A DNA stretch of 64,000 nucleotides from Aplysia californica (lineage: Eukaryota). Under the pieces are notes generated by a model. It was not told the DNA's origin. It ran no database searches and was given only the letters and a program-made list of their open reading frames with translations. Positions within the stretch are counted from its first letter, which is position 1. Each line of letters starts with the position of its first letter. A program made the position numbers and the translations under genes. The stretch lies in contig NW_004797486.1 in assembly GCF_000002075.1 (NCBI RefSeq), forward strand, positions 929,806 through 993,805, read 5' to 3'. Shown piece by piece: positions 1 to 64,000 of this stretch.

Positions 1-187
1 ATTACAAAGAGGACGGTAAACTATTAGATTTAACTGAACGTTTGATACCCCCTTTGAAAAAGAAGTGAACTTTTGGAGCACATGGAATGTACACTCCAAG
101 TCCAAGGGGCAAAAACTAAGATCATCTAAAAAAAACTACACGCTCCGCTCACGTAAAGACAACGTGAGTCTCCAGACTTTATCAAGT

Positions 188-730
188 GGGATCTCGTGGT
201 CAAGAGGTTACGGTGTTCGCCTCTCATTCAATAGGTCCCGGGTTCGAATCCGGACACGACGGAAAATTTTCTTTAAGAAGATTTTCTCCGTTCACCTCCT
301 TTCCTGTTCTCTAACAACAATGTTTTGTCGTCTGCTTTCGTCTCCACTTTCTGCCCCCCCCACCCCCTCACCTCTTTTGCCCCCTCCTCTGGGGTCTTAA
401 CTCTTTCTGCAGCCTTTCTGTTGCTACTTCTTGGCTCATTTTTACTGCTGTCTTTCAAACCACACCCATGATCTTATGATAGGTAAGATCCAGCACCTAG
501 CCTTCTCGGACAAGGGCGAAAAATCTCGGAGATCTCGTGTGCAAGTTGTGCACGTTAAAGATCCCTTGGTGGTCCAAAATCGATAAGAGTAGACTTCGGC
601 CGCCACAAAAATTCAAAATTTCCTACCACTTTGAAATGTGTAAATGTGTCTCGTGCTCTCATATGACCTTATGCAGATTTGCAAGCTCCGTAAAACACTT
701 ACCAAAAAAAAAAAAAAGAAAGAAAAAAGA
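188..730 (+). mobile_element. tRNA-derived SINE (family S1: tRNA head, CT-rich segment, Meta/MESC-like core, Nimb-LINE-like tail, poly-A)
   Basis: A box (TGGTCAAGAGG), B box (GGTTCGAATCC), core with gcacgttaaagatccc, tail ctcatatgaccttatgcag...ccgtaaaacac then A-run; homologous to 750, 4100, 4661, 46706. Confidence 0.85.
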
Positions 731-749
731 TTAACGATTGAAAGCGAAA

Positions 750-1129
750 GGGTGCTCTCGTGGGCAAGAGGTTACGATGTTTGCCTCTCATTCAATAGGG
801 CCCGGGTTTGCGTCCGGAAAGCGACTGAAAATTTTCTCCTTTTACCCCATTTCCTGCTCTCTAATAAAATTCTGTCGTCTGCTTTCGTCTCCACTTTCTG
901 ACCCACACCCCCTCACCTCTTTTGCCCCCTCCTTTGGGCTCCTGGCTCCTTCTGCAGACTTTCTACGGCTACTCCTTAGCTCCTTCCTGCTGCTGTCTTT
1001 CAGCCACACCCCTGATCATACTTCTCGAGCAAGGCCGAAAAATCTCGAAGGTCCCGTGTGCAAGTTGCGCAAGTTAAAAATCTCTTGGCGGTCCAAATTA
1101 AAAAAGAGTAGGCTTCGGCCGCCACCTGG
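750..1129 (+). mobile_element. SINE family S1, second tandem copy (cut by gap)
   Basis: Same head/body as 188-730, more diverged B box; runs into N-gap. Confidence 0.8.
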
Positions 1130-1249
1130 NNNNNNNNNNNNNNNNNNNNNNNNNNNNNNNNNNNNNNNNNNNNNNNNNNNNNNNNNNNNNNNNNNNNNNN
1201 NNNNNNNNNNNNNNNNNNNNNNNNNNNNNAGAGAACGTTACAAATGTAT

Positions 1250-2725
1250 CTAGTTTGAGGCCTGTTCTCTTGATCATGGGAGGGTAGTGCGCCACTCTGG
1301 GAGATCTGTAGCTAGTTTCCAATCTTTTGCGGATCCTACAATGTTTTCACTCCTTGAAAAACAGGGCGGTTGATTTCTTCCAACCCATTTCTTCTTCTTC
1401 CCTGTGGTGAAGAATATCTGGGCTGGAGCTACTCCGCTGTCGGTGCCTGTCGCCAGGCTGCAGAAGATTGTGAGTCAGCTCTTTCAGCACACTGTTGTGC
1501 CGTCACTTGTATCTGCCATCAGCAAGGAATACCTTACAGGAACTGAGGACATGTTCCATTGTCTCTCATAGCACAATAGGCAGCGGGGATCTTCTTCATT
1601 TCCCACTTCACGAGATAAGCTTTCGATGGCAGCATATATGGCTCTGATGATGAAGCTTAGTTTCGGGGGTGCCATGTGCCACTCGTCGTTCCAGGTAAGG
1701 GATCTTTGCAAAGCATGGGTCCATTTTGTTCACTGGCCCTGTTGCGATTGTTGGATCGCTTTCTGATATGTCTCTTCTTATCTTCAGTATTCTTCACATT
1801 TTGGACCACCATGTCTCGGTGTTCTTTACCGTGTGCCCTAGACCACCACAGCACCTTCTCGCTTCCAAGTCGTTGTCATCCATCACGGCATCCAAGACTT
1901 CTTTTTCTGACAGTTCTCAGTGTTGGTTGAATTGACAAACATCACTTGCAGTTTTGTCTTGCCTGTTTTGTATTCCTCCACTATTTACTTTTGTAGCAAT
2001 CTCAGCTTGGCCTGTCGGCGGTAGCCTACAGAGCAACATTTGAAAGCCCAGGAGTAACACCATGCCATTTCCTGGTGAATTTGTTCTTCATTGCCTCCAT
2101 TGCTTCCATTGAGCTCGTGGCAGTTTCGTACACTGAGAGGCCACACCAACAATGGGATTAGTATGTGATGGAGGCACCAGGCCTTATGCCTTCCTGGTAG
2201 AGGGCAACGGTCAATCTTCTTCTACCCATTGTCAGTACTGAGTGCTCTTGTCATATCACCTCCCCAGGCTTTTTACGGGCTTTTCAGATACGGTGGGGAT
2301 TCTTTTGCCATCTACATTGAAATAGGTGTGCTTGCTCACTTTTCTCTTTCTACGCGGGAAGCTTTTAGATTTCTTTGGCTTGAAGTTATTCGGAACCACC
2401 CCATTAAATCACCCAAATGTCGAAGTTCTCAATGGGTATCTTCTTCTTGGGAGGTTACAATTGTCGTGCCATCTATGAATGCCTTCTCCAAGTTCCGCTA
2501 GGGTTGCTTTAATTTCTGCAGGCTTGATAATCACTTGCATCGCCAGGACGAAGAGTACTGGCAAAACCATGCATATATTTTGCTGAATCGCATCTGGAAT
2601 CCGCAGTATGTGACACATCTCTTTCAGAACATGGTACATGGCGTGAGCCAACTGAGTCATTTGATGGGGCTCGTAACCATATTATGCAGCTGCCCCGGCC
2701 ATTATATTATATGCATACCCTAGCC
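1250..2725 (-). mobile_element. Degraded HERO/R2-group (restriction-like endonuclease) non-LTR retrotransposon fragment
   Basis: Minus-strand frames give KAFIDGTTIV (RT-like xFMDD region), RSLTWNDEWHMAPPKLSFIIRAIY...EDPRCLLC (CCHC region) and DWKLATDLPE..YPPMIKRTGLKLD (start of RLE), with frameshifts/stops. Confidence 0.7.
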
Positions 2726-3530
2726 CAGTGAGTGTTGGGTGTTGTATATGAACAAGCGGTGGATAGTCTCAATCCAGTGACGAAAACTTGTATCCTTTTG
2801 ACTGAGGCTGCATTAATTGTGGGTTTTAAAAAATTCCCGTCATTGTCTAGGGATAATAAAATCTATGTAAAATGCATAAGACTAATGCAACGAATCTATC
2901 TGTAATTTCAGTGGCATAACATGCCATGAGAACTGAAGTTGTGAGACTTGCTCGGTCTGGTAATCTTGAAAGATGTCCGATCGTTTCTCTTCTTTCTTTT
3001 TCTTTCTATTTTCAAGTGCGTGGGCTGTTACTACAAAACAGCAACAACCACAGGTCGAACTCGAGTGTTGTGGGAATGAAGTAGTTTTTCCCCCAAGCAA
3101 AACTCGGTGTGTTCGTTTTTGTAACACAGCAACACCAAGAATCGGAAACATTCAATCCTGCAGTATCAAGAACGGAATTACATAAAAGAAAATGGGGCTG
3201 TCACAGGCCCAGTTTGCCACAACTTCATTTAAATATTTGAGTATTGACGACAGTCATAATTACAACACTTTAACACTGTAGTTGTAACTTAAGTTTTTTA
3301 TTCTCCACCTTCAGAGATAGAGATAGTCCCCCTAAAAATGTCAATTCAACTTGCGTTTTTCAATATTTCTTCCTTTTTGTATGCCAATCAAAGCAAATTA
3401 CTCTTTAAAATTTCAACAATGAATGTTCTTTCGTTAAAAACAAGTGAAAAATAAAATTCAATTCAATTCATGCAATCAATCAATCAATCATTCATTTAAC
3501 TCTTTTTGAGAGAGCCAGTGATAACTTCCA

Positions 3531-3739
3531 TCATGCAGGGCACAGTCGAGGTCTGTGACAAACTGGCACTGGCATGCTTCCAAAGAAAAAGTCGTCGTTT
3601 GAAAGAGGCGGCATGTCCGTCGTCCTTGGGCAGTGTGCGGGTAAAGGTTCGTCGATCGAGAGTGCGCCCCAGAAACTAGGCTGTGCCTGATTTCCGTTGC
3701 GGCCGGCGGGCCGGGCAGTTTGCCGCACCTGCGGCTCAC
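3531..3739 (-). CDS. Putative exon 2 of a 74-aa small orphan protein
   Basis: GC-rich open frame in AT-rich flanks; acceptor tgtag at 3740-3741 gives phase 1, matching the micro-exon at 5436-5451; minus-strand AATAAA near 3297. No homolog recognised. Confidence 0.4.
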
Positions 3740-4099
3740 CTACAGTAACATTTTTGTTTATAAACATTTTGAAAACTACGTCGTATCGTCAAAATAATTT
3801 CAAATTCGGAACCAGAGTTTCAAATTAACCAAATGGCTCGAAAATGACTCTTTTTTTTGTGGCTTGATTTTGAAGTTACCTAAGATTACCAAGATTATAC
3901 ATAATTTTTTTTATTACAAAGAGGACGGTAAACTATTAGATTTAACTGAACGTTTGATACCCCCTTTGAAAAAAAAGTGAACTTTTGGAGCACATGGAAT
4001 GTACACTCCAAGTCCAAGGGGCAAAAACCAAGATCATCTAAAAAAAACTACACGCTCCGCTCACGTAAAGACAACGTGAGTCTCCAGACTTTATCAAGT

Positions 4100-4640
4100 G
4101 GGATCTCGTGGTCAAGAGGTTACGGTGTTCGCCTCTCATTCAATAGGTCCCGGGTTCGAATCCGGACACGACGGAAAATTTTCTTTAAGAAGATTTTCTC
4201 CGTTCACCTCCTTTCCTGTTCTCTAACAACAATGTTTTGTCGTCTGCTTTCGTCTCCACTTTCTGCCCCCCCCACCCCCTCACCTCTTTTGCCCCCTCCT
4301 CTGGGGTCTTAACTCTTTCTGCAGCCTTTCTGTTGCTACTTCTTGGCTCATTTTTACTGCTGTCTTTCAAACCACACCCATGATCTTATGATTGGTAAGA
4401 TCCAGCACCTAGCCTTCTCGGACAAGGGCGAAAAATCTCGGAGATCTCGTGTGCAAGTTGTGCACGTTAAAGATTCCTTGGTGGTCCAAAATCGATAAGA
4501 GTAGACTTCGGCCGCCACAAAAATTCAAAATTTCCTACCACTTTAAAATGTGTAAATGTGTCTCGTGCTCTCATATGACCTTATGCAGATTTGCAAGCTC
4601 CGTAAAACACTTACCAAAAAAAAAAAAAAGAAAGAAAAAA
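4100..4640 (+). mobile_element. SINE family S1 (duplicate of 188-730)
   Basis: Near-identical to 188-730. Confidence 0.85.
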
Positions 4641-4660
4641 GATTAACAATTGAAAGCGAA

Positions 4661-5121
4661 AGGGTGTTCTCGTGGGCAAGAGGTTACGATGTTTGCCTCT
4701 CATTCAATAGGTCCCGGGTTTGCGTCCGGAAAGCGACTGAAAATTTTCTCCTTTTACCCCATTTCCTGCTCTCTAATAAAATTCTGTCGTCTGCTCTCGT
4801 CTCCACTTTCTGACCCACACCCCCTCACCTCTTTTGCCCCCTCCTTTGGGCTCCTGGCTCCTTCTGCAGACTTTCTACGGCTACTCCTTAGCTCCTTCCT
4901 GCTGCTGTCTTTCAGCCACACCCCTGATCATACTTCTCGAGCAAGGCCGAAAAATCTCGAAGGTCCCGTGTGCAAGTTGCGCAAGTTAAAAATCTCTTGG
5001 CGGTCCAAATTAAAAAAGAGTAGGCTTCGGCCGCCACCTGGGCAAAATTCCAGATTTCCTACCAACTGAAAATGTTTTGTGTCCCGCGCGCTCATATGAC
5101 TATGACCTTATGCAATTGCGA
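4661..5121 (+). mobile_element. SINE family S1 (duplicate of 750 copy, extends into tail)
   Basis: Ends with gtcccgcgcgctcatatgac...tatgcaattgcg before the N-gap. Confidence 0.8.
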
Positions 5122-5435
5122 NNNNNNNNNNNNNNNNNNNNNNNNNNNNNNNNNNNNNNNNNNNNNNNNNNNNNNNNNNNNNNNNNNNNNNNNNNNNNNN
5201 NNNNNNNNNNNNNNNNNNNNNNNNNNNNNNNNNNNNNNNNNNNNNNNNNNNNNNNNNNNNAGTACGGGGACCATAACATTGGGCGATTGAGGAATACAAA
5301 TCTTGACTATGGTTTCTTGAATGTTTAACTCAATGCTCCCCTCCCCCCCCCCACCCCACCCCCTCAAAGTGTGAAGTTCTTAGCAAAACAGAAAGAACGA
5401 GGCAGTGAGCTTCTAAACGAAAAAAAAGTACTCAC

Positions 5436-5451
5436 CCTGCAATACGCCCAT
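5436..5451 (-). CDS. Putative first coding micro-exon (MGVLQ+G) of small minus-strand gene
   Basis: ATG GGC GTA TTG CAG G followed by consensus donor GTGAGT on the minus strand. Confidence 0.4.
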
Positions 5452-5661
5452 ATTCCTCGTGATCTTTGCTGAGCCTAACTCCGTGATCTATTGCCCCTCT
5501 AGTGTGTAGTGATTAGACTCAACCATATTTTGTCGGTGGTTGTTGTTGATTTGAGATGAAGACAACCCGACATCCGAAATTTTAATATTTGTGTTGCAGA
5601 AATCTCTTGCTTTACTGCTTAAGTTCTAGATTTTATCCAAGTTTTACTCTTCTCAAGGCTG
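5452..5661. promoter_or_regulatory. Putative bidirectional promoter / 5'UTR region
   Basis: Lies between two divergent ATG + strong donor micro-exons (5451 minus, 5662 plus). Inferred from gene geometry only. Confidence 0.35.
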
Positions 5662-5671
5662 ATGAAGCGAG
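5662..5671 (+). CDS. Putative first coding micro-exon (MKR+G) of the giant-exon gene
   Basis: ATG AAG CGA G|GTAAGA; phase 1 matches the acceptor at 18297 that opens the giant ORF frame. Confidence 0.5.
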
Positions 5672-5803
5672 GTAAGAAGTTTGAATTATGAATATCACTA
5701 ACGTGAACCTTGTAGTATGTAGTAGGGTTATAGGTCTAAATCGTTCTAATCTATTGACGACCAAAACCGTGTGGAGTTATGCATTGCAATATTGTATTGG
5801 GAT

Positions 5804-5947
5804 AGGACTTCCGTATCGAGCGACCATAATGAGACAGAGTACAACAGATGGGTAGGGGTAGGGTTTAGGTTTAAGTTTGGGTTAGGGTTAGGGTTAGGTC
5901 TCTTTTTTATTGTGTTTGTTGGAGTGATCGCTCGTTACGGAAGTCCT
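5804..5947. mobile_element. Small inverted-repeat element with internal (TTAGGG)-like repeats
   Basis: aggacttccgtatcgagcga / tcgctcgttacggaagtcct inverted repeat enclosing gggttagggttagggttagg. Confidence 0.55.
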
Positions 5948-7269
5948 TCCTTTGTATTGAACGTGGATTGTTCAAGAGAGCTCTTCTCGTAGATCCAAAA
6001 ACGTGTACTGCCTGCTGTTTGTCTTCTCTAACTTATTGTCCTCTGTCTTTCTATCTCAACACACCCTCCCCACCCCAAACAACAACAAAGTAGGTTATTG
6101 TGTTTCTCTGTAGCTCTGGGTATGTCTAGATCTAGGTCTAGAATCTAGGTCTAGAATCTAGGGTTTAGTTGGTTTAGCATTTGCGTTTGTTGCCATTTTT
6201 TTGGTCCCAAAGTTGCCACAAAAAAGAACAAAAAAACCCCCCAAAACCAAACCAAACAAAACCAAAAAAAAAAAAAATAAAAAAAAAAAAATTAAAATGG
6301 CAAAAGTTTCCATCAAAGTTGCCAATAATTTCCAAATTTTAAAGTCTCTGTGACGACGCGTACATAGCAATCTGTTGACAGAGGTAACTTAATCTAAACC
6401 AAAGCACCAGAATTTCTTGTACTTTGTTTTCAGCGTCCTGAATATCATTTGTAGCCACTCTGTGTAAAAATGTGAAAAATAAAGGTTTTATAACATAATG
6501 AAATCAGAATTAGAACAGCACATAAACAACCACAAAAATTAACGAATAAGGGCGTGTCCGAAGATTCGCCGTTTTAATCCTAAACGTGTGTAATCCAAGA
6601 AAAAAGTACAGTATTTTACAGGTAAATTGTGAAATCACACACAAGGGGCCTGCCAATGTCAGTATTCCGTTTTGGTGAAGACACGCTCTGACTCTAAAAT
6701 AACATAATAAGATTTAAATAAAGGCAGGAAAAACATCAAATTAGGGGGGGGGGGGGGGGGGGGGGCGCCCCAAAAGTGCCGATTCTGCTCTAAACTATAG
6801 ATTTTAAGTTTTGAGTGGTAGGCATTTTTAGCTTCTTCAGCCTCTCTTACAACCACTTCATCGCATAAGAACCCCCTAAAGCCGTATTTTTTCCCATACC
6901 GGGCATGTTTGTCACCACCATTTCCTCATAAAGTCAATCTTTTATTTTTCTGTATCCCCTGTTTTCTCGAAACGTGGTTTTACTAATATTATACTTTTTA
7001 AAAAAACCTCCATTTTTCACCCAATCTTCATGGAATTTTCACAGAATGAAGAAACGATGTAATACCCAAAAAAATTTGATGGATTTTTTATATATGGAAT
7101 ATTTTTTTGTTGGTGGTGTTTGGAGTGGATTTTCACGAGTTTTTTTTTGCAAACGTGAATAATAGACTAGTTCTGGATCTCCCTCAGAACCCCCCCCCCC
7201 CCCCAATTAAAAATGTTCTAGTACGTTCAGGAAAAATGAATCACACAGATTTGTAGATCTATTGTTTGC

Positions 7270-8010
7270 CAAGATGCATACAAAAATCAAACAAAAGAGA
7301 CCTGGTTAAAAGAAGAAAGACGTGAGAAAAAGGAAAATCATTCCAGTGCGAACTCAAAAGATCTGCACAGAAACATTAAAAAGGTGTGCCATACAAGAAC
7401 ACGTGGATCAACAGGATGCCTCAAATCAAAGGATGGGAATATCATCATGGATAAGGATAAGATACTGGAACTTTGGACGGAATTCGGTGACCTGTACTGT
7501 CTCCGTGGTTTTATGCACCCCGCATAATTTGATCATTTTTTGCATACTTTCTGATTATTTTTCTTTATCATTCTGTGTTAAAATTAACAGAATCGTGTAA
7601 TTCCACATTTTTGGGCTCAGTTTGCATAATTTCAGAATTTTTGGGTGCATAAAACCGCGGGGACAACCTGTACAATGACAATAGCGAGAGGAACAAAGGA
7701 GAAAGGAAAATAACTACGAGGGCCCAGCAATCATGAAGGAAGAAATTATCAAAGCACTAATGAAGATGAAGACTGGGAAAGCTGCAGGACCTGACAACAT
7801 TACCACAGAAATGGTTAAAGCTTTAGATGACTTTGGAATAACCACACTGACAAAACTTCTCAACTTATACATTGTATGACACTGGACATATGCTATCAGA
7901 CTTGCCAAAATCTATTTTCATAGCTTTACCAAAGAAACCTAATGCAAATGAATGTGAGACTCATCGTACCATCAGCCTCAAGGGCCACGTAACACGGGTG
8001 CTAAGCATGG
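7270..8010 (+). mobile_element. RTE-clade LINE relic (RT N-terminal part), interrupted by a MITE
   Basis: GPAIMKEEIIKALMKMKTGKAAGPDNITTEMVKAL...KSIFIALPKKPNANECETHRTISL. Confidence 0.8.
7497..7666. mobile_element. MITE family M1 (~170-180 bp, 6-bp TSD)
   Basis: TIR ctgtc(c/t)ccgtggttttatgcaccc / gggtgcataaaaccgcggggaca; TSD cctgta at 7491-7496 and 7667-7672. Confidence 0.85.
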
Positions 8011-8019
8011 ACAAGCAAT

Positions 8020-8141
8020 CTGTCCCCGTGGTTTTATGCACCCTGCATAATTTAGCAAAAATTTGATCATTTCTTTACATAATTTCTGATTATTTTCCTT
8101 TATCATTCTTTGTTAAAATTAACAGAATCGCGTAATTTCAC
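8020..8141. mobile_element. MITE family M1, truncated at the LINE 5' end
   Basis: Left TIR and internal sequence match 7497 copy; stops where LINE A begins. Confidence 0.8.
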
Positions 8142-8867
8142 TACCCCCAGTGGGTCGGGGGGATATATATATAGACCCACTGCTCCGCCAGCAGGAGGTG
8201 CAACCCCTTGACTGGTGAGTTGTCGCCCATGGACATCTACGCTCAGGTGCACATGGGCGACACTTGTTTTGGTGTATCGTCTGTCTTCTATCATCATCTT
8301 TCTTCCTTCTTGACGGGGGACGGGGCTTTCGTCCTTCCCCGAGCTGACCGGGGAATAAAATACAAATAGTTCCCCCCCCCCCCCCCCGGGCTGGTGGGAT
8401 GCCACTCGTACGTCACTAGCTCTTTGACGTAGGGGTGACATCTTTTGTCCGCTCTTGTTATGTCTTCTGTCCATCTATCTATCTCTCCGATCTGTTGACC
8501 GAAGGTCCGGTCCAGCAAAAAAATAGACCCCAAATCCCCGCAACCCGAGGCACCCTGTTGACCGTGGGGTGTGACCCGAACGACCGGAGAAGGGGACCCT
8601 GGTGGCTGAGGTGTGGCTTCCCACACCAACACTCCACTTTGGCCCTGGATTCGGTCTAGACGGGCGGGTGCAGCGGCCTACAGCACTCAATTGGTTGCGA
8701 CCGGTTTTTGGCCAATCTTGGTTAGAAGGCAAGATTTCTTGCCGTCTGATTTGGGAGTATACCTCCAGGGTAACCCTGACACCAGCTATAGACTTCCGAG
8801 CGGTGTCCCCTTGTTGGACTCGGTGGCGGGTGGGGAGCCCTGGAGATGAATAAAAAACAAAATATAC

Positions 8868-10310
8868 ATGGATTCAATCAAAAACATTTCTCCCACCCCA
8901 GTTCCCAACAAGTCCCAGACAGGAGGAGCAGGTGCAACTCCTGGCCTGGGCAAGAGAAAGAAGGGCCTTTCGGGCGAAGATGCTCAGCATCTGGGACTTA
9001 CCAAAAAGAACATCATTGGGGTGGTCACCATTTCTGGTGATCTCCCCAAAAGATGAAAATCAAAACATTAATCTCACAACACTAAGCATTTTCAAGATAC
9101 ACAAGTCACTAAAAGATTTCGGTATACACAAACCAAAATACATTAAAAACCTAGGATCCACGGACCTCCTGATACAGGTCAGTTTCAGTATAGAATCAGG
9201 CAAACTGTTGGCCTGCACCTCGTTTGGTGGCATCCCTGTAAGTGTTCAGCCTCACAGACGTGTGAACGCATCCAAAGGTGTCATCAAAAGTCGAGAGCTC
9301 TGCGGCTGTACGGAAGAAGGGATTGTTCAGGAGGTCGATGGAATTGTCCATGCTCGTCGTATCAAAATACGGCGTGATGGCAAGGAAATTTGTACCAACA
9401 CGTGGATCCTTACCTTCAACACACCCACACCACCAACAAAATTAGACATCGCATACCCAGAACTCGAAGTAAGACCATATAATATACCGAAACCGATGCG
9501 CTGTTTCAACTGTCAATGCTTCAGACATACACAGCTGTGCTGTCATCGTGGTGCAGTGTGTCCTCGCTGCGGCAAGGAAGGACACTCTGGGGAGACCTGC
9601 TCTGTAGATCCCTGGTGTCCAAATTGTCGACAGGGGGGTCACACTGCATCTTCGACGGAGTGTCCGAAGTGGTGTCAGGAGAAAGCCATCCTCACACATA
9701 GGGCCCAGTACGGCGGAACGTTCACTCAAGCAAGAGCAACGCTGTACCCAAAAGGATCGACGCAAAAGAATACAGCAAAAACATATTCAGAAGTTCTGAA
9801 GACAGTCCCAGGGTCGGTACACCCAACCCGAAAGGTCCTTCAGACTGGAGATGGAGGAGGACAGGGAGTCCACTTCCTCCCCTCCTACCTCTCCCACCCT
9901 CCATCCGCCTTCTCCCCACACCCCCTCTTCATCACCACCCTCTCAGTCATCTTCTTCATCCTCACCCCCCTCATCATCCTCACCCTCATCATTCTCATCA
10001 TCACCCCCATCATCATCTTCACCCACAACATCCTCACCATCATCATCCTCACACAAATCACCACACCCTACACCCTCATTGCTTCAACCTCCATCCTATC
10101 ATCCTTCATTCAATAATGTCCATCCACCCACTCCCAGCACCCGCTCCCCCTCCTCTACCCGCATCCGGGACTCCGGTCCTCCTCCCCCTCCACACTCTCC
10201 TTAAAAAAAAAGCTGCAGTCCACCGTGACCGCAGCAAAACAAAACAAAGACAAAGGTCACCTACGACCCCCCCAAAAAATGTACCGAACCCGTGCCCTCA
10301 AAATAAATAA
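8868..10310 (+). pseudogene. LINE A ORF1 (nucleic-acid-binding, zinc knuckles), frameshifted
   Basis: Pieces in ORFs 8868-9056, 8932-10116, 9851-10204 and 10116-10310; homologous to LINE B ORF1 (SKGV(I/V)(K/R)S.EL.GC..E.IV). Confidence 0.8.
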
Positions 10311-11075
10311 AAATGGCAGTTCTTCAGTGGAACATTCGCGGTTTGCGTGCAAACCAGGCAGAACTCTTATCTTTTGACCTCACACACCCCAAATGTAATC
10401 TGTGTACCAGAAACTAAATTGCCAACACCCACATTCACATTAAACAACTATCAAACTTACAACCAAATATACACCGACAACCAAATCGCCTCTGGGGGCA
10501 ACTCCATTTTAATAAATAACCAAACACTACACAGACAAATACAACTAAACACAACACTTCAGGCAGTTGCGGTCAGGGTCACCCTACACCGTCCTATAAC
10601 TATCCGTTCAATATACATCCCTCCAAATTATCCTCTATCTTTAAGTAAGAGAACTAATAAACCTCAGAGACCAGCTCCCATAACCCTTCATCATGTTGGG
10701 AGATTTTAATGCCCATAGCCCTCTTTGGGGAAATGAACCAACTAACACTAAAGGTAAAATCATAGAAGATTTCTTAACAAAAACTAATACTAGTATTTTT
10801 AACGACAATTCCCCAACATTTCAAAATTCAAATAACCTAAACTTTTCATCCATAGATTTAACCCTATGTGATCCTGACCTAATTCCAGACTTTCAGTGGT
10901 CGGTCCTGGACTACCCACACGGATCGGACCACTTCCACATCAACCTAATTCCAGACTTTCCACACCGAACTCCTATCCCGGACCGTTTCAATCTTAAAAG
11001 AGCGGACTGGGATGGGTTTCACATGGAATGTCTGGAGAAACTCAATCCATCTCAAACACAAACTTTTGAACGATT

Positions 11076-11925
11076 CGTCGCCTATCACACGAAAGGGCGT
11101 ATTCCAGATTTTGGCAGTTTTGAGTTGTTACTTGTTACTACTAGTAGATAGCGCTGCCTCAGATCTATGTTCACACGAAACGGCGTATCCCTAGCTTTAA
11201 AATAGCAGCACTAGCAGTAAAAAATCAAAAAGCTAACACTCAGCGCCAACGAATCAGACGAAACGGCGTACACAGGCTTATGCCTTTTCGTGTGCAAAAA
11301 ATGATACAAAGTTTTATCAATTCTATTCGCACGAAAAGACGTATACCTTGGATACGCCCCTTCGTGTGAGCGACAGGAACACTTTTGTCTTTTTTTCTGG
11401 CATAGGCCAGGGCCGTATAACGTAATATCATAGTAAAACTAGATTCTAGGCCCTCCTCTAATGATGCAATAGGCCGGATACACAACACAGAGTACACGCC
11501 TTGTGCTGCAGCGAATCCTGCTTGTGCAAGAGTGAAAATGAGGCAGTCCTTATTGTGTTGCCTTATTATTATAGCCTACACTTGGTTACTGTTGCTTGCA
11601 GCTTACTGTCACACACAACGTGATCTGCTTGTCTGCTGATTATTGGAAACCATTAGAAAAAGCAAACTTGGGTTTGATCAAATTTAAATCAGATCTACTT
11701 TTTGTCCAACAATACATATGAATATTGCTCAGCTATATATATATATTTTTCCAATAGTGTATTATTCTACACTCATTAACTAGAAGGCAACGCTATCTAG
11801 ACACCCTCCCCCAGGGCAGTGCTACTGCAGTGATAAAAACATCAGGATTTAGACTTTGTTATATTGAGCCGAAGACAGGTCTACTAGGCGAGCCATGTAA
11901 GTTGCCCCTAAATGTTTATATTTTA

Positions 11926-11994
<69 letters not shown>

Positions 11995-13749
11995 ACACAA
12001 GAAACTCAAACCTAAATCGTTCTTTAGCTTGTACTCAGACTGTCGGGATTTTTCTTGTGTATTAGGCCCAGAATGGCAAGTTCGCATTTCAATGAAAGTG
12101 ACTCCGACTTTGTCAGATGACATTCCGTTAGCTAAACTTTGAAATGTAGGCTTACAATGAAAATTGAATTTTCTGATCAACACGAGGCTGAGAATGAAGA
12201 CACGTCTCTTGGCCTGGGTGACTTCGATGATTCGGACACGGATCATTTCCTAGAAGTTCCAGTATTTTGTAGTCAAAAGGAAAGACAGGGCAATCAACAA
12301 ACTCTGAATCCATATGAAACCCACTGTAGTAACGAACGGCTACCAGAATCATTTGAAGTTGAAGAGTAAGCCCGCCAGGCGTCGCCAAAGAAACGAAGAG
12401 AATCATCTCGAAGAACGATGCAAAAAAGAAAGCGACAATCTGGCGAAGAGTACATGAGCGCCGACACGAAAAAGGTTGTTCCAGCACGAATGATGGGAAA
12501 GGGCTGCGTTGGAATGGAATGTACGAGAGCTGGCCGTCAGTGTTCTGGAATCTCAGGAAAGGACAGGAGGGAGATATTTCAGGACTTTTTCAGGACAGTT
12601 TATAACCTGGCTGACCTGCAGAAGCAGCGAGAGTTCGTTGCGTAGCATATTGTGACGACTGAGCCCAAGCTCTTGACGCAGCAAAACGCATGCTTATTAC
12701 ATCACAGTCAATGGAAAGCGCTTGAAAGTGTGTAGGAACACATTCTTTGCAACCTTGGGTATTTCAGAGAAATGTGCCCGAGTTGTTTTGTCAAAGATTA
12801 CGGAGACCGGCATTGTGGAAGAAGACAAGCGAGGGGGCAGGCAATCGGAGCAGATGAAGACAAAAGGAGAACAAATTAGGGAGATGACCAGTCAACACAT
12901 AGACAGATTTCTACGCGTGGAATCGCACTACTGTAGGGCCTCTTCCAGCAAAGAGTATCTCGACCCAGACCTCACATTGTCCAAAATGTACGACATGTCC
13001 GTGAAAAAAATCCATGCAATGACATCCCAGGTTTTCACACATTTCAGACGAGTGTTCAAGACAAAAAAACCTGGCCTTTCATAGTCCTTAAAAAGGACTA
13101 ATGCTCACTCTGCAACTCTTAATTTATAATAGGCACGATGCAGAAAAACAAAAGGTGCGACAACTTAGGGAGGATTGCAAGAAGATGGTTCAAGCTGACC
13201 CCAGCATTCTGGCTGGGAACTTTGATCTCCAGCAGGTCATATACTTGCCAATTTCACATGAAGATGCTTTGTTCTANNNNNNNNNNNNNNNNNNNNNNNN
13301 NNNNNNNNNNNNNNNNNNNNNNNNNNNNNNNNNNNNNNNNNNNNNNNNNNNNNNNNNNNNNNNNNNNNNNNNNNNNNNNNNNNNNNNNNNNNNNNNNNNN
13401 NNNNNNTCTGAAGACTGAAATTAATAGTGTGGACACTCAAACACAGGGCGTGTACATGGGCGTATACACTGATTTTGGACAGGACAAAAAATTGAACAAT
13501 CACACGAAAGGGCGTATGCCAACAGATGGCACATTTTCGAAGTGAAATTATAAAAAACAGTGCAAAACTAATCTTGCTCGTTGTTTGATATCTTATCATG
13601 CCCACATTATCCAAATATCCCGATGCTAGGATGCAGTTTACTAAAATGACAAGGGAAAAGCATGAAGCAACCAAAGTCTGAAAATCTTTAAATCGCTCTC
13701 CTGAAAAAGTAAGAAAACAGGGATACGCCCTTTCATGTGACAGGCGACG
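11076..13749 (+). mobile_element. Sola1-type DNA transposon
   Basis: ~29-bp TIR cgtcgcct(a/g)tcaca(c/t)gaaagggcgtat; 4-bp TSD GATT (11072-11075, 13750-13753); transposase remnants VCRNTFFATLGIS, DKRGG, ESHYCRASSSKEYL, FDLQQV. Confidence 0.85.
11925..11998. repeat. (CA)n microsatellite
   Basis: Directly visible, inside the Sola1 element. Confidence 0.95.
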
Positions 13750-15724
13750 GATTTCATGAAACCCTTCTCGAAATCGTTCAAAAACACATACCAAAATTAT
13801 CCATCAAACCCCGAAAAAATAAATGTTGGTTCACTGAAGACTGCCAAAAAGCTGTTGCGGCCAAAAAAATCAGCTCTCAGGAAGTTCGTCAACTCTAAAA
13901 CAAACGAAGACCTCATTAATTTCAAAATTGCGCGAAGAATAATCAGAACGGCCAAAAAAATAAACATCTTTTCGAAATTATGTCTCTAAAATAAACAACA
14001 ACACACCAATGCACAAAGTCTGGAAGATGATAAAGAAATTAAAACGGACTAAAAAAGACACAATCAAACACATCCTAAAACCGAATAACTCCTTCGTAGA
14101 AACCGAAAAAACAGTAGCTGACTGTATAGCATCAACTCTTTCCGGAAATTCCTCTACCCACAATTACAACCCTGAATTCAAAAAAATAAAAATGTCTTCT
14201 GAAAAGACAACTGTTGATTTTACCTCTTCAAATGAAGAAAACTATAATTGCAGATTTTCTCTTAATGAATTAAAATGTAATATTGCAGAACTATCAAACA
14301 CAGCTCTAGGCCCTGATCAAATACACAACGAAATCATCAAACGTCTTCCAGACGAAACACTCCTATTACTCCTTGATATTTACAATGAACTCTGGCATTC
14401 TCAACAATTTCCGAACAGTTGGCGTTTTGCCACTATTATACCAATCCCAAAACCAGGAAAAGATCACTCTAATCCATCAAACTACCGTCCCATAGCCCTT
14501 ACAAACTGTTTCTGCAAACTTATGGAAAAACTTATTAACAAACGTCTAATGTGGTTTCTCGAAACCTCAAACTCCTTATCCAATTTCCGATGCGGTTTTC
14601 GCAAAAATCGCTCTACTATTGACCATCTCGTCCGACTTGAAACTTTCATTCGGGAAGCTTTCATTCGAAAAGAGCACCTTGTGGTTATTTTTTCGACTTA
14701 GAAAAAGCCTTCGACACCACATGGAAACATGGTATTTTACAATACCTGCGTGACTTGGGCTTACGCGGAAATCTTTTCAAGTAAAAGTAGGTTCAACCCT
14801 ATCAAATTTACACACCCAAGAAGAAGGTGTCCCCCAGGGAAGCATCTTATCGCCCATTCTTTTCGAAATCAAAATCAATTCCATCCCAAAAACCCTTCAA
14901 ACCAATATTGACTGCTCACTTTACGTTGACGACTTCCTGATCTGCTATAAATCCAAATCCAAAATGGTTCACATTGAACGCCAGCTTCAGCTGCAACTCC
15001 ATAAACTGGAAACTTGGGCAAACGGGCACGGGTTCAAATTTTCCACATTAAAAACAAACTTGGTACATTTTTGTTTGTCGCACAAGTGTGTGCGACAACC
15101 AGATTTATATTTGTTCGGAGAGAAAATTCCTGTTAAAAAACAAGCTCGTTTCCTGGGCGTAATCTTTGACAATAAACTTTCTTTCCTGCCTCACTTGAAA
15201 GACCTAAAGACGAGGTGTCAGAGTGCTCTCAACGCCTTAAAAGTATTATGCAATCCTGAATGGGGAGGAGATACTGAAATACTTCTTTAACTTTACCGTT
15301 CCCTTGTCCGTTCCAGATTGGACGATGCCAGTCCTGTTTACGGATCAGCCAGAAAGTCTTACCTCAAAATTTTAGACCCTGTTCAGAACCAAGGCCTTCG
15401 CCTTTCCCTAGGCGCTTTTCGTACTTCACCTGTAGAAAGTTTAGAGGCAGAAGCGCATGAACCATTTTTAGAACTTAGAAGGAAAAAACTCTTTGCAGTA
15501 CGCTTTGAAACTTAGCTCAGTCCCCCAAAACCCAGCCAACAAATGTGTCTTTGGCTTTCCCGAAGATCTAAAAACTCTAACCTCCTTAGGAAATAAAGTA
15601 AGCCCTTTCGGAATAAGAATCCAGAATCTTAAAGACATTGATTTTTCTGAAGACATAATCGAGCCCTTTGCCATGTCCAGCATACCTCCATAGCATTTAA
15701 CCAAACCTAACATAGATACTAGTG

Positions 15725-17563
15725 ACCCCCAGTGGGTCGGGGGGATATAAATAGACCCACTGCTTCGTCTGCAGAAGGTGCAACCCCTTCAAAGGCGGAG
15801 TGTCGCACAGGGACCCCAACCCTCTGGGATCCGTGAGCGACACTTACTTTGGTGTATCCTCCTCTTCTCCTTCCTTCTTTCTTTCTTCTTCTATCTTTCC
15901 TACCACCGCTGACCTCATGTGCAGCAAAACGAGAGGTCACCCATCCCACAGAGTGGGCGCCTTGTTGACCGTGAGGTGCGACCCGTGCGGAGGGAAACCG
16001 GGTACCTGGCGGTTGAGGTGAGATCAGTCCACGGACTGTCCCTCACCAACACACCTCTTTGGCCCAGGTTTTCCTCTTAGACGGGAGGGTGGCACGGCCC
16101 ATGCCACTCAATCGGTTGAGAGCTGAAACCCCATCAAGCCCTGGGTCAATCTTGACGGGAGGGTCTTGTACTTTCTCGTTGAGAGTATAGCTCCGAGGTA
16201 GCCCTGGCACAGGTCATCCGAGCAATGTGTCCCCTTGTTGGGCTCCGTGGCGGGCGGGGAGCCCCGGAGTCGAATCAAATACAAAACTCTCATGGTATCC
16301 AAATCAAAACAAGACCCTTCCCCAGCTCCCAACGTTAAAAAGTCTCGGCTCGCGGAAGCGGGTGCGGCCGCCGAGCCGAGCAAAAATTCAAAAACCAGTA
16401 AACGGACCTTTACCGTTGCTTCTTTCCTCCCTTCTCCCAGGGAGCTCCCGAAGCAGCCGTACGTGGCCATCTGCTGCAAAGAAGACGCACAGAAGAAGAT
16501 CACTGATCTAAATTTGTTCAAGACGGGAGATGCACTACGACAGGTTCTGGGATACATTCCTACGAATGTCCAGAAGCTGTCCTCTGGTGTACTCCTCGTC
16601 AAGTGCGCAACTGAAGACGAAGTGACCAAACTCCTGGATACCACGACCTTCGGCGGTATTCCATGTAGGTCCGAGCGCTACCAGAAATTCAACCGCTCGA
16701 AAGGCGTCGTCCGCAGCCATGAGCTGAAAGGCTGCTCCATGGAAGAAATTGTGGAGCACTGTGAGGGAGTGGTCGAAGCCCGCCGGATTACTCTTCGGCG
16801 GGGAGAGACTACTATTGAAACGAACACGATCGTCCTTACTTTCGAATCGTGTCGCCCTCCAGCCACCGTTCGGGCATCTTACTTGGTACTCGACGTACGA
16901 CCCTATGTGCCGAACCCTCTGCGCTGTTTCAAGTGTCAGAAGTTCGGCCATAGCCAGTCACGGTGCGTGCTCCAGTCTGTGGGAGAGCCACTGGGAAAAA
17001 CCAGAAAAATAATAAACTATATGAAATAAAACCCAAACTAGAACAGCGAAATCCTTCGGATCTCTCCAGAAGAGACGAAGTCATTTTTACTCGATTGCGC
17101 ATCGGACACACTGCCCTGACCCACAAATACCTCCTACAGGGAGATGAGAAGCCGTTCTGTGTCGGATGCGACACAGATTTTACCATTAGACACATTTTAA
17201 CAGAATGTCTAGACTTTGGAGAAATCCGAAGGAAATATTATAAATGCAAGAAATTGCAGGATATTTTTTCTTTCGTTGTTCCCAGCAGAATTTTAAATTT
17301 TATAAAGGCCATTGGCCATTATGGCGAGTTGTAGAGTGAATTTGATATTTTTAAAAATTTTTATTGTTACTTAAAAGTCGTTTTAGATCACAAATGTATT
17401 TACACCGAATTTGAATATTTTAACTTTTTAGCATTTTAAAGTAAATTAGTTAACCAGTCGTGAAGTGAACTTTCGCAGAGGTGAACAACTTGTGTTTCGC
17501 GCGCTCATATGACCTTAGCAGTTGCGAGCGCCGTAAAACCTTATACTATACATACATACATAC
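15725..17563 (+). mobile_element. I/Nimb-clade LINE 'B' 5' part (5'UTR + partial ORF1) fused to a LINE 3' end (ORF2 C-terminus, 3'UTR, (TACA)n tail)
   Basis: 5' end cccccagtgggtc like LINE A; ORF1 from ATG 16292 to first knuckle RCFKCQKFGHSQSRC; then jumps to RRDEVIFTRLRIGHT...CVGC...HILTEC*; terminal stem-loop and catacata repeats. Confidence 0.85.
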
Positions 17564-18030
17564 AAAAAAAAAACGCTCGTTTCCTGGGCGTATTCTTCGA
17601 CAAAAAACTTCCACACATAAATGACCTGTAGAAAGTTTAAAGGCAGAAGCTCACAAACGATCTCAAGATAGCTCTAGTACGCTTTGAAACTTAGCTTAGT
17701 TCCCCGAAACCGAGCCCACACGCGTTTTTGGCCTTTCCAAAGATCTACAAACTTGAAATAAAGTCGGCGCTTTTGTAATGAGAATCCAAAACGACCTTGA
17801 AGATATTGATTTTTCTGAAAACACCATCGAACCCTTTACCATGTCGAGTATACCTCAACGGCTTTCAGCTTAATCGTATATAAAAACAAGTCTTGAAAAA
17901 CACATCAAAAAAACTAGAGACAGGCTACGTACCTTAAAGCATACAATCAACCTTTAAAAACATCATAAAGTAGAGTAACTTTTTTACAGATGAATAAAAA
18001 TAATGCTGTTGTCTCTCTGCTGCACAGTTT
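17564..18030 (+). mobile_element. Older deleted fragment of the LINE A family (post-RT region)
   Basis: Aligns by eye with 15137-15700 (gctcgtttcctgggcgt; cctgtagaaagttta; gtacgctttgaaacttagct; gatttttctgaa). Confidence 0.7.
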
Positions 18031-18043
18031 GGCACTGTCGACT

Positions 18044-18222
18044 TGGTCTCTGTGGTTTAGCGTTTTGGCACTTCGCTATCGCACGCAGGAGACTTAAGTT
18101 CGATTCCAGAGTGGGTAGGAAATTGGAGGATGTATCCCTCTCAGCCTGTGTTGTCCCTGACAGGTAGGGCCAGAAACCCACCTCCTAAATGATCCAAGAG
18201 TGTCAATGGGGGCCGTTAAAAA
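18044..18222 (+). mobile_element. Short tRNA-derived SINE relic
   Basis: A-box tggtttagcg, B-box-like agttcgattcc, ends gggggccgttaaaaaa. Confidence 0.45.
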
Positions 18223-18297
18223 ATTCGAAGTCGAAAGGCAGAAAAGTAATTACACAAATCGATAACTTTTAAAAATCTTAACACTTTTTCGTTTCAG

Positions 18298-21200
18298 CGC
18301 CGCAAAATCAGCAGATATGGACGACGGAAAGCGGCCCTCTGATTCCAGATGCGAGATCACAACTGCTGTCTGTATACCCTTACCGGTTAGCTGGTCCTGC
18401 GTACGCAACACAGCACCCTGGAAATTTGAATCCTTACGCACAGGCTTTTTGGAATCATGCTGGCGTTAGACTCCCCCCAATGTTGGCTGGACACACCTTT
18501 AGTACCATGTCTGCACCTGGTCCGCAGTGGATTCCGGGAATGGCACCTTCGAGTAACTTTGGAATAGGAGCTCCACCAATACCATATTATTATGGGATGA
18601 ACCCGACAGTGACCTCAGCTCAAGACGGTCGCGAATTAGGTGAAATCGTTAGAACAGATAAAAGGCAGAACACTAATGACGATACGCGTATTGACTCTGA
18701 CCCTAATAAACAATTCTACGAGCCAATTTCTCCCCCTAAAACAAGCCACACAGAATATGAGGCTCGAGCTCGCACTCTCCAGTCATCTTTGAACTTTGAT
18801 CGGCAATCGATGCACAATATTTCAGCCTTTCATCATCAGTCTCAGCCTCAACCAACGTCCTCGTTTTCGACAGATTATCCATACCATCGTTCCAACCAGA
18901 ACGTATCGGGGCCTGTGTTTCCACAAGGAGTACAGACTGGCCAATACTCTCCAATTTGTCGCGGTTCAGGAGGTGTAAAAAAATCGGAAAACTTGCGGCG
19001 AAAAGCCCTCTTGAACTCAGCATCATCAGCTCTAACCGTTACTGATTCAACACAACCACCGAATGCTGCACTGGATCTAGCTACAAACGTAAACGACAAA
19101 GGGCCCGAGAACACCTCTTGCGTCTCCAAACCATCATCAGATAACCAAACGACGTCACTGGATCTGGTAAACCGACAGAACTCGGCAACTTCTTCAACCC
19201 ATACCAAAACGTCTCATCACAACCCTGGCGATCAAAGCAATCCTTTACCCCAAATTAGCCAAGAAGAATTAACAAATCGTTATTATCAAGCTATGTACTC
19301 AAACTTAACGCAGTATGACCATCAAGCAATCCTATCTGATACTTACCAGGCGCAATTATTACGGAGTATGCTTTTAAATTCCCCTAATGCGCAATTCGAT
19401 TATTCAAAACATGTTCTTCTGCAAAACCTTCCTCCTGGCGATAGAGTCAGCCATTCTGATACTACTATGCTCACCCAAAACAATTCAACAAAGGCATCAT
19501 CTCGAGCATCCAAGAGGACAGAATCTACTGTAAATGTCGGTTCTTCAACGTCTAGGCAACACGCACAAGTCACTCTAGGAACAGAAAACTCTGGACCATC
19601 TGAGGCAGTACAGTTTCCTCGGGATTTCAACTATTTTAATCGTTTACATCAGTCAGAACATTTGGCAGCGCCAGTGAGAGTTCCGGAACTGGCACCACCA
19701 CAACAAAATTCACCCCGCAAGGCAAAAAGGGGCGGTAAAAACAGTAGAGGTGGAAGAGGGAAAGGTTTGCAAAATGCTGGCACTGGAACCCCAATTGAAT
19801 TCCTACATCAAGAGGCCCCGGCAGAACCGACGATTTGCAGTTCTACTATGGTTAGCACTGGAGCTTGCACAGATGTTTACCATCCCACCCAATCGTCAGC
19901 CCATTTACAACAACCAAAGCAGCAGCAACAATCACTAGAGCAGCTCCAAAGACAGGCGCTTCAGCATCAGGACCAAGATCAACATCCACAGCAACAGCGT
20001 CAACATCTAGAACAGCAGCCACAACAACAACAGCGTCATCATCTAGAACAGCAACAACAACCACAACGACCAGGACAACTACAACAGAGTCCACAGCCAG
20101 AGCAGCAGCAGCAGCAACAACAACAACAAAAACAACAACAGCAGTGTAAACAACCAAATCAGCAACCACAGCGCCATCAGCCTGAACAGCAACAACAGCA
20201 GCATCAACAGCTAGAGCATGAGATACAACAGCACCAAAAGTCAGAACTACAGCTACAACAGCTAGAACAGGAACAACAACAGCGTCTGCAAGTCCGTGAA
20301 CAGCAACAGCACTGTCTAGAGCTAAGCCTACAACAGCACCAAGGACTAAAGCAGTACCAACAACTTAAACAGCTGGAACAGCAACCACAACAGCGCCAAC
20401 AGCCCGAGCAACAACAAGATCAGCAACAACAAGATCAGCAACAACAAGATCAGCACCAACATTCAGAGCAGGAACAACAACAGCACCAACAGCCAGAGAA
20501 GCAGCTACAACTTCAACATCGATCACCTCATAAAGCTCAACAGTCCGCGCAAATAGGAAACCACCAACAACATCAACAAGAGCAGTGGCAAAACCAGCAA
20601 GATTTGCCACAATCTGAACAGAGAAGAATAAAACCTCATGAACTGGAGCTGAAACGAAGAAAACAGTTACAAAACCAACAGATGCAACAGCAGCAGTGGT
20701 GGACACCGTCACGTCCTCCATACCTTATGAAAAATGAGAACCGTGCATCTGAAAATTCTCAACTTTTTGATTTGGGTAGAGGGTCGGCAAACGCGGGCCA
20801 ACTGGTTGGTAATTTGTCTTCCGAATCCCTGGAATCCGCAAAAATTAATTTATCCGATACTCTTAGAGACAAATCTCACTCTGTTACCCAAACGTCACAG
20901 AAACCCAGTTCCAGTTCTTTTCAGCACAACATTGTCGCTAAGGCTCATCGAAAAGATTTTCCTTCTCAGACTTCAACACATTCACAAGAAACCGCTGAAG
21001 GCTCAGAGGAAAATGTTTTTACTCATGAGAGAGTAAACAGCAACATTCCTAACTTGCAAGAAAATGGAAATGTGCCTAAGCAAAAACGTTCTCAGAATCA
21101 GACACTTCAGCATTCTCGATCTATTGTGAGCAGTAATGAACTCTTTAACACTGGTCAAAATATTATTACAAATAGTCCAACCACTGAGAAAAATGTCAAT

Positions 21201-24200
21201 GATGCTTCACTTTCTACTAACATTTCTTCGCCGCAACAAACAGCCCAATTTTTGTCGAGCAGTAATCTAAACCAAAAAGACAACTGCAGTGCTGATTCCA
21301 GGTCTACTTTGGATACTATATCAAACACCCGAATGGAATTGGTTGACGAAGTAGAAATCACAGGAAAACTAATTCCTGACAGCAAACAGACCGAAGGCTG
21401 GGGATATTCACAAACCTCTTCAAAAACTGCCACGACACACACTTTATCTGAAGCAGGGTTGGACGAGAAAAGTAATGAGGTTCATACTAGAACACCTTTC
21501 AATAACTCTAAAGAAGAATATGAAATTGGGTTATCGGTTCCCAAACATTATGGATGGTGGCAACACAAGAAAGACGACAAACATTCCAAAGGTTTTATGC
21601 ACCAGGAACATGAACAATATGTATATCCAAATATAGGTGGTCATAATAAGATCTCTAATGACGGTGCCTCTATCACTAACTTCGAAGAACATCGCTCAGA
21701 GATAAAAAAGAGTGAGCAAATATTCGATCAGCGAGCAGGGCATGGGGATGGTTGTACTAGTGCCCATTCTAGCGTTGCAGAAGTGGTGAAATCACCAGGA
21801 AATACATCCTTACTTTCATTTCCGAGTGAACGCTTCAACCATGTCTTCAACACAAGGAATGAGAAAAATCTTGCGAAAGCGCAGTTCAAAGAACAAAAAT
21901 CTTTGTATAACATACACGATTCGGGTACGAAGATGACACGGGTGCAACATGAAAGTGATGACCCTGGTTTGTATGCAAACCAAAAACTGTCATTCGGTGG
22001 TACGATTGGAGGGGAGTACGATCCAGTGTCATCAGAAGTGCTGTTGCCAAAATGTCGCCGCGGTACTGAAGAAGGTGATTCTTTCATCAATTCTCCCGTG
22101 AAACCGGAGCTCTCTTATCAAGATTCGAGTCAAAGACAAAAGGATGTCAGCTCGTCAGGACCACTTGAGCCTCGCTCTGAATCTTCAAATGTATCGACCT
22201 CTTCCCATTTACAAGACGGTTCTCAACCGTTTAAGGACAACTCAACAAGTAACAGAAACACACATCCTGTTCCTGAATATGCCCAGTCATTACTTGGCCT
22301 AAACAAATTAACTCGAAATTGGCTACCCAGTAATACCCAGGAAAGCGGACCTCAGAATGTCTTAACTGGCAAATATACTCACTCATTTGGAGAATCTGGT
22401 CCTTCCAAAATGGTTCCCCCAAAAAGCGATAATGGAAGGGGGAAAATTCTGGATTCCATTGTGAACTCTCTGCATTCTAACCAGAGACCGTCAAATGAAC
22501 AAACTGTAAACAGTCGTTTGTCGAATTCTTGTGACACTAGGACGGCTAAAAGAACTTGCACCGATGATCAAGACTTCAACAGAAAATGGCAAAGGGTTCC
22601 CCAAGCCCTTTCATACTTAGATACTCAAGTTGAAACGAATCCTGAAAATCTGAGTGGAAAACAAAGCTCTAAGCAAAGTGACCAAGCTGACAGTGAGCTA
22701 ACAACATCCTCGATACTTGCCACAATACCCCCAGGATTTTACGTGGATAATTACCAGTCTATTCGTGCCGCTGGCTCCGAATTCCCCAAAGGAGATGGAT
22801 CGAACAATACCCGGAAGGTAAGTGATCGTTTTAAGACTGGTGAGGACGATTGTTCTCTAATGAATTCACAAGGAGATCAGGGACACTTCTCATTGGGAAA
22901 AAGACCGGTTAGGAAGAATTCGTGTCGACAAATATCAGAACCATACAATGTTACAAATATAAATAAAATGAATAATCACCTGGTCTTACCTGATACTCGT
23001 AAAGAAGCACATACCATAAACAGGCAATCAAGGCATAAACAGAGCGGCTTTTATCTGGAGAAAATGGAAGGGCCCCAAACAAAGAAGGGCCGTGTGGACA
23101 AGACAATCGTAAAGCTTTTAAATATCGAAGAAGTCTTATATCAGGCGGAAATGGAATTTCTCCAAGTGAAGAAACGTCATTTGGAAGAGGTAATAGCTAA
23201 AATAAGGAATGCCAACAGAAGCTCAAGTCAGATAAAAGAGGAATTGCTTCGCCAGCACACACACCTGGACGAGAAAACAAGTCAGTTCTATCTAAAAAAT
23301 ACTGTGAAACGCACTGCTGCTCATACTGGTCAAGAGGCAAAGGAGTTTATAAACAGCGATGGCAGTAAGAAAGCGGGCCTCCAGGACCTAGAAAACTTGT
23401 TGCGTATTGAGGGAACACATCGTGAGGAGACTACATTTCAAAAAAATATAAAAGATAAACACTTTGATCCGTGCGCTCTCATTAGGCTCCAGTCAAAGAG
23501 GCTGCCGGTGCAGGGGCAAAGCTCAGTTCAAGCAACCGAAGTTTCTACAGCAGGAAAAAGACTGCTTGCACCTTCGATAAACGTACATACTTCACAAAAG
23601 GAAAGAGACCATGGTGAAACTGATTGCTTTGGCCACAAACGTGCAAAGACGGAGGACCAAGTCGATAAGCGAAACATAAAAGAAATTAATGAGGAGTTTG
23701 AACTTACAGGCTGGTCACCGAGGTCAACAGAGCTACAGTTGAGGAACAGGCAGTTGATCAGTTTCCAGGCACCGGCAGAGTTGGTAACTACTCATGGAGA
23801 ATATGTCCCTACTCTGAACGTTGTGGGGAACTCTGAACAAAACAGTGATAGGGCAAGACGGTCGGTTGAGCAAAATATAAGCACACGAAACATAAACAAG
23901 GATTCAGATTCGAACTCAAAGCTCGAGAAGGCGAAAAAGAATCGGAAACCAACCGACTTTTATCAGTGTGAAAGGATTCTCCAAAAAGCGAAGAAAACAA
24001 ATTCATCAGCCAAATCAGCCAAAAAAATTGCCGAGAATTCTTTAAAGTTGTCGAAGAGCATTGTTTCTAGGAAGAAAGACCCACATGGATACAGAAGGCT
24101 TGCTGGTACCGGTAACTTACATTCGACAAAAAATCCAAAGAATAGACCAGTGGGTTCCCCTATGAAGATATATGATATCAATCCAATACGGAGGACTTTC

Positions 24201-27200
24201 GGAGACGACTATTTTGACGACGTTCCTGTAGTAGGAAAATACTCATCTGGAAGTGGCAGAGATAAGTGTAGACGAACTGCGGAGGCAAGTGGCGAAAGAG
24301 TTGAGCTTTCTACAAAACTCTACCACCCATGTTCAAGTTTTCAAAAGGCATTACGCCAAACGCGGAAAAAAGACAACGCTGTTTCTTTGACACCAGTGGC
24401 ATCAAGGAAACACGACACTGTACCTTTGCTTCATAGGACCCCGTCTAAACCCAATCAATCATTGTCAAAAAGTTCGAAAAGAAATCGAATTGAATCAAAG
24501 TGTTCAAAGAATATAAACAAACGAATTGATGGATGTTCAAAGTTCAAAACTCGTCTTCCAAGTCTCACACACGGTTCTAGAATCAAAAACCTTGAAAACT
24601 ATGCCTATGCACGAGAATTAAGCTTGATTGAGAGGAAAGGTGATAAGATCAAGCCTGCCCTTTCCTCGAGTAAGCAGGTACAGCACCCGTCACCCAAACA
24701 TGTATGCGCTTCTGGAACTGAGAATACAAGTGAATTTGAAAGACACGTAAACAAAGTGAAGAGACGCTCTGTAACTTTGAAGCGAATTTGTTTCAAAACA
24801 AAAGACAAAACCACAACGTTTTCTGACACAACAGCACAGCGAGGACGACCCCACTTGGCAAAGTTCAAAACGAAAGACTATTCTCCAGCAGCGCTGCCTA
24901 ACACAACACCCATGCCTGTGTCCGCTGGAGTGAGCACAAGCACGACAATAGCCTCTACAGTTCTAAGTAGTAAAATGGCAAAATCAACGGACTCGACAAT
25001 GAAATCACTCACCTCGAAAAGTAAAGCAAAGCATCGACAGTGCTCAAAGTCAAGCCCAAAAGCTGATTCTCCAATAATACAAGTGCTTCCACGAAGGAGT
25101 GTTAACAAAGCAAGAACCTTTAGCGTTTCAAAAAGTCCCATGAAACGATCACCAATACCACAAAGCAGATCGAAACAATCCATAGCTAAAGACGGGTTTA
25201 TTTCTCCTCTATTAAGCCCACCGATACATGTGCCTCCCCTAGCGAATTCAAGCTTGGTCAGCTCCCTTCAATCCCCAAAGAAGACATCAGGAAACATTAC
25301 TATCAAATCTTGTGCCACTTATACTTCAACAAAGCACCTGTCAGTAACTTCCAAGGCAATGCGCCAGTCTACTCCAACTAATCGTCTGACAATTAAGTCA
25401 AAGGCAAAGCGCCACTCTCTTGAAACGATCAGGAGTGTATCTCCGCAGATGACGACAAACAGAACCGAGAGATATATTCCGAATAAAAAGAGAAAAGAGT
25501 CAGAAGTCATGAAACAAACGCTGGAAAAACGAGGAATATCAATACAATCGACAGAAAACGATGAGTTTTTGGCAATGCATTCTAGCATGGCCAAACCTGT
25601 GCTTACACAAGTGAATACACATATGACTAGGTGCCCTCATAATATTCCAAAGATAATGAGGACAAAATCAGGAGACATGCCAGTCGAGTGTAAACAGAAG
25701 CTAACCCGTATACATTTTCTAAAGAGACACACAACGGGGCATCATCCCAAAGCAAAACAACAGAGGGTAACCAGAACTGCACCGTACCAACTAGGTTCAA
25801 GCAGCATTAACTCTTCTCACACCCAAAAAGAAAAGACAACGAGACCAGTGTTTTCGACGAAAACTTCAAGAGAACAAAATATGAAGTCCTCAAAGAAGCC
25901 CATTGCTCTTGTAATGCAGGCGAGCCAGTCTAAACGTGGGTCTAAGGGAGAAGTCTTGATCAAATTTACTGAGCCACCCACAGTTCAAACGACATCGGTC
26001 CAGGCGGAAACGTCGCTTTCTGGAGATGACCTGCAAAGAAAACAAAACCAATCAAGAGAAAAGGAAGGAAGACATGATCTGCCAGCGATGAACTTAAGTG
26101 TTTCCAAGGCCGTGTTCTCATCAATGAGTAGAATCTCGCCGGCGACAAGTAATCGTTATGAGAAGACCAACTGGTTTGGAACAAAGCCAGTTGTCATCTC
26201 CAATGAGGCTGACGACAAGAATCTGAATAGAAAATCTACGCCATCTCTGCCTGGTTCACGGAGACAAAAGCCGCTTATAGAAACATTAATAACGAAATCT
26301 CCGTCCTGTTCTGAAAACTTGAGTAACAGTTCTGTATGCCAGGTTCGGCAAACAGCAGGGGCTCTTGGTGATAACAAAATAAGTAATCCAAAACATACAC
26401 CTTGTGCAGCAAGCACAAGTTACACTGCGCTTGTCCCACACAGTGACACATCATTGGGAAAGTCGAACCTCGAGTCTGCAAAGGGAATACACGTAAACCA
26501 AATCAAAGCAAATCTGTGTAGGAGCAAAACCCGTAACGTCAACACAACCCGAGGTAAAGACAGCGGAGGCCGAGTTTCAAAGTATTCCGGCCTGAAACCT
26601 TCGTCTGCACAAAGAACTAATCTTCAATTGTATAAAGATTCCATAAGCTTATTGCCAGATGCGTTAAATAGTCTGAAAAAGAATTCTACTGTGTCTAGCG
26701 GACTTTCTTCATCGACGACATCAGAAGCGTCATTGCAAACTATATCAAATAGAAACCGAAACAATAAAGTGAGCTCCCACAGCATTAGAAGGAATTTTTC
26801 ACCTGGACAAAAAGGTAGCGAATATCAATTTACAACTCCAGCTACAGGGAATATTGACGAAAGCACAGAATCAAACTATAATGTAAAGCAAGCGCTAACT
26901 CCAAATTCTACACGAGAGACTCTAATAATTACACCCATAAACAAGGTTCAAATGGCGAGTTCTGTATCAACAAAAAAACAAGATCCAAGAGAATTCTCTA
27001 AGTTTTATAATCAGAAACGTGTTGAAAAACGGCAAGGGTCTTTGCAAAAATCATCTGCAAATGAACTAAGCCAAATGCCACTTCAAAGTGCGATAACTGT
27101 TGCTGTAGAACCAACGTCCAGGCCATTAACTGATGGTTTGCCGTCGGTACCCTTCCAAACGACAGAAACCGTAGTGGTCACATCATCGCCTCTACAGTGG

Positions 27201-28742
27201 CCCCCGCCAGCACCAGACCCAGCACATATCGCTATCAAGTCAGCTGAGAGAGTCAATCCACAAACGCTCGGGCCGGCACGAGGAGTTTTCCCAAAGACTG
27301 CGCCAAAAGCCTCTAGAATAACACCATGTATATCGTCCTTGGCTACACCTCTCTTTATACAGCCCCGGGCCTCTAATCTTCCATGCATTTCTAAAACCCT
27401 TATGTCAGGGCCATATCCCACAAAACTCCAACACGTTCCCTTACCTCAAAACTCGCCACTATTCCAATCGTTCCCACAATGTGGCCACCCACAGCAAACC
27501 GCCTTGCCTTCCGAATCAAGAACCCAGTCCTCACTGCCACAGAACTACTTAACATGTCAACTGATGCCACAAAGCTCAGCGTTGTCGCTTTTCACGCCTG
27601 CGACACTGTCAACTCAGAATCGAATGGGAGCGTGGTCCGTAAAAAGAGGTCTTTTACCTGATCCTGTAACCCCCATACGGCAAACAGTGCCAGAACTGTC
27701 GTATCTGTCAGAACTACCACCATTGTGTACGCAATCCCAATCGTTGATGACGCATTTCCCGCCTACCTCGCAATCAGGATCATTCCATGCTCAGCTAGCG
27801 CCAGTTTTATCAAGTTCAACCGTGCCAACACAACAAGCACTGCCTACAGCATCATTCCCATCACCACCACCTCCACCACCATCATTACCACCACCACCAC
27901 CCCCACNNNNNNNNNNNNNNNNNNNNNNNNNNNNNNNNNNNNNNNNNNNNNNNNNNNNNNNNNNNNNNNNNNNNNNNNNNNNNNNNNNNNNNNNNNNNNN
28001 NNNNNNNNNNNNNNNNNNNNNNNNNNNNNNNNNNNNNNNNNNNNNNNNNNNNNNNNNNNNNNNNNNNNNNNNNNNNNNNNNNNNNNNNNNNNNNNNNNNN
28101 NNNNNNNNNNNNNNNNNNNNNNNNNNNNNNNNNNNNNNNNNNNNNNNNNNNNNNNNNNNNNNNNNNNNNNNNNNNNNNNNNNNNNNNNNNNNNNNNNNNN
28201 NNNNNNNNNNNNNNNNNNNNNNNNNNNNNNNNNNNNNNNNNNNNNNNNNNNNNNNNNNNNNNNNNNNNNNNNNNNNNNNNNNNNNNNNNNNNNNNNNNNN
28301 NNNNNNNNNNNNNNNNNNNNNNNNNNNNNNNNNNNNNNNNNNNNNGCCACCACCACCACCTCCACCCCCATCCCCATCATTACCACCACCTCCACTTCCC
28401 ACATCGCCGCCACCCCCACCACCTCCACCACCTCCATCTCTACCAGCCTCACCATCGTATTCACGGTCATCATCACCATCCCCACAACCATTCTCACCAC
28501 CACCACCGCTCGCACAACCATATTCACCATCATCACCACCGCTCGCACAACCATATTCACCATCATCACCACCGCTAGCACAACCATATTCACCCTCATC
28601 ACCACCGCTATCCTCACCTTTATCACCACCGCCGTCGCCACTATCACCGCCACCACTATCACCGCCACCACTATCACCGCCACCACGTAAGCGTTCACGG
28701 ACAGCTTATCACAAAGTCGTATATACAACTTTCCCCCGCTAA
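18298..28742 (+). CDS. Giant exon encoding ~3,480-aa predicted intrinsically disordered protein (poly-Q, S/T/N-rich, basic, poly-Pro)
   Basis: Uninterrupted frame >10 kb (one N-gap inside the poly-Pro tract); frame is open upstream of the listed TTG back to a polypyrimidine acceptor tttttcgtttcag at 18297; AATAAA at 29522 and 29541. No domain recognised. Confidence 0.85.
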
Positions 28743-29521
28743 GCCATTCTTTCAGAGAACCATGTTCCGAGGAGAGAAACGGCAATGTCTCGAACTTCAT
28801 CCTACACCACACTCGTCTGCAGTGGTACAACGACACAAAGCGCTCGACCCACATGTTGCAACAGCACCAGCATTTATTCCACTTCGCTAGACATGTTACG
28901 ATTCAACGTACCAGCCCTCTGTCACAACAGCAGCAACATTTCCAACCAGTTTGACACGTTTTCAATCGACGTTCCAGCCGTGTTTTATACGACAACGTCA
29001 CCCCGTCAAGTCATTTGGAACACCAGAGCCAATATTTCCGATCAGATTCAGAGCCACATCTTTGGTGCACTCAACGCCAATGTCATTATCTGTTCAGGTG
29101 CGACCAACACCATCCACAATCTGAAGAAAGAACGCCACCTCACGATTTGAAACAACGGTCATTACCGTTCATGTAAATTGTTATTTCCGCACAGTCTGTT
29201 CCTACACATGTTGAGCCATTGACGCAACCACTGGACACAACGCTGGGCCCTTGTATAGTGGAACCATCCTCATAACTAAATTGTCGAAACAACAATTCTT
29301 GTCATTAGGTTAGGCTAACTGAAAAGCCCAAAAAAAAATCCTTATTGTAACTGGAATCATCACTGTAGGCTTACATGTAATTCCTAGCACTTGGCGTTTG
29401 CCCTCTGCAGTCCCTTTGACAGCCATAAGATCAACGCTGTTTAAAATTAACTATTCTGCATCCATGAAAGTAATTGTTTCGAAACACCGTCCCCATGGGA
29501 ATAAGAATAAGTGAATTAAAA

Positions 29522-29546
29522 AATAAAGTTCTGTCTTCGGAATAAA
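29522..29546 (+). terminator. Tandem AATAAA polyadenylation signals for the giant-exon gene
   Basis: aataaagttctgtcttcggaataaagttttttt downstream of the ORF. Confidence 0.5.
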
Positions 29547-31463
29547 GTTTTTTTAAATTTTAAGTTAAAGAGCCATCAACCCACACCACTCACTAAACTC
29601 AGTGCCTAAACCGTTTTCCTTTTCACTCTTCAGATGATCTGAGAGAGAATACCCAAGCTTCTTTAGTGGCAACGTGGAGCAGCACTCAACAGATATTGTG
29701 CCATGAGGAGGTGGCAGTCTGACGTCATAAAAAAGCACAGCACTGACAAAATTAAGACATTTAAGGAAAAAACAACTTCTCGGAGAGTTGATCCAGTGGA
29801 CTTTCTCTTGCTACTGGGGAATAATGTCTGTCCCAGAACTTGGGTGGTTTGTACATGTTCTGGCATGACTTTTTTCTTTTCTTCTTCCTCTTTTTTTTGT
29901 TTGTTTGAAAGTGCTCCCTCCTTTCAAAATGTGACTGTAGTCATTGTCAAAACATCAAATTTCCAGAGCATACCAAAGACTTTAGAGTGACATCAAAACT
30001 ACAAATACAGAAATGTGGCGGTGGAAAGGGGAAAACATCGGGAACCGTATGAAATGAAACGTATAAAACAATCCACATTCCCTCCCCTCTCTCCTGTCAG
30101 GCATGCAGTATGCAGGCAAGCCCGCACACAGTAGCCCCCATAAAAAGCATTTCTCATGTATTAGATTAAAGAAGAATACCGCCTAGGCAATTAATTCTCC
30201 TATCATACCCTGCCTCCTCTTCCATTTCATCTTTATTTGAGTAGAGACATTTAGAACATTGGTAGGAAACCTGAGTCAAGACTGGGAAAGGTTCATTGTA
30301 GCCCTTAGCAAAAGGGGATAAAAATGTGTTACTTTAGTCTCTGAAATCATCTTATTTGTTGGATACCACTTTGAATCGTAACTAAATTTGAGTACATAAA
30401 TGTACCATCTTTGCGTGTAATTAAGTGTAAGCGTGAGGAGCTTGAAAGGGTAAGCGTTTGCAAGCACTTTTTTTCAATCACAAAAGTTTACTCTCTTGCA
30501 TTTTATACTTTTATGTTGTCTTTCTTGACAATGTCAATGATTTGTGTCGTTTTTCTCTTGCTTTCTAATTTTAAAAAACGTTGTACATTAATATATTATT
30601 TTCACTTTTTAAAAGGACAAACAATTCTAAAGAATTTGACGTTAAACTTTTTAACAATTACATGTAAAAGTATAAACATGACATTAATGCTTTACACATC
30701 TTACATAATAATATGAAATAGAAAGGGAGATTTTTCAAATTCCTTCAAATTCAGAATATTAATAATATTTTTATGAAAAATGATTAAATTTTCTGGAACT
30801 GAGATTCTAGGCCTTCAAATTCAAAGTTTTACTTATTGGCATCATGATGTACGAGCTTACTTCTCGCATTCATTGGGTATTGCTGTCCTTTGTGTAAATA
30901 CTACAAATAGTGTGTATTAAAACATTAGTAAAGGAATTCCTCGGAGAGATATAAAATGCAATAGAATTCAATTACTCGTACAATATATTTCGCTCAGTGG
31001 TATTAATTCATTTTTAGTGTTGCGTTGCAAAACATGTATTTATGAGAATAATGAATGATTAAAAAAGTATTGTCAATACAATTTTTAAGAACACGTTTTT
31101 TTAACGGATTTTCTCAATTTCCCCCAATTGTTTAAAAATAAATAAAATGTGTACCCAAAAAAATTGATCTATGGTAACCAACACATTACTGTGTAAGCTG
31201 TTGTAGGCCAAACAACTCATGGCTGCGTACTCAGTGTTTTTGATCCCCTTTCCAAATACGCCAATTCTAGTTACACTGGTTTTTTTTTACTTGTTTCCTT
31301 TCCATCAGAGGACTTTCATGACTACCAGCATCTGTGGTTACGACTACTAGTGTCTGTGGTGTAATGTTTGTGCTCTTTGTTATTACAAACACAAGATATG
31401 CGTTCGACTTCCCTGGTGAAGTACATGTATTATTAAGTCTCTCCGGCTGTCTGCTGTATTTTA

Positions 31464-31637
31464 CTGTGGCTTTATGCACCCCCACATAATTTAGCAAAAT
31501 TTTATCATTTTTGCATAATTTCTATTTTCCTTTATCATTCTTTGTTAAAATTAACAGAATCGCATAATTTCACATTATTTGGGCTCAGTTTGCATAATTT
31601 CATAATTGTTTTTGTGTGCATAAAACCACGGGGACAG
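31464..31637. mobile_element. MITE family M1 (left end eroded)
   Basis: Same internal sequence; right TIR gtgcataaaaccacggggacag. Confidence 0.8.
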
Positions 31638-33154
31638 ATCTCACTGTGCCCTTGAAGGCAGGGTTGAAGCAGCCAATTTACACTGTGTCAATGGGGTTCT
31701 AAAACATAATTATTTTGTTACATTCACATGACTTCACAAAGTCTTCTGGCTAATACATTTTACACCACCTGTCTTCCTGGGGTCTCAAGCATGGCAGCCT
31801 GTTTGTTTGGCATCCAGATGCTATCATTGACTAATTTCTGTCCCTGGTGACAGCAGGGAAGTAAGTTGAAATACCAATTCGGACATGGTTAGTGACGAAA
31901 TCCATGATCTTAAGATCGTGATTTATTTTAGTTTCTGAGGATTTGTCCTCTTGCATGCCCCGAAATCATGCGGAGAAGGGAGACGATCCTCTAAAAATAT
32001 CATGTTTTTAAAAAAAATTCATTAATCTTTTATTTTTTAAAAACAAAATGATCAGGAAAAAATGCAAATGTTAGGAAAAGAATATTGTTTGCAATGGGCC
32101 AGTTTCTGTGGTGGTACAGTATGGGCAAGTCATTTGTTTCTCCCATTATAGTTGTAACTATCAGGTTTTCACTCGTTACCCATCTATTTCATCAAATCAA
32201 AAGATAGCCAGTCCCTCTAGTGACTTAAAAATTCGTTGGCGGAGTGATGAAATCCCGTAACCCGCAATATTTTCGAAATTCGTTATTTTGTGGTTTACTG
32301 TCTTCTCCCACATTGTGTCAAAAGCAGAAGATTAAATTAGAAAGAGAAATTATGAAAGAAAAACTTACTATTGTGAACCGGCTTAATTGAAGCTCATAAC
32401 TGACATTGTCTGGTGCATTTACCTCGTATATACCTGATTGAATAAAGAAATATTTCATTCATTCATTCTTTTATTCATTCACTTTATATCAGTCAGTTCA
32501 GAAATGCAAATATGGTCATAAGTGAAGGAATTACATTATGTTAATCTATTTGAAATCCTGTTATAGGGATGACTATCGCGTTGGTAAACAAGATGTTCTC
32601 ATCAAGCACAAAGTTAACTCATAATTTAAGGCGACAGTCATACTGAACTTGAAATGACAGGTGACAATAGTCCTTACTATTAACTAAGTCTAGGTGACAA
32701 GAACAATGCACTCTCCAGATGTCAACATGCCTTTTTTTTTTTAAATCAAAGAGTGGATACGGTTTCATACCTTCTCGGACTATGAATCCGCTGAGTAGTC
32801 GAATCCTCCAGTTGTGGTTGAGACCAAACTGAACTTAACCATGTACTTGATGACCCTGAAGTCTTTAGAGGACATTGTGACAAATTTGCGCCCCAACAAC
32901 ACAAGTAATACGGACATTTTAATTTCCGTCTGATTTGAATATTTCCTTCCAACTGTGCTTATCACCTAGATCTTTACACCCTCCAAGGGCTGGTTTGGAA
33001 ACCACTGGGCAGACCACGTTCCACGAATTGACCCCAGCCACCATGTTGCAATCCTTTCCAGGGCTGTCCCTGAGTGATAATAATATGTGGGGTCAAGGAA
33101 GTATCAGCATCATCCCAGACTGAAGGCTCAATCCGAGTGGATCCGGGCGTTTCT

Positions 33155-35761
33155 CGTCTGTGGAACATCTTATCGGGAGAATTTTTTCACTATGAAAATA
33201 ACTAGAGCGCACGGAGTGCGTACGATTCGTTTCCACAAGTTTCCAATGTGTTGTCCCTTCACGGGGACCAACTAAGTGCAGCGCTTAGATTTGATCCGTG
33301 ATTCGGCAAAACCTCCAGGCGGGAGGGATTTTAGAGACACATTTTTTCTCAAATCTCAATTTTGATTACAGATTTGATATCAGCGTGCAAAATGACACTA
33401 GTTTAATACCAAACACACAAAAACATATCATTATCTACGTCGTTGATAAATATGTACCCAGTAGAGCCTGCAATTCTGCCTTCTTCTCCTCATCCAATAT
33501 AGGAGCATCAAAGTTATTACGTTCATAATACATGTAATACAAGTAAGACGCTCAGACGCTGTTATGATCATCTAGATCTACATCTAGGCCAGCATAGCAT
33601 GCCCCAACCCCGACCTACTAACATACCTTCAACTAGATGACGTAAGCTAAAAATATCACCCCAAAATGCCTATCGGGGAAAAAAACGAGAGAGAACGAAG
33701 CAACACCGCGCGTGGTCTCGTTCCGACTTGGAACCGTTCTCGGATGGGAAATCTCGTCCGAGAAACGCTCAGATCCACTCGGTGGGCACCCTGAGTCGGC
33801 ACCAACACCAGTGTCGCCTGGAATCACGCCCCACACCATACTGACGTTTCACCAGGCAGCTGTGGGTCAGCTGCTGAATTATTAACCACGAGGTCACAGC
33901 AACACGATCTGTAGACCACATTCCTAGGTCCATTTCACATTCTGGCACCTTAGCCATTTTTCCACTTTTACTGGAGCCTGATTCCGAGACACACCTCATT
34001 TGTGATGCCAGCATGAATGATATCCACAGAGGAAAAGAAAGGGTTTTCAGAAGTGGCAACAAATAAGCGAAAAGCTACCCGTGGATCTGGACAGGAATAC
34101 CATAACGATTCAATGAAAAGCCCAACTAAGTTATTGAAACCAAACTATGATACTGTGATTGCAAGAGCTGAAGGGTTCTCTGAAGAAGACAGACATTCTA
34201 ATTTTGTTTTATCATGGGATGACTCGAGGACTTAGACAAACCTCAGAGGAAGTATTCAGAGAATATTCAGAGAGGGAATACCTTCAATACATGTACACAC
34301 TTTAAAAAGGTGGCCATAAGGTGCCTGTGTTAAAAGATGTTCCTGAATTGAACTGGGTTGGGTGAAAGATTTGTAAGAAACATTTAGAACCAATTATCAA
34401 AGCAACTCAAATATCTACAAAATATATGCACAATTCCGCGAAGACCATGAGAGGCAGTTTCTCAACAGACCCGCCTTCAATGAAGCACCCAGGAAGAATA
34501 ACTTGTCGCTGTTAATGCCAAAGAAAGAAATGTGCAATCTTTGCATCAGCCGTAAAGTTGTCAATGTGCCGCAAGACGTTTGGAATGCTCACATTCTAGA
34601 AAAGGATGCAGCGCTCATGGAAAAGGAACGAGACAAATCTGAAGCCATCAAATGTCTCGCCAGGGATCAACCTAAAATGGCTATACTTTCCGTGGATCTT
34701 CAGCATCAGCCCTATATTACAAAACAAAGCTCGCCGTTCTTAACTTATCGCTTTTTGATGCTGCAACAAGCCAGACTATTTGTTACGTGGGGCTTGAAGC
34801 AGAAGGGGGGCTTATGGCAAATGAGTTTGCTTCATGTCTATTGGATTTACTGAAGGAAAAACTGGAGATCCAGAAAACCATCACAGCGACGGCTGTGGTA
34901 ACCAATACAGAAATGCCACACTAGCCAATGTTTCTCTCAGCCTGTCTGCAAACAACACATGGTAGCACAATTGAGCAGAAATATAACATTTTATCAAAGT
35001 ACACAAACAAATGGAAGTTGACAGTGTGAACAACTCAACAATTGAGAGATCACTTCGAAAAGCACGCATCGAGGTCCTTCTAGACTACCTCCATTTCTCC
35101 AGGATGACAAGAGCAAAACCAGAAATCTATCAAAACAAATATTTGGATGACACATTCTTCAAGGATTATTTTAAGTGTGGAAGCTACAACAAGTCTATCA
35201 GACCAGGTAGAAAAACGGGTGATCCTGTTGTCAGGTGTTTGAAGTACACCCCAATTCAAGTTGCACACCAGTGATGAATGGGCTGACACTCCGAAGGCAG
35301 GACACAGAAACATGACGTCCATCCTACCACACCACTCTACAGAGAACGTTCTAAGACCCAGCACTCCAACTACAATCACCTACAGGAGCTTAAGTCTGTT
35401 ATTGTCAAAATACAGCATCACTTTATGATGACAATTTACACCATTAACATTTATGGCTATTCATTATGATTCAACATCTTTTGTGAAAACCATCTGCCTT
35501 GCAACCAGAGACCATTTTGCAGATACATTTTGTTCATTTGTGCTTTTTAGTAAAATGGAAGCAGCCAGATTTAATCTTGACACATTATATTGAAACAAAA
35601 TGCTCTACTCGCTAATTCGTTCGAGGATTCAAACCCATATTCTGCAGATTAAAAAACATTTAGTTGACTTCAGTAGGCTGGGAATCGAACTCCAAACGCA
35701 TTGTTCTTGAAAAAATTTTTTTTTTATCAGTTCCGGTTTGAGGCGTTCCAAACAACAGACG
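33155..35761 (+). mobile_element. Degraded Sola1-like DNA transposon
   Basis: Transposase remnants PKKEMCNLC, SVDLQ, SDGCGNQYRN, MEVDSV...IERSL, SIRPGRKTGDPVV; imperfect TIR cgtctgt(..)ggaac; no clean TSD so ends are approximate. Confidence 0.65.
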
Positions 35762-36292
35762 CATACTGCAACCAAATGAATTGCGAGAAAACTCGCAACC
35801 CCCAAACTCTCTCCTGATAAAACCTCGCAACCCTCCCGCCGACAACTACGTGGTTTCATCCCGTCAAAAATATTGTAATGAAACTTGGCATCCCATGACA
35901 CAACCATTTGAACAGTAGAACAGTTATTTTTATGCACCAACCACTTTTCTAAGGCGTTTTCTTTTATCTGTGCCAACTTTGGTTCAGAGAGATGATTTTA
36001 TTCAAGACTAAATCCGTTTTTTTTGTCTCTCCTGTAACATTTTCCTTTCTGGGGTTGCCAGGTTCCATCATTCCACCAGCGTATTACGGTAGACCGAGAA
36101 ATGAGCTTGGTTGAGATCGCTTCAAGGTTTCCTTGGATTTGTTCAAGTTTCAACTCCATTCCACCCTCCATTTCATGTGTATTTACTTTAAAAATTCACT
36201 CTATTTCTGTGTCAATTTCGACCATTCTAAACCTCAGAGAAAGAAAAACGAACCTACTTTCGCTTAATTAAATAGTCTTGTTTTCAGTCAAT

Positions 36293-36612
36293 TGTGGTGT
36301 CGGTGGCCTAGCGGGTTCGGGGGTTCGAGCTGCAGGCCCGACGTTGTGTCCTTGGGAAAGGCACTTTACACGAATTTTCCCCACTTCACCAAGGTGAAAA
36401 TGGGTACCCAGCTATAGACAGTGAAAGATCTTATCAGTTTGTCAGTGTTTGAGCGCAAAACCAGCTGCTTGCACTGTATGCTTCCCGAGAAGCTGAGAAT
36501 GTTTCTGAGTGTTCTATGGTCTGCTGGGGTAATAATGTAGTGCAAAGCGCATAGAGCTTGCTTTCGAGTGGGGATATGCGCTATACAAATGCTATTTATT
36601 ATTATTTATTAT
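36293..36612 (+). mobile_element. tRNA-derived SINE family S2 (V-like core, L2-like tail)
   Basis: A/B boxes, gtgtccttgggaaaggcacttta...aaatgggtacc, tail gcgctatacaaat followed by (TTA)n. Confidence 0.75.
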
Positions 36613-36718
36613 TCTAGTTCTTCCTTGGCCGCATAGAAAATACACACCATCTCAGTGTTGTGCATTTGCGATTGAAATGCAGCTCAATGCTGCTCTAGGT
36701 GTTGTATGGTTGCTTTAA

Positions 36719-36939
36719 AGGACAAGCGGGCTAACCCAGATTTTGGGGTTCCAGAAATCTTGACCTACACCAAAAGTGGGTATTGCCCTACCTATAGGAG
36801 ACGTTTGGTTTCATTGGTGTGTATATTTGTTTGGTTATAGAGAAAACTCTCTTTGCTTTTTAATGAAACTGAACAAGGGGCAAAAACTTTACCTTAGATT
36901 TTCTCAAAACAACATTTTTCGGGACAGCCCACTTGTCCT
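36719..36939. mobile_element. MITE in TTAA-like site
   Basis: TIR aggacaag(c/t)gggct / agcccacttgtcct with ttaa/taaa flanks. Confidence 0.6.
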
Positions 36940-37332
36940 TAAAAGTAAAAGTAAAAGCGAACATGTGGACAGTCAAGTTTCAAACAGTGAAGTACGTTTT
37001 TAATTGATCTGTGGCCTTAAGCTTTGAGCTTTTCTATTAAGGTACGCTGCTCAACCGTGTCTTAGAGATCATATTTAATTAATACATCCTATCAGCAAAT
37101 GCCTTCATATACAACTTATATATAATAGTTTGAGAACCTCATGGGGAAGAATTTTGTTTTCTATTAAATTATTGAGAAAACACAAATTCTGCTCTGCTCT
37201 TGCATTAAAAATGGGTCGCTCGTTTAAAAAAAGCAAACAATCTAGCAAAGTAAGCACCTTACCTCTCATATAATAAACCCTCAATGACAATGAGCTGGCT
37301 GAAAAAATGATAGACAAAAGGGAACTCCATAG

Positions 37333-37511
37333 CTGTCCCTGTGGCTTTATGCACCCCGCATAATTTAGCAAAATTTGATCATTTTTAGCATAATTTCTGA
37401 TTATTTTCCATTATCATTCTTTGTCAAAATTAACAGAATCACATAATTTCACATTTTTGGGCTCAGTTTACATAATTTCAGAATTTTTCTTGCATAAAGC
37501 GATGGGGACAG
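37333..37511. mobile_element. MITE family M1 (6-bp TSD ccatag)
   Basis: TIR ctgtccc / gggacag; ccatag at 37327-37332 and 37512-37517. Confidence 0.85.
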
Positions 37512-38016
37512 CCATAGAATAGAGATGAATGTACAAGGGAACAAACAATGGCAGATTGATTTAGAATCATCAGTAACATTTATTCACATGAACAAGAGTC
37601 AACAAGTAAAATTTGATCATTTAAGGTTCCAAGCACACACTGTAAAATTTTAACTAAAAGACCAGAATCATGTTTTTGCTATTCCTGAATCTTTAGTATA
37701 ATATGCAAAATTCTATGCTGGAGAAGGGAAAAAAACCCTCTATTCATAAGTTCTTTCTTATGGCACTCCCATAAAAGAATGTGCATAATCTGTGAAAAAT
37801 CCACTCACAGTACTAAAGATACAAAAAAGCAATAGTGCAGGATCAGTAACCTGAGAGGCATACTTTCTGTTCCTGATTACATTATTCATCTGGATTCCTG
37901 CTAAAAAAAAGGATGAAAAGGAGGAACTCCTATCTTTTTTTGGCCAACATTGTATATTGTCACAAATAATTGAAATTATGATACATAAGAAGCAATATAT
38001 TGTGACTTGACTAAAA

Positions 38017-38545
38017 AGGTCCCTACACATGCACGTTTGAACCGGGCGGTTTTAACCTGTGTGGAAACTGGCGTTCTAACCGTCGCACAAAACCGCCATT
38101 CGATGGGTCGGCGCGTCATCCTCAGCATGCATGGTTTATTTGCAGCGAGTGTACTGACAATAACGATCTCCTTGTAATTTATGTGCTGCTCATGGGGAAG
38201 AATTTTGTTTTCTATTTAATTATTGAGAAAACACAAATTCTGCTCTGCTCTTGCATTAAAAATGGGGCGCTCGTTTAAAAAATGTAATCAGATTTTATGT
38301 GCCGTAAATCATTTTGAAAATATTAGCAGTGACAAGATAAGCCGGCTAAGCCCGCGATGTCACACAAAGGCTGTTGTCTACGGAACGCGCTGAACTGTAT
38401 TAAGAAAATCCACATGTTGAAACCACCAGTTCGACCTCCCGGTTTAACTTTTTTCTAGCAGTTTTTCATCCACATGTGGATCTGCTGCCATGTTTGCCTT
38501 TCCATTCCGAACTGCCAATTTGGAACGTATATGTGTAGGGGACTT
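38017..38545. mobile_element. MITE family M2 (PIF/Harbinger-like), long copy
   Basis: TIR ggtccctacacat / atgtgtaggggac; both ends homologous to 41730-41936. Confidence 0.7.
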
Positions 38546-39289
38546 AAGAGAGTACAATGTACAATATTTCATCTCTTCTGTAGCTTCTGGAAAATCAAAA
38601 TTTTATATACTACTACAGAATGAATTGTAGTAGTATGCATTGACACGGCGAGCATCTTTATTTAATAATGAATTACACACATAAACAATTTTGGGGAACA
38701 GTGGGGGGGAGGGGACGCTATTTACAGAAGAAAAAATCCCATTCTAGGCCGCAGTGTTTATAGTGGCGGCGGGTTTCGAGAAATCGCACGCCCTGTCTGA
38801 ACAGTGCGAGTAATATGACACTCTTACATGTAAGTGTAGATAGTGAACATGCTTGTGTAGGCGCTGCTAATTTGCCGCTTGGCGGGTAAAGTTACCAGAA
38901 ATAATTTTTAGGTCTTAACGCGCGTCTCGTGCTGGGGTGTGTAGTTGATCACCAACTTTTGCTCCTGTGTGATCACTGTAGCAACGGGGCTAGTTGTAAT
39001 TCGTGCCACACTCTAGGTAGAAGATTCTACCTTCTTCAAAATGTAGTCAAATGTACTAAGATTCATTCGTGTATAGGAATGAAATCTCTCTGGGTAAACC
39101 ATCGATTGGTGGAAAAGGTGGTGGTATTCACAGTCAGTGGGACTTTATTTGTTTATCTCATGGACGCTACTTGTCCTCCTTCTTCCAATGCTCAGTAGAA
39201 GAAACCTCATGAAACATTAAAAAGTCTTCTTCAAATGAGGAAGCCATACTGTCTATGGTATAGCATGTACAGTGCAACAATCCTTACAA

Positions 39290-40125
39290 ACATAGACGAA
39301 TGTATCTCAAAGTGAATGGCGAAAATATTAATAACACAAGATATGCCGTTGACACAGCGTTAATAGCAGACTCAGAAAAGGACCTTCTAGATACTGTTGT
39401 AACGGAAAGTGAACATAAATGATTTTTGTTGAATATAAAGAAAACAGAATGCATGGTAATATTTTAAAAAAGCAGCAAATCTTATTTATAATCTCATTAG
39501 CAAAGGCAAAAAGATCAAAGTAAGTCTAACAGTTTAAATATCTAGGAAAATAACATCTGATGCCAAATATTCCACAGAAATAAAACGGAGAATTGCAATG
39601 GCTAAGGCTAGTTTCAATAAAATGAGCCCAATCCTGAAAAATAGAAACATCTCAATGACAACCAAAATGAAAGTTCTGAAATGCTATGTATGGTCAACCC
39701 TTCTATATATGGCTGTGAACTCTGGACAATCACTAAAGACAGTGAAAATAAAATACAAGCAACAGAAATGTGGTGTCTTAGGAGACTGCTGAGAATATCG
39801 TGGAAGGAAAAGAAATCAAATGAGCTAGTGCTAGTGCTTGATGAAGCACATGTGGGGCACTCACTGTTAAAAACAATCAGGAAACGACAAATGGAGTTTT
39901 TGGGACACCAAAATAGAAATAAAGGTCTTGAACATCTAGTTCTCACTGGCAAAATTGAAGGCAAACGAGGCTGGGTAGGCCCAGAGCAACCTGCTTCGGG
40001 AACCTAACAAATGGGCAACAGGGAAAGATCAGGGCAACGTAGCTTTTTTAAGAGCATCTGAGTGAAGGAATGAATGGAGAACCATGATCGCCAATGCCTA
40101 CCGCACATCTGACACTGGATGTAGC
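39290..40125 (+). mobile_element. RTE-clade LINE 3' fragment
   Basis: RYA(V)DTALIADSE, EIKRRIAMAKASFNKM, LKCYVWSTLLYGCELWT, LVLTGKIEGKR. Confidence 0.8.
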
Positions 40126-40433
40126 GGTACCACGATTGTGCTGTTCCTACTTTGTTATGTACACAAACTCGGCTAGTAATTAGGCACAAGTTTTCCAGCG
40201 CGATTAACCCTCATGCGGTAACCCACCACCCCTACAAACGAACCCTTACTCAGTCCCTGAGCATTTCAGATGCATTTTACTCCTCATTCACACTATCGCT
40301 ATAGATGATTGGAACCGGTAGGCACTTTCATATCTTCTCCTCCTTCAGATTTGTAGATTCAGTTTCATGCCATGCTGAACAGGAGAAGTGTCTTGTGTTC
40401 TTTCATATCCTATGTATCAGCCTTCATTCACTG

Positions 40434-40499
40434 TCACGACTTTGCGGTGATGGCATTAAAGATTAGTCTGACACATTGGCAAATGGCTTGTGCTTGATC
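40434..40499 (-). CDS. ITGB1BP1: ICAP-1-like gene, exon 6 (DQAQAICQCVRLIFNAITAKS*)
   Basis: Acceptor cag, phase 0; matches ICAP-1 C-terminal helix EQAQAICKVL as recalled. Confidence 0.85.
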   Translation of the reverse strand, partial: DQAQAICQCVRLIFNAITAKS

Positions 40500-40789
40500 C
40501 TGTTGGTGAAAACAAAAATATGAATATTTTATGTCATATCATTGAGTATAACGAAATGCAACATTCATCTTTTTATGCAATGACTTCACAGAAATTTAGA
40601 CTGTGACAGAGTTGACTGATGGGTTTGATGAGTAAAAGCAAAGACCAACAACTATTTGGCTCTTTATTACAAAGAGCTGGGGGCAGTAAAGACGCAAAAA
40701 CAGAACACAAAACACCCACATAAACCAACATACCAGAAAAATGCTCAGGCAATGGTTAACAATGGCAAAATAAATTCCCCCTTAATTAT

Positions 40790-41130
40790 AATAATAATAA
40801 TAAATTACACTTTTATTTGTCCCAGAAGGGCACTTTGTTTTACAATGGCAAACATACATACATAAATACATAATTATAAATACGTACATACACAAATACA
40901 TACATGCATAAATACATACATAAATACACACTGTTACACAAATACAGAACAGTTTACAAACAATGCCACTGCCGGTCGCCACTGTGCAGCGCCCTGTAGT
41001 TTGAGCTAGGGTTGTCGTGTCTTGCTCAAGGACACACTCCAGTGACCACCCATCTGATCCCCGTGTCACCGACACTTGCTTGACATTGCTTGAGTCAAAA
41101 CTCACTACTCACTTAGCCACTGGAGCCCCC
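40790..41130 (-). mobile_element. SINE relic with V-like core and (TATG)n/(TTA)n tail
   Basis: Minus strand gtggctaagtgag...gtgtccttgagcaagacac...gggacaaataaaag..ttattattatt. Confidence 0.6.
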
Positions 41131-41729
41131 ATATGCAGTGATACTAACAAAACAGTTAAAGGCAAAGATTCTCTCAATGTCCAAAATCAGCGCATTGTTA
41201 CAAGTTTTCATTGATCAGTGAGCTGCTTGGTCTTGGTAACAACAGAAATCAAAATCTGCAAGATGTTGCAAGACAGATGCTGCACTCTTGAGTTTAAAAC
41301 AGCCAGTTCATTTCTCAGTATCAACTGTAGTCTATGCTAGTCGCACATGTTAGCCATGGCATCAAGCAAAAGTAAGTGTTGCCCATTTGGAACCAAAACA
41401 ATTTTTAAGGAAGTCAAAACAGGGTCCCAAGAAGAAGACCAACATTTTTTGGGAACACAGCATAGCAACCTGTCACATTAACAATGGTCGTTCACATAGC
41501 ATTATCAAAATCAGTCTCAAAAACTCAAATTTGTTAGATCTTGTTTTCCGAAACCTTGGAAACAGCAGAATTGAAAATAGAACCCAATGAATTTGTTCAA
41601 TGCAGGTTCACTGTAATTGGTCTGTGATTATTACTCTTCAATAGCCTCAAGGAAGAAAAATATGAAAAAGCAAAAAATTTAGTTTCCATTTTCATAGAAT
41701 CTTAGATGGATATCGATAGTAGAAATTAA

Positions 41730-41936
41730 GGGGACCTGCACATGTACGTTCTAACTGGGCGTCTTTAACCTGAGTGGAAACCGGCGTTCGAACCGCTGTG
41801 CAAAACCGCCATTCCACGGAGTCGGCGTCCCAGTTTAGTTTTTTTTCTAGCAGTTTTTCGTCTACGAATGTGGTTCTGTTTCCAGGTTTGGCTTTCCATT
41901 CTGAACCGGCAGTTTGGAATGTACATGTAGGGGGCC
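41730..41936. mobile_element. MITE family M2, short copy with TAA TSD
   Basis: TAA|ggggacctgcacatgtac ... gtacatgtagggggcc|TAA. Confidence 0.75.
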
Positions 41937-42403
41937 TAAGAAACAACTGAATCTGAAAGTCTGTTTAGGAGTGCTACATAATTATCTTCCACAGAAAGTA
42001 TTCTTTCACTGAAAGGAAAAACAATTAGTTGTATCGAAACATGGATCTCCTTGTTGAAAATTTCCAGCATCATCTGGTATACAAAAGAAATAATAATATA
42101 CAAAAATTTTGGAGACAAATAAATAGATGGATTTTGGGGAAAAAGAACTAAAAAGAAAAAAAAGAACAGAATAAAATTTCAGGACGACGCCAACAATCTG
42201 AGAGCCCCTACAACATACATAGTTTTATGACACTTGCAACACAAATAAGTCATATCAGTGCCAAAGATTAGAGGTGTTACTAGAGAGTAACATACAATAT
42301 AACGCGGATAGGTCGAACACAGAAGACTTGAAATCACGCATCCGACGAACTGTCCCTGTGGTCCCATTTTTTCTTGTTCTTTATATTTGTAAGAAAATTA
42401 TGC

Positions 42404-42742
42404 AAAGCTCGAACATACACATGGAATAGTCAACTAATTACGCCGCACTAGAGGTCTAAAGTCAATGCCCCTTTAGTTTTTAGGTGCACTTGAGACAAAA
42501 TACTACTAATAATATAAAGCTCGAACATACACACGGAATAGTCAACTAATTACGCCGCACTAGAGGCCTAAAGTCAATGCCCCTTTAGTTTTTAGGTGCA
42601 CTTGAGACAAAATACTACTAATAATATAAAGCTCGAACATACACACGGAATAGTCAACTAATTACGCCGCACTAGAGGTCTAAAGTCAATGCCCCTTTAG
42701 TTTTTAGGTGCACTTGAGACAAAATACCAATAATAATATAAA
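42404..42742. repeat. Tandem repeat, 3 x 112 bp
   Basis: Units start at 42404, 42516, 42628 (aaagctcgaacatacac...), nearly identical. Confidence 0.95.
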
Positions 42743-43518
42743 GAAAACCGGATAAAGGCAAGGTCGATAAAATACCACCTTCCTAACCTCCACAGAAGCA
42801 GCTAGCTGTGCTACTTTTAGCCCGGCTTGACATGCGCAAACTCTGGACACATGTGCCTAGGCTTAGCTAGGCTTGTGTGGAGTGGGCGAGAGGAAGGGTC
42901 GTACATCACATGATTGGTCACCCCACCTATCTTCGCAAAGTACTGTGCGCTTGGTGGGAGAGGCGGGGTAGGGCTGCATTGTTTCATCATTATGCTTATC
43001 CCGCCGTTTCAAATTTTTCAAAGCATAAACAATTTGATAGAATTGGTACAGACAAGAGACCGCTCACACTGACATGCGCTATTAAATTGTCTTGGTACTG
43101 GTACTCTCATTACCGATCGAACTCGAAAGCGTTGATCATCAATTGTGTTTCTCATTCCCAATCTGTCAAATTTTGTTGCTTCCCTTGATTCTCTGACACA
43201 GCCGATGCCATAACATTGTTCACACATCCCTTGAACTATGGATCTTTCGAACTACTGAGGCCTTTCCCGATGAATTTGAGCTATCCATGTTATACTGTAC
43301 AAAGGAAAGAAGGAGGAGAGATAAGGACGATAGATGTTTGATGGTAAAGATGGGGCAAACCACACAGGCACCTGCCAACCACCCACTAGTAAGGCTATAC
43401 AACATCAAAAAAGTAGTAAAGTGACCATGTTATAATCAGTCTCTGCATTCGTCATTTCCATGAGAGATAGCTTACCATCTAAAGAAGCAGAAAGGTTGCG
43501 ATATCTCTCACAGCTTAC

Positions 43519-43662
43519 CTCATTATGGCACTGAAACAAATAGCACTGGTATACACTTTTCCCAACTTGTCCGATCTTCACAGCAATGTTTTGTCTGTTA
43601 AATCCATCACTGTACTGAATCAGCTGGGCAATAGTGTGTAGAGGGTGTCTTTGCAAAACTTC
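43519..43662 (-). CDS. ITGB1BP1: ICAP-1-like gene, exon 5 (EVLQRHPLHTIAQLIQYSDG...YLFQCHNE)
   Basis: cag/gtaagc borders, 144 nt; resembles ICAP-1 PTB segment [20 protein letters not shown]...WVYQCNS. Confidence 0.88.
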
Positions 43663-44503
43663 CTGTAGGACAATACAGGAAATATTGCAAAAATCTTACA
43701 ATATACAGAATGCTACCTTAAAAAATTCATCTTTGAATTTACTCTCATTCACTATCCCTTTGTTCTCATCAAGGCATTCACGATTCACAGCACCACTTTC
43801 ACAAGTAATAGAGTACAAGGTCAAATAATTTTTTGTCTCTTTTTTTGAGGATATCTCCTTGCTGGAGATCAAATTATTTCAGATGTCTTGGTCAAAACTA
43901 GAAACAAGGTCAATGCTGTCAAAAAGACTATTCGAAGCTTGCACAAAATTTATGAGTGCATTTGATTTTTAAGGAAACTTCTCAGAAAGCAAGAATGGCG
44001 AAATCTCTTCCAATCCTCTTGCAAAGTCCATTACAGTTTTGAGGCCTGGGAAGACCTCCAAGACCAGCTATTTGGCATCTATTTCAAAGCAATGCAAATG
44101 GTAAACTGAAATCCATCTGCCATGAACAAAATAAAAAGGACTTGAAAATAAAGTTAATATATCATAACTCTCTAATGCTAAGTGACTCTACTGTCTCTAC
44201 CAAGTTAACTTATAAATGGGACAGAACAAGTTTTTGTGGTTGTCTGAATGAGCTACAAAGTACAAGATCTATAAATTAACAAGCTATCCAAGATTACATA
44301 TACTGAAGATTATATTTTTCCTAACAATATTTCCTCTCAGCCATATACTCTGTCACACAGAACAGTTCCTGTTACTTCAGAAATCATCTTTCTATCTTAT
44401 TCTAGAAAGGTGTTGAATTCATACAAACAACCCCCCCTCCCCCCCAAACACATAAACATTAACAACAAAATAGAACCAGGAAAGAGAAAGTTACACAACT
44501 TAC

Positions 44504-44593
44504 TTGGCCACTAACAACTTTGATTCCATATCTGGAAACAAATATGAGTACGCTGTTCTCTTCCTTGGCTGCTACTTCAAGTTTGCCATCAAT
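44504..44593 (-). CDS. ITGB1BP1: ICAP-1-like gene, exon 4 (IDGKLEVAAKEENSVLIFVSRYGIKVVSGQ)
   Basis: cag/gtaagt borders, 90 nt; DGKL...VS(R/K)YGIKV motif. Confidence 0.88.
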
Positions 44594-44732
44594 CTGTAGT
44601 GTAGGAAAATGATTCTTAACACTAATCATAATTTTTTAAAATTAACAGTACTCTTAACTTTAACCATTCATTCTGAAAGGTATCTTCTTTAATAGAAAGC
44701 GCATTGAACTCAAAAAAGCCCTTCAAACCAGT

Positions 44733-44738
<6 letters not shown>

Positions 44739-44804
<66 letters not shown>
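44739..44804. repeat. (AG)n microsatellite (runs into gap)
   Basis: Directly visible. Confidence 0.95.
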
Positions 44805-45310
44805 NNNNNNNNNNNNNNNNNNNNNNNNNNNNNNNNNNNNNNNNNNNNNNNNNNNNNNNNNNNNNNNNNNNNNNNNNNNNNNNNNNNNNNNNNNNNNNNN
44901 NNNNAGCCTTTAACTGTAGAAAGCTTTTATTATTTTTGTTTTGTATAGGCAAGTAGACCTTTGTACAGTGTGGCCGGATGAGGCAAGATTTCATTTCTGC
45001 TGGGGAGGCAGGCCTTGTGACCTCCTCCCTCTGCTGTGGAAAGGCTGCCTTACACATTGGGTGGGCAGGAGGTTCTTTGTTTATGGTGTGTATGAGCTGT
45101 AAGGGCAACAGTTTCTGCTGCTGCTATGGTGTATGGTTTTTGTTTTAAAATTTTTTTTGGGCCTGTTGGCTTTAGGNNNNNNNNNNNNNNNNNNNNNNNN
45201 NNNNNNNNNNNNNNNNNNNNNNNNNNNNNNNNNNNNNNNNNNNNNNNNNNNNNNNNNNNNNNNNNNNNNNNNNNNNNNNNNNNNNNNNNNNNNNNNNNNN
45301 NNNNNNNNNT

Positions 45311-45470
45311 TGGTGGCATAGTGGTTAGACTATCGGACCCGCAACGGATTCGAAGGTTTGAGCGTTAACAGCTCGGTCTGACCTTGTGTCCTTGGGAAAG
45401 GCAATTTACATGAATTTCCCATTCGGCTCAGTCCTTTCTGAGACGGACGTTAAACTCGGAGGTCCCACCC
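45311..45470 (+). mobile_element. Partial SINE (tRNA head, V-like and Meta-like segments)
   Basis: tggcatagtgg A box; gtgtccttgggaaaggca; ctttctgagacggacgttaaactcggaggtccc. Confidence 0.55.
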
Positions 45471-46705
45471 CTTAAATAACATAGTAGTGTTGATAAGGGC
45501 GAAAAACCTATACCATTTCACCATTTTTAGAGTCCATACTCCCTGTATTCTGCCACTATAATCATTTCCTGAATTTAGAAAAATATATTTGACAAAAAGT
45601 TTCCGTCCTTCTTTGGCCTTTGTGAGAAACGAAACAAATCTGCGCAGCTGTCCTTCACAACGGAAGTGCCGGAAGCGATATTTCGCGAGGCGCATTTTGT
45701 TTTGAGAGTATAGATCTGGACCTAATTTTTTGCGTCTCTCAAAATTTATTGCTCCATTCCAGTAGAGTGTAAATATAGTAGGTCAATGACTTTCAGTTGT
45801 TGTTAATGCACTGATCATTCCTTTCATCGAAAGGGGGCCCAGCTAGTATCAAATAAAAGAGAAATGAACATACAATCCAATGGTAGAGATTTTTTTATTT
45901 AGCTAAATTTATTCTGCTAAATAATTTGACAGGTGAAAAGGAGACAGATTTTTTCCCTCCATAAAATTTGGATCCCTGTCACTGTTATTCAATATAACTT
46001 GCAAATAATGCTGTAAACTTTCTTCTGAAAAATAAAATTCTCATCATCACTATGTGCATCATGGTTAATTTCAGCAATAGCCTGATTGGTGCTCAGTTTT
46101 TGCAAAATCATGGTGGTGAATGCAGCCAGCTCCCGAGAACTGCTGAGATGCAACTAGCCGGCTGGCTTTGTCTTTCATACACAACACAATACACACCCCT
46201 CTGTGTTCTAGATGTCATCATGTGCAATTCACATAGCAGTCTAAAAATAGACATGACTGTGGCATCAGCGGTCCAGTGGTTAGGCTGTTAGGTTCACAAC
46301 CAAAAAGTCATGGGTTTGAATCTTGTCATGGGGCCCTACATTGTGTCCTTGGGAAATGCCCCTTACTTGACTTGAATTTATTAATTATTCAAAGACAGTC
46401 AAACATGTCCAAGATAACCACTCATTATTGAGGGTAAAAGTAGCCATCTTCGCCAGGTGGTCCTCTTGGACAGCGACAATGCAATATTATAATGAAATGC
46501 AAGGGTTAAAGAGGGAAGTGATGGTTTTGTAAAGGTGGTTGTCTTGGACAGGTGTTTCTTGAAGCAGGTTCTACTGTACATTTAAAAAATGGTATGTGGC
46601 AGCATCAGACGAAAGGAAGGAAGTGCCCACAGAAGAAGACTCGCCAAGCACTGAATGATGGTTGAATAGTAGAGCCCCCCCAAGCATCTGTAAAAATGAG
46701 GATTC

Positions 46706-47223
46706 GGGGGCTATCGTGGCCTAGAGATTAAGGTGTTGGCCTCTCATTCAAAGGTCCCGGGTTCGAATCATGGTAGTGACCGAAAAATTTTCTACTCTAA
46801 ATTTGTCTCCTTTCACCTCCTTTCCTGCTCTCTAGCAATGTTCTGTCGTCTGCTTTCGTCTCCTCTTTCTGCCCCCACCCCCTCATCTCCTTTGCCCCCC
46901 TCCTCTGGGCTCCTGATTCTTTCTACAGCCTTTCTACTGCTACTCCTTGGCTTCTTCTTACTACTGTCTTTCAGCCACACCCCTGATCTTCTGGTAGGAA
47001 AGATCTACACCTAGCCTTCTCAGACAAAGGTAAAAAATCTCGGAGGGCGCGCATGCAAGTTGCGCACGATTAAGATCCCTTGGTGGTCTAAAATCGATAA
47101 GAGTAGGCTTCGGCCGTCACCCGGGCAAAATTCAAAATTTCCTACCAACTGAAAAGTTTAATGTGTCCCGCGCGCTCATATGACCTTATGCAGTTGCGAG
47201 CGCCGTAAAACACTTTAAAAAAA
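46706..47223 (+). mobile_element. Full-length SINE family S1 with target-site duplication
   Basis: TSD aaaaatgagg(a/c)ttc at 46692-46705 and 47224-47237; A/B boxes; LINE-like tail and poly-A. Confidence 0.9.
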
Positions 47224-47319
47224 AAAAATGAGGCTTCAACAGGACCATTAAACTTAAACACTATAAATACTTTCTTTTCTCGTGATTTTTTTGGAGGAGA
47301 CTTAAAATGGATATGATAC

Positions 47320-47415
47320 CTGGTGCTCTTCCACTAAGTCTATCAGTTGGGCATCTGTGTCTCTCTTCTTCGAGTGTGTCACATTTATCTCTTGAACAAC
47401 TCCAAGATAGTAAAC
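47320..47415 (-). CDS. ITGB1BP1: ICAP-1-like gene, exon 3 (VYYLGVVQEINVTHSKKRDTDAQLIDLVEEHQ)
   Basis: cag/gtatca borders, 96 nt; PTB beta1 (YLG) and helix. Confidence 0.85.
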
Positions 47416-48559
47416 CTGGAACAGATCAAGGAAAAAACAAAATTAGAAAATGTATGTGTAATCTGATAGAGAAAAGATGTAGTACACGTATACATCAATT
47501 GATCAATACAAATATAAAAACAAATCATCCAATAAAACAGTTGATCGAGAGTTCCCAGAGTAAAAAACTACTAAAATAAAAAAAATAATCAGCTTTGTCA
47601 TACCACTAAAAAGTTCTTCTGATGACATTTCTTGCATTTCCCACACTAGTGCCGTTTGACCTTCCATTTTCTTTCTTTTTTTCTCTTTGTACTTACCCTT
47701 GCTTTTCATATTTCTCTTTGTACCCCTGCTAGACGTCAAGGAGTAACTGGCTGTAAGATCATCTTTTGGAGAAGTTGATTTTATATAGGTATTTTATCTA
47801 CATAGAATATAAAATCATTACTAGCCAGACAGCCAGTCACCTGCCGCGTTGAATGTACAGTCAAACTTCTCTATGCCGCCAGCCTTGCTTACCACCACAT
47901 TTTGCCAATGTAGGAAAAGATATATGCCTAAATAATGCAGTATCCGAGTCCTTACACCGACATACGGTAACTCTTTGAGTTGTACGTTCCTTATTAAAAC
48001 AACATGAAATTGCCCTGCTATACCACAAGAGGTAATAAACTACATGGCGCATGGTACCCATTCACCAGCTGCTTGATAATATTTCTTCCAAGCCACCTTG
48101 GACCCTGGCCCACGTTCAAAATATGTGAGAATGCCAGGCATCAGCCTGACGACCTCAAGGCTGGTGGGCACCTGCCAAGCTATTATTTTGTGAGGACTCA
48201 CACTCACGTCCACATGACAGGTCACTGAGGTGGCCAAAGGACTGATGATCATTGGGTAAAAAACTGTTTATCTACAGGCACCTTGACATATAGAGCCTAG
48301 CTTCTGATCCACCAGAAATTTTCAATTTGAATTATAACATGGAGTTTGAAAGGGTAATTTGCAGACACACAATCAAATAAAAAAGTAAGAACATAAAACA
48401 TACACATGTCATTTCCCTTGATGCTGGGCAGTTAGGGCTATTTAAAAGTGGAACCCTGTTAACCATTTGCCCCACTATATCAACAACTTCGTGCTCAACC
48501 CAAAGGAAGTTAGATTGTACTCTTATCTATACTGGCTAGAGTGGTTTCAGTTTCAGTTT

Positions 48560-48825
48560 TGAGTTGGAATTATTTTGAATTTTGCCTGGGTGGTGGCCTG
48601 AAGGGTCTACTCTCTCCAATTTAAGAATCACAAAGGGATCTTTAACATGCAAACTTTGCAAATGAGATCTCCAAATTTTTCATTCTTCTGAAAAGACTGA
48701 GTGCTTGACCCTACCTACCCTAGGATCAAGAACTATAGAAAAAACGAGAACCCCCCCTCCCCCATGATGGCCGGGATCGAACTCCAGACCTCCGGGTTGA
48801 CTTGTGAACACCATTGTTGAGTTAC
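48560..48825 (-). mobile_element. Old S1-related SINE lacking the CT-rich segment
   Basis: Minus strand gagttcgatccc head then gcatgttaaagatccc...gagtag...ggcaaaattcaaaat shared with S1. Confidence 0.6.
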
Positions 48826-49286
48826 GGAGTCCCCTTATTTTCTTACAATTTTCCTTTCTCTTTTTCTCCTGACTTCTTTCATACATTCTCAGGCCTTTCT
48901 TCCTTTTGATTCATATATATATCAATTTCACTATTTCTTCTCTAATGACGATTTCCCAAAAAAGTAGGCCTACATTATCTTAATTAACTCGTGAACCTGT
49001 CAGAAATCCATTACAATGTTCTTTTAAGACTGCACACAGATTTTTAATTCTCTTCTTGACAGTCCAAAAGTAAGATTAAGATTAATAGAATAAAAAATTA
49101 CTATTATAACTATTATAATAATTATTATAATGCAGGCGGAATACACCTTCCACAGAGGGGCTGCAGACCATAAACATGAGAAACGCAAGTGTGCTACAGC
49201 TGTGGAGATTTGCCTTTGTAATGTTCAACATGCAAAAGGACATAAATTGCCATTAAAAGGTTTATAAAAAAAGCAGAGACAGATAC

Positions 49287-49376
49287 CTTGAAATAAATTC
49301 TTTGGTGTAAAATCTTATCCACAGCCTCTTTTCCCTCTTTGGTGCTTGGGGATAAATTTTCATTGCTGGAACCACT
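49287..49376 (-). CDS. ITGB1BP1: ICAP-1-like gene, exon 2 (SGSSNENLSPSTKEGKEAVDKILHQRIYFK)
   Basis: Polypyrimidine + cag acceptor, gtatct donor, 90 nt, joins in frame to give F-K-V-Y-Y-L-G. Confidence 0.8.
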
Positions 49377-49569
49377 CTGTATGGAACAAAAACAGATAAA
49401 TTGCAATTTTCAAACACAAGATGCAATCACTACAGTAACGTAAAAGCAAAAAAGAAATTAAAAAATCACAATATTCTATTGTTTAGGAGGCCTACACAGA
49501 TGAGGGTACCCAAGTTGTGGGAATCTGGGCAACTGTTCAGCTCTGCCTTTCCTGTTAACATGAGGGTAA

Positions 49570-50362
49570 GATTGTACTTTACCGGACCACCGGTCGGAAC
49601 TACTTTCGCTATGGCGCCCCTGGTGCCTAGTGGCCCGCTATTCTTCCTTTCCAACTCCACTACTCATTCTCCTACTCAGTTTTCTACGTCCTCACCCTTC
49701 GACAGCCCACAATCGACTGACGTCTCTTACCGGGTTTTTCAGTCATCACGACCCTGACATCTTGAGGCTAACTGGTCAATCTAATCACGTGGTCCACTAT
49801 TCTTATTTGCTCGCGACTCAGCTGGCTTGGCCTACTCCTGGTCCGGCAAAGTACAATGGAGGGCTAGAGATGTGCACGAGAGCTCATTTGCATAATTGCA
49901 ACCCCCTCAGCCCTGCTTGCGACTTGGCGAGTATCTACCCCGATTGTCCGCTCATGTTATTGTTTAAATATGTGTGTGTGTCTTTAAATTATTGTTGCCA
50001 GGGGGGCTAGCCCCCCTGAAACCCCCCCCTCCCCCCACTGTTGTTACATTGATAAGTAAACACGACTGTCCGCTCATGTTATTGTTTCGCATTGTTTTCT
50101 TTAATGTTTCACCCCCCCTCCCTCTCCCCACTGTTGGTATGATACACGGTGGTCCACCAAAGTTAAATCCCCTGACCACTCTCAACCACCACCTCTCGCT
50201 CACCTCGCCTCGCCAGTCGCCGCTGGCTTGCGCTGTGCATGTGCGAAGTCGCCCGCGGAACTACCTTTTGTCCGCACATAGAGTACTATATATGAGTGCA
50301 TAGTTAGGCTAGGCGTGCGTAGTAATCACGGGCCGAGACGGGTGGTCCGGTACAGTACAATC
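49570..50362. mobile_element. Non-autonomous DNA transposon (TIR element)
   Basis: gattgtact(t/g)taccggaccacc inverted at both ends; no clear TSD. Confidence 0.65.
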
Positions 50363-51217
50363 CAGCCAACATGAGTACTTTGTATAAAGTAGTGACGTCG
50401 AAATAGAATATAAGCATGCCTTACTGGCACTCTTAATACTCTTGTAACTCATCATTTTGATCCTTCTATTCTTAGCACTACAGTAGGCCTACAGTGAAAC
50501 TCCGATTCAACGAACTCGGATTCAACTCAAGGAGATGGATTCCCTGTTTTCTTTCATTCATTAAAATCAATAAAAATTTGGATTCAATGAATACATAAAT
50601 GAACAAGCTCAGATTCAACGAAATTCAGCAAAAATTACGGCAATTTCGCCCCTAAAAACAGTGCATATCTGCGAACGGGTCGGCGCTTTTTCGGAAGTTC
50701 CCATCCCGCAATTGTTATTAGCCGGTTTAGGCCTCAAGAGAGGGGGGTTTCGGGGGGGCTTGCCCCCCTGAATTTTACCATAATTTGATGTTTTGCACTT
50801 GTTAGGTTTGATATCTAAGCTCGCATCAAACGTATAGATCTCAATGTAGGTCAGGCTCAAAATATAAGGGGGGTGGGAACTACCGAAAAAACACCAACGG
50901 GTCTTGGGTAATAAATTTACGGAATAGACAGCTCTTTTCCAGGCATCAATAAGAAAAGGGCTAAGGCTAAAGTTTAATAAAGTGAAATTAAAATTTTTTT
51001 TTATTGGCATTGCTCTACCGTATATCTAGACCAGATCTAAATCTAGAGATAAGATATAGAGCATGCCAATAAGAAAAAAGATATAGAGCATGCCAATAAG
51101 ATATTAAAGAAGAATAGTAGTAGAGAATAGAAACAGTGACAGTACTGACAGACACTACAGTACAGTAGTACAGGACAGGACAGGCCACATGGGCGTGTCC
51201 CCTTAGTATGCACATAC

Positions 51218-51286
51218 CAGTTGGCTGTCCATAGATTCACGGCTTCCATTCTGATGACCTTTAGATTTCGAAGCAAATCGAAACAT
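51218..51286 (-). CDS. ITGB1BP1: ICAP-1-like gene, exon 1 (MFRFASKSKGHQNGSRESMDSQL)
   Basis: aaaATG context, gtatgt donor, phase 0; N-terminus MFR as in ICAP-1. Confidence 0.78.
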
Positions 51287-51922
51287 TTTTTGTCTTTTGT
51301 GTTGGTTTATAAGTAGATAATTGAACTATTCAAGGCCGAGTAATTTGAACCTCCACTCACACTCCATTGTTTACATCGGAGACGCTCCTGTTGACCAGGT
51401 ACGAGTCCAGACCCCAGTACGCAAACAAGAATCTTTTCTAATATGGAATTAATACAGCATACGATTCTTTACGCATTACAAGTGTTTAATTCGAATTCAA
51501 AAGATTGTTTTAGATGTCCTGTCTGTACTGGTAAGCTAAAAGTCAGAAGAAATATCAAAATGGTAAACAACAGGATTCTTTCAAGTTGCCCTTAGGTAAG
51601 AAAATCTTTGCCTATACGGCAAGGACCCCAGAGTAAAAAGTCTATTTATAACCTCATTGCTCTCACAACAACTTCTGTTGGTGTTGGCCGGTGTTGGTTT
51701 GTCTTGGTTATAAGGGCAGAATAATGTCCAAAGCTGTTTCAAAAAGCAACAACCCCCTGCCCTCATTAAAATAACCTAAAATAATTAAAAGTGGTAATGA
51801 TTGGGTCATATACACATAGTGAAATATTTGAGCTATACCTTAAGTTATATACTCAAATACTATTCATTAAAGGTTTAAAGTCATTTTGCTCGCTCCTAAG
51901 GTTGTTTATTCCGTTGTCAAAC
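51287..51922. promoter_or_regulatory. Bidirectional promoter region ITGB1BP1 / RSPH10B
   Basis: Divergent start codons only ~640 bp apart. Confidence 0.6.
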
Positions 51923-52134
51923 ATGGCGTCGAAAGAGAAGAAGAAGGGTGAGAAAAGGAGCGGTAAGAAAACAGATGCTGAGGAGGAGAAAAAGGTAGAA
52001 ACACCGGTCACGGACTGCGTGGATACACCATCAGAAGATGCGACCAATGCAGAACCCGCTGAGGAGCCTCCTCGAGATCCAACACCAGAACCTACTTACG
52101 ATGAACCTGCACTTTCTGAGCTCATTGTCGAAAG
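51923..52134 (+). CDS. RSPH10B: Radial spoke head 10 homolog B, exon 1
   Basis: MASKEKKKGEK...YDEPALSELIVE; aacATGg context; donor gtagac, phase 2. Confidence 0.88.
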
Positions 52135-52791
52135 GTAGACCGTAGACTGACTACTAGTAGAGTACTTTAGCTTGGCTCTAGCTTAACTGTTTACGTAGGA
52201 GTTCCTAAAACTACCTTCAAGAAATAAACAAAAGTCAGTAGGAATCGACAAAAAAACGTATTCCTTAGTCGAAGGACTATTCCCTGTTTTATCAGTGCAA
52301 AATTTGCCGAAAATCAGCTCAAATTAGCATTTCTATTATAAAAGATACGCCTTGAGTAAGACTGACGGTGGCCTCACGCTTATCAGGGGACATTTTTAGG
52401 GTGTTCTCATTCAAATAACGATATCTCCTTTGTTTTACTGCACCCTCGCCTATGGTCTTAAATGAAAGATAATGGAAAATAGGCCTACTAAAATTTTTCT
52501 TTAGGCCTATTACTAGCTGATGTAATCTTTGTGTTATCGTCGAGGAAAGGGACATTTTTGCATTTCTCTGTGGACAGTGAATGGCACACGTTTTGCTTGC
52601 AGTAACCCTTTGAGAGAAAGCCTTCAGTTCAAGCCATGCTTCAGCTCAAACTTTCACCTTTTGCACTCCTAAGCGGGGCTTCTTTTTTCCGAAACCTATC
52701 AAAACTCATTGAAACCGTCCGAAACCTACCGAAACCTTCCGAAACTGTGATATCTATGAAGGATCATGGCAAGATCAGAGAGAAAGGGTTT

Positions 52792-52794
<3 letters not shown>

Positions 52795-52848
<54 letters not shown>
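52795..52848. repeat. (AG)n microsatellite
   Basis: Directly visible. Confidence 0.95.
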
Positions 52849-52853
<5 letters not shown>

Positions 52854-54769
52854 ATATTGAGATTGTTTAAAGACTTTTTCCTTGGTAGGAGATATAGGAG
52901 GGACAGGTGGGGAGGGGGGGATTTTTGGTGGAGAGAAAAATAACCAAGAGAGAGAAGAATGAGGATATATAGGGTGGGGTGGGCAGAAAGGGAGTGGGGG
53001 GGGGGGGGCGGCACAGATTAGAGAAAAGAAACAAACAGCATGACGAGAGAAGAGGTTTTCCTTGAGAGTAAATCGATGCATACCTGACCTCACATTGGAT
53101 ACAGCGAGTGTCCTCTGTTTCAACGATGCAGATCCCAGGGATAGGTGGCCGGCTTTTTCTGTCTTTTTCTTAGGTTCTGCATTAGGGACTGTAGTAAACT
53201 ACAGTTTAATCAGCTTATATCGACATGCTTTAGGAAGTGAATTTGAGGTTGATACATATATATAAATGTCGATGAATGAAAATATATAAAGCCAAAGAGG
53301 AAAAAAACAAGGGGAGGTCTGCGGTAAAAAGACAACACTATTTTTTAAAGTATATGTTTTGGGCCTCGTCCCAGTTCCCCCCACTCTCCCCTATGGATAA
53401 AATTTTTCCCTGGACATCCTACGGTTTAGTTTTTCAAGTACAAGTATGTATTACCCATCAAAATGTTCAGAAAAAAAAAGAATGTAAAATTGTTGACATT
53501 AAAATTGCATGCACACTGTCTATTATCCAAATTGGCCCAAGGACTGATCAGCAGGGTTAAAAAAAGCTACCTAAAATCTACAGAACAAGGGGAGGGGAGG
53601 TTGGGATGGGCAGGGGAGGGAGCAAATTGGTGTAAAGCTCTAAATCAAGACCTATAGCTTGCTGAGATGTGTGTGGGAGAGAGATAATCAAGTACCCACT
53701 GAGTGGGTGCTGTGTATGATACTTAGTGTGCACCTCTGTAAACTCTGTTATTATGATGTGATGTGATTGTGCGCATCTTGAGTGCCGAACTTGGTTCTTT
53801 ATTATTGGTTCAATGCCATACTTAATTGATGTAGGCCTAATATTACAGATTTGTTGAGCATTTTTTCACGTGTGAGTGGTAACTTCAGTGTAGTCCTTTG
53901 ATTACAGAGGAACCTTCTTTCTAAGCCACCCTAAGCAAAGAGGGGGGGGTCTGAGTAGGCAGTTAAAAGAAAATTGAAAGGGATTGGCTTCAGAGATATA
54001 TTCATCATTATCTCTATATTATTATTATATAAAAGATTGTACCGCCACTTAGCTGTTTTTCTCGCATGGAAGTAGGTGTCTCTGTATCAGTATCAAAATT
54101 AAATGAAGGGGCGTATGTAGTAGTACTACAGTTTTTTAGTAAGAAGGCCTATAATGCGAGTATTCAGTGGAACACTGTATATTAGTGTTGTCATACTATT
54201 CCCTGAGCATAATTTTATTCTTGGCGCAACCTTCTTCGGAAGTGGCGCCACGCCCCTATTCGTGTCTCACATTTTGAAACAACCCNNNNNNNNNNNNNNN
54301 NNNNNNNNNNNNNNNNNNNNNNNNNNNNNNNNNNNNNNNNNNNNNNNNNNNNNNNNNNNNNNNNNNNNNNNNNNNNNNNNNNNNNNNNNNNNNNNNNNNN
54401 NNNNNNNNNNNNNNNNNNNNNNNNNNNNNNNNNNNNNNGTTTCATTTATAGCACTGTGTGTTCAGATATCTCACTGCAGTTGGTACGAATTAACTTGCTG
54501 TTTTGGAAATATATATAGTTTACTGTAGGTTGAAAATTGAAATTCCGATATCAGTGGGTGGCTATGGTAACTTAGCATTATTTCCGTCTTTTTTTTTAGA
54601 ATGGTTGATTTGTGCAGATATTCAAAGTTACTTAGGTCTCTACCAATGTTCTTGATGCCTTTCTGATCAACATATTTATTTTTATGATGTGCTGTCTTCC
54701 CAAATTGCTACTCTGTATTTTGTTCCTTCTTGAGTACTTTAATCTTCTTGTTTTTATTACTTTCATAAG

Positions 54770-54845
54770 TTTTGAAGGTGAAAAGGTGAAGGGTCTGTAT
54801 GAGGGAGAAGGAGAAGCACAGTTCACTGGAGGCCACTATTACAAG
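54770..54845 (+). CDS. RSPH10B: RSPH10B exon 2 (FEGEKVKGLYEGEGEAQFTGGHYYK)
   Basis: First MORN repeat, matches YEGEKVRGLYEGEG pattern; phases consistent. Confidence 0.92.
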
Positions 54846-55167
54846 GTAAACAATTTCATTTCTTGAAAATGTTATCCAAAAAAGTTAAAACTCGTAAAAG
54901 AGCAACCTTACATTGTTATCTATTATCAGTAAATTTATTAAATTCTTTATTTGATAACGCCATTCTTATACCTTTGCGTTCAATTTTTGTTAAAAAACTG
55001 AAATTTTGCAAATACAAATTTGAAAACATGTAAACTATCTTTTGGGTCATAAATTGCTTTCAGTGCAGTAGTTTTTGGTATGATATAAAGATATGAAGAC
55101 TAAATGTCTTAAGATTATGGTTTATTTAATGCTCCTGTGCCAAAATATTTATTGTGTTATATTTTAA

Positions 55168-55284
<117 letters not shown>

Positions 55285-55599
55285 TGATGTGATGATGGGC
55301 TAAAAGGCCTAATTCTCCCAACCCTTTTCCTAAGTAAATGAATGTTTCTGAATGAAATATGTCATTGAAAGTATTTTGAATGCATGCAGTGAATGCATAT
55401 TGAGTGATCAATAGGTATGCTTGCTCGTTTATCCTGTAAATGTTGTCACCATTTACAATGATAATTGGAACTTAACAGCCAGTCAAATGTTTTTAAGACT
55501 CATCAAGTAACTAGTTTGATTCTTCTTTCAACAACAAGTGTGTTCAGTAGCCACAGTGATTGTCTTTTGTGTATATGTTCATTGTCAGATTATGAGTGT

Positions 55600-56032
55600 A
55601 TATGTGAGGCAGTGTGGTGAAATGAGGCGCTCGTCAAAATAATGGAAGTCGAGAAACTGGCATTTTCCCAAAGGTTTTGGAATTTTTATCGAATTTTTTG
55701 TTTTTTTGCCACAACACCTTTCATGCCCTTTAAAAAACAAATTTCTGTGTGGATTTTACTGAAAAACATTGATTAAAGGCCTAAAAGATGTAAATTTTCA
55801 GTTTCCAAGCTAAGGAAATAACTCAATTTTGGCGGCCCTATCTTGCTAATTTTACCTCTGAAACCAGGTGACTCCAACCTCCTTCGATCGCTAATATCTT
55901 GACTTGTTTTCTAGAGAAATGAATTTTTTTTTCATCAAAAGCATGGCAAATGTATAGGCTTTAAGATGATACCAATAACTCCATATGCTCTAAAATTGAC
56001 GAGCGCCTGATTCCACCGCATCTTGACACATA
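55600..56032. mobile_element. MITE in RSPH10B intron
   Basis: Imperfect TIR ...ggtgaaatgaggcgctcgtcaa / ttgacgagcgcctgattccacc... Confidence 0.6.
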
Positions 56033-56235
56033 TGTATTTGAAGGAGTTTTTGTATGTTGAATGGGCCAGTAAGAGGGAGACCTTGATTAAAATTTTATTT
56101 CTCATTGTGAAGCCCCTAGAGTCACCAGGGAGTTGGTGCTGTAAAAGTGATCTTTATTGTTATTATTATGATGATGATGATGATGATTGTTATTATGTTT
56201 ATGGACTAAATTAATATACTCATTTTATTGACCAG

Positions 56236-56294
56236 GGAGACTTTTTGAAGAATCAAGTGACTGGCAAGGGAATGTACACTTGGCCAAATGGCAG
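56236..56294 (+). CDS. RSPH10B: RSPH10B exon 4 (GDFLKNQVTGKGMYTWPNG)
   Basis: MORN repeat; cag/gtatga borders. Confidence 0.92.
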
Positions 56295-56876
56295 GTATGA
56301 ATGAAAAATCGTGTTCATTTTAAGATAAAAAAATGGATATTTTTAACTGATCTTATTCTTGATTTTTCATAAAAGATAACAAACATATTTAGGGCTATTT
56401 TTGCTCCAAATTGCAGGTCTGATTTATAGGATTCTTTCTTATTCTTTTTGTGTCTTATCAGGTATGTGTTTGTCAAAATCTTTTTTTTTTCAAGAAGCTT
56501 TAGAATTCTTGAAAGAGCTCACTATGTCTTCGGTTTTTCTTTCTTTAGATGCATAATTCCAAAGTCATGAGTTTTTTAAATTGGAAAATTAAGAACTGTG
56601 CTTGGATCAGTGTAGATAACTTAAAATATTTCCTATTTTCACACGTAGGATGGATGCTATTGATATTATGATATACACATTGAAAGAATTAGAAACTGAA
56701 AAGTTAAATTTTTGATTTCAGAAACTGTGGAGCTGGCCATCATTTAAATGAATTGCACATGCTTTTAGCAGCACGTTTGTGGGAAATTTGTGATAAGCAT
56801 GTCACATGTGTATTACAATTTTGTTGAGTGAATTAAGATTTCCCCAAAATGTTTTTTACCTGTTGTATTTTAACAG

Positions 56877-56991
56877 CACATATGAGGGGGATGTCTCAAA
56901 CGGCAAGCGTCATGGATTTGGCACTTTCCGTAGTGCAGACAACAGGCTTTCCTACTCTGGAGACTGGGTCTTGGGGAAAAAACAAGGAAAA
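56877..56991 (+). CDS. RSPH10B: RSPH10B exon 5 (TYEGDVSNGKRHGFG...GKKQGK)
   Basis: MORN repeats; cag/gtaagt borders. Confidence 0.92.
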
Positions 56992-57881
56992 GTAAGTTTG
57001 TAGTTAGTTAGAATGAAATATTCCTTTCAAGGGGTCTTTGTAGGGAATTTGAAGATTCAAAGTTTTAGTTTTAATTCAGTACTTTTTGTGTTTAAATAAA
57101 AAATATCAGGCCGTTTCTCTATAATACTTTGCCCTCCCTATCTCATCATATATTGTCAAACCATCTATTTTATGATTGTAAATACAGTGGAACTTGCTCT
57201 TATGGCCACTTGTCCAGGATAATCACCTCTATGAAGGACCACTTGCCATATGCCCCCTTGCGTATTAAAAAAATGTTTTAATAACACTGTCCAAGATGTT
57301 CACATGTCCAGGACAACCTGTTTTTTCCTTGACAATGGGTCGCTATCTTGGACAACTTTTACTGTAATTTTAAGTATTTATGCCCATATCAATGCAAAAT
57401 ACATTTTTTTAGTAGGGAGGCTGCTTATCTATTTGTCTGGGTTAACCTGGGCTGAGCGGACACAAAATCTGAACTGGCAGAGATGTATATTCTTGACAAA
57501 ACTGACTTCTTCATTTTGGATTGAAACTCATGTGTTTTGTTTGCTACATCATAGAGTTTAGCTACTATATCACATACATCGGTAATTTTTTCATCATTTG
57601 TTTGAAGAAATAATACATGTATAGTAAGTTAGGCAGAACAGCATGCCTTCCCATTATCACATTGTAATGACTGCATCTTAGAAAATAAGTTGAAATACAA
57701 CTGATTTATGACTATCTGAAGAAAAATGAAAGATGATGAAAAATGCCTTACAAACTGTTGTAAGAAAATATTTTCTTGTCAACAATTGTTTTTTGCTGTA
57801 AACAGAACTTTTTAATACAAATTGATATGATGCTTAATATTATGAGTGTCATACTTCTGTGTTTATATTTCCATTTCCTAG

Positions 57882-58088
57882 GGCCGTATGGATTATGATG
57901 CTGAAGGAAAGTCATACTATGATGGTGATTGGGTAAATGGCATCAAGCATGGGTGGGGCACCCGTCAGTACCCATCAGGCAACGTCTACCATGGCATGTG
58001 GTTTAACAATGTCAGGCATGGTGAAGGAACAATGAAGTGGTTGGATAGAGACCAGGTCTATGCTGGACAGTGGGAGAATGGCATTCAG
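57882..58088 (+). CDS. RSPH10B: RSPH10B exon 6 (GRMDYDAEGKSYYDGDW...WENGIQ)
   Basis: MORN repeats; tag/gtaaac borders, 207 nt. Confidence 0.93.
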
Positions 58089-58339
58089 GTAAACAGGCGT
58101 AATTATACACTTTTAAAGCTATCAGTAAGTGGAGAAAAATCACTAAAAAGTTGTAAGAAAGCATCAACACAAGAAATATACATTTGATGTTTTGGGNNNN
58201 NNNNNNNNNNNNNNNNNNNNNNNNNNNNNNNNNNNNNNNNNNNNNNNNNNNNNNNNNNNNNNNNNNNNNNNNNNNNNNNNNNNNNNNNNNNNNNNNNNNN
58301 NNNNNNNNNNNNNNNNNNNNNNNNNNAAGCATAGCAATG

Positions 58340-59672
58340 CAGTGGAACTCAGATTCAACGAAAACTCAGATTCAACAAAGGGAGATGGATTCCCCGTTTA
58401 AAAAAATTAATAAAAATCAATAAAAATAAAATAGGATTTAACGAACACATAAATGAGCAAGCTCGGATTCAACAAAGTCGCTTGCTGGGTGAACAGACCC
58501 TGCTGACATGGCTTTGCTTATTTTTTTCCTGCCCACAACGAACCTAATCTATTTCTAGAAACCATCTGTGCCACTTGTATAATGCACCATTACTCGTTTA
58601 GCCTTTGGTTTATATCTTATGTGACCAATCAGCGGTCTTCTTTCGTACCAACATACCTGCTGCTAACATGCACACATGTTTTAGCGTGTGTTGGTGTCAG
58701 GTAGGTGACCAACAGACCTACACATGTGATGTGTGACTGTGTGTGACCTGGTGAGAGCGGGGACAAGCTGTCTGGGTGTGGAATGACAGTAGAGATGCAA
58801 ACACGTCACAGTTATTTTTTTTCTCAGCTACTGATCAATTCTACCAATGATAAGTTAGTCTTGACATAGCCTAGATTGACGTAATGAGTTGTGCGCTGGA
58901 CTGTTGAATCAAACGTTGCCGTATGCTAGGCTCTACACAGCAACATCACTTGTTCGGCAAACAATAAGTTATAGATGATAGATGACACTGTCGTGCATTT
59001 GAAAGAATCAATCCTGTAGCACAGTGTGTCCTTGGTAGAGTTCAGTGTATTTTCTGCAATTTTTCAGCATTACTTTGATATAGCATCAAACGAAAATTTC
59101 TCTCATTTGAAACCAAACTACTTTTGACTGAGAAAGTCGAATACCTGTATTACCTGTCTTGGGCAACAATGTCATTGCACACCGGACAGATAAATAATTG
59201 CTCAGTTCCCCCCATCACCAAAGCCCGCAGGGTATCCATACTGATTGTTTCGGTGGCTGACTGATTATGGCAACGTCTTTCTTTTCCAGATAATTGTACT
59301 TTTCTTCCTTCTCCCCTCTCTATCCCCATTTCCCGCATCCTAATGATTGCGTGGTGTTCTGCTGTCTCCCTGTCTTCTTCATGCCGCAACTTTTTCTCCA
59401 GGGTCTTCAACACTTCTCCTTTGTCAAATTTTGCCTCACCATCACCCACACCACTGCCTGCCAGCCTAACAGCCTCCTCATTGCCTTTCACTTAAGAGTG
59501 CCCAGGACAGAATATCTACGTGATGGCTCTAAGTGACGAATACATTATCGATTAGCTAATCTGTGCTTGTAATTATCTACACAATAACCTCATGTTTTCC
59601 ATAATGAACACTCGGGATTCAACGAATTTGAAGGTCAGGCCTGACAACTTTGTTGAATCTGAATTCCACTGT
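58340..59672. mobile_element. Tc1/mariner-pogo-like non-autonomous element containing a LINE RNase H fragment
   Basis: cagtggaactcagattcaac / gttgaatctgaattccactg-ta TIR; left end also at 50491-50625; minus-strand IFCPGHS.VKGNEEAVRLAG at ~59460-59520. Confidence 0.65.
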
Positions 59673-60267
59673 ACTGTTGGCAAACTTAACACTGAACGTG
59701 TGCTCAGTACTGATACCATTTACAATCTCAAAAGACGACACGAGAGTCTTCTCTGGTCAGGGTTGTTTGGTCTCATTCATACCTTCCTTTTACTTGCAAG
59801 CATATATGTAAAGAAGAGGTTTATATCTTTATATATGCAAGTGTGATGTGCTTATATTCTTCAGAAAGCTATGTCTTGTCATATTGTTGGCTTGTTGATA
59901 CAACTCATGTCAGAGTAATACTATAAATTGTCCACATAGTGTTTTGTTAATCTGCTATAAAACTAGTTTGTGTGTCACCTTGTTTGCACTGTGACTGGAG
60001 TGTGATAGCCAAATGAAGTCTTTTTGTGGCGCATGAGTTAGTTAACAATTTTCTTCATACCTGTGTTGCTTTTAGCTTGGGAGCACTCAGTAACTGCATA
60101 TCCTGTTGATGATATAGCTGTGCGAGCAGAATTATTTACCTGTATTCTGTTTTTCATTTTGCATTGGAGTAAAAGGTACATCTTTTTTGTTTTCGTTTGG
60201 GGGCTCTCTGACAAAAAGTTTTGAAGTGTTTTTTCTCCTGCATAGTGAAATGACCTGCTGAGCTAAA

Positions 60268-60387
60268 CATTGCATGTTACATGAGGCGCCTGCCTTGACT
60301 TATCAAAGCATTGCATGTTACATGAGGCACCTGCCTTGACTTATCAAAGCATTGCATGTTCCGTGAGGCGCCTGCCTTGACTTATCA
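60268..60387. repeat. Tandem repeat, ~3 x 41 bp
   Basis: cattgcatgttacatgaggcgcctgccttgacttatcaaag at 60268, 60309, 60350. Confidence 0.9.
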
Positions 60388-60644
60388 GCGCATATGATAT
60401 GACTATGTTGTCTGTTAATAATTCTGTGAAATTTAGTGTTGTGAATAGTTCACATTTTTTATCATGTACAACATTCGCCTTTTAATGTATTGTAGCACAA
60501 TTTAACAAATTGGCGAGAGGGAACTCGGTACAGCATTTGTTGATCAACCTGGGTTTTTCAAAAGTGTTCTTTATCAAATGCCTTACAGTTTTTAAGTGAG
60601 CAGCTTATTTTGAAAGACCAAGAGGGATACAAAACGTGTTCTGA

Positions 60645-60896
<252 letters not shown>

Positions 60897-63189
60897 TAAT
60901 GTTGGTTTTACTTTTGTTTTACAGAGATATAAAAAATAACAGTCTCAAACTTTTGGAGTCTAAATTATTACTTTCAAGTAAAACAGTACCTATGCAAGTT
61001 TCATGTGTGCGACTGAAAATGGATGTGTACATGTTTTGTGTCAATGTTAGATTTCTTAATGTTGGTTCTGTAAACTTGCACTATGATCAGACATGATGTA
61101 AGAGGGTTTCCAAGAGATCTTTCAGACAAAAATAAATCTTCACTTTATTTTGTTATAGAGTTTATGACTATTACCATCAGTTTGTAGTCTTTAAACATCA
61201 GTGACCAGCCAGGAGCATGGCTCTGTTGTCATAAGGGAAAAACAACGAATAGTCTTGTGCAGATAGTGAAACGAATTTTTCAGGAGAGGCAAAAAGTGTT
61301 TTCAATATATAGCTTTTATTTTTTATTCTTAAAAGCTATTATTCACCAGAGATCTGGTTAAGGTGTTCATAAACGTGTTTCAAAAGTTTGAATTGTTTAC
61401 GCTGAAAAGATGCAAGTTATTTGCCTTTCATTGTTCTCCCTTACACTGCGAAGCCGCAGGTGAGCCTTGCGTTATAAACAAAAACATCGAAGGGTATGGT
61501 GGGGTGTTCTCCCTTATACTTGTAAATTGTTATGGGCGTAGACGATGGTCAGGTTATGACGCATCCTCGACAGTAATGATTGAGCACGGGTTACTGCAAA
61601 TAAAAAAAAAGACAACTTGCTATTATATGTATAAAGTTAGGTGTCTATTATTAAAGAATCCTTGATTCTTATAATTTTTTCCACTGTGTTGGTTCACAGG
61701 CTGTTCCGTTGCATTACAGCCATTATTATACACATGTAATCAGTCCCATCTTCTAAATCCCATTTTCCATATCCCATATCCTAATTGTAACTCTGTAAAC
61801 GTGCTTCATTTCCCTTCCTCTCTTGGTTAAATACTACTCTGGTAATGTCCAAATCAGGTGTGTTTTTCAAACACACGTTTTCAACATCTGGATGTAAACT
61901 GTTTAAATCGGAATCAAGGTTTGGTCTCTATGACATTTCTTTATTGTATTCTCTTCAGAAGCGAGTGTTACTTTTATTTTCGCAAGTTGCAAAATTCTTC
62001 CAGCACAACCAAAGGGATCCATAATGTTGGGATGTAAATATAGTTAGATCATCACAGTCAAAGTCAAACAATGGGGACAATGCTGAATGAGCAATGATCC
62101 TTCACTGATCAACCATTCGTTGTTCTCCCATACACTGCGCTCTGGCCCGGAACTCGCCAGTATAAGGGAAAATGACAAATTCTCTATTACAAAACAACGG
62201 AAGAGGATATGACAAAAATCTTTATCCTGTTTGGTGCAGAATTAACACTTACAGTACAGTACCGAAGGCTCATATAGTGAAAAACCCTTGGGTACTGCTC
62301 CAGTTTAGAACGCTGAAGCCGTGGTAAAAATTTTTTAATCAGAAAAACATTGGCAGCCCAAGAAACAGGCTTTCAAAATTGAGAGAGGTTCATCAACCCT
62401 TCAGCTATCATATAGAGTAACTTCTTTTGGTACTTACTTCAGTGCTGTGTTCCCATTCGTTGTTTAATTATGTTTAGTGTGCCTGGGTGCGTCGGTTACT
62501 TAAGTCGCTAGAGGTAGTGAACACATACTAAAGCCTGGCGGCTGAAGTCGCCGACGGTACTGTAAGTGTTGAATGCTCTCTGATATTATGTAAACTTTTT
62601 TTTTTTAATTTAAAAGTTTTGACCTTTGATCATTTTCCCTATGCCTGTGAAAAAAGCATTCTCATCTCTGAGATTGATTGGAATACTTTAGTTTTAGCAA
62701 ATATACCGTGTTGCAAAAGTTCTGTCACACCCACCTTCAAATTTGATTTACTGCTACAAAACATCTGTTCATTGACTGAATCAATGTCCTTATGGTTGCT
62801 TGAGGAATCCCCTGCCATTCCTTGTGAAGTGCAGCCTTCAGTTCCTGGCGAGTTTGTACTGGGTGTGGCCTGTTTTTAACCTTACCGTCAAGGTCATCTT
62901 TCAGATGTTCTGTTAGGGTTAAGGCCTATTAATCTTGCAGGCCAGTCCAGAACATTGATTTAATGAGTTGGAAAGAGTTTTGACTGGTCATGGCCACATG
63001 GGGTCGGGCGTTGTCGTTTTGGCACATTCCATTATCCCTGCAATGTTTACTTCAATGAAAGCTTTCCCTATCACTGGTGTTGAAGGGAGCAAGTATATTT
63101 TTTGAGCATCTAAAAGGATATTTGAAATACCCTACGAGTTAATGTAAAGAAAATGCACTTTTTCTTTTAATGTTCATTACAAATTAATT

Positions 63190-63248
63190 GTCTCCCAAAG
63201 CCCAACCAGGTCCACGTCCCGGGAGGTGGAAACGGGACAAAGTAGGGG
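63190..63248 (+). ncRNA. Degenerate HDV-like ribozyme motif
   Basis: P1 GTCTCCC/GGGAGGT, L3 TCCACGT, P1.1 CC/GG, J4/2 CAAA; P2 and P3 carry mismatches. Confidence 0.45.
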
Positions 63249-63666
63249 ATTGCTAGGTTCAACGAAGTATGGTGTGGCTTTATGCCACTGAAACACGCAG
63301 AGTTCCTCATAAATGATTATGGAATCATTTTCTAGTTTCATCAAGTTCCCTGCTTTTTCATCCTCAGTGCAAATGACTTTGTTCTTTTCATTTATTCCAA
63401 TTCAAAAGTGTCTTGATCTGCTTATTAATGTTGTCTATCTTAGTTTATGTTGAAGGAAAAGTTGATGCCCTGAATTCACATAGAAAAAAAGGGGAAGTGT
63501 TTAAAAAAGATTTCTTTCCCTGTGGTAAATGTATGTGAAGTTAGAAACTGTGTTGTCTTTTTAGCGTTGTGTTGCAGTGCCTTCCCAGAATTTATGGCTA
63601 TTTTTTCCTCAGTGAACTGAACTTACACTGAAAGGAACTGTAAGACAAACTTGTATTTGTTCACAG

Positions 63667-63808
63667 GGCAAATTCACTTTCAAGAACGGCCGTATCTATG
63701 AAGGTCTCTTTGAGAAGGATCACATTGTAGAGTACCCAGATTTCACCATGGATGGATCTGCATCTCCTGACATGACCCAAATCCGGACCAGGACCCCGGT
63801 GCCCACAG
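63667..63808 (+). CDS. RSPH10B: RSPH10B exon 8 (GKFTFKNGRIYEGLFEKDHIVEYPD...); gene continues beyond window
   Basis: TFKNGR.YEG.F..DHI motif; cag acceptor, probable donor gtggat. Confidence 0.88.
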
Positions 63809-64000
63809 GTGGATTTCACCTTCTTTCTTCTTTTCAATCCTGCATACCAATGACTAAGTTTTAAGCCTGGATGGTCTACTTTATCTTGCAATCCTGCAAG
63901 CAAAATGCAAATGAATGGGAGAGAACTCACTAAAGACTTTCATGACTTTTCTTGCTTGCTGTCAGATTGATGGTAAATGTTTTACAATAGACACAATTTA

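Follow-up and report, generated by a model that had tools for sequence, protein, structure and literature searches.

The window analysed here is a 64,000-nucleotide stretch of Aplysia californica DNA (contig NW_004797486.1) that contains the retrotransposons LINE A and LINE B, the latter sitting inside the ORF2 tail of the former. All features of the window described below lie on the forward (+) strand. ORF1 of the host LINEs carries three CCHC knuckles, and ORF2 carries APE, RT, and RNase H domains; this is the domain content expected of the Nimb clade (APE, RT, and RNase H; CCHC in ORF1). The elements are likely I/Nimb-like LINEs, the Nimb label being based on a 5' head that they likely share with Nimb-17_LMi and I-3_DR (PMC4758252). 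The ORF1 start codons previously assigned at 8868 (8868–8870) in LINE A and 16292 (16292–16294) in LINE B are genuine, as ORF1 proteins from other species can be aligned with both N-termini, beginning at the AUG. The ORF1 copy of LINE A is frameshifted further downstream.

The ORF1-proximal leaders of LINE A (8550–8870, approximately 320 nt) and LINE B (15957–16294) belong to one RNA family, which, read as sense-strand RNA, adopts a conserved fold of several domains. More than 35 diverged LINE families carry it, in Aplysia, Haliotis, Nymphon, Argiope, Ixodes, and about 75 metagenome contigs. The fold thus extends over molluscs, spiders, ticks, and sea spiders, and ORF1 identity among the elements bearing it drops to approximately 28–45%. 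Two covariance models were used, R1 for the 3' domain D6 (87 copies aligned) and R2 for domains D1–D3 (62 copies aligned). In the Aplysia genome sequence covered, a model search for more diverged families returned A and B copies only, and neither model matched the ORF1-homologue locus of the wasp Ampulex.

From 5' to 3', the leader consists of D1, D2 closed by helix P2, D3, a single strand, a variable region, D6 closed by helix Pa, the motif YGAA, a spacer, and the AUG. In LINE A, the D1 hairpin occupies 8550–8572 (stem 8550–8556/8566–8572) and exposes the conserved loop GUUGACCGU at 8557–8565. P2, of the form CCCG(U)/(A)CGGG, closes the long irregular arm D2 at 8575–8664, in which the internal-loop sequences CCUGG, UGAGG, CAACAC, and CUUUGGCCC are conserved; an Argiope copy (L073) has no D2 arm. 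The D3 hairpin at 8666–8688 pairs GGGTGCA with (A)GCACTC and is followed by the conserved single strand AAU(C/U)GGUUG at 8689–8698. The variable region D4/D5 (8699–8754) probably folds into one or two hairpins, includes a CCAAUCU box, and accommodates insertions of up to approximately 300 nt in a Haliotis copy (L072) and in L074. The invariant GAGUAUA at 8755–8761 lies immediately 5' of Pa.

D6 spans 8763–8845. Inside Pa (8763–8770/8838–8845), a small internal loop sets UAA against AG, and Pb (8774–8777/8832–8835) leads to a four-way junction with the arms Pc (8778–8807), Pd (8808–8817, loop CCUUGU), and Pe (8818–8831, ACUC/GGGU). The corresponding parts of LINE B are D1 at 15957–15979, P2/D2 at 15982–16085, D3 at 16087–16109, D6 at 16191–16269, the linker at 16270–16291, and the AUG at 16292–16294. 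The copy of LINE B in the window has a private G>A change in its closing helix (CTCCGAGG), where the remaining B copies read CTCCGGGG. Across the family, the loop and internal-loop sequences GUUUGCCGU, CCUGG/UGAGG, CAACAC/CUUUGG, CCUUGUU, and NGUGGN are invariant.

The preliminary description had placed both leaders here and had drawn hairpin D1, the D2 arm, D3, and a helix closing the last domain. These helices are present and covary in 62–87 aligned copies, and the closing helix is borne out in both elements (8763–8770/8838–8845 and 16191–16198/16262–16269). For D6, 88% of the cells were paired in the 87 copies, and the covariation score was 0.471, compared with 0.173 after shuffling and 0.06–0.09 when the pairing was slid; none of 500 shuffles matched the observed score. 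For D1–D3, 87% of the cells were paired in the 62 copies, the score was 0.432 (0.171 shuffled; 0.04–0.10 slid), and changes on both sides were found in 38 of the 46 pairs. In an all-pairs control using APC-corrected mutual information, the proposed pairs filled the top nine places and 13 of the top 15 among 39,621 column pairs.

The heavily covarying helices are those of D1, D2, D3, and Pa. In Pa, which measures 8–10 bp, 94.7% of the cells were paired, all eight pairs covaried with four to six pair types each, and its pairs took ranks 1, 3, 8, 11, 15, and 18 of 39,621. D3 was paired in 95.7% of the cells, six of its seven pairs covaried with up to six pair types, and ranks 4, 5, 9, 12, and 13 of 39,621 belonged to it. 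D1 was paired in 91.9% of the cells, with both-side changes in five of seven pairs and rank 2 of 39,621 for pair 9–41. Within D2, every pair covaried in the helices 8603–8606/8633–8636 (93% paired) and 8610–8616/8621–8627 (82% paired). G-U pairs exceeded A-C mismatches (268:94 and 301:121), which indicates an RNA of the sense strand. The earlier reading of the leaders as a functional RNA structure is firmly supported.

Both models were also scanned over 713 kb of unrelated viral contigs, with zero matches. In viral contigs, a D6 pattern gave no match; a looser D3 pattern gave 81 matches, all of which were due to chance and were eliminated by model R2. The fold is predicted to be very stable (−130 and −141 kcal/mol), and single-sequence folding z-scores are only modest (−2.2). 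The N-terminal extension that a gene caller gave to P0008 runs through the motif. A coding explanation was nevertheless rejected, as the indels between A and B are not multiples of three, the alignable part of the ORF1 N-termini starts at the AUG, and the helices change pairwise without codon periodicity.

Two other pairings of the preliminary description did not hold. A terminal pseudoknot between GAGU and ACUC/GCUC was unsupported: ACUC pairs locally with GGGU, and its A-U pairs change to G-C or G-U in several lineages. GAGUAUA itself shows no variation; across Pa it faces YGAA, which is equally invariant, and these two segments may form a non-canonical extension of Pa. The proposed helix GGUUG/CAAUC was likewise unsupported, since its U is C in most families, opposing A, and this C co-varies with the D1 loop. 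The D1 loop may instead form a pseudoknot with CGGY 3' of D3. In LINE A, the candidate partners are the D1 loop bases ACCG (8561–8564) and the bases 8692–8695, and in LINE B, the partner segment is 16113–16116. The pair of alignment columns 17 and 334 reads G-C in 36, A-U in 12, and G-U in 2 copies, that of columns 20 and 331 reads G-C in 42, G-U in 6, and A-U in 2 copies, and the pairing ranks 48 of 39,621. Because these changes represent few independent events, the pseudoknot stays a candidate.

The linker between Pa and the start codon of LINE A (8846–8867, 22 nt) begins with AUGAA, an instance of the motif N-Y-G-A-A, and continues as an A-rich, G-poor spacer. The spacing had been described as exactly 22 nt; this is correct for both copies in the window, but elsewhere it varies, being 18–24 nt in 75 copies and 19–22 nt in 67 of them. 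Among 36 distinct linkers, the length was 19–24 nt, the composition was 40% A and 10% G, and positions 3–5 read GAA in 35–36. The length of the spacer is held while its sequence is free, apart from being A-rich, G-poor, and unstructured. For scanning ribosomes the AUG has a good context: of 36 sequences, 25 carry A at −3 and 22 carry G at +4.

Upstream AUGs, reported earlier for both leaders, number five in A and three in B. At least one was found in 54 of 55 leaders, the mean being 4.9 against an expected 5.6, that is, without depletion, and copies with an intact ORF1 contain 1–11. Post-insertion decay of genomic copies can create extra upstream AUGs.

The 5' boundary of the elements is sharp in approximately 45 copies. 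LINE A starts with a candidate H-type pseudoknot head at 8143–8181, in which C5 (8144–8148) pairs with G6 (8157–8162) and stem 2 is formed by AGTGGGTC (8149–8156) and GACCCACT (8174–8181) around an AU-rich, TATA-like loop (8163–8173). Stem 2 covaries in at least six families. The 5' terminus and head of LINE B lie at 15725–15761, and a CT-rich tract follows the head in both elements. This head is probably the LP head, a conserved segment of ~70 bp that opens the 5'UTRs of Nimb-clade LINEs, is likewise followed by a CT-rich tract, was also captured by mollusc SINEs, and is viewed as a putative promoter (PMC4758252). The same paper compares two Nimb UTRs and states that their remaining ~300 bp are not homologous; the ORF1-proximal domain is therefore absent from that paper.

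Sister families with the same leader domain (L072, L104, L107, L091, and L119) open with HDV-like ribozyme candidates, lying at 817–873 in L072 and at 740–861 in L104. Ribozymes of this type fold as a nested double pseudoknot, P1-P1.1-P2-P3-P4. The 5' ends of the sister families were assessed for a P1 of 7 bp starting from G.U, a P3 with a C-rich L3, GG for P1.1, the J4/2 C, P2, and an element start at G1. The candidates scored 27.5–31.8 bits with RF02682, below its gathering score of 44, 21.7 with RF00094, and 16.5 with RF01787. The alignments were full length with complete P1, P3, L3, and J4-2, and our own descriptor marked the same places. Homology among four independent insertions starts exactly at G1 of P1, which is the cleavage site of HDV-type ribozymes (PMC4908430). 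Cleavage at G1 would leave an uncapped 5' end in these sister families. An HDV-like fold was also considered for the Aplysia head at 8143–8181 and was rejected: on inspection, the topology is against it, as only 8 nt separate the C-run from the G-run and P3, L3, and P1.1 are all missing from the AU-rich loop, and there were zero Rfam matches. The RNA of the Aplysia families, which have the pseudoknot head only, may therefore be capped. Assembled contigs of uncertain kind from public runs showed no transcript starts, ends, or strand.

Comparison with known RNAs agreed with the earlier suggestion that the leader was undescribed. Rfam 15 gave no match at the gathering score in the whole window, five chance-level matches to unrelated families at E-value ≤10 in 8000–9000, and nothing within the leader domain of ten related loci. 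ARAGORN detected no tRNA genes in 8000–16500, and a tRNA-like structure was not encountered. The literature searched contained no paper describing the fold, and a search on the leader motifs retrieved chance primer matches only, such as a Senecavirus 3D primer.

We suggest, with a probability of roughly 55%, that the leader is an IRES-like element that sets the small ribosomal subunit at the start codon of ORF1 with no scanning from a cap. The leader RNA would recruit or position the subunit at this AUG independently of a cap, and D6 with the spacer would serve as a ruler that places the AUG in the mRNA channel. Such a mechanism would allow a LINE RNA to be translated even when its 5' end is buried in structure or, after cutting by a ribozyme, uncapped. 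The IRES-like reading explains best that upstream AUGs are not depleted and that sister families start at the putative cleavage site of an HDV-like candidate. We counted as indirect support for translation the constrained spacer length, the invariant YGAA, the undepleted upstream AUGs, the HDV-like candidates at the 5' ends of sister families, and the stability of the fold. Counted against it were the good AUG scanning context, the modest z-scores, and the possibly capped Aplysia RNA, and a structured 5'UTR beside the first ORF fits a packaging or protein-binding signal as well.

Such a signal is the main rival. The leader might be a protein-binding or RNP-assembly element, bound by the ORF1 or ORF2 protein for cis-preferential packaging or control of integration; we regard this as rather unlikely, although the two roles are compatible and both could hold. 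The retroviral packaging signal beside gag and the R2 5' pseudoknot are precedents. The sequence of several loops and internal loops does not vary, as is typical of protein contacts, ORF1 contains CCHC zinc knuckles, a motif that retroviruses use to bind G-rich loops that are exposed, and the domain co-evolves with ORF1/ORF2 across phyla. However, protein binding alone leaves unexplained the spacing of 19–24 nt between helix and AUG over unrelated linkers and the unstructured state of these linkers. Another post-transcriptional role, as a repressor or switch, a localization or export signal, or a stability or anti-silencing element, seems improbable. A very stable structure beside the AUG would hinder scanning, and I-group LINE RNAs carry structured localization signals, a localization or export signal being known from the Drosophila I factor, but a pure repressor would be odd to keep across phyla. 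The constrained spacing, the lack of structure in the linker, and the association with putatively ribozyme-cut 5' ends argue for start-site selection over repression or transport.

A catalytic function of the 300-nt domain itself, as a new self-cleaving, processing, or lariat-capping-like ribozyme before the ORF, is very unlikely. It recalls large ribozymes in its size, in having several junctions, and in the invariance of the nucleotides there, and ribozymes are known to reside in the 5'UTRs of LINEs (PMC4908430, PMC3774820). On the other hand, the domain has no match to an Rfam ribozyme, the HDV family included, at E-value ≤10, and the HDV-like candidates are located elsewhere, at the extreme 5' end. 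Full-length genomic copies retain 200–560 nt 5' of the domain, so their template RNA was uncut there. The chance is slimmer still that the leader is an internal promoter or enhancer acting as DNA, with incidental RNA pairing. LINEs of this group use internal promoters, and a TATA-like motif is present in the far 5' head. Nevertheless, the helices change sequence yet stay complementary, and many pairs are G-U, which is an A-C mismatch on the other strand. Binding sites of proteins on DNA do not evolve in this manner, and the domain lies 200–560 nt downstream of the element start. A DNA-level role is strongly disfavored by covariation.

The translation of LINE RNA is poorly understood, especially that of ribozyme-cut, uncapped RNAs, and claims of cellular IRESs are often disputed for want of conserved structure. 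The leader fold combines strong comparative support and a fixed geometry to the start codon with dozens of natural variants and two alternative 5' modules, and the family is a clean system for probing cap-independent initiation in invertebrates. Tentatively, and at slightly under even odds, we propose a new structural IRES class of cellular retrotransposons, with six domains in approximately 300 nt, occurring at least in molluscs and chelicerates. It would set the 40S subunit on ORF1 approximately 20 nt past a four-way-junction domain, and it would work with a 5' module, exchangeable between a terminal pseudoknot and an HDV-like ribozyme, that makes or guards an uncapped end. If true, no LINE would earlier have been credited with an IRES both widely conserved and backed by covariation, and invertebrate RNA viruses might have given structured IRES modules to this class or taken them from it. 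The fold shows that these UTRs have more in common than their first 70 bp, contrary to the impression given in print. The two covariance models are ready for annotating full-length I/Nimb-like LINEs, and the family is a candidate for a new Rfam entry.

HCV- and pestivirus-type (type IV) IRESs place a pseudoknot approximately 11–13 nt 5' of the AUG and bind 40S and eIF3 directly with few factors. The leader resembles them in its multiple domains, four-way junction, fixed short distance to the AUG, and unstructured start region. It differs in its spacer of approximately 20 rather than 12 nt, in having no supported pseudoknot abutting the AUG, in its unrelated domain order and conserved loops, and in its host, a retrotransposon rather than a virus. 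The leader did not match the Rfam IRES models of HCV, pestiviruses, and related picornaviruses, and the analogy drawn earlier with these IRESs is thus not sustained. Dicistrovirus intergenic IRESs use three pseudoknots and tRNA-mRNA mimicry to initiate at a non-AUG codon right after PKI; the leader, in contrast, has no Rfam match to them and a conserved AUG approximately 20 nt past the structure. The 3' border of picornavirus type 1/2 IRESs is Yn-Xm-AUG with a spacer of approximately 18–20 nt. The leader shares the position of the AUG approximately 20 nt past the 3' border of a structured element, but its border is N-Y-G-A-A after a helix without a pyrimidine tract, and the structures are dissimilar.

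Among LINEs, R2, RTE, Baggins, and L1Tc have 5'UTRs starting with HDV-like ribozymes, and cap-independent translation is assumed for them (PMC4908430, with Ruminski et al. 2011 cited there; PMC3774820; PMC3383444). The likeness lies in the non-LTR 5'UTR and in the sister families, whose 5' end is G1 of an HDV-like candidate; with a ribozyme-cut 5' end, translation of ORF1 must use uncapped RNA. Unlike those ribozymes, the leader domain is a separate, far larger, and dissimilar module, the window's own copies carry a 5' pseudoknot head in place of a ribozyme, and the sister-family matches are below Rfam gathering scores. In R2, a 5' RNA pseudoknot binds the R2 protein, with an established role in binding and integration (PMC12222951; PMC11331408). 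Like the leader with its candidate pseudoknot, it is a conserved, structured, pseudoknotted RNA in the 5' part of a LINE RNA. R2, however, belongs to another clade and has a single ORF, the leader shows no similarity to it in sequence or model, and no start-codon spacing is reported for R2. The LINEs with the LP head (PMC4758252) are the same kind of elements in the same kind of hosts. Finally, mouse LINE-1 contains IRESs 5' of ORF1 and ORF2 (PMC3592465), a precedent for the internal ribosome entry in a LINE mRNA that we propose for the leader. The mouse L1 IRESs are A-rich, poorly structured, and lineage-specific, whereas the leader has a covarying fold kept across phyla.

The leader that precedes ORF1 in LINE A (8550-8870) and LINE B (15957-16294) belongs to a structured RNA family of the 5' untranslated region (UTR) of I/Nimb-like LINEs; the family is genuine and widely conserved, and apparently undescribed. 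Comparison of A with B alone gave 15 compensatory pairs. Because the Aplysia copies effectively amount to only two lineages, relatives were sought elsewhere. ORF1 homologues were followed to contigs of other organisms, and the motif of the last domain, D6, was scanned over the JGI metagenomes. The same leader was located ahead of ORF1 in Haliotis rufescens, Nymphon striatum, Argiope bruennichi, Ixodes scapularis and one bacterial-MAG contig. D6 was present on about 75 metagenome contigs, and D1 to D3 were also present on most of those extending far enough upstream. This set represents more than 35 families, which have less than 40% of 8-mers in common in the leader region, and ORF1 identity to the Aplysia elements goes down to about 28-45%.

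The MAG contig (L069, GCA_022360515.1, filed as Candidatus Omnitrophica) carries a whole eukaryotic LINE 5'UTR, ORF1 and ORF2 (APE, RT and RNase H) and has the look of animal sequence that was binned with a bacterial genome. For its ORF1 the gene caller chose an internal GTG, approximately 75 nt past the real AUG. The Argiope locus (L073) contains a further leader match (4299-4377, model R2, E 6e-8), which lies some 3 kb downstream of the other and within an annotated 'gene'; another element, nested or tandem, is its probable source.

Covariance models were built for the 3' domain (R1) and for D1 to D3 (R2). The covarying fold proposed for both leaders in the preliminary description proved to be real when 87 (R1) and 62 (R2) aligned copies were compared with shuffled and slid controls. 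Standard pairs made up 88.2% of the cells in the R1 alignment and 87.2% in R2. The covariation score was 0.471 for R1 and 0.432 for R2, compared with 0.173 and 0.171 after shuffling of the 3' letters (the observed value was reached in 0 of 500 shuffles) and 0.06-0.09 and 0.04-0.10 when the partners were slid by 1-3 columns. Both sides had changed in 16 of 23 pairs in R1 and 38 of 46 in R2. The closing helix of D6, Pa, was 94.7% paired, and all eight of its pairs covaried, with 4-6 pair types apiece. In a control in which the phylogeny is retained, every column pair of the joined alignment (39,621 pairs; 46 sequences, <93% identity) was scored by APC-corrected mutual information; proposed base pairs occupied all of the top nine ranks and 13 of the best 15. 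G-U pairs exceeded A-C mismatches by about 2.5-3:1, indicating that the folded strand is the sense RNA. In unrelated viral contigs totalling 713 kb, R2 had no match.

In LINE A coordinates, the leader opens with the D1 hairpin (8550-8572; conserved loop GUU(G/U)(A/G)CCGU), followed by P2 (CCCGU/ACGGG), which closes the long irregular arm D2 (8575-8664) with invariant internal-loop sequences and two covarying helices. This arm is dispensable in the Argiope copy. The D3 hairpin (8666-8688), the conserved strand AAUCGG(U/C)U (8689-8698), a variable region (8699-8754; insertions of about 300 nt in Haliotis and one further locus, L074) and the invariant GAGUAUA (8755-8761) lead to D6 (8763-8845). 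D6 consists of Pa (8-10 bp), a small internal loop, Pb (4-5 bp) and a four-way junction nearly devoid of linker nucleotides, from which the variable Pc, Pd (CC-CUUGUU-GG) and Pe (ACUC-NGUGGN-GGGU) emerge. N-Y-G-A-A, an A-rich spacer and the AUG follow. In many metagenome families (e.g., L084, L103 and L125) the apex of Pc bears a conserved GCUGGGCUCUGCCCC motif; Pc of the Aplysia type lacks GCUGGGCUCUGCCCC and has AGCUCUGG...CCGAGC in its place.

The alignment changed two parts of the fold as first drawn. A terminal pseudoknot between GAGU and ACUC lacks support, as ACUC/GCUC pairs locally with GGGU/GGGC and this helix covaries (A-U to G-C or G-U in several lineages). The helix GGUUG/CAAUC fails in most families because U is replaced by C. 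The failing base instead co-varies with the D1 loop, ACCG going with CGGU within the Aplysia clade and GCCG with CGGC outside it; GCCA with UGGC occurs twice, and several G-U intermediates were found. The pairing of the D1 loop with CGGY ranked 48 of 39,621 by APC-corrected mutual information. The D1 loop and the conserved strand 3' of D3 are a candidate long-range pseudoknot, for which the independent events are few and CpG decay could mimic part of the signal.

The spacer between Pa and the AUG had been described as exactly 22 nt, which holds for both window copies; across 36 linkers of unrelated sequence it is 19-24 nt. Among 76 copies, the length was 19 nt in 16, 20 nt in 21, 21 nt in 18, 22 nt in 12, 23 nt in four, 24 nt in three, and 10 and 18 nt in one each; the AUG is part of R1, which biases the alignment towards an AUG in that position, yet in every intact copy these AUGs open ORF1. 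GAA occupies positions 3-5 past Pa in 35 or 36 of 36 linkers. Beyond GAA the sequence is not conserved and contains 40% A and 10% G, as against 15% A and 33% G in the structured body. The AUGs stand in a favourable context: 25 of the 36 have A at −3, and 22 have G at +4.

LINE A starts at 8143 and LINE B, lying head to tail with it, at 15725 within the post-RT tail of A's ORF2 (junction 15724/15725). The B copy stops abruptly near 16966, about 1.24 kb from its own start; the arrangement is therefore nested and truncated, not tandem. The ORF1 start codons named in the preliminary description, 8868 and 16292, are genuine, since ORF1 proteins of other species align with both N-termini from the AUG onward. 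Although A is frameshifted and B truncated, the window copies are good representatives of the fold. Both families are abundant in Aplysia, with hundreds of candidate copies and sharp 5' boundaries. An intact B-family copy (L061) encodes an ORF1 of about 470-490 aa with CCHC knuckles and an ORF2 of 1,226 aa that contains an APE endonuclease, a reverse transcriptase and an RNase H domain. The overlap between ORF1 and ORF2 is 4 nt (ATGA-type) in L066 (1922-1925) and L070 (2187-2190) and 26 nt in L067 (2125-2150), which suggests that ORF2 is translated by termination-reinitiation or by frameshifting. At 18426-28742, a frame that stays open for 3,438 codons is of low complexity, rich in Q, S and P, with CAA/CAG and CCA repeats and one N run. 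It contains no Pfam domain and is presumably one giant host-gene exon with no relation to the LINEs.

The most likely role of the leader, at a probability of roughly 0.55, would be cap-independent placement of the ribosome on ORF1. Upstream AUGs, already noted in both leaders and now counted as five in A and three in B over the whole UTR, were found in 54 of 55 leaders and number 1-11 in copies with intact ORF1; their mean, 4.9 against 5.6 expected from composition, indicates that they are not avoided. The folds are very stable (−130 and −141 kcal/mol), with z-scores of only −2.2. The most telling functional evidence was unplanned: sister families with the same leader domain begin with HDV-like ribozyme candidates. 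At scores that are all below Rfam gathering thresholds, three Rfam HDV-type models aligned full length in the Haliotis locus (L072:817-873; 27.5, 21.7 and 16.5 bits), and RF02682, likewise aligned over its full length, gave 30-32 bits in three of four copies of another family (L104:740-861, L107:1794-1915 and L091:1069-1189). A descriptor of our own matched the same places and the fourth copy (L119:456); a further candidate is at L099:723. The Haliotis candidate has P1 with G1.U, P3, L3 UCCUCGU, GGG and J4/2 GCUAAU, and a pseudoknot head lies directly 3' of it. Four independent insertions have unrelated flanks, and the point from which they are homologous is precisely G1 of the predicted P1, where HDV-type ribozymes cleave (PMC4908430). 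Predicted cleavage there would leave uncapped RNA, so that ORF1 of these families would have to be translated cap-free. The domain adjoining the AUG is the sole conserved candidate for this task. HDV-like ribozymes have themselves been tied to retrotransposon translation (Ruminski et al. 2011, as cited in PMC4908430), so the ribozyme may share this work with the leader domain.

The Aplysia families lack a ribozyme; their 5' end is a conserved head, ACCCCC-AGUGGGUC-GGGGGG-AUAUAAAUA-GACCCACU. In LINEs A (8143-8181) and B (15725-15761) it reads ACCCCC-AGTGGGTC-GGGGGG, an AU-rich, TATA-like loop and GACCCACT. This head, which sits right at the 5' terminus, may fold into an H-type pseudoknot; its stem 2 covaries in at least six families, with variants elsewhere of AGCCTACC/GGTAGGCT, GCGGGTT/AGCCCGC, TTCCTACC/GGTAGGAG and GTCTGTA/TACAGAT. 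It is probably the 'LP head' (~70 bp) known from Nimb LINEs and SINEs, seen as a putative promoter by Matetovici et al. (PMC4758252). Aplysia transcripts may therefore be capped, which weakens the case for cap-independent initiation. A serious rival is a protein-binding or packaging role, like that of the R2 5' pseudoknot RNA or retroviral packaging signals; such a role is compatible with one in translation. On the 3' side of the head, a second conserved hairpin, GUGUCGC...GCGACAC (8213-8262 and 15793-15846), differs between A and B in its inner part; in short-UTR families its GUCG/CGAC stem recurs and carries a UAAGAGG loop. Next comes a CT-rich tract, and A has an additional insertion of about 155 nt containing a C16 run.

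The comparison with Rfam proposed in the preliminary description was run, and no Rfam 15 family matches or accounts for the leader; ARAGORN found nothing. Full-text literature searches on LINE/Nimb 5'UTR structure, retrotransposon IRESs and the conserved motifs turned up no description of the fold, and the one paper dealing with these UTRs (PMC4758252) reports that the two Nimb UTRs compared in it had no homology past the first ~70 bp. The leader lacks the defining features of HCV-like and dicistrovirus IRESs that could be tested and thus belongs to neither class. Its likeness to an IRES lies in the way it would work in the proposed model.

What the first reader, a model, noticed from the sequence alone, without database searches (positions are those of the whole stretch)
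15957..16294. Second instance of the structured LINE leader (LINE B), giving the internal comparison
Seen: this copy carries extra insertions only at helix tips (CAGTCC-AC-GGACTG hairpin in arm ii, longer loop in helix iv, different tip on GGCACA/TGTGTC) while junction nucleotides (GTTGACCGTG, TAGACGGG, CACTCAAT, GAGTATA, TGTCCCCTTGTTGG, GTGGCGGG.GGGGAGCCC.GGAG) are invariant. Inference: this pattern indicates selection on a 3D RNA core rather than on a DNA promoter motif.
Basis: partly seen in the sequence, partly recalled or inferred. Interest (0 to 1): 0.7.

Follow-up and report, generated by a model that had tools for sequence, protein, structure and literature searches.

The report
Conserved IRES-like leader of LINE retrotransposons
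A family of jumping genes keeps a large folded RNA, matching no catalogued RNA family, at a fixed short distance in front of its first gene, where it likely places ribosomes directly on the start codon as some viral RNAs do, though this function is untested.

Summary
The structured leader is real and is not confined to this window. It is a two-domain RNA: a 5' domain of about 160 nt and a 3' stem ending in a four-way junction. A variable spacer separates them, and a G-poor linker of 14-18 nt leads to the ORF1 AUG of an I-group (Nimb-like) LINE. It lies upstream of 54 of the 80 ORF1 relatives fetched (34-47% identity). Ten base pairs covary against a tree-aware null, and G-U pairs far outnumber A-C, which points to selection on RNA rather than on a DNA promoter. 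No Rfam family and no paper in eight searches matches it. All 30 leaders carry out-of-frame upstream AUGs, and 7 of 30 follow an HDV-like ribozyme fold, which would leave an uncapped RNA. The best reading is an IRES-like element (0.55); an ORF1p packaging signal is the main rival. It fails the type IV IRES and TURBS tests. The scan's earlier notes showed no look-alike on other DNA.

The parts
15725..15860 (+). Head domain of element B, a separate module from the leader. Predicted 5' H-type pseudoknot (15726-15730 with 15739-15743; 15731-15738 with 15754-15761) and a long hairpin. Its layout resembles the 'LINE promoter' head of LP-SINEs and Nimb-17.
   Evidence: Family copies start at 15725; 79% identical to head A; aligned with relatives' heads; PMC4758252 section 10 and supplement file 4
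15958..15978 (+). 5' domain, hairpin P0. Its 7-nt loop likely pairs (15968-15971) with 16113-16116 as a pseudoknot.
   Evidence: 5 of 6 stem pairs change on both sides. The pseudoknot's 4 pairs are kept in 28-30 of 30-31 rows each; one compensatory change, in the A/B lineage; not significant.
15982..16085 (+). 5' domain, long irregular arm with conserved internal loops (UGAG/CAACAC, CUG/CUUUG) and a variable tip that holds the 16025-16038 hairpin
16087..16117 (+). 5' domain, hairpin P7 (loop with a conserved RCC), the near-invariant CAA junction and the pseudoknot strand
   Evidence: 6 of 6 pairs change on both sides; 4 of them at E<0.05
16118..16182 (+). Variable middle: two hairpins and a GGYCAAU motif at 16143. 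It is about 65 nt here and several hundred nt in some relatives.
   Evidence: 5' domain to AUG spans 316-749 nt in 30 leaders; sequences
16183..16274 (+). 3' domain: closing stem P1 (16191-16198 with 16262-16269), P2 (16201-16205 with 16256-16260) and a four-way junction with H1 (16206-16231), H2 (16232-16241) and H3 (16242-16255)
   Evidence: P1 is significant; the H1 base changes on both sides in 4 of 4 pairs; H2 and H3 show no two-sided change.
16275..16291 (+). G-poor linker of fixed length to the start codon
16292..16966 (+). ORF1 (gag-like; three CCHC knuckles in intact copies), cut here by an internal deletion unique to this copy
16970..17548 (+). 3' part of element B, joined behind the deletion. 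B sits inside ORF2 of element A.
8143..8870 (+). Element A 5' UTR: head 8143-8280, leader 8552-8851, ORF1 AUG at 8868

Best explanation
This is a conserved two-domain RNA fold in the 5' UTR of I-group LINE retrotransposons that likely acts as an IRES-like element, placing the small ribosomal subunit directly on the ORF1 AUG. Shown: the helices, the modular spacer, the fixed linker, the upstream AUGs and the link to ORF1. Inferred: the 3' junction would dock near the 40S mRNA exit channel so that the 14-18 nt linker reaches the P site; the 5' domain would help bind 40S or eIF3. This would let uncapped (ribozyme-cut) or uAUG-laden element RNA make ORF1p without scanning. No binding partner is identified.
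For: (1) The fold is selected on the RNA strand. It holds in held-out sequences: 5 of 6 GTDB pattern hits score 124-129 bits with model R1 and all 5 are followed by an ORF1. (2) The 3' domain ends at a fixed distance from the AUG (14-18 nt, 2.6% G) while the middle varies by over 400 nt. Viral TURBS elements bound at the exit channel show 12-23 nt (PMC11921876). (3) 30 of 30 leaders hold at least one out-of-frame upstream AUG; there are 1-11 upstream AUGs each, median 8. (4) 7 of 30 upstream regions fit an HDV-like ribozyme descriptor, against 0 of 150 shuffles. Independent insertions begin at the ribozyme's first helix, so those RNAs were likely uncapped. (5) Heads are swapped while a leader stays: L137 (this leader) and L093-L095 (another leader) share one head. 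(6) 7 of 80 relatives have a different leader that also ends about 13 nt before the AUG, in an apparent pseudoknot (read by eye). (7) LP-SINEs keep only the first ~70 bp of such UTRs (PMC4758252).
Against: No translation, binding or probing data exist. Upstream AUGs are mildly depleted (207 against 240 +/- 12), and the window copies have few: 2 in B's leader and 1 in A's (3 and 5 in the whole UTR). A at -3 in 26 of 32 leaders also fits scanning. Families A and B have no HDV-like fold (the hit on window A rests on a private 17-nt insertion), so their RNA may be capped. The host 18S helix-26 loop reads GCUUUGAUG, with no CCC, so the HCV/TURBS pairing is not available. The single-sequence MFE fold of B (z -2.5) differs from the comparative model in P0, P7 and the 3' domain. 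The loci are partly redundant and most hosts are unnamed.
Confidence: 0.55

Rival explanations
1. The fold is a cis packaging or RNP-assembly signal bound by the ORF1p zinc knuckles or by ORF2p, like a retroviral psi element in front of gag.
For: ORF1p has three CCHC knuckles. The 3' junction shows invariant G runs. R2 protein binds a 5' pseudoknot (PMC6765202). That nucleocapsid proteins bind exposed G is recalled.
Against: It does not explain the fixed G-poor linker. The RNA is conserved while ORF1 falls to 34-47% identity. LP-SINEs move without this region. A palindromic dimerisation loop is not conserved: GGCC in some P7 loops, AGCC in others.
Confidence: 0.2
2. The RNA is translated from a cap, and the fold controls it by shunting, by reinitiation after short uORFs, or by ORF1p-dependent repression.
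For: Partial depletion of upstream AUGs; -3 A context; linker length as in reinitiation elements; A and B may be capped.
Against: Upstream AUG positions and frames are not conserved. Ribozyme-headed relatives likely have no cap. The TURBS sequence UGGGA is present in only 13 of 32 leaders.
Confidence: 0.17
3. The leader is an unknown catalytic or processing RNA, for example self-cleaving or lariat-capping.
For: 16 of the 28 near-invariant positions of the 5' domain are unpaired in the model.
Against: Family copies begin about 230 nt upstream of the leader, not inside it. No Rfam ribozyme matches. Some relatives already carry a ribozyme upstream.
Confidence: 0.05
4. The conserved blocks are DNA elements of an internal promoter.
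For: LINEs use internal promoters (established knowledge); the blocks are short and GC-rich.
Against: Compensatory changes and the G-U over A-C bias. The head, not the leader, is the proposed promoter.
Confidence: 0.03

Closest known systems
Type IV (HCV-like) IRES (PMC13034579 passages; Rfam 15)
   Same: About 300 nt and modular. An irregular 5' arm plus a four-way junction core with one long and two short arms lies just before the AUG.
   Different: The last hairpin loop does not pair with sequence 3' of the closing stem. There is no IIId-like loop with GGG, no GAYA loop (recalled feature) and no Rfam match. The host helix-26 loop lacks CCC.
TURBS reinitiation elements (PMC11921876 passages)
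   Same: A closing stem joined to the AUG by a short, non-conserved linker (12-23 nt there; 14-18 nt here counted from the GAA, 18-22 from the stem).
   Different: There is no long upstream ORF. UGGGA is not conserved (13 of 32). The leader is much larger.
HDV-like and twister ribozymes at LINE 5' ends, proposed to act as IRESs (R2, L1Tc, Perere-3; PMC6765202, PMC8501958 passages)
   Same: Structured 5' RNA of a non-LTR retrotransposon linked to translation of uncapped RNA. Such heads occur on 7 of 30 relatives.
   Different: This leader is a separate module downstream of the head, has no ribozyme fold and is tied to the AUG.
LP (LINE promoter) head of Nimb-17_LMi, I-3_DR and mollusc LP-SINEs (PMC4758252)
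   Same: Several relatives carry this head, and the window head shares its first ~40-nt layout.
   Different: The paper covers the first ~70 bp only and says the remaining ~300 bp of its two Nimb UTRs show no homology. The leader described here is not reported there.

Membership tests
Type IV IRES | Four-way junction core before the AUG | tested here: inconclusive
   A four-way junction is predicted. P2 and the H1 base change on both sides; H2 and H3 do not.
Type IV IRES | IIIf loop pairs with sequence 3' of the closing stem (pseudoknot) | tested here: not met
   The sequence 3' of P1 is a variable A/U/C linker with no conserved complement to the H3 loop.
Type IV IRES | IIId loop GGG pairing with CCC of 18S helix 26 | tested here: not met
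   The long arm has no conserved GGG loop; the host helix-26 loop is GCUUUGAUG.
Type IV IRES | Match to Rfam IRES models | tested here: not met
   No IRES hit: window at E<=10; 20 and 10 loci at E<=0.5 and E<=2.
IRES (functional class) | End-independent initiation with direct ribosome recruitment | not testable with these tools
   Needs reporters and toeprinting; only indirect signs here.
TURBS | Invariant UGGGA complementary to ES7 | tested here: not met
   13 of 32 leaders; absent in A and B at that site; no UCCCA in host helix 26.
TURBS | 12-23 nt linker from stem to AUG | tested here: met
HDV-like ribozyme | Nested double pseudoknot with J4/2 cytosine in the A/B 5' end | tested here: not met
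   No descriptor hit in B or in A-family copy L033; met upstream of 7 of 30 relatives.
I-group LINE | ORF1 with CCHC knuckles; ORF2 with APE, RT and RNase H | tested here: met
   (L224, L225). The group definition is recalled.
Nimb clade | RT phylogeny with named Nimb elements | not tested
   No Repbase sequences are available; only the head similarity of relatives to 'Nimb-17 homology'.

The most novel reading that the evidence does not exclude
This is a new structural class of IRES, native to animal LINE retrotransposons. A pseudoknotted 5' domain and a four-way-junction 3' domain load ribosomes on ORF1 without the helix-26 pairing used by HCV-like IRESs, and the module is combined freely with promoter or ribozyme heads.
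Probability: 0.4. Interest if true: 0.88.

Novelty: new variant of a known kind. Interest (0 to 1): 0.72.

Why it matters
How LINE RNAs that are uncapped or full of upstream AUGs get translated is an open question; so far it has been put down to the ribozyme fold itself. A separate, covarying module fixed in front of the AUG makes the question testable with defined helices and compensatory mutants. If it is an IRES, it would be one of few non-viral IRESs with a structure as well defined as the viral ones. It would also supply natural variants for reporter and circular-RNA work in invertebrate cells. Whatever it does, it is a large conserved RNA family missing from Rfam 15.

Tried and rejected
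Rfam: no relevant hit. IMG/VR: 12 + 1 pattern hits were chance matches in phage-like DNA with no leader or ORF1 (L201 and L213 gave no model hit), and no ORF1 relative was found. One of 6 GTDB hits (L219) was chance. No further leader family was found in G000: patterns returned only A- and B-type copies. Expression: no RNA holder listed; four contig sets laid were uninformative. The test of whether leaderless derivatives spread was inconclusive: most of 40 head-bearing loci run into N, and two junctions tested gave one exact match each (two 2-mismatch hits not examined). An HDV-like fold in window A was rejected as a private insertion. A pseudoknot between the H3 loop and the P2 5' strand was rejected in favour of nested P2: its variable pair is kept in only 12 of 32. 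A kiss between the P7 loop and the H3 loop has no clear covariation (by eye) and is not claimed. A twister- or pistol-like reading (recalled consensus) lacks the catalytic layout and any Rfam hit. The upstream-AUG count had one mis-parsed row (L101) and was redone. Rows dropped: 5 near-duplicates; those 5 plus 3 long-insert rows and 5 unparsed rows; partial and identical rows; L100 unparsed in the AUG count.

Full report
Observation. Both belong to multi-copy families in G000 whose copies begin at window positions 8143 (A) and 15725 (B). The closest named ORF1 proteins are from Aplysia (73-81%), then other gastropods, a tick and spiders. Intact copies have an ORF1 with three CCHC knuckles and an ORF2 with APE, RT and RNase H, the I-group layout (recalled). 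Window B is an internally deleted copy inserted into ORF2 of A. Between the families the leader is 73% identical and the head 79%, while ORF1 is 59/64/34% identical at the three codon positions.

Relatives. An ORF1 alignment scan of metagenome contigs gave 446 relatives, of which the best 80 were returned (34-47% identity). Of these 80, 33 hold the 5' domain by covariance model R1 (24 of them were in its training set) and 52 hold the 3' domain by pattern. Together 54 hold one or both, 7 hold a different leader, and 19 show neither; 11 of the 19 have under 350 nt upstream. The set is partly redundant and its hosts are unnamed. As a held-out test, a DNA pattern alone gave 6 GTDB hits. Five score 124-129 bits and continue into the 3' domain and an ORF1. 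Four of the five lie in records titled as bivalve symbiont genomes, so they are likely host DNA.

Structure. 5' domain (15958-16117): hairpin P0, a long irregular arm, hairpin P7 and a CAA junction. RNAalifold on the plain alignment found 25 of 34 pairs with two-sided change. On the model-fitted alignment it is 26 of 34, with 94% of cells paired against 38-42% for slid controls. My own R-scape-like test (G-test, tree-shuffled null, 32 rows) passes 6 pairs at E<0.05, and all 9 top pairs lie in predicted helices. The P0 loop is complementary to the strand behind P7 over 4 conserved pairs; this pseudoknot is inferred, not significant. 3' domain (16183-16274): stem P1, a small internal loop, P2 and a four-way junction. 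16 of 28 pairs change on both sides in 20 rows, and 4 P1 pairs are significant in 24 rows. P2 shows G-C and U-A swaps. H2 and H3 rest on conservation and wobble, and the parsing pattern partly builds in H3. G-U cells outnumber A-C cells 172:9 and 77:13, so selection acts on the + strand as RNA. The single-sequence fold of B has z -2.5 and departs from this model in several parts.

Function. The middle of the leader varies freely (316-749 nt overall), but the linker from the 3' domain to the AUG is 14-18 nt in 32 of 32 parsed leaders, with 13 G in 507 bases. In 24 of 27 loci checked that AUG opens at least 185 codons. Viral TURBS elements have a 12-23 nt linker, which the authors ascribe to the ribosome footprint (PMC11921876). 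All 30 leaders carry out-of-frame upstream AUGs (207 AUGs in all against 240 +/- 12 in shuffles). That is a heavy load for scanning, but the mild depletion also counts against a pure IRES reading. Seven of 30 upstream regions fit an HDV-like descriptor (0 of 150 shuffles; many regions are truncated), and independent insertions start at its first helix. Those RNAs were therefore likely cut and uncapped. Families A and B have no such fold; their head resembles the LP head proposed as a promoter. One head is shared by elements with two different leaders, so head and leader are separate modules. I conclude that the leader most likely positions the 40S subunit on the ORF1 AUG (0.55). Rivals are ORF1p packaging (0.2), cap-dependent control (0.17), catalysis (0.05) and a DNA promoter (0.03).

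Comparison. It resembles a type IV IRES in size and in a junction core next to the AUG (PMC13034579), but fails the pseudoknot, IIId and Rfam tests. The host 18S helix-26 loop lacks the CCC used by type IV IRESs and TURBS. It is not filed in either family. R2, L1Tc and Perere-3 ribozymes have been proposed to aid translation; here a separate module follows the head.

Novelty and limits. No Rfam 15 family matches. Eight paper searches listed no description of this leader; most results were seen as listings only. Seen as passages: PMC13034579, PMC13725137, PMC8501958, PMC6765202, PMC12687423, PMC11921876. PMC4758252: passages, section 10, and search hits in supplement files 2 and 4 (file 1 not searchable; figures not seen). 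Ruminski 2011 is not held and is known only through the review. Subscription journals, Repbase notes and bioRxiv supplements were out of reach and could hold an earlier mention. The scan's own notes showed no look-alike by sequence and none on this leader among 7 listed for this genome. The range shown is this genome, bivalve-associated records and unnamed metagenome contigs; presence in arthropods or vertebrates was not tested.

Noticed in passing
L093 744-958, L108 957-1171, L124 368-582, L133 2564-2778, L136 2295-2509 (also L094, L095): A second leader type before ORF1. It ends in an apparent pseudoknot, with compensatory changes in L093, about 13 nt before the AUG, closer to the HCV layout. 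It shares the GGYCAAUC motif with the first type. No Rfam hit.
   Followed up: partly
window 15725-15761 and 8143-8181; L092, L216, L218, L220 heads: The first ~40 nt of the head can form an H-type pseudoknot whose second stem differs in sequence but stays complementary between families (by eye). It may be an RNA end-protector or ribozyme rather than only a promoter; a loose likeness to pistol ribozymes is recalled, with no Rfam support.
   Followed up: partly
L146, L143, L152, L105, L137, L096, L101 upstream of the leader: HDV-like ribozyme folds of at least two types that Rfam 15 does not detect.
   Followed up: partly
L271 2581-2620 (18S positions about 1081-1120): The host 18S helix-26 (ES7) loop reads GCUUUGAUG. 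Its UUGA is complementary to the conserved UCAA junction motifs of both leader types, but 4-5 nt can be chance.
   Followed up: partly
L216, L218, L220, L221: LINE DNA inside GTDB records titled as bivalve symbiont genomes, likely host contamination; L217 lies in a Chloroflexota MAG.
   Followed up: no
L047-L060: An A subfamily whose leader is about 90% identical to A while the stretch running through ORF1 is about 75% identical: leader constraint or 5' exchange.
   Followed up: no
window 18282-28742 (+): A 3486-codon open frame in A-rich DNA with no Pfam hit.
   Followed up: no
window about 11075-13750: An insertion of about 2.7 kb interrupts ORF2 of element A; not identified.
   Followed up: no
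L264 67-473: A short head-plus-tail derivative without the leader, ending in TAC repeats; one exact junction match in G000.
   Followed up: partly

What the first reader, a model, noticed from the sequence alone, without database searches (positions are those of the whole stretch)
18298..28742. Orphan ~3,480-aa disordered protein encoded by one >10-kb exon
Seen: a stop-free frame of >10 kb with no transposon insertion, in a neighbourhood full of them. Layout: Y/P/G-rich N-terminus, RGG/basic patch (SPRKAKRGGKNSRGGRGKG), ~260-aa Q/H/E tract (~19910-20700), long S/T/N region, one likely coiled coil (LLNIEEVLYQAEMEFLQVKKRHLEEVIAKIRN, ~23110-23300), K/R-rich half, poly-Pro end. No signal peptide, TM segment, TE or viral domain is evident. 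Inference: a maintained lineage-specific nuclear or germ-granule scaffold able to form condensates.
Basis: partly seen in the sequence, partly recalled or inferred. Interest (0 to 1): 0.7.

Follow-up and report, generated by a model that had tools for sequence, protein, structure and literature searches.

The report
Giant open frame hides retained intron
In a sea hare gene with no detectable relatives, RNA is usually cut less than halfway along a 10-kb reading frame, yet the discarded 5.9 kb shows no stop codon where it can be read and turns up unspliced in RNA, so it likely encodes a rarer, much longer and strongly positively charged form of a predicted floppy protein.

Summary
The open frame is real: 3,208 visible codons without a stop, 439 unread N, then 131 more codons in frame. 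But it is not simply one 10-kb exon. RNA contigs show the start ATG in a small upstream exon (5662), an acceptor at 18298, and splicing from a strong donor at 22817 to a last exon (29634) that adds 'MI-stop'. RefSeq (Aplysia californica) already holds this 1,512-aa form and a 948-aa form (donor 21125). The read-through form (about 3,484 aa) is not among those records. Its 5.9 kb are covered by unspliced RNA contigs in three runs, cannot be open by chance (about 1e-42), lack local repeats, and carry only in-frame indels (2 of 2, against 1 of 7 downstream). Its SNPs look neutral (pN/pS about 1, n=22). No homologue was found in any search. Best reading: an orphan, mostly disordered protein made in three nested lengths, where keeping the last intron adds a coiled coil, a basic region, poly-proline and an NLS-like end. 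Tissue, translation of the long form and condensate function are untested. The scan noted another giant orphan exon in an annelid (e1-7276401).

The parts
5600..5671 (+). Upstream exon A. First in-frame ATG at 5662 gives M-K-R; an in-frame stop lies upstream in the same exon; donor GAG|GTAAGA
   Evidence: Loose ends of X7 and X9 at 18296 map to 5640 onward. RefSeq proteins start MKRAPQ. The 5' edge 5600 is inferred from an AG only.
5672..18297 (+). Intron A, 12.6 kb, holding broken LINE copies
18298..22817 (+). Exon B, 4,520 nt, ultra-long internal coding exon of the 1,512-aa form; near-neutral charge (net -7), pI 6.9
19910..20700 (+). Q-rich tract (127 Q in 264 aa) with a predicted Q/L/E helix at 20184-20378
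21123..21131 (+). Weak internal donor ATT|GTGAGC after 21125, phase 0; gives the 948-aa form
   Evidence: XP_012938644.1 mapped to the window; not seen as a junction in the four runs laid
22815..22823 (+). Strong donor AAG|GTAAGT after 22817, phase 0; best-scoring GT in the whole frame; gives the 1,512-aa form
22818..28742 (+). Read-through part: intron in the spliced forms, but an open frame of 1,974 codons (147 unread) ending at TAA 28740-28742
23100..23324 (+). Predicted amphipathic helix or coiled coil, only in the long form
   Evidence: AlphaFold2 single sequence, pLDDT about 70 at its core; 5 of 8 a/d positions hydrophobic in 28-residue windows
23100..27000 (+). Basic K/R/S/T region, net +122 over 1,300 aa
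27860..28739 (+). Poly-proline tail (partly N), three YSPSSPP units in an 11-aa repeat, and an NLS-like RKRSR at 28686
   Evidence: the NLS label is a recalled consensus
28743..29633 (+). Non-coding end of intron B; would be 3' UTR in the long form
   Evidence: An X7 contig runs from about 28595 to 29661; short X4 and X9 pieces
29634..32460 (+). Last exon C: ATG ATC TGA (M-I-stop) and a 2.8-kb 3' UTR; AATAAA at 32441
   Evidence: X4 and X9 contigs end at 32440, while DNA-like X1 has depth beyond it

Best explanation
This is an expressed orphan gene whose RNA is spliced at 22817 (annotated also at 21125) to a two-codon last exon, and whose last intron, seen unspliced in RNA and stop-free where readable, is likely kept open because a minor 3,484-aa form is translated in some cell type. 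SHOWN: exon structure, the junctions at 18298 and 22817, the open frame, unspliced RNA over most of intron B. ANNOTATED ONLY: the 948-aa form. INFERRED: donor choice works as a length switch. All forms share a neutral, disordered N-terminal part with scattered aromatic clusters and a Q-rich helix that would let the protein self-associate, as Q-rich coiled coils do. Skipping both donors would add a second coiled coil, about 1,300 aa of basic sequence, poly-proline and an NLS-like end, which would turn a neutral Q-rich protein into a nucleic-acid-binding, likely nuclear scaffold. Selection would act on frame, length and charge more than on individual residues.
For: Junctions: X7 and X9 join 5671 to 18298; X4, X7 and X9 join 22817 to 29634; one 4,256-nt X4 contig spans 20426-22817 plus 29632-31497. 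Two RefSeq isoforms match. Unspliced cover: X7 contigs at 22952-27131 and about 28595-29661 (across the stop codon); X9 at 22788-25786 (across the donor); short X4 pieces. X7 and X9 have zero depth in intron A at 17749-18097, and X7 has almost none at 32470-36249, so DNA carry-over is unlikely. Frame kept: 0 stops in 1,696 visible codons against 43-107 in the other five frames. Indels: 2 of 2 in the read-through are multiples of 3 (15 nt, 3 nt), against 1 of 7 listed in 28743-32440; chance that all six frame-shifting ones fall outside is about 0.01. Differences per base: exon B 0.23%, read-through 0.40%, non-coding 0.98%. No repeat match in the read-through. The basic region, second helix and NLS-like end all lie beyond the donor.
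Against: SNPs in the read-through look neutral: 17 non-synonymous, 5 synonymous, pN/pS 1.05, against 0.47 in exon B (11 and 7); neither differs significantly from 1 (p 0.62 and 0.10). No nonsense change among 22 SNPs is unremarkable (p 0.33). The in-frame contrast alone gives Fisher p 0.083, and the non-coding control is AT-richer, so it may mutate faster. No single contig spans the long form; no X7 or X9 contig covers 27521-27840. The X7 cover ends in the same non-genomic tail at A-rich spots (23604, 25829), which points to internal priming and could inflate pre-mRNA. The donor at 22817 is a perfect consensus, unlike the weak sites typical of retained coding introns. The RefSeq cluster holds no long form. 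439 bases of the frame are unread. Nothing here tests translation, location or self-association.
Confidence: 0.5

Rival explanations
1. Vestige: the 10.4-kb exon was once fully coding, a strong donor arose at 22817, and the 3' half is now an intron that has not yet decayed; the unspliced RNA is just slow-splicing pre-mRNA.
For: pN/pS about 1 in the 3' half. Consensus donor used in 3 of 3 RNA-type contig runs. Internal priming signs in X7. No long form in the RefSeq cluster.
Against: With about 1% non-coding diversity and at least 6 frame-shifting indels in 3.7 kb next door, about 7 would be expected in the 4.3 kb covered; none was seen. The reference has no stop in 1,696 codons and no local repeat insertion.
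Confidence: 0.2
3. Not a true orphan but a fast-evolved orthologue of a known large disordered animal protein, no longer recognisable by sequence (compatible with either splicing reading).
For: Long exons of ankyrins lose detectable homology between phyla while keeping their position (PMC5135030, passages). Best Atlas lead: BCOR-like cluster at 0.80.
Against: The gene has no conserved domain exon to anchor it: exon A gives 3 residues and exon C gives 2. No Pfam family. Only self hits. Atlas scores of 0.77-0.80 are at the level of shuffled proteins.
Confidence: 0.12
4. Assembly artefact, transposon or viral insert.
For: The neighbourhood is rich in LINE remnants, and part of the frame is unread.
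Against: Single copy, spliced with canonical sites, matched by contigs of three other runs at over 99% identity, no mobile-element domain.
Confidence: 0.02

Closest known systems
RefSeq XP_012938643.1 (1,512 aa) and XP_012938644.1 (948 aa), Aplysia californica
   Same: The same gene: same start exon, acceptor and last exon.
   Different: The cluster holds no read-through form. Their names ('mediator subunit 26', 'DDB_G0271606') most likely come from Q-rich low complexity; no Med26 or other Pfam family was found.
Ultra-long exons shortened at internal splice sites (RBMX/RBMXL2 targets such as ETAA1 exon 5 and ATRX exon 9; PMC11446547, abstract and passages)
   Same: A coding exon over 1,000 nt with internal splice sites that shorten the protein.
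   Different: There the full exon is the normal product of a conserved gene. Here the shortened form is the one annotated and seen in all three runs, the uncut form is terminal, and the gene is an orphan.
Exitrons (Marquez et al. 2015, as reviewed in PMC10985678, passages)
   Same: Sequence that is both intron and coding, length a multiple of three (6,816 nt), disordered product.
   Different: Intron B contains the long form's stop codon and 0.9 kb of non-coding sequence, has a strong donor, and is not the predominant form.
BRCA1-IRIS (PMC3325250, search listing with start of abstract only; the read-into-intron-11 detail is recalled)
   Same: A frame that runs on past the donor of a very long exon gives an alternative C-terminus.
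   Different: IRIS has 34 residues of its own (1,399 against 1,365 shared) and is shorter than the main product. Here read-through adds 1,974 residues and more than doubles the protein.
Giant ankyrin long exons (PMC5135030, passages)
   Same: Multi-kb optional coding sequence, among the longest open frames of a genome, too fast-evolving to align across phyla.
   Different: Those are cassette exons in a conserved multi-domain gene; this gene has no folded conserved domain.
Q-rich coiled-coil proteins such as ApCPEB (PMC7710910, passages)
   Same: A Q-rich tract with a predicted helix in a disordered protein, a known route to self-assembly.
   Different: No RRM or other RNA-binding domain, no sequence relation; assembly is untested here.

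Membership tests
Exitron | Spliceable with canonical 5' and 3' sites | tested here: met
   GT at 22818, AG at 29633, junction in X4, X7, X9
Exitron | Length a multiple of three | tested here: met
   6,816 nt, counting the 439 N as given
Exitron | No stop codon inside; lies wholly within a coding exon | tested here: not met
   TAA at 28740-28742 and 891 non-coding bases before the acceptor
Exitron | Weak splice signals | tested here: not met
   AAG|GTAAGT is the top-scoring donor in the frame (8.9 against 6.4 for the exon A donor)
Exitron | Retained form predominant, exported and translated | tested here: inconclusive
   Contig depth is lower over the intron in three runs, but contig depth cannot rank parts of a gene; export not testable
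Ultra-long internal exon | Internal exon over 1,000 nt | tested here: met
   18298-22817, 4,520 nt, spliced on both sides
Ultra-long internal exon | Internal splice sites held down by an RBMX-family protein | not testable with these tools
   Needs CLIP or knockdown
Mediator subunit 26 (RefSeq name) | TFIIS-N/Med26 domains (recalled) | tested here: not met
   No Pfam family at E <= 0.1 in the 3,208 visible residues
BCOR (Atlas lead) | BCOR, ankyrin and PUFD domains (recalled) | tested here: not met
   No Pfam hit; Atlas score 0.80 is at chance level
Germ-granule or condensate scaffold | Mostly disordered, low-complexity sequence | tested here: met
   FoldIndex below 0 for 84% and 72%; AlphaFold2 pLDDT under 50 for 1,116 of 1,198 and 279 of 347 residues, single-sequence and so weak evidence
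Germ-granule or condensate scaffold | Germline expression, granule localisation, phase separation | not testable with these tools
   Runs carry no tissue label; one polyA raw-read run (X11) has almost no depth on exon B, so expression is not ubiquitous
Orphan gene | No homologue outside the lineage | tested here: inconclusive
   Only self, but no genome of a related sea hare could be searched, and only residues at 20610-24200 had a search without a word index

The most novel reading that the evidence does not exclude
A domain-less orphan gene uses nested donors in one 10.4-kb frame as a ruler, making 948-, 1,512- and 3,484-aa disordered proteins. Keeping a 6.8-kb last intron adds nearly 2,000 residues that flip the protein from neutral and Q-rich to strongly basic, coiled-coil-bearing and nuclear: a splice-controlled switch in the material properties of a scaffold, held open by selection on frame and charge rather than on sequence, and missed by annotation.
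Probability: 0.35. Interest if true: 0.68.

Novelty: new variant of a known kind. Interest (0 to 1): 0.48.

Why it matters
If the long form is translated, an annotated 'intron' hides one of the longer coding stretches of this genome, and it is a clean case of a disordered region kept by selection on frame and composition while its residues drift. It gives a direct test (three natural lengths of one protein) of how disorder length and charge set localisation and assembly. It also shows that a long open frame read from DNA alone can misstate the protein commonly made. If the long form is not translated, it is a snapshot of half a gene being lost to a new splice donor. The gene's biological role remains a guess either way.

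Tried and rejected
Homology: the search for homologous proteins on residues 810-3150 against 1,764-5,614-aa proteins, 0 of 5,410 candidates; residues 1-535, only the gene's own record among 7,991 scored; residues 1515-2900 against shorter proteins, 0 of 7,993 scored; phmmer of 20610-24200 against 1.84 billion representatives, only self. Pfam: nothing above cut-off; four sub-threshold coiled-coil-type hits at 22860-23600 were rejected. Atlas: 0.77-0.80, chance level. No RNA holder was listed on record, and 11 same-species contig runs held next to none of the words; neither is used as evidence. Homodimer prediction of the 23070-23435 helix: no answer, score 0.01. Codon-usage similarity of the two halves (rho 0.68) is uninformative because the 3' UTR gives 0.63. 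Motif counts (16 motifs x 2 halves): CDK sites 5 vs 1.7, WW 2 vs 0.2 and RxxL 10 vs 4.7 in exon B are weak after 32 tests; YSPxSP x3 is one tandem repeat, so no RNA polymerase II CTD mimicry is claimed; SPKK-type sites are not enriched in the basic half (5 vs 4.4). No fold search was run because the models are low-confidence helices. Two indel rows inside a high-copy repeat (31507, 31577) and three beyond 38000 were dropped before the indel count; 15 further rows were not shown by the tool. Uncovered 27521-27840 in X7 and X9 is not read as absence. Literature: no paper holds either protein accession; searches for Aplysia tissue tables gave nothing on this gene; two searches gave no closer case; Kawachi et al. 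2021 is not held and was seen only as cited in PMC11446547. No supplement was opened; published expression tables may name the tissue. Earlier scan notes: nothing near, by sequence or by the second word search.
Full report
Observation. The frame runs stop to stop from 18282 to 28742 on the + strand. 3,208 codons are visibly open, 27907-28345 reads N, and 131 codons follow in the same frame with poly-proline on both sides. The other five frames hold 114-226 stops. The region is single copy in G000 and has no match to local repeats, against 23% of the upstream intron.

Gene structure from RNA. One search listed 24 runs, of which 10 hold the stretch. I laid X7, X9, X4 and X11 on 17400-27840 and X7, X9, X4 and X1 on 28690-40000. 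X7 and X9 contigs begin at the acceptor with a loose end that maps to 5640 onward. That exon supplies ATG AAG CGA in frame, with a stop upstream. X7 and X9 show a loose end after 22817 that maps to 29634, and one 4,256-nt X4 contig holds both 20426-22817 and 29632-31497. The last exon starts ATG ATC TGA and runs to about 32440, where an AATAAA lies. The predicted product, 1,512 aa, is RefSeq XP_012938643.1 of Aplysia californica. A second record, XP_012938644.1 (948 aa), uses a donor after 21125; I did not see that junction in the runs laid. X1 behaves as DNA, with even depth and a contig straight across the 29634 acceptor. X11, a polyA raw-read run of 1.5 billion letters, has almost no depth on exon B, so the gene is not expressed everywhere; no tissue is known. 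So the 'one 10-kb exon' is, in the mRNA commonly seen, a 4.5-kb exon followed by a 6.8-kb intron.

The read-through half. That intron holds 1,974 in-frame codons, 1,696 of them visible before the N. By composition the chance of that being open is about 1e-42, and 200 shuffles gave at most 193 codons. It is present in RNA-type contigs: X7 at 22952-27131 and about 28595-29661 (across the stop codon, ending 28 bases into the last exon, too few to count as a bridge), X9 at 22788-25786 (across the donor), and short X4 pieces. X7 and X9 show nothing in intron A at 17749-18097. Contig depth is lower there than on exon B in all three runs, which is a hint only. X7 contigs end in the same non-genomic tail at A-rich spots (23604, 25829, 30176), which I read as internal oligo-dT priming on + strand RNA (the primer identity is recalled). 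No contig spans the whole long form, so nuclear pre-mRNA is not excluded.

Is it still under selection? Both indels in the read-through are multiples of three (15 nt in X9, 3 nt in X7), and exon B has none (table complete). In 28743-32440, 6 of 7 listed indels are not multiples of three (two rows in a repeat dropped, 15 rows not shown). The chance that all six fall outside the 4.3 kb of covered read-through is about 0.01; the in-frame contrast alone gives Fisher p 0.083. Differences per base over listed contigs of three runs: exon B 31 in 13,377, read-through 35 in 8,688, non-coding 92 in 9,403; shared alleles are counted more than once and the control is AT-richer. Against: of the 40 SNPs shown (18 more not shown), the read-through has 17 non-synonymous and 5 synonymous (pN/pS 1.05) and exon B 11 and 7 (0.47), none nonsense; neither ratio is significant. 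This fits selection on frame and composition more than on residues, but also a recent release.

What the protein is. No Pfam family and no homologue in four searches; Atlas leads are at chance level. No related sea hare genome could be searched, so 'orphan' means not found, not proven. FoldIndex% of exon B and 72% of the read-through unfolded. Single-sequence AlphaFold2 gives confidence near 70 only for two helices, 20184-20378 in the Q tract and 23100-23324; 23900 onward was not modelled. Exon B is neutral (net -7, pI 6.9). The visible read-through is basic (net +145, pI 10.2) and ends in poly-proline, three YSPSSPP units and RKRSR, an NLS-like motif by recalled consensus.

Mechanism. Shown: three exons, the donor at 22817, an open and transcribed intron. 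Annotated: the donor at 21125. Inferred: donor choice sets protein length. The shared part would self-associate through its Q-rich helix, as reported for ApCPEB (PMC7710910, passages), and the long form would gain a dimerising helix, a nucleic-acid-binding basic region and nuclear targeting. Both kinds of stop codon lie downstream of the last exon junction, so junction-dependent decay is not expected (established knowledge), although the long form's 3' UTR would be 3.7 kb. I give this 0.5. The vestige reading gets 0.2, 'long form is the true product and the donors are cryptic' 0.15, an unrecognisable orthologue 0.12 and artefact 0.02.

Comparison. It works like an ultra-long exon shortened at internal sites (PMC11446547, abstract and passages) and like an exitron, but it fails exitron membership on the internal stop and the strong donor (PMC10985678, passages). 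Giant ankyrin exons show that such sequence can be functional yet unalignable (PMC5135030, passages). BRCA1-IRIS is a small-scale read-through (PMC3325250, listing only). No paper in the held library names either accession. An earlier scan note describes a giant orphan exon in an annelid dystrobrevin; I did not test it.

Verdict. A real, partly annotated gene. The interesting part is the 5.9-kb open frame inside an annotated intron. New variant of a known kind, interest 0.48.

Noticed in passing
window 1-1129 and 3913-5041: 99.2% identical duplicate of 1,129 bases, the first copy ending at an N run; a recent tandem duplication or an assembly duplication just upstream of exon A.
   Followed up: no
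window 8854-15290 and 16202-17334: Broken LINE copies in intron A on the sense strand: zinc-knuckle ORF1-like frames, endonuclease (PF14529) and reverse transcriptase (PF00078) pieces in several frames.
   Followed up: partly
window 37560-39588: Long contigs from X4, X9 and X7 cover this stretch without a long open frame: probably another transcript or the 3' UTR of a neighbour; strand unknown.
   Followed up: no
window 51785 onward, + strand: Gene with MORN repeats at 57882-58184 (PF02493); resembles radial spoke protein RSPH10B (recalled, not tested).
   Followed up: partly
L005:7432-7815 and L004:1062-3212: Upstream neighbour: a short frame resembling CC2D1/Lgd DM14 repeats (recalled; no Pfam hit) and a 717-codon open frame with no Pfam hit.
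   Followed up: partly
window 28686-28709: The long form's end RKRSRTAY resembles a homeodomain N-terminal arm (recalled), but no homeodomain follows in any frame.
   Followed up: partly
window 5600-5671: The X9 contig has 104 letters before the acceptor, more than exon A holds, so a further 5' UTR exon or a longer exon A exists; not located.
   Followed up: no
window 42404-42743; 12677-13418; 34377-35274: A 112-bp x3 tandem repeat, and two stretches that look like DNA transposon remnants by eye, with no Pfam family above cut-off.
   Followed up: no
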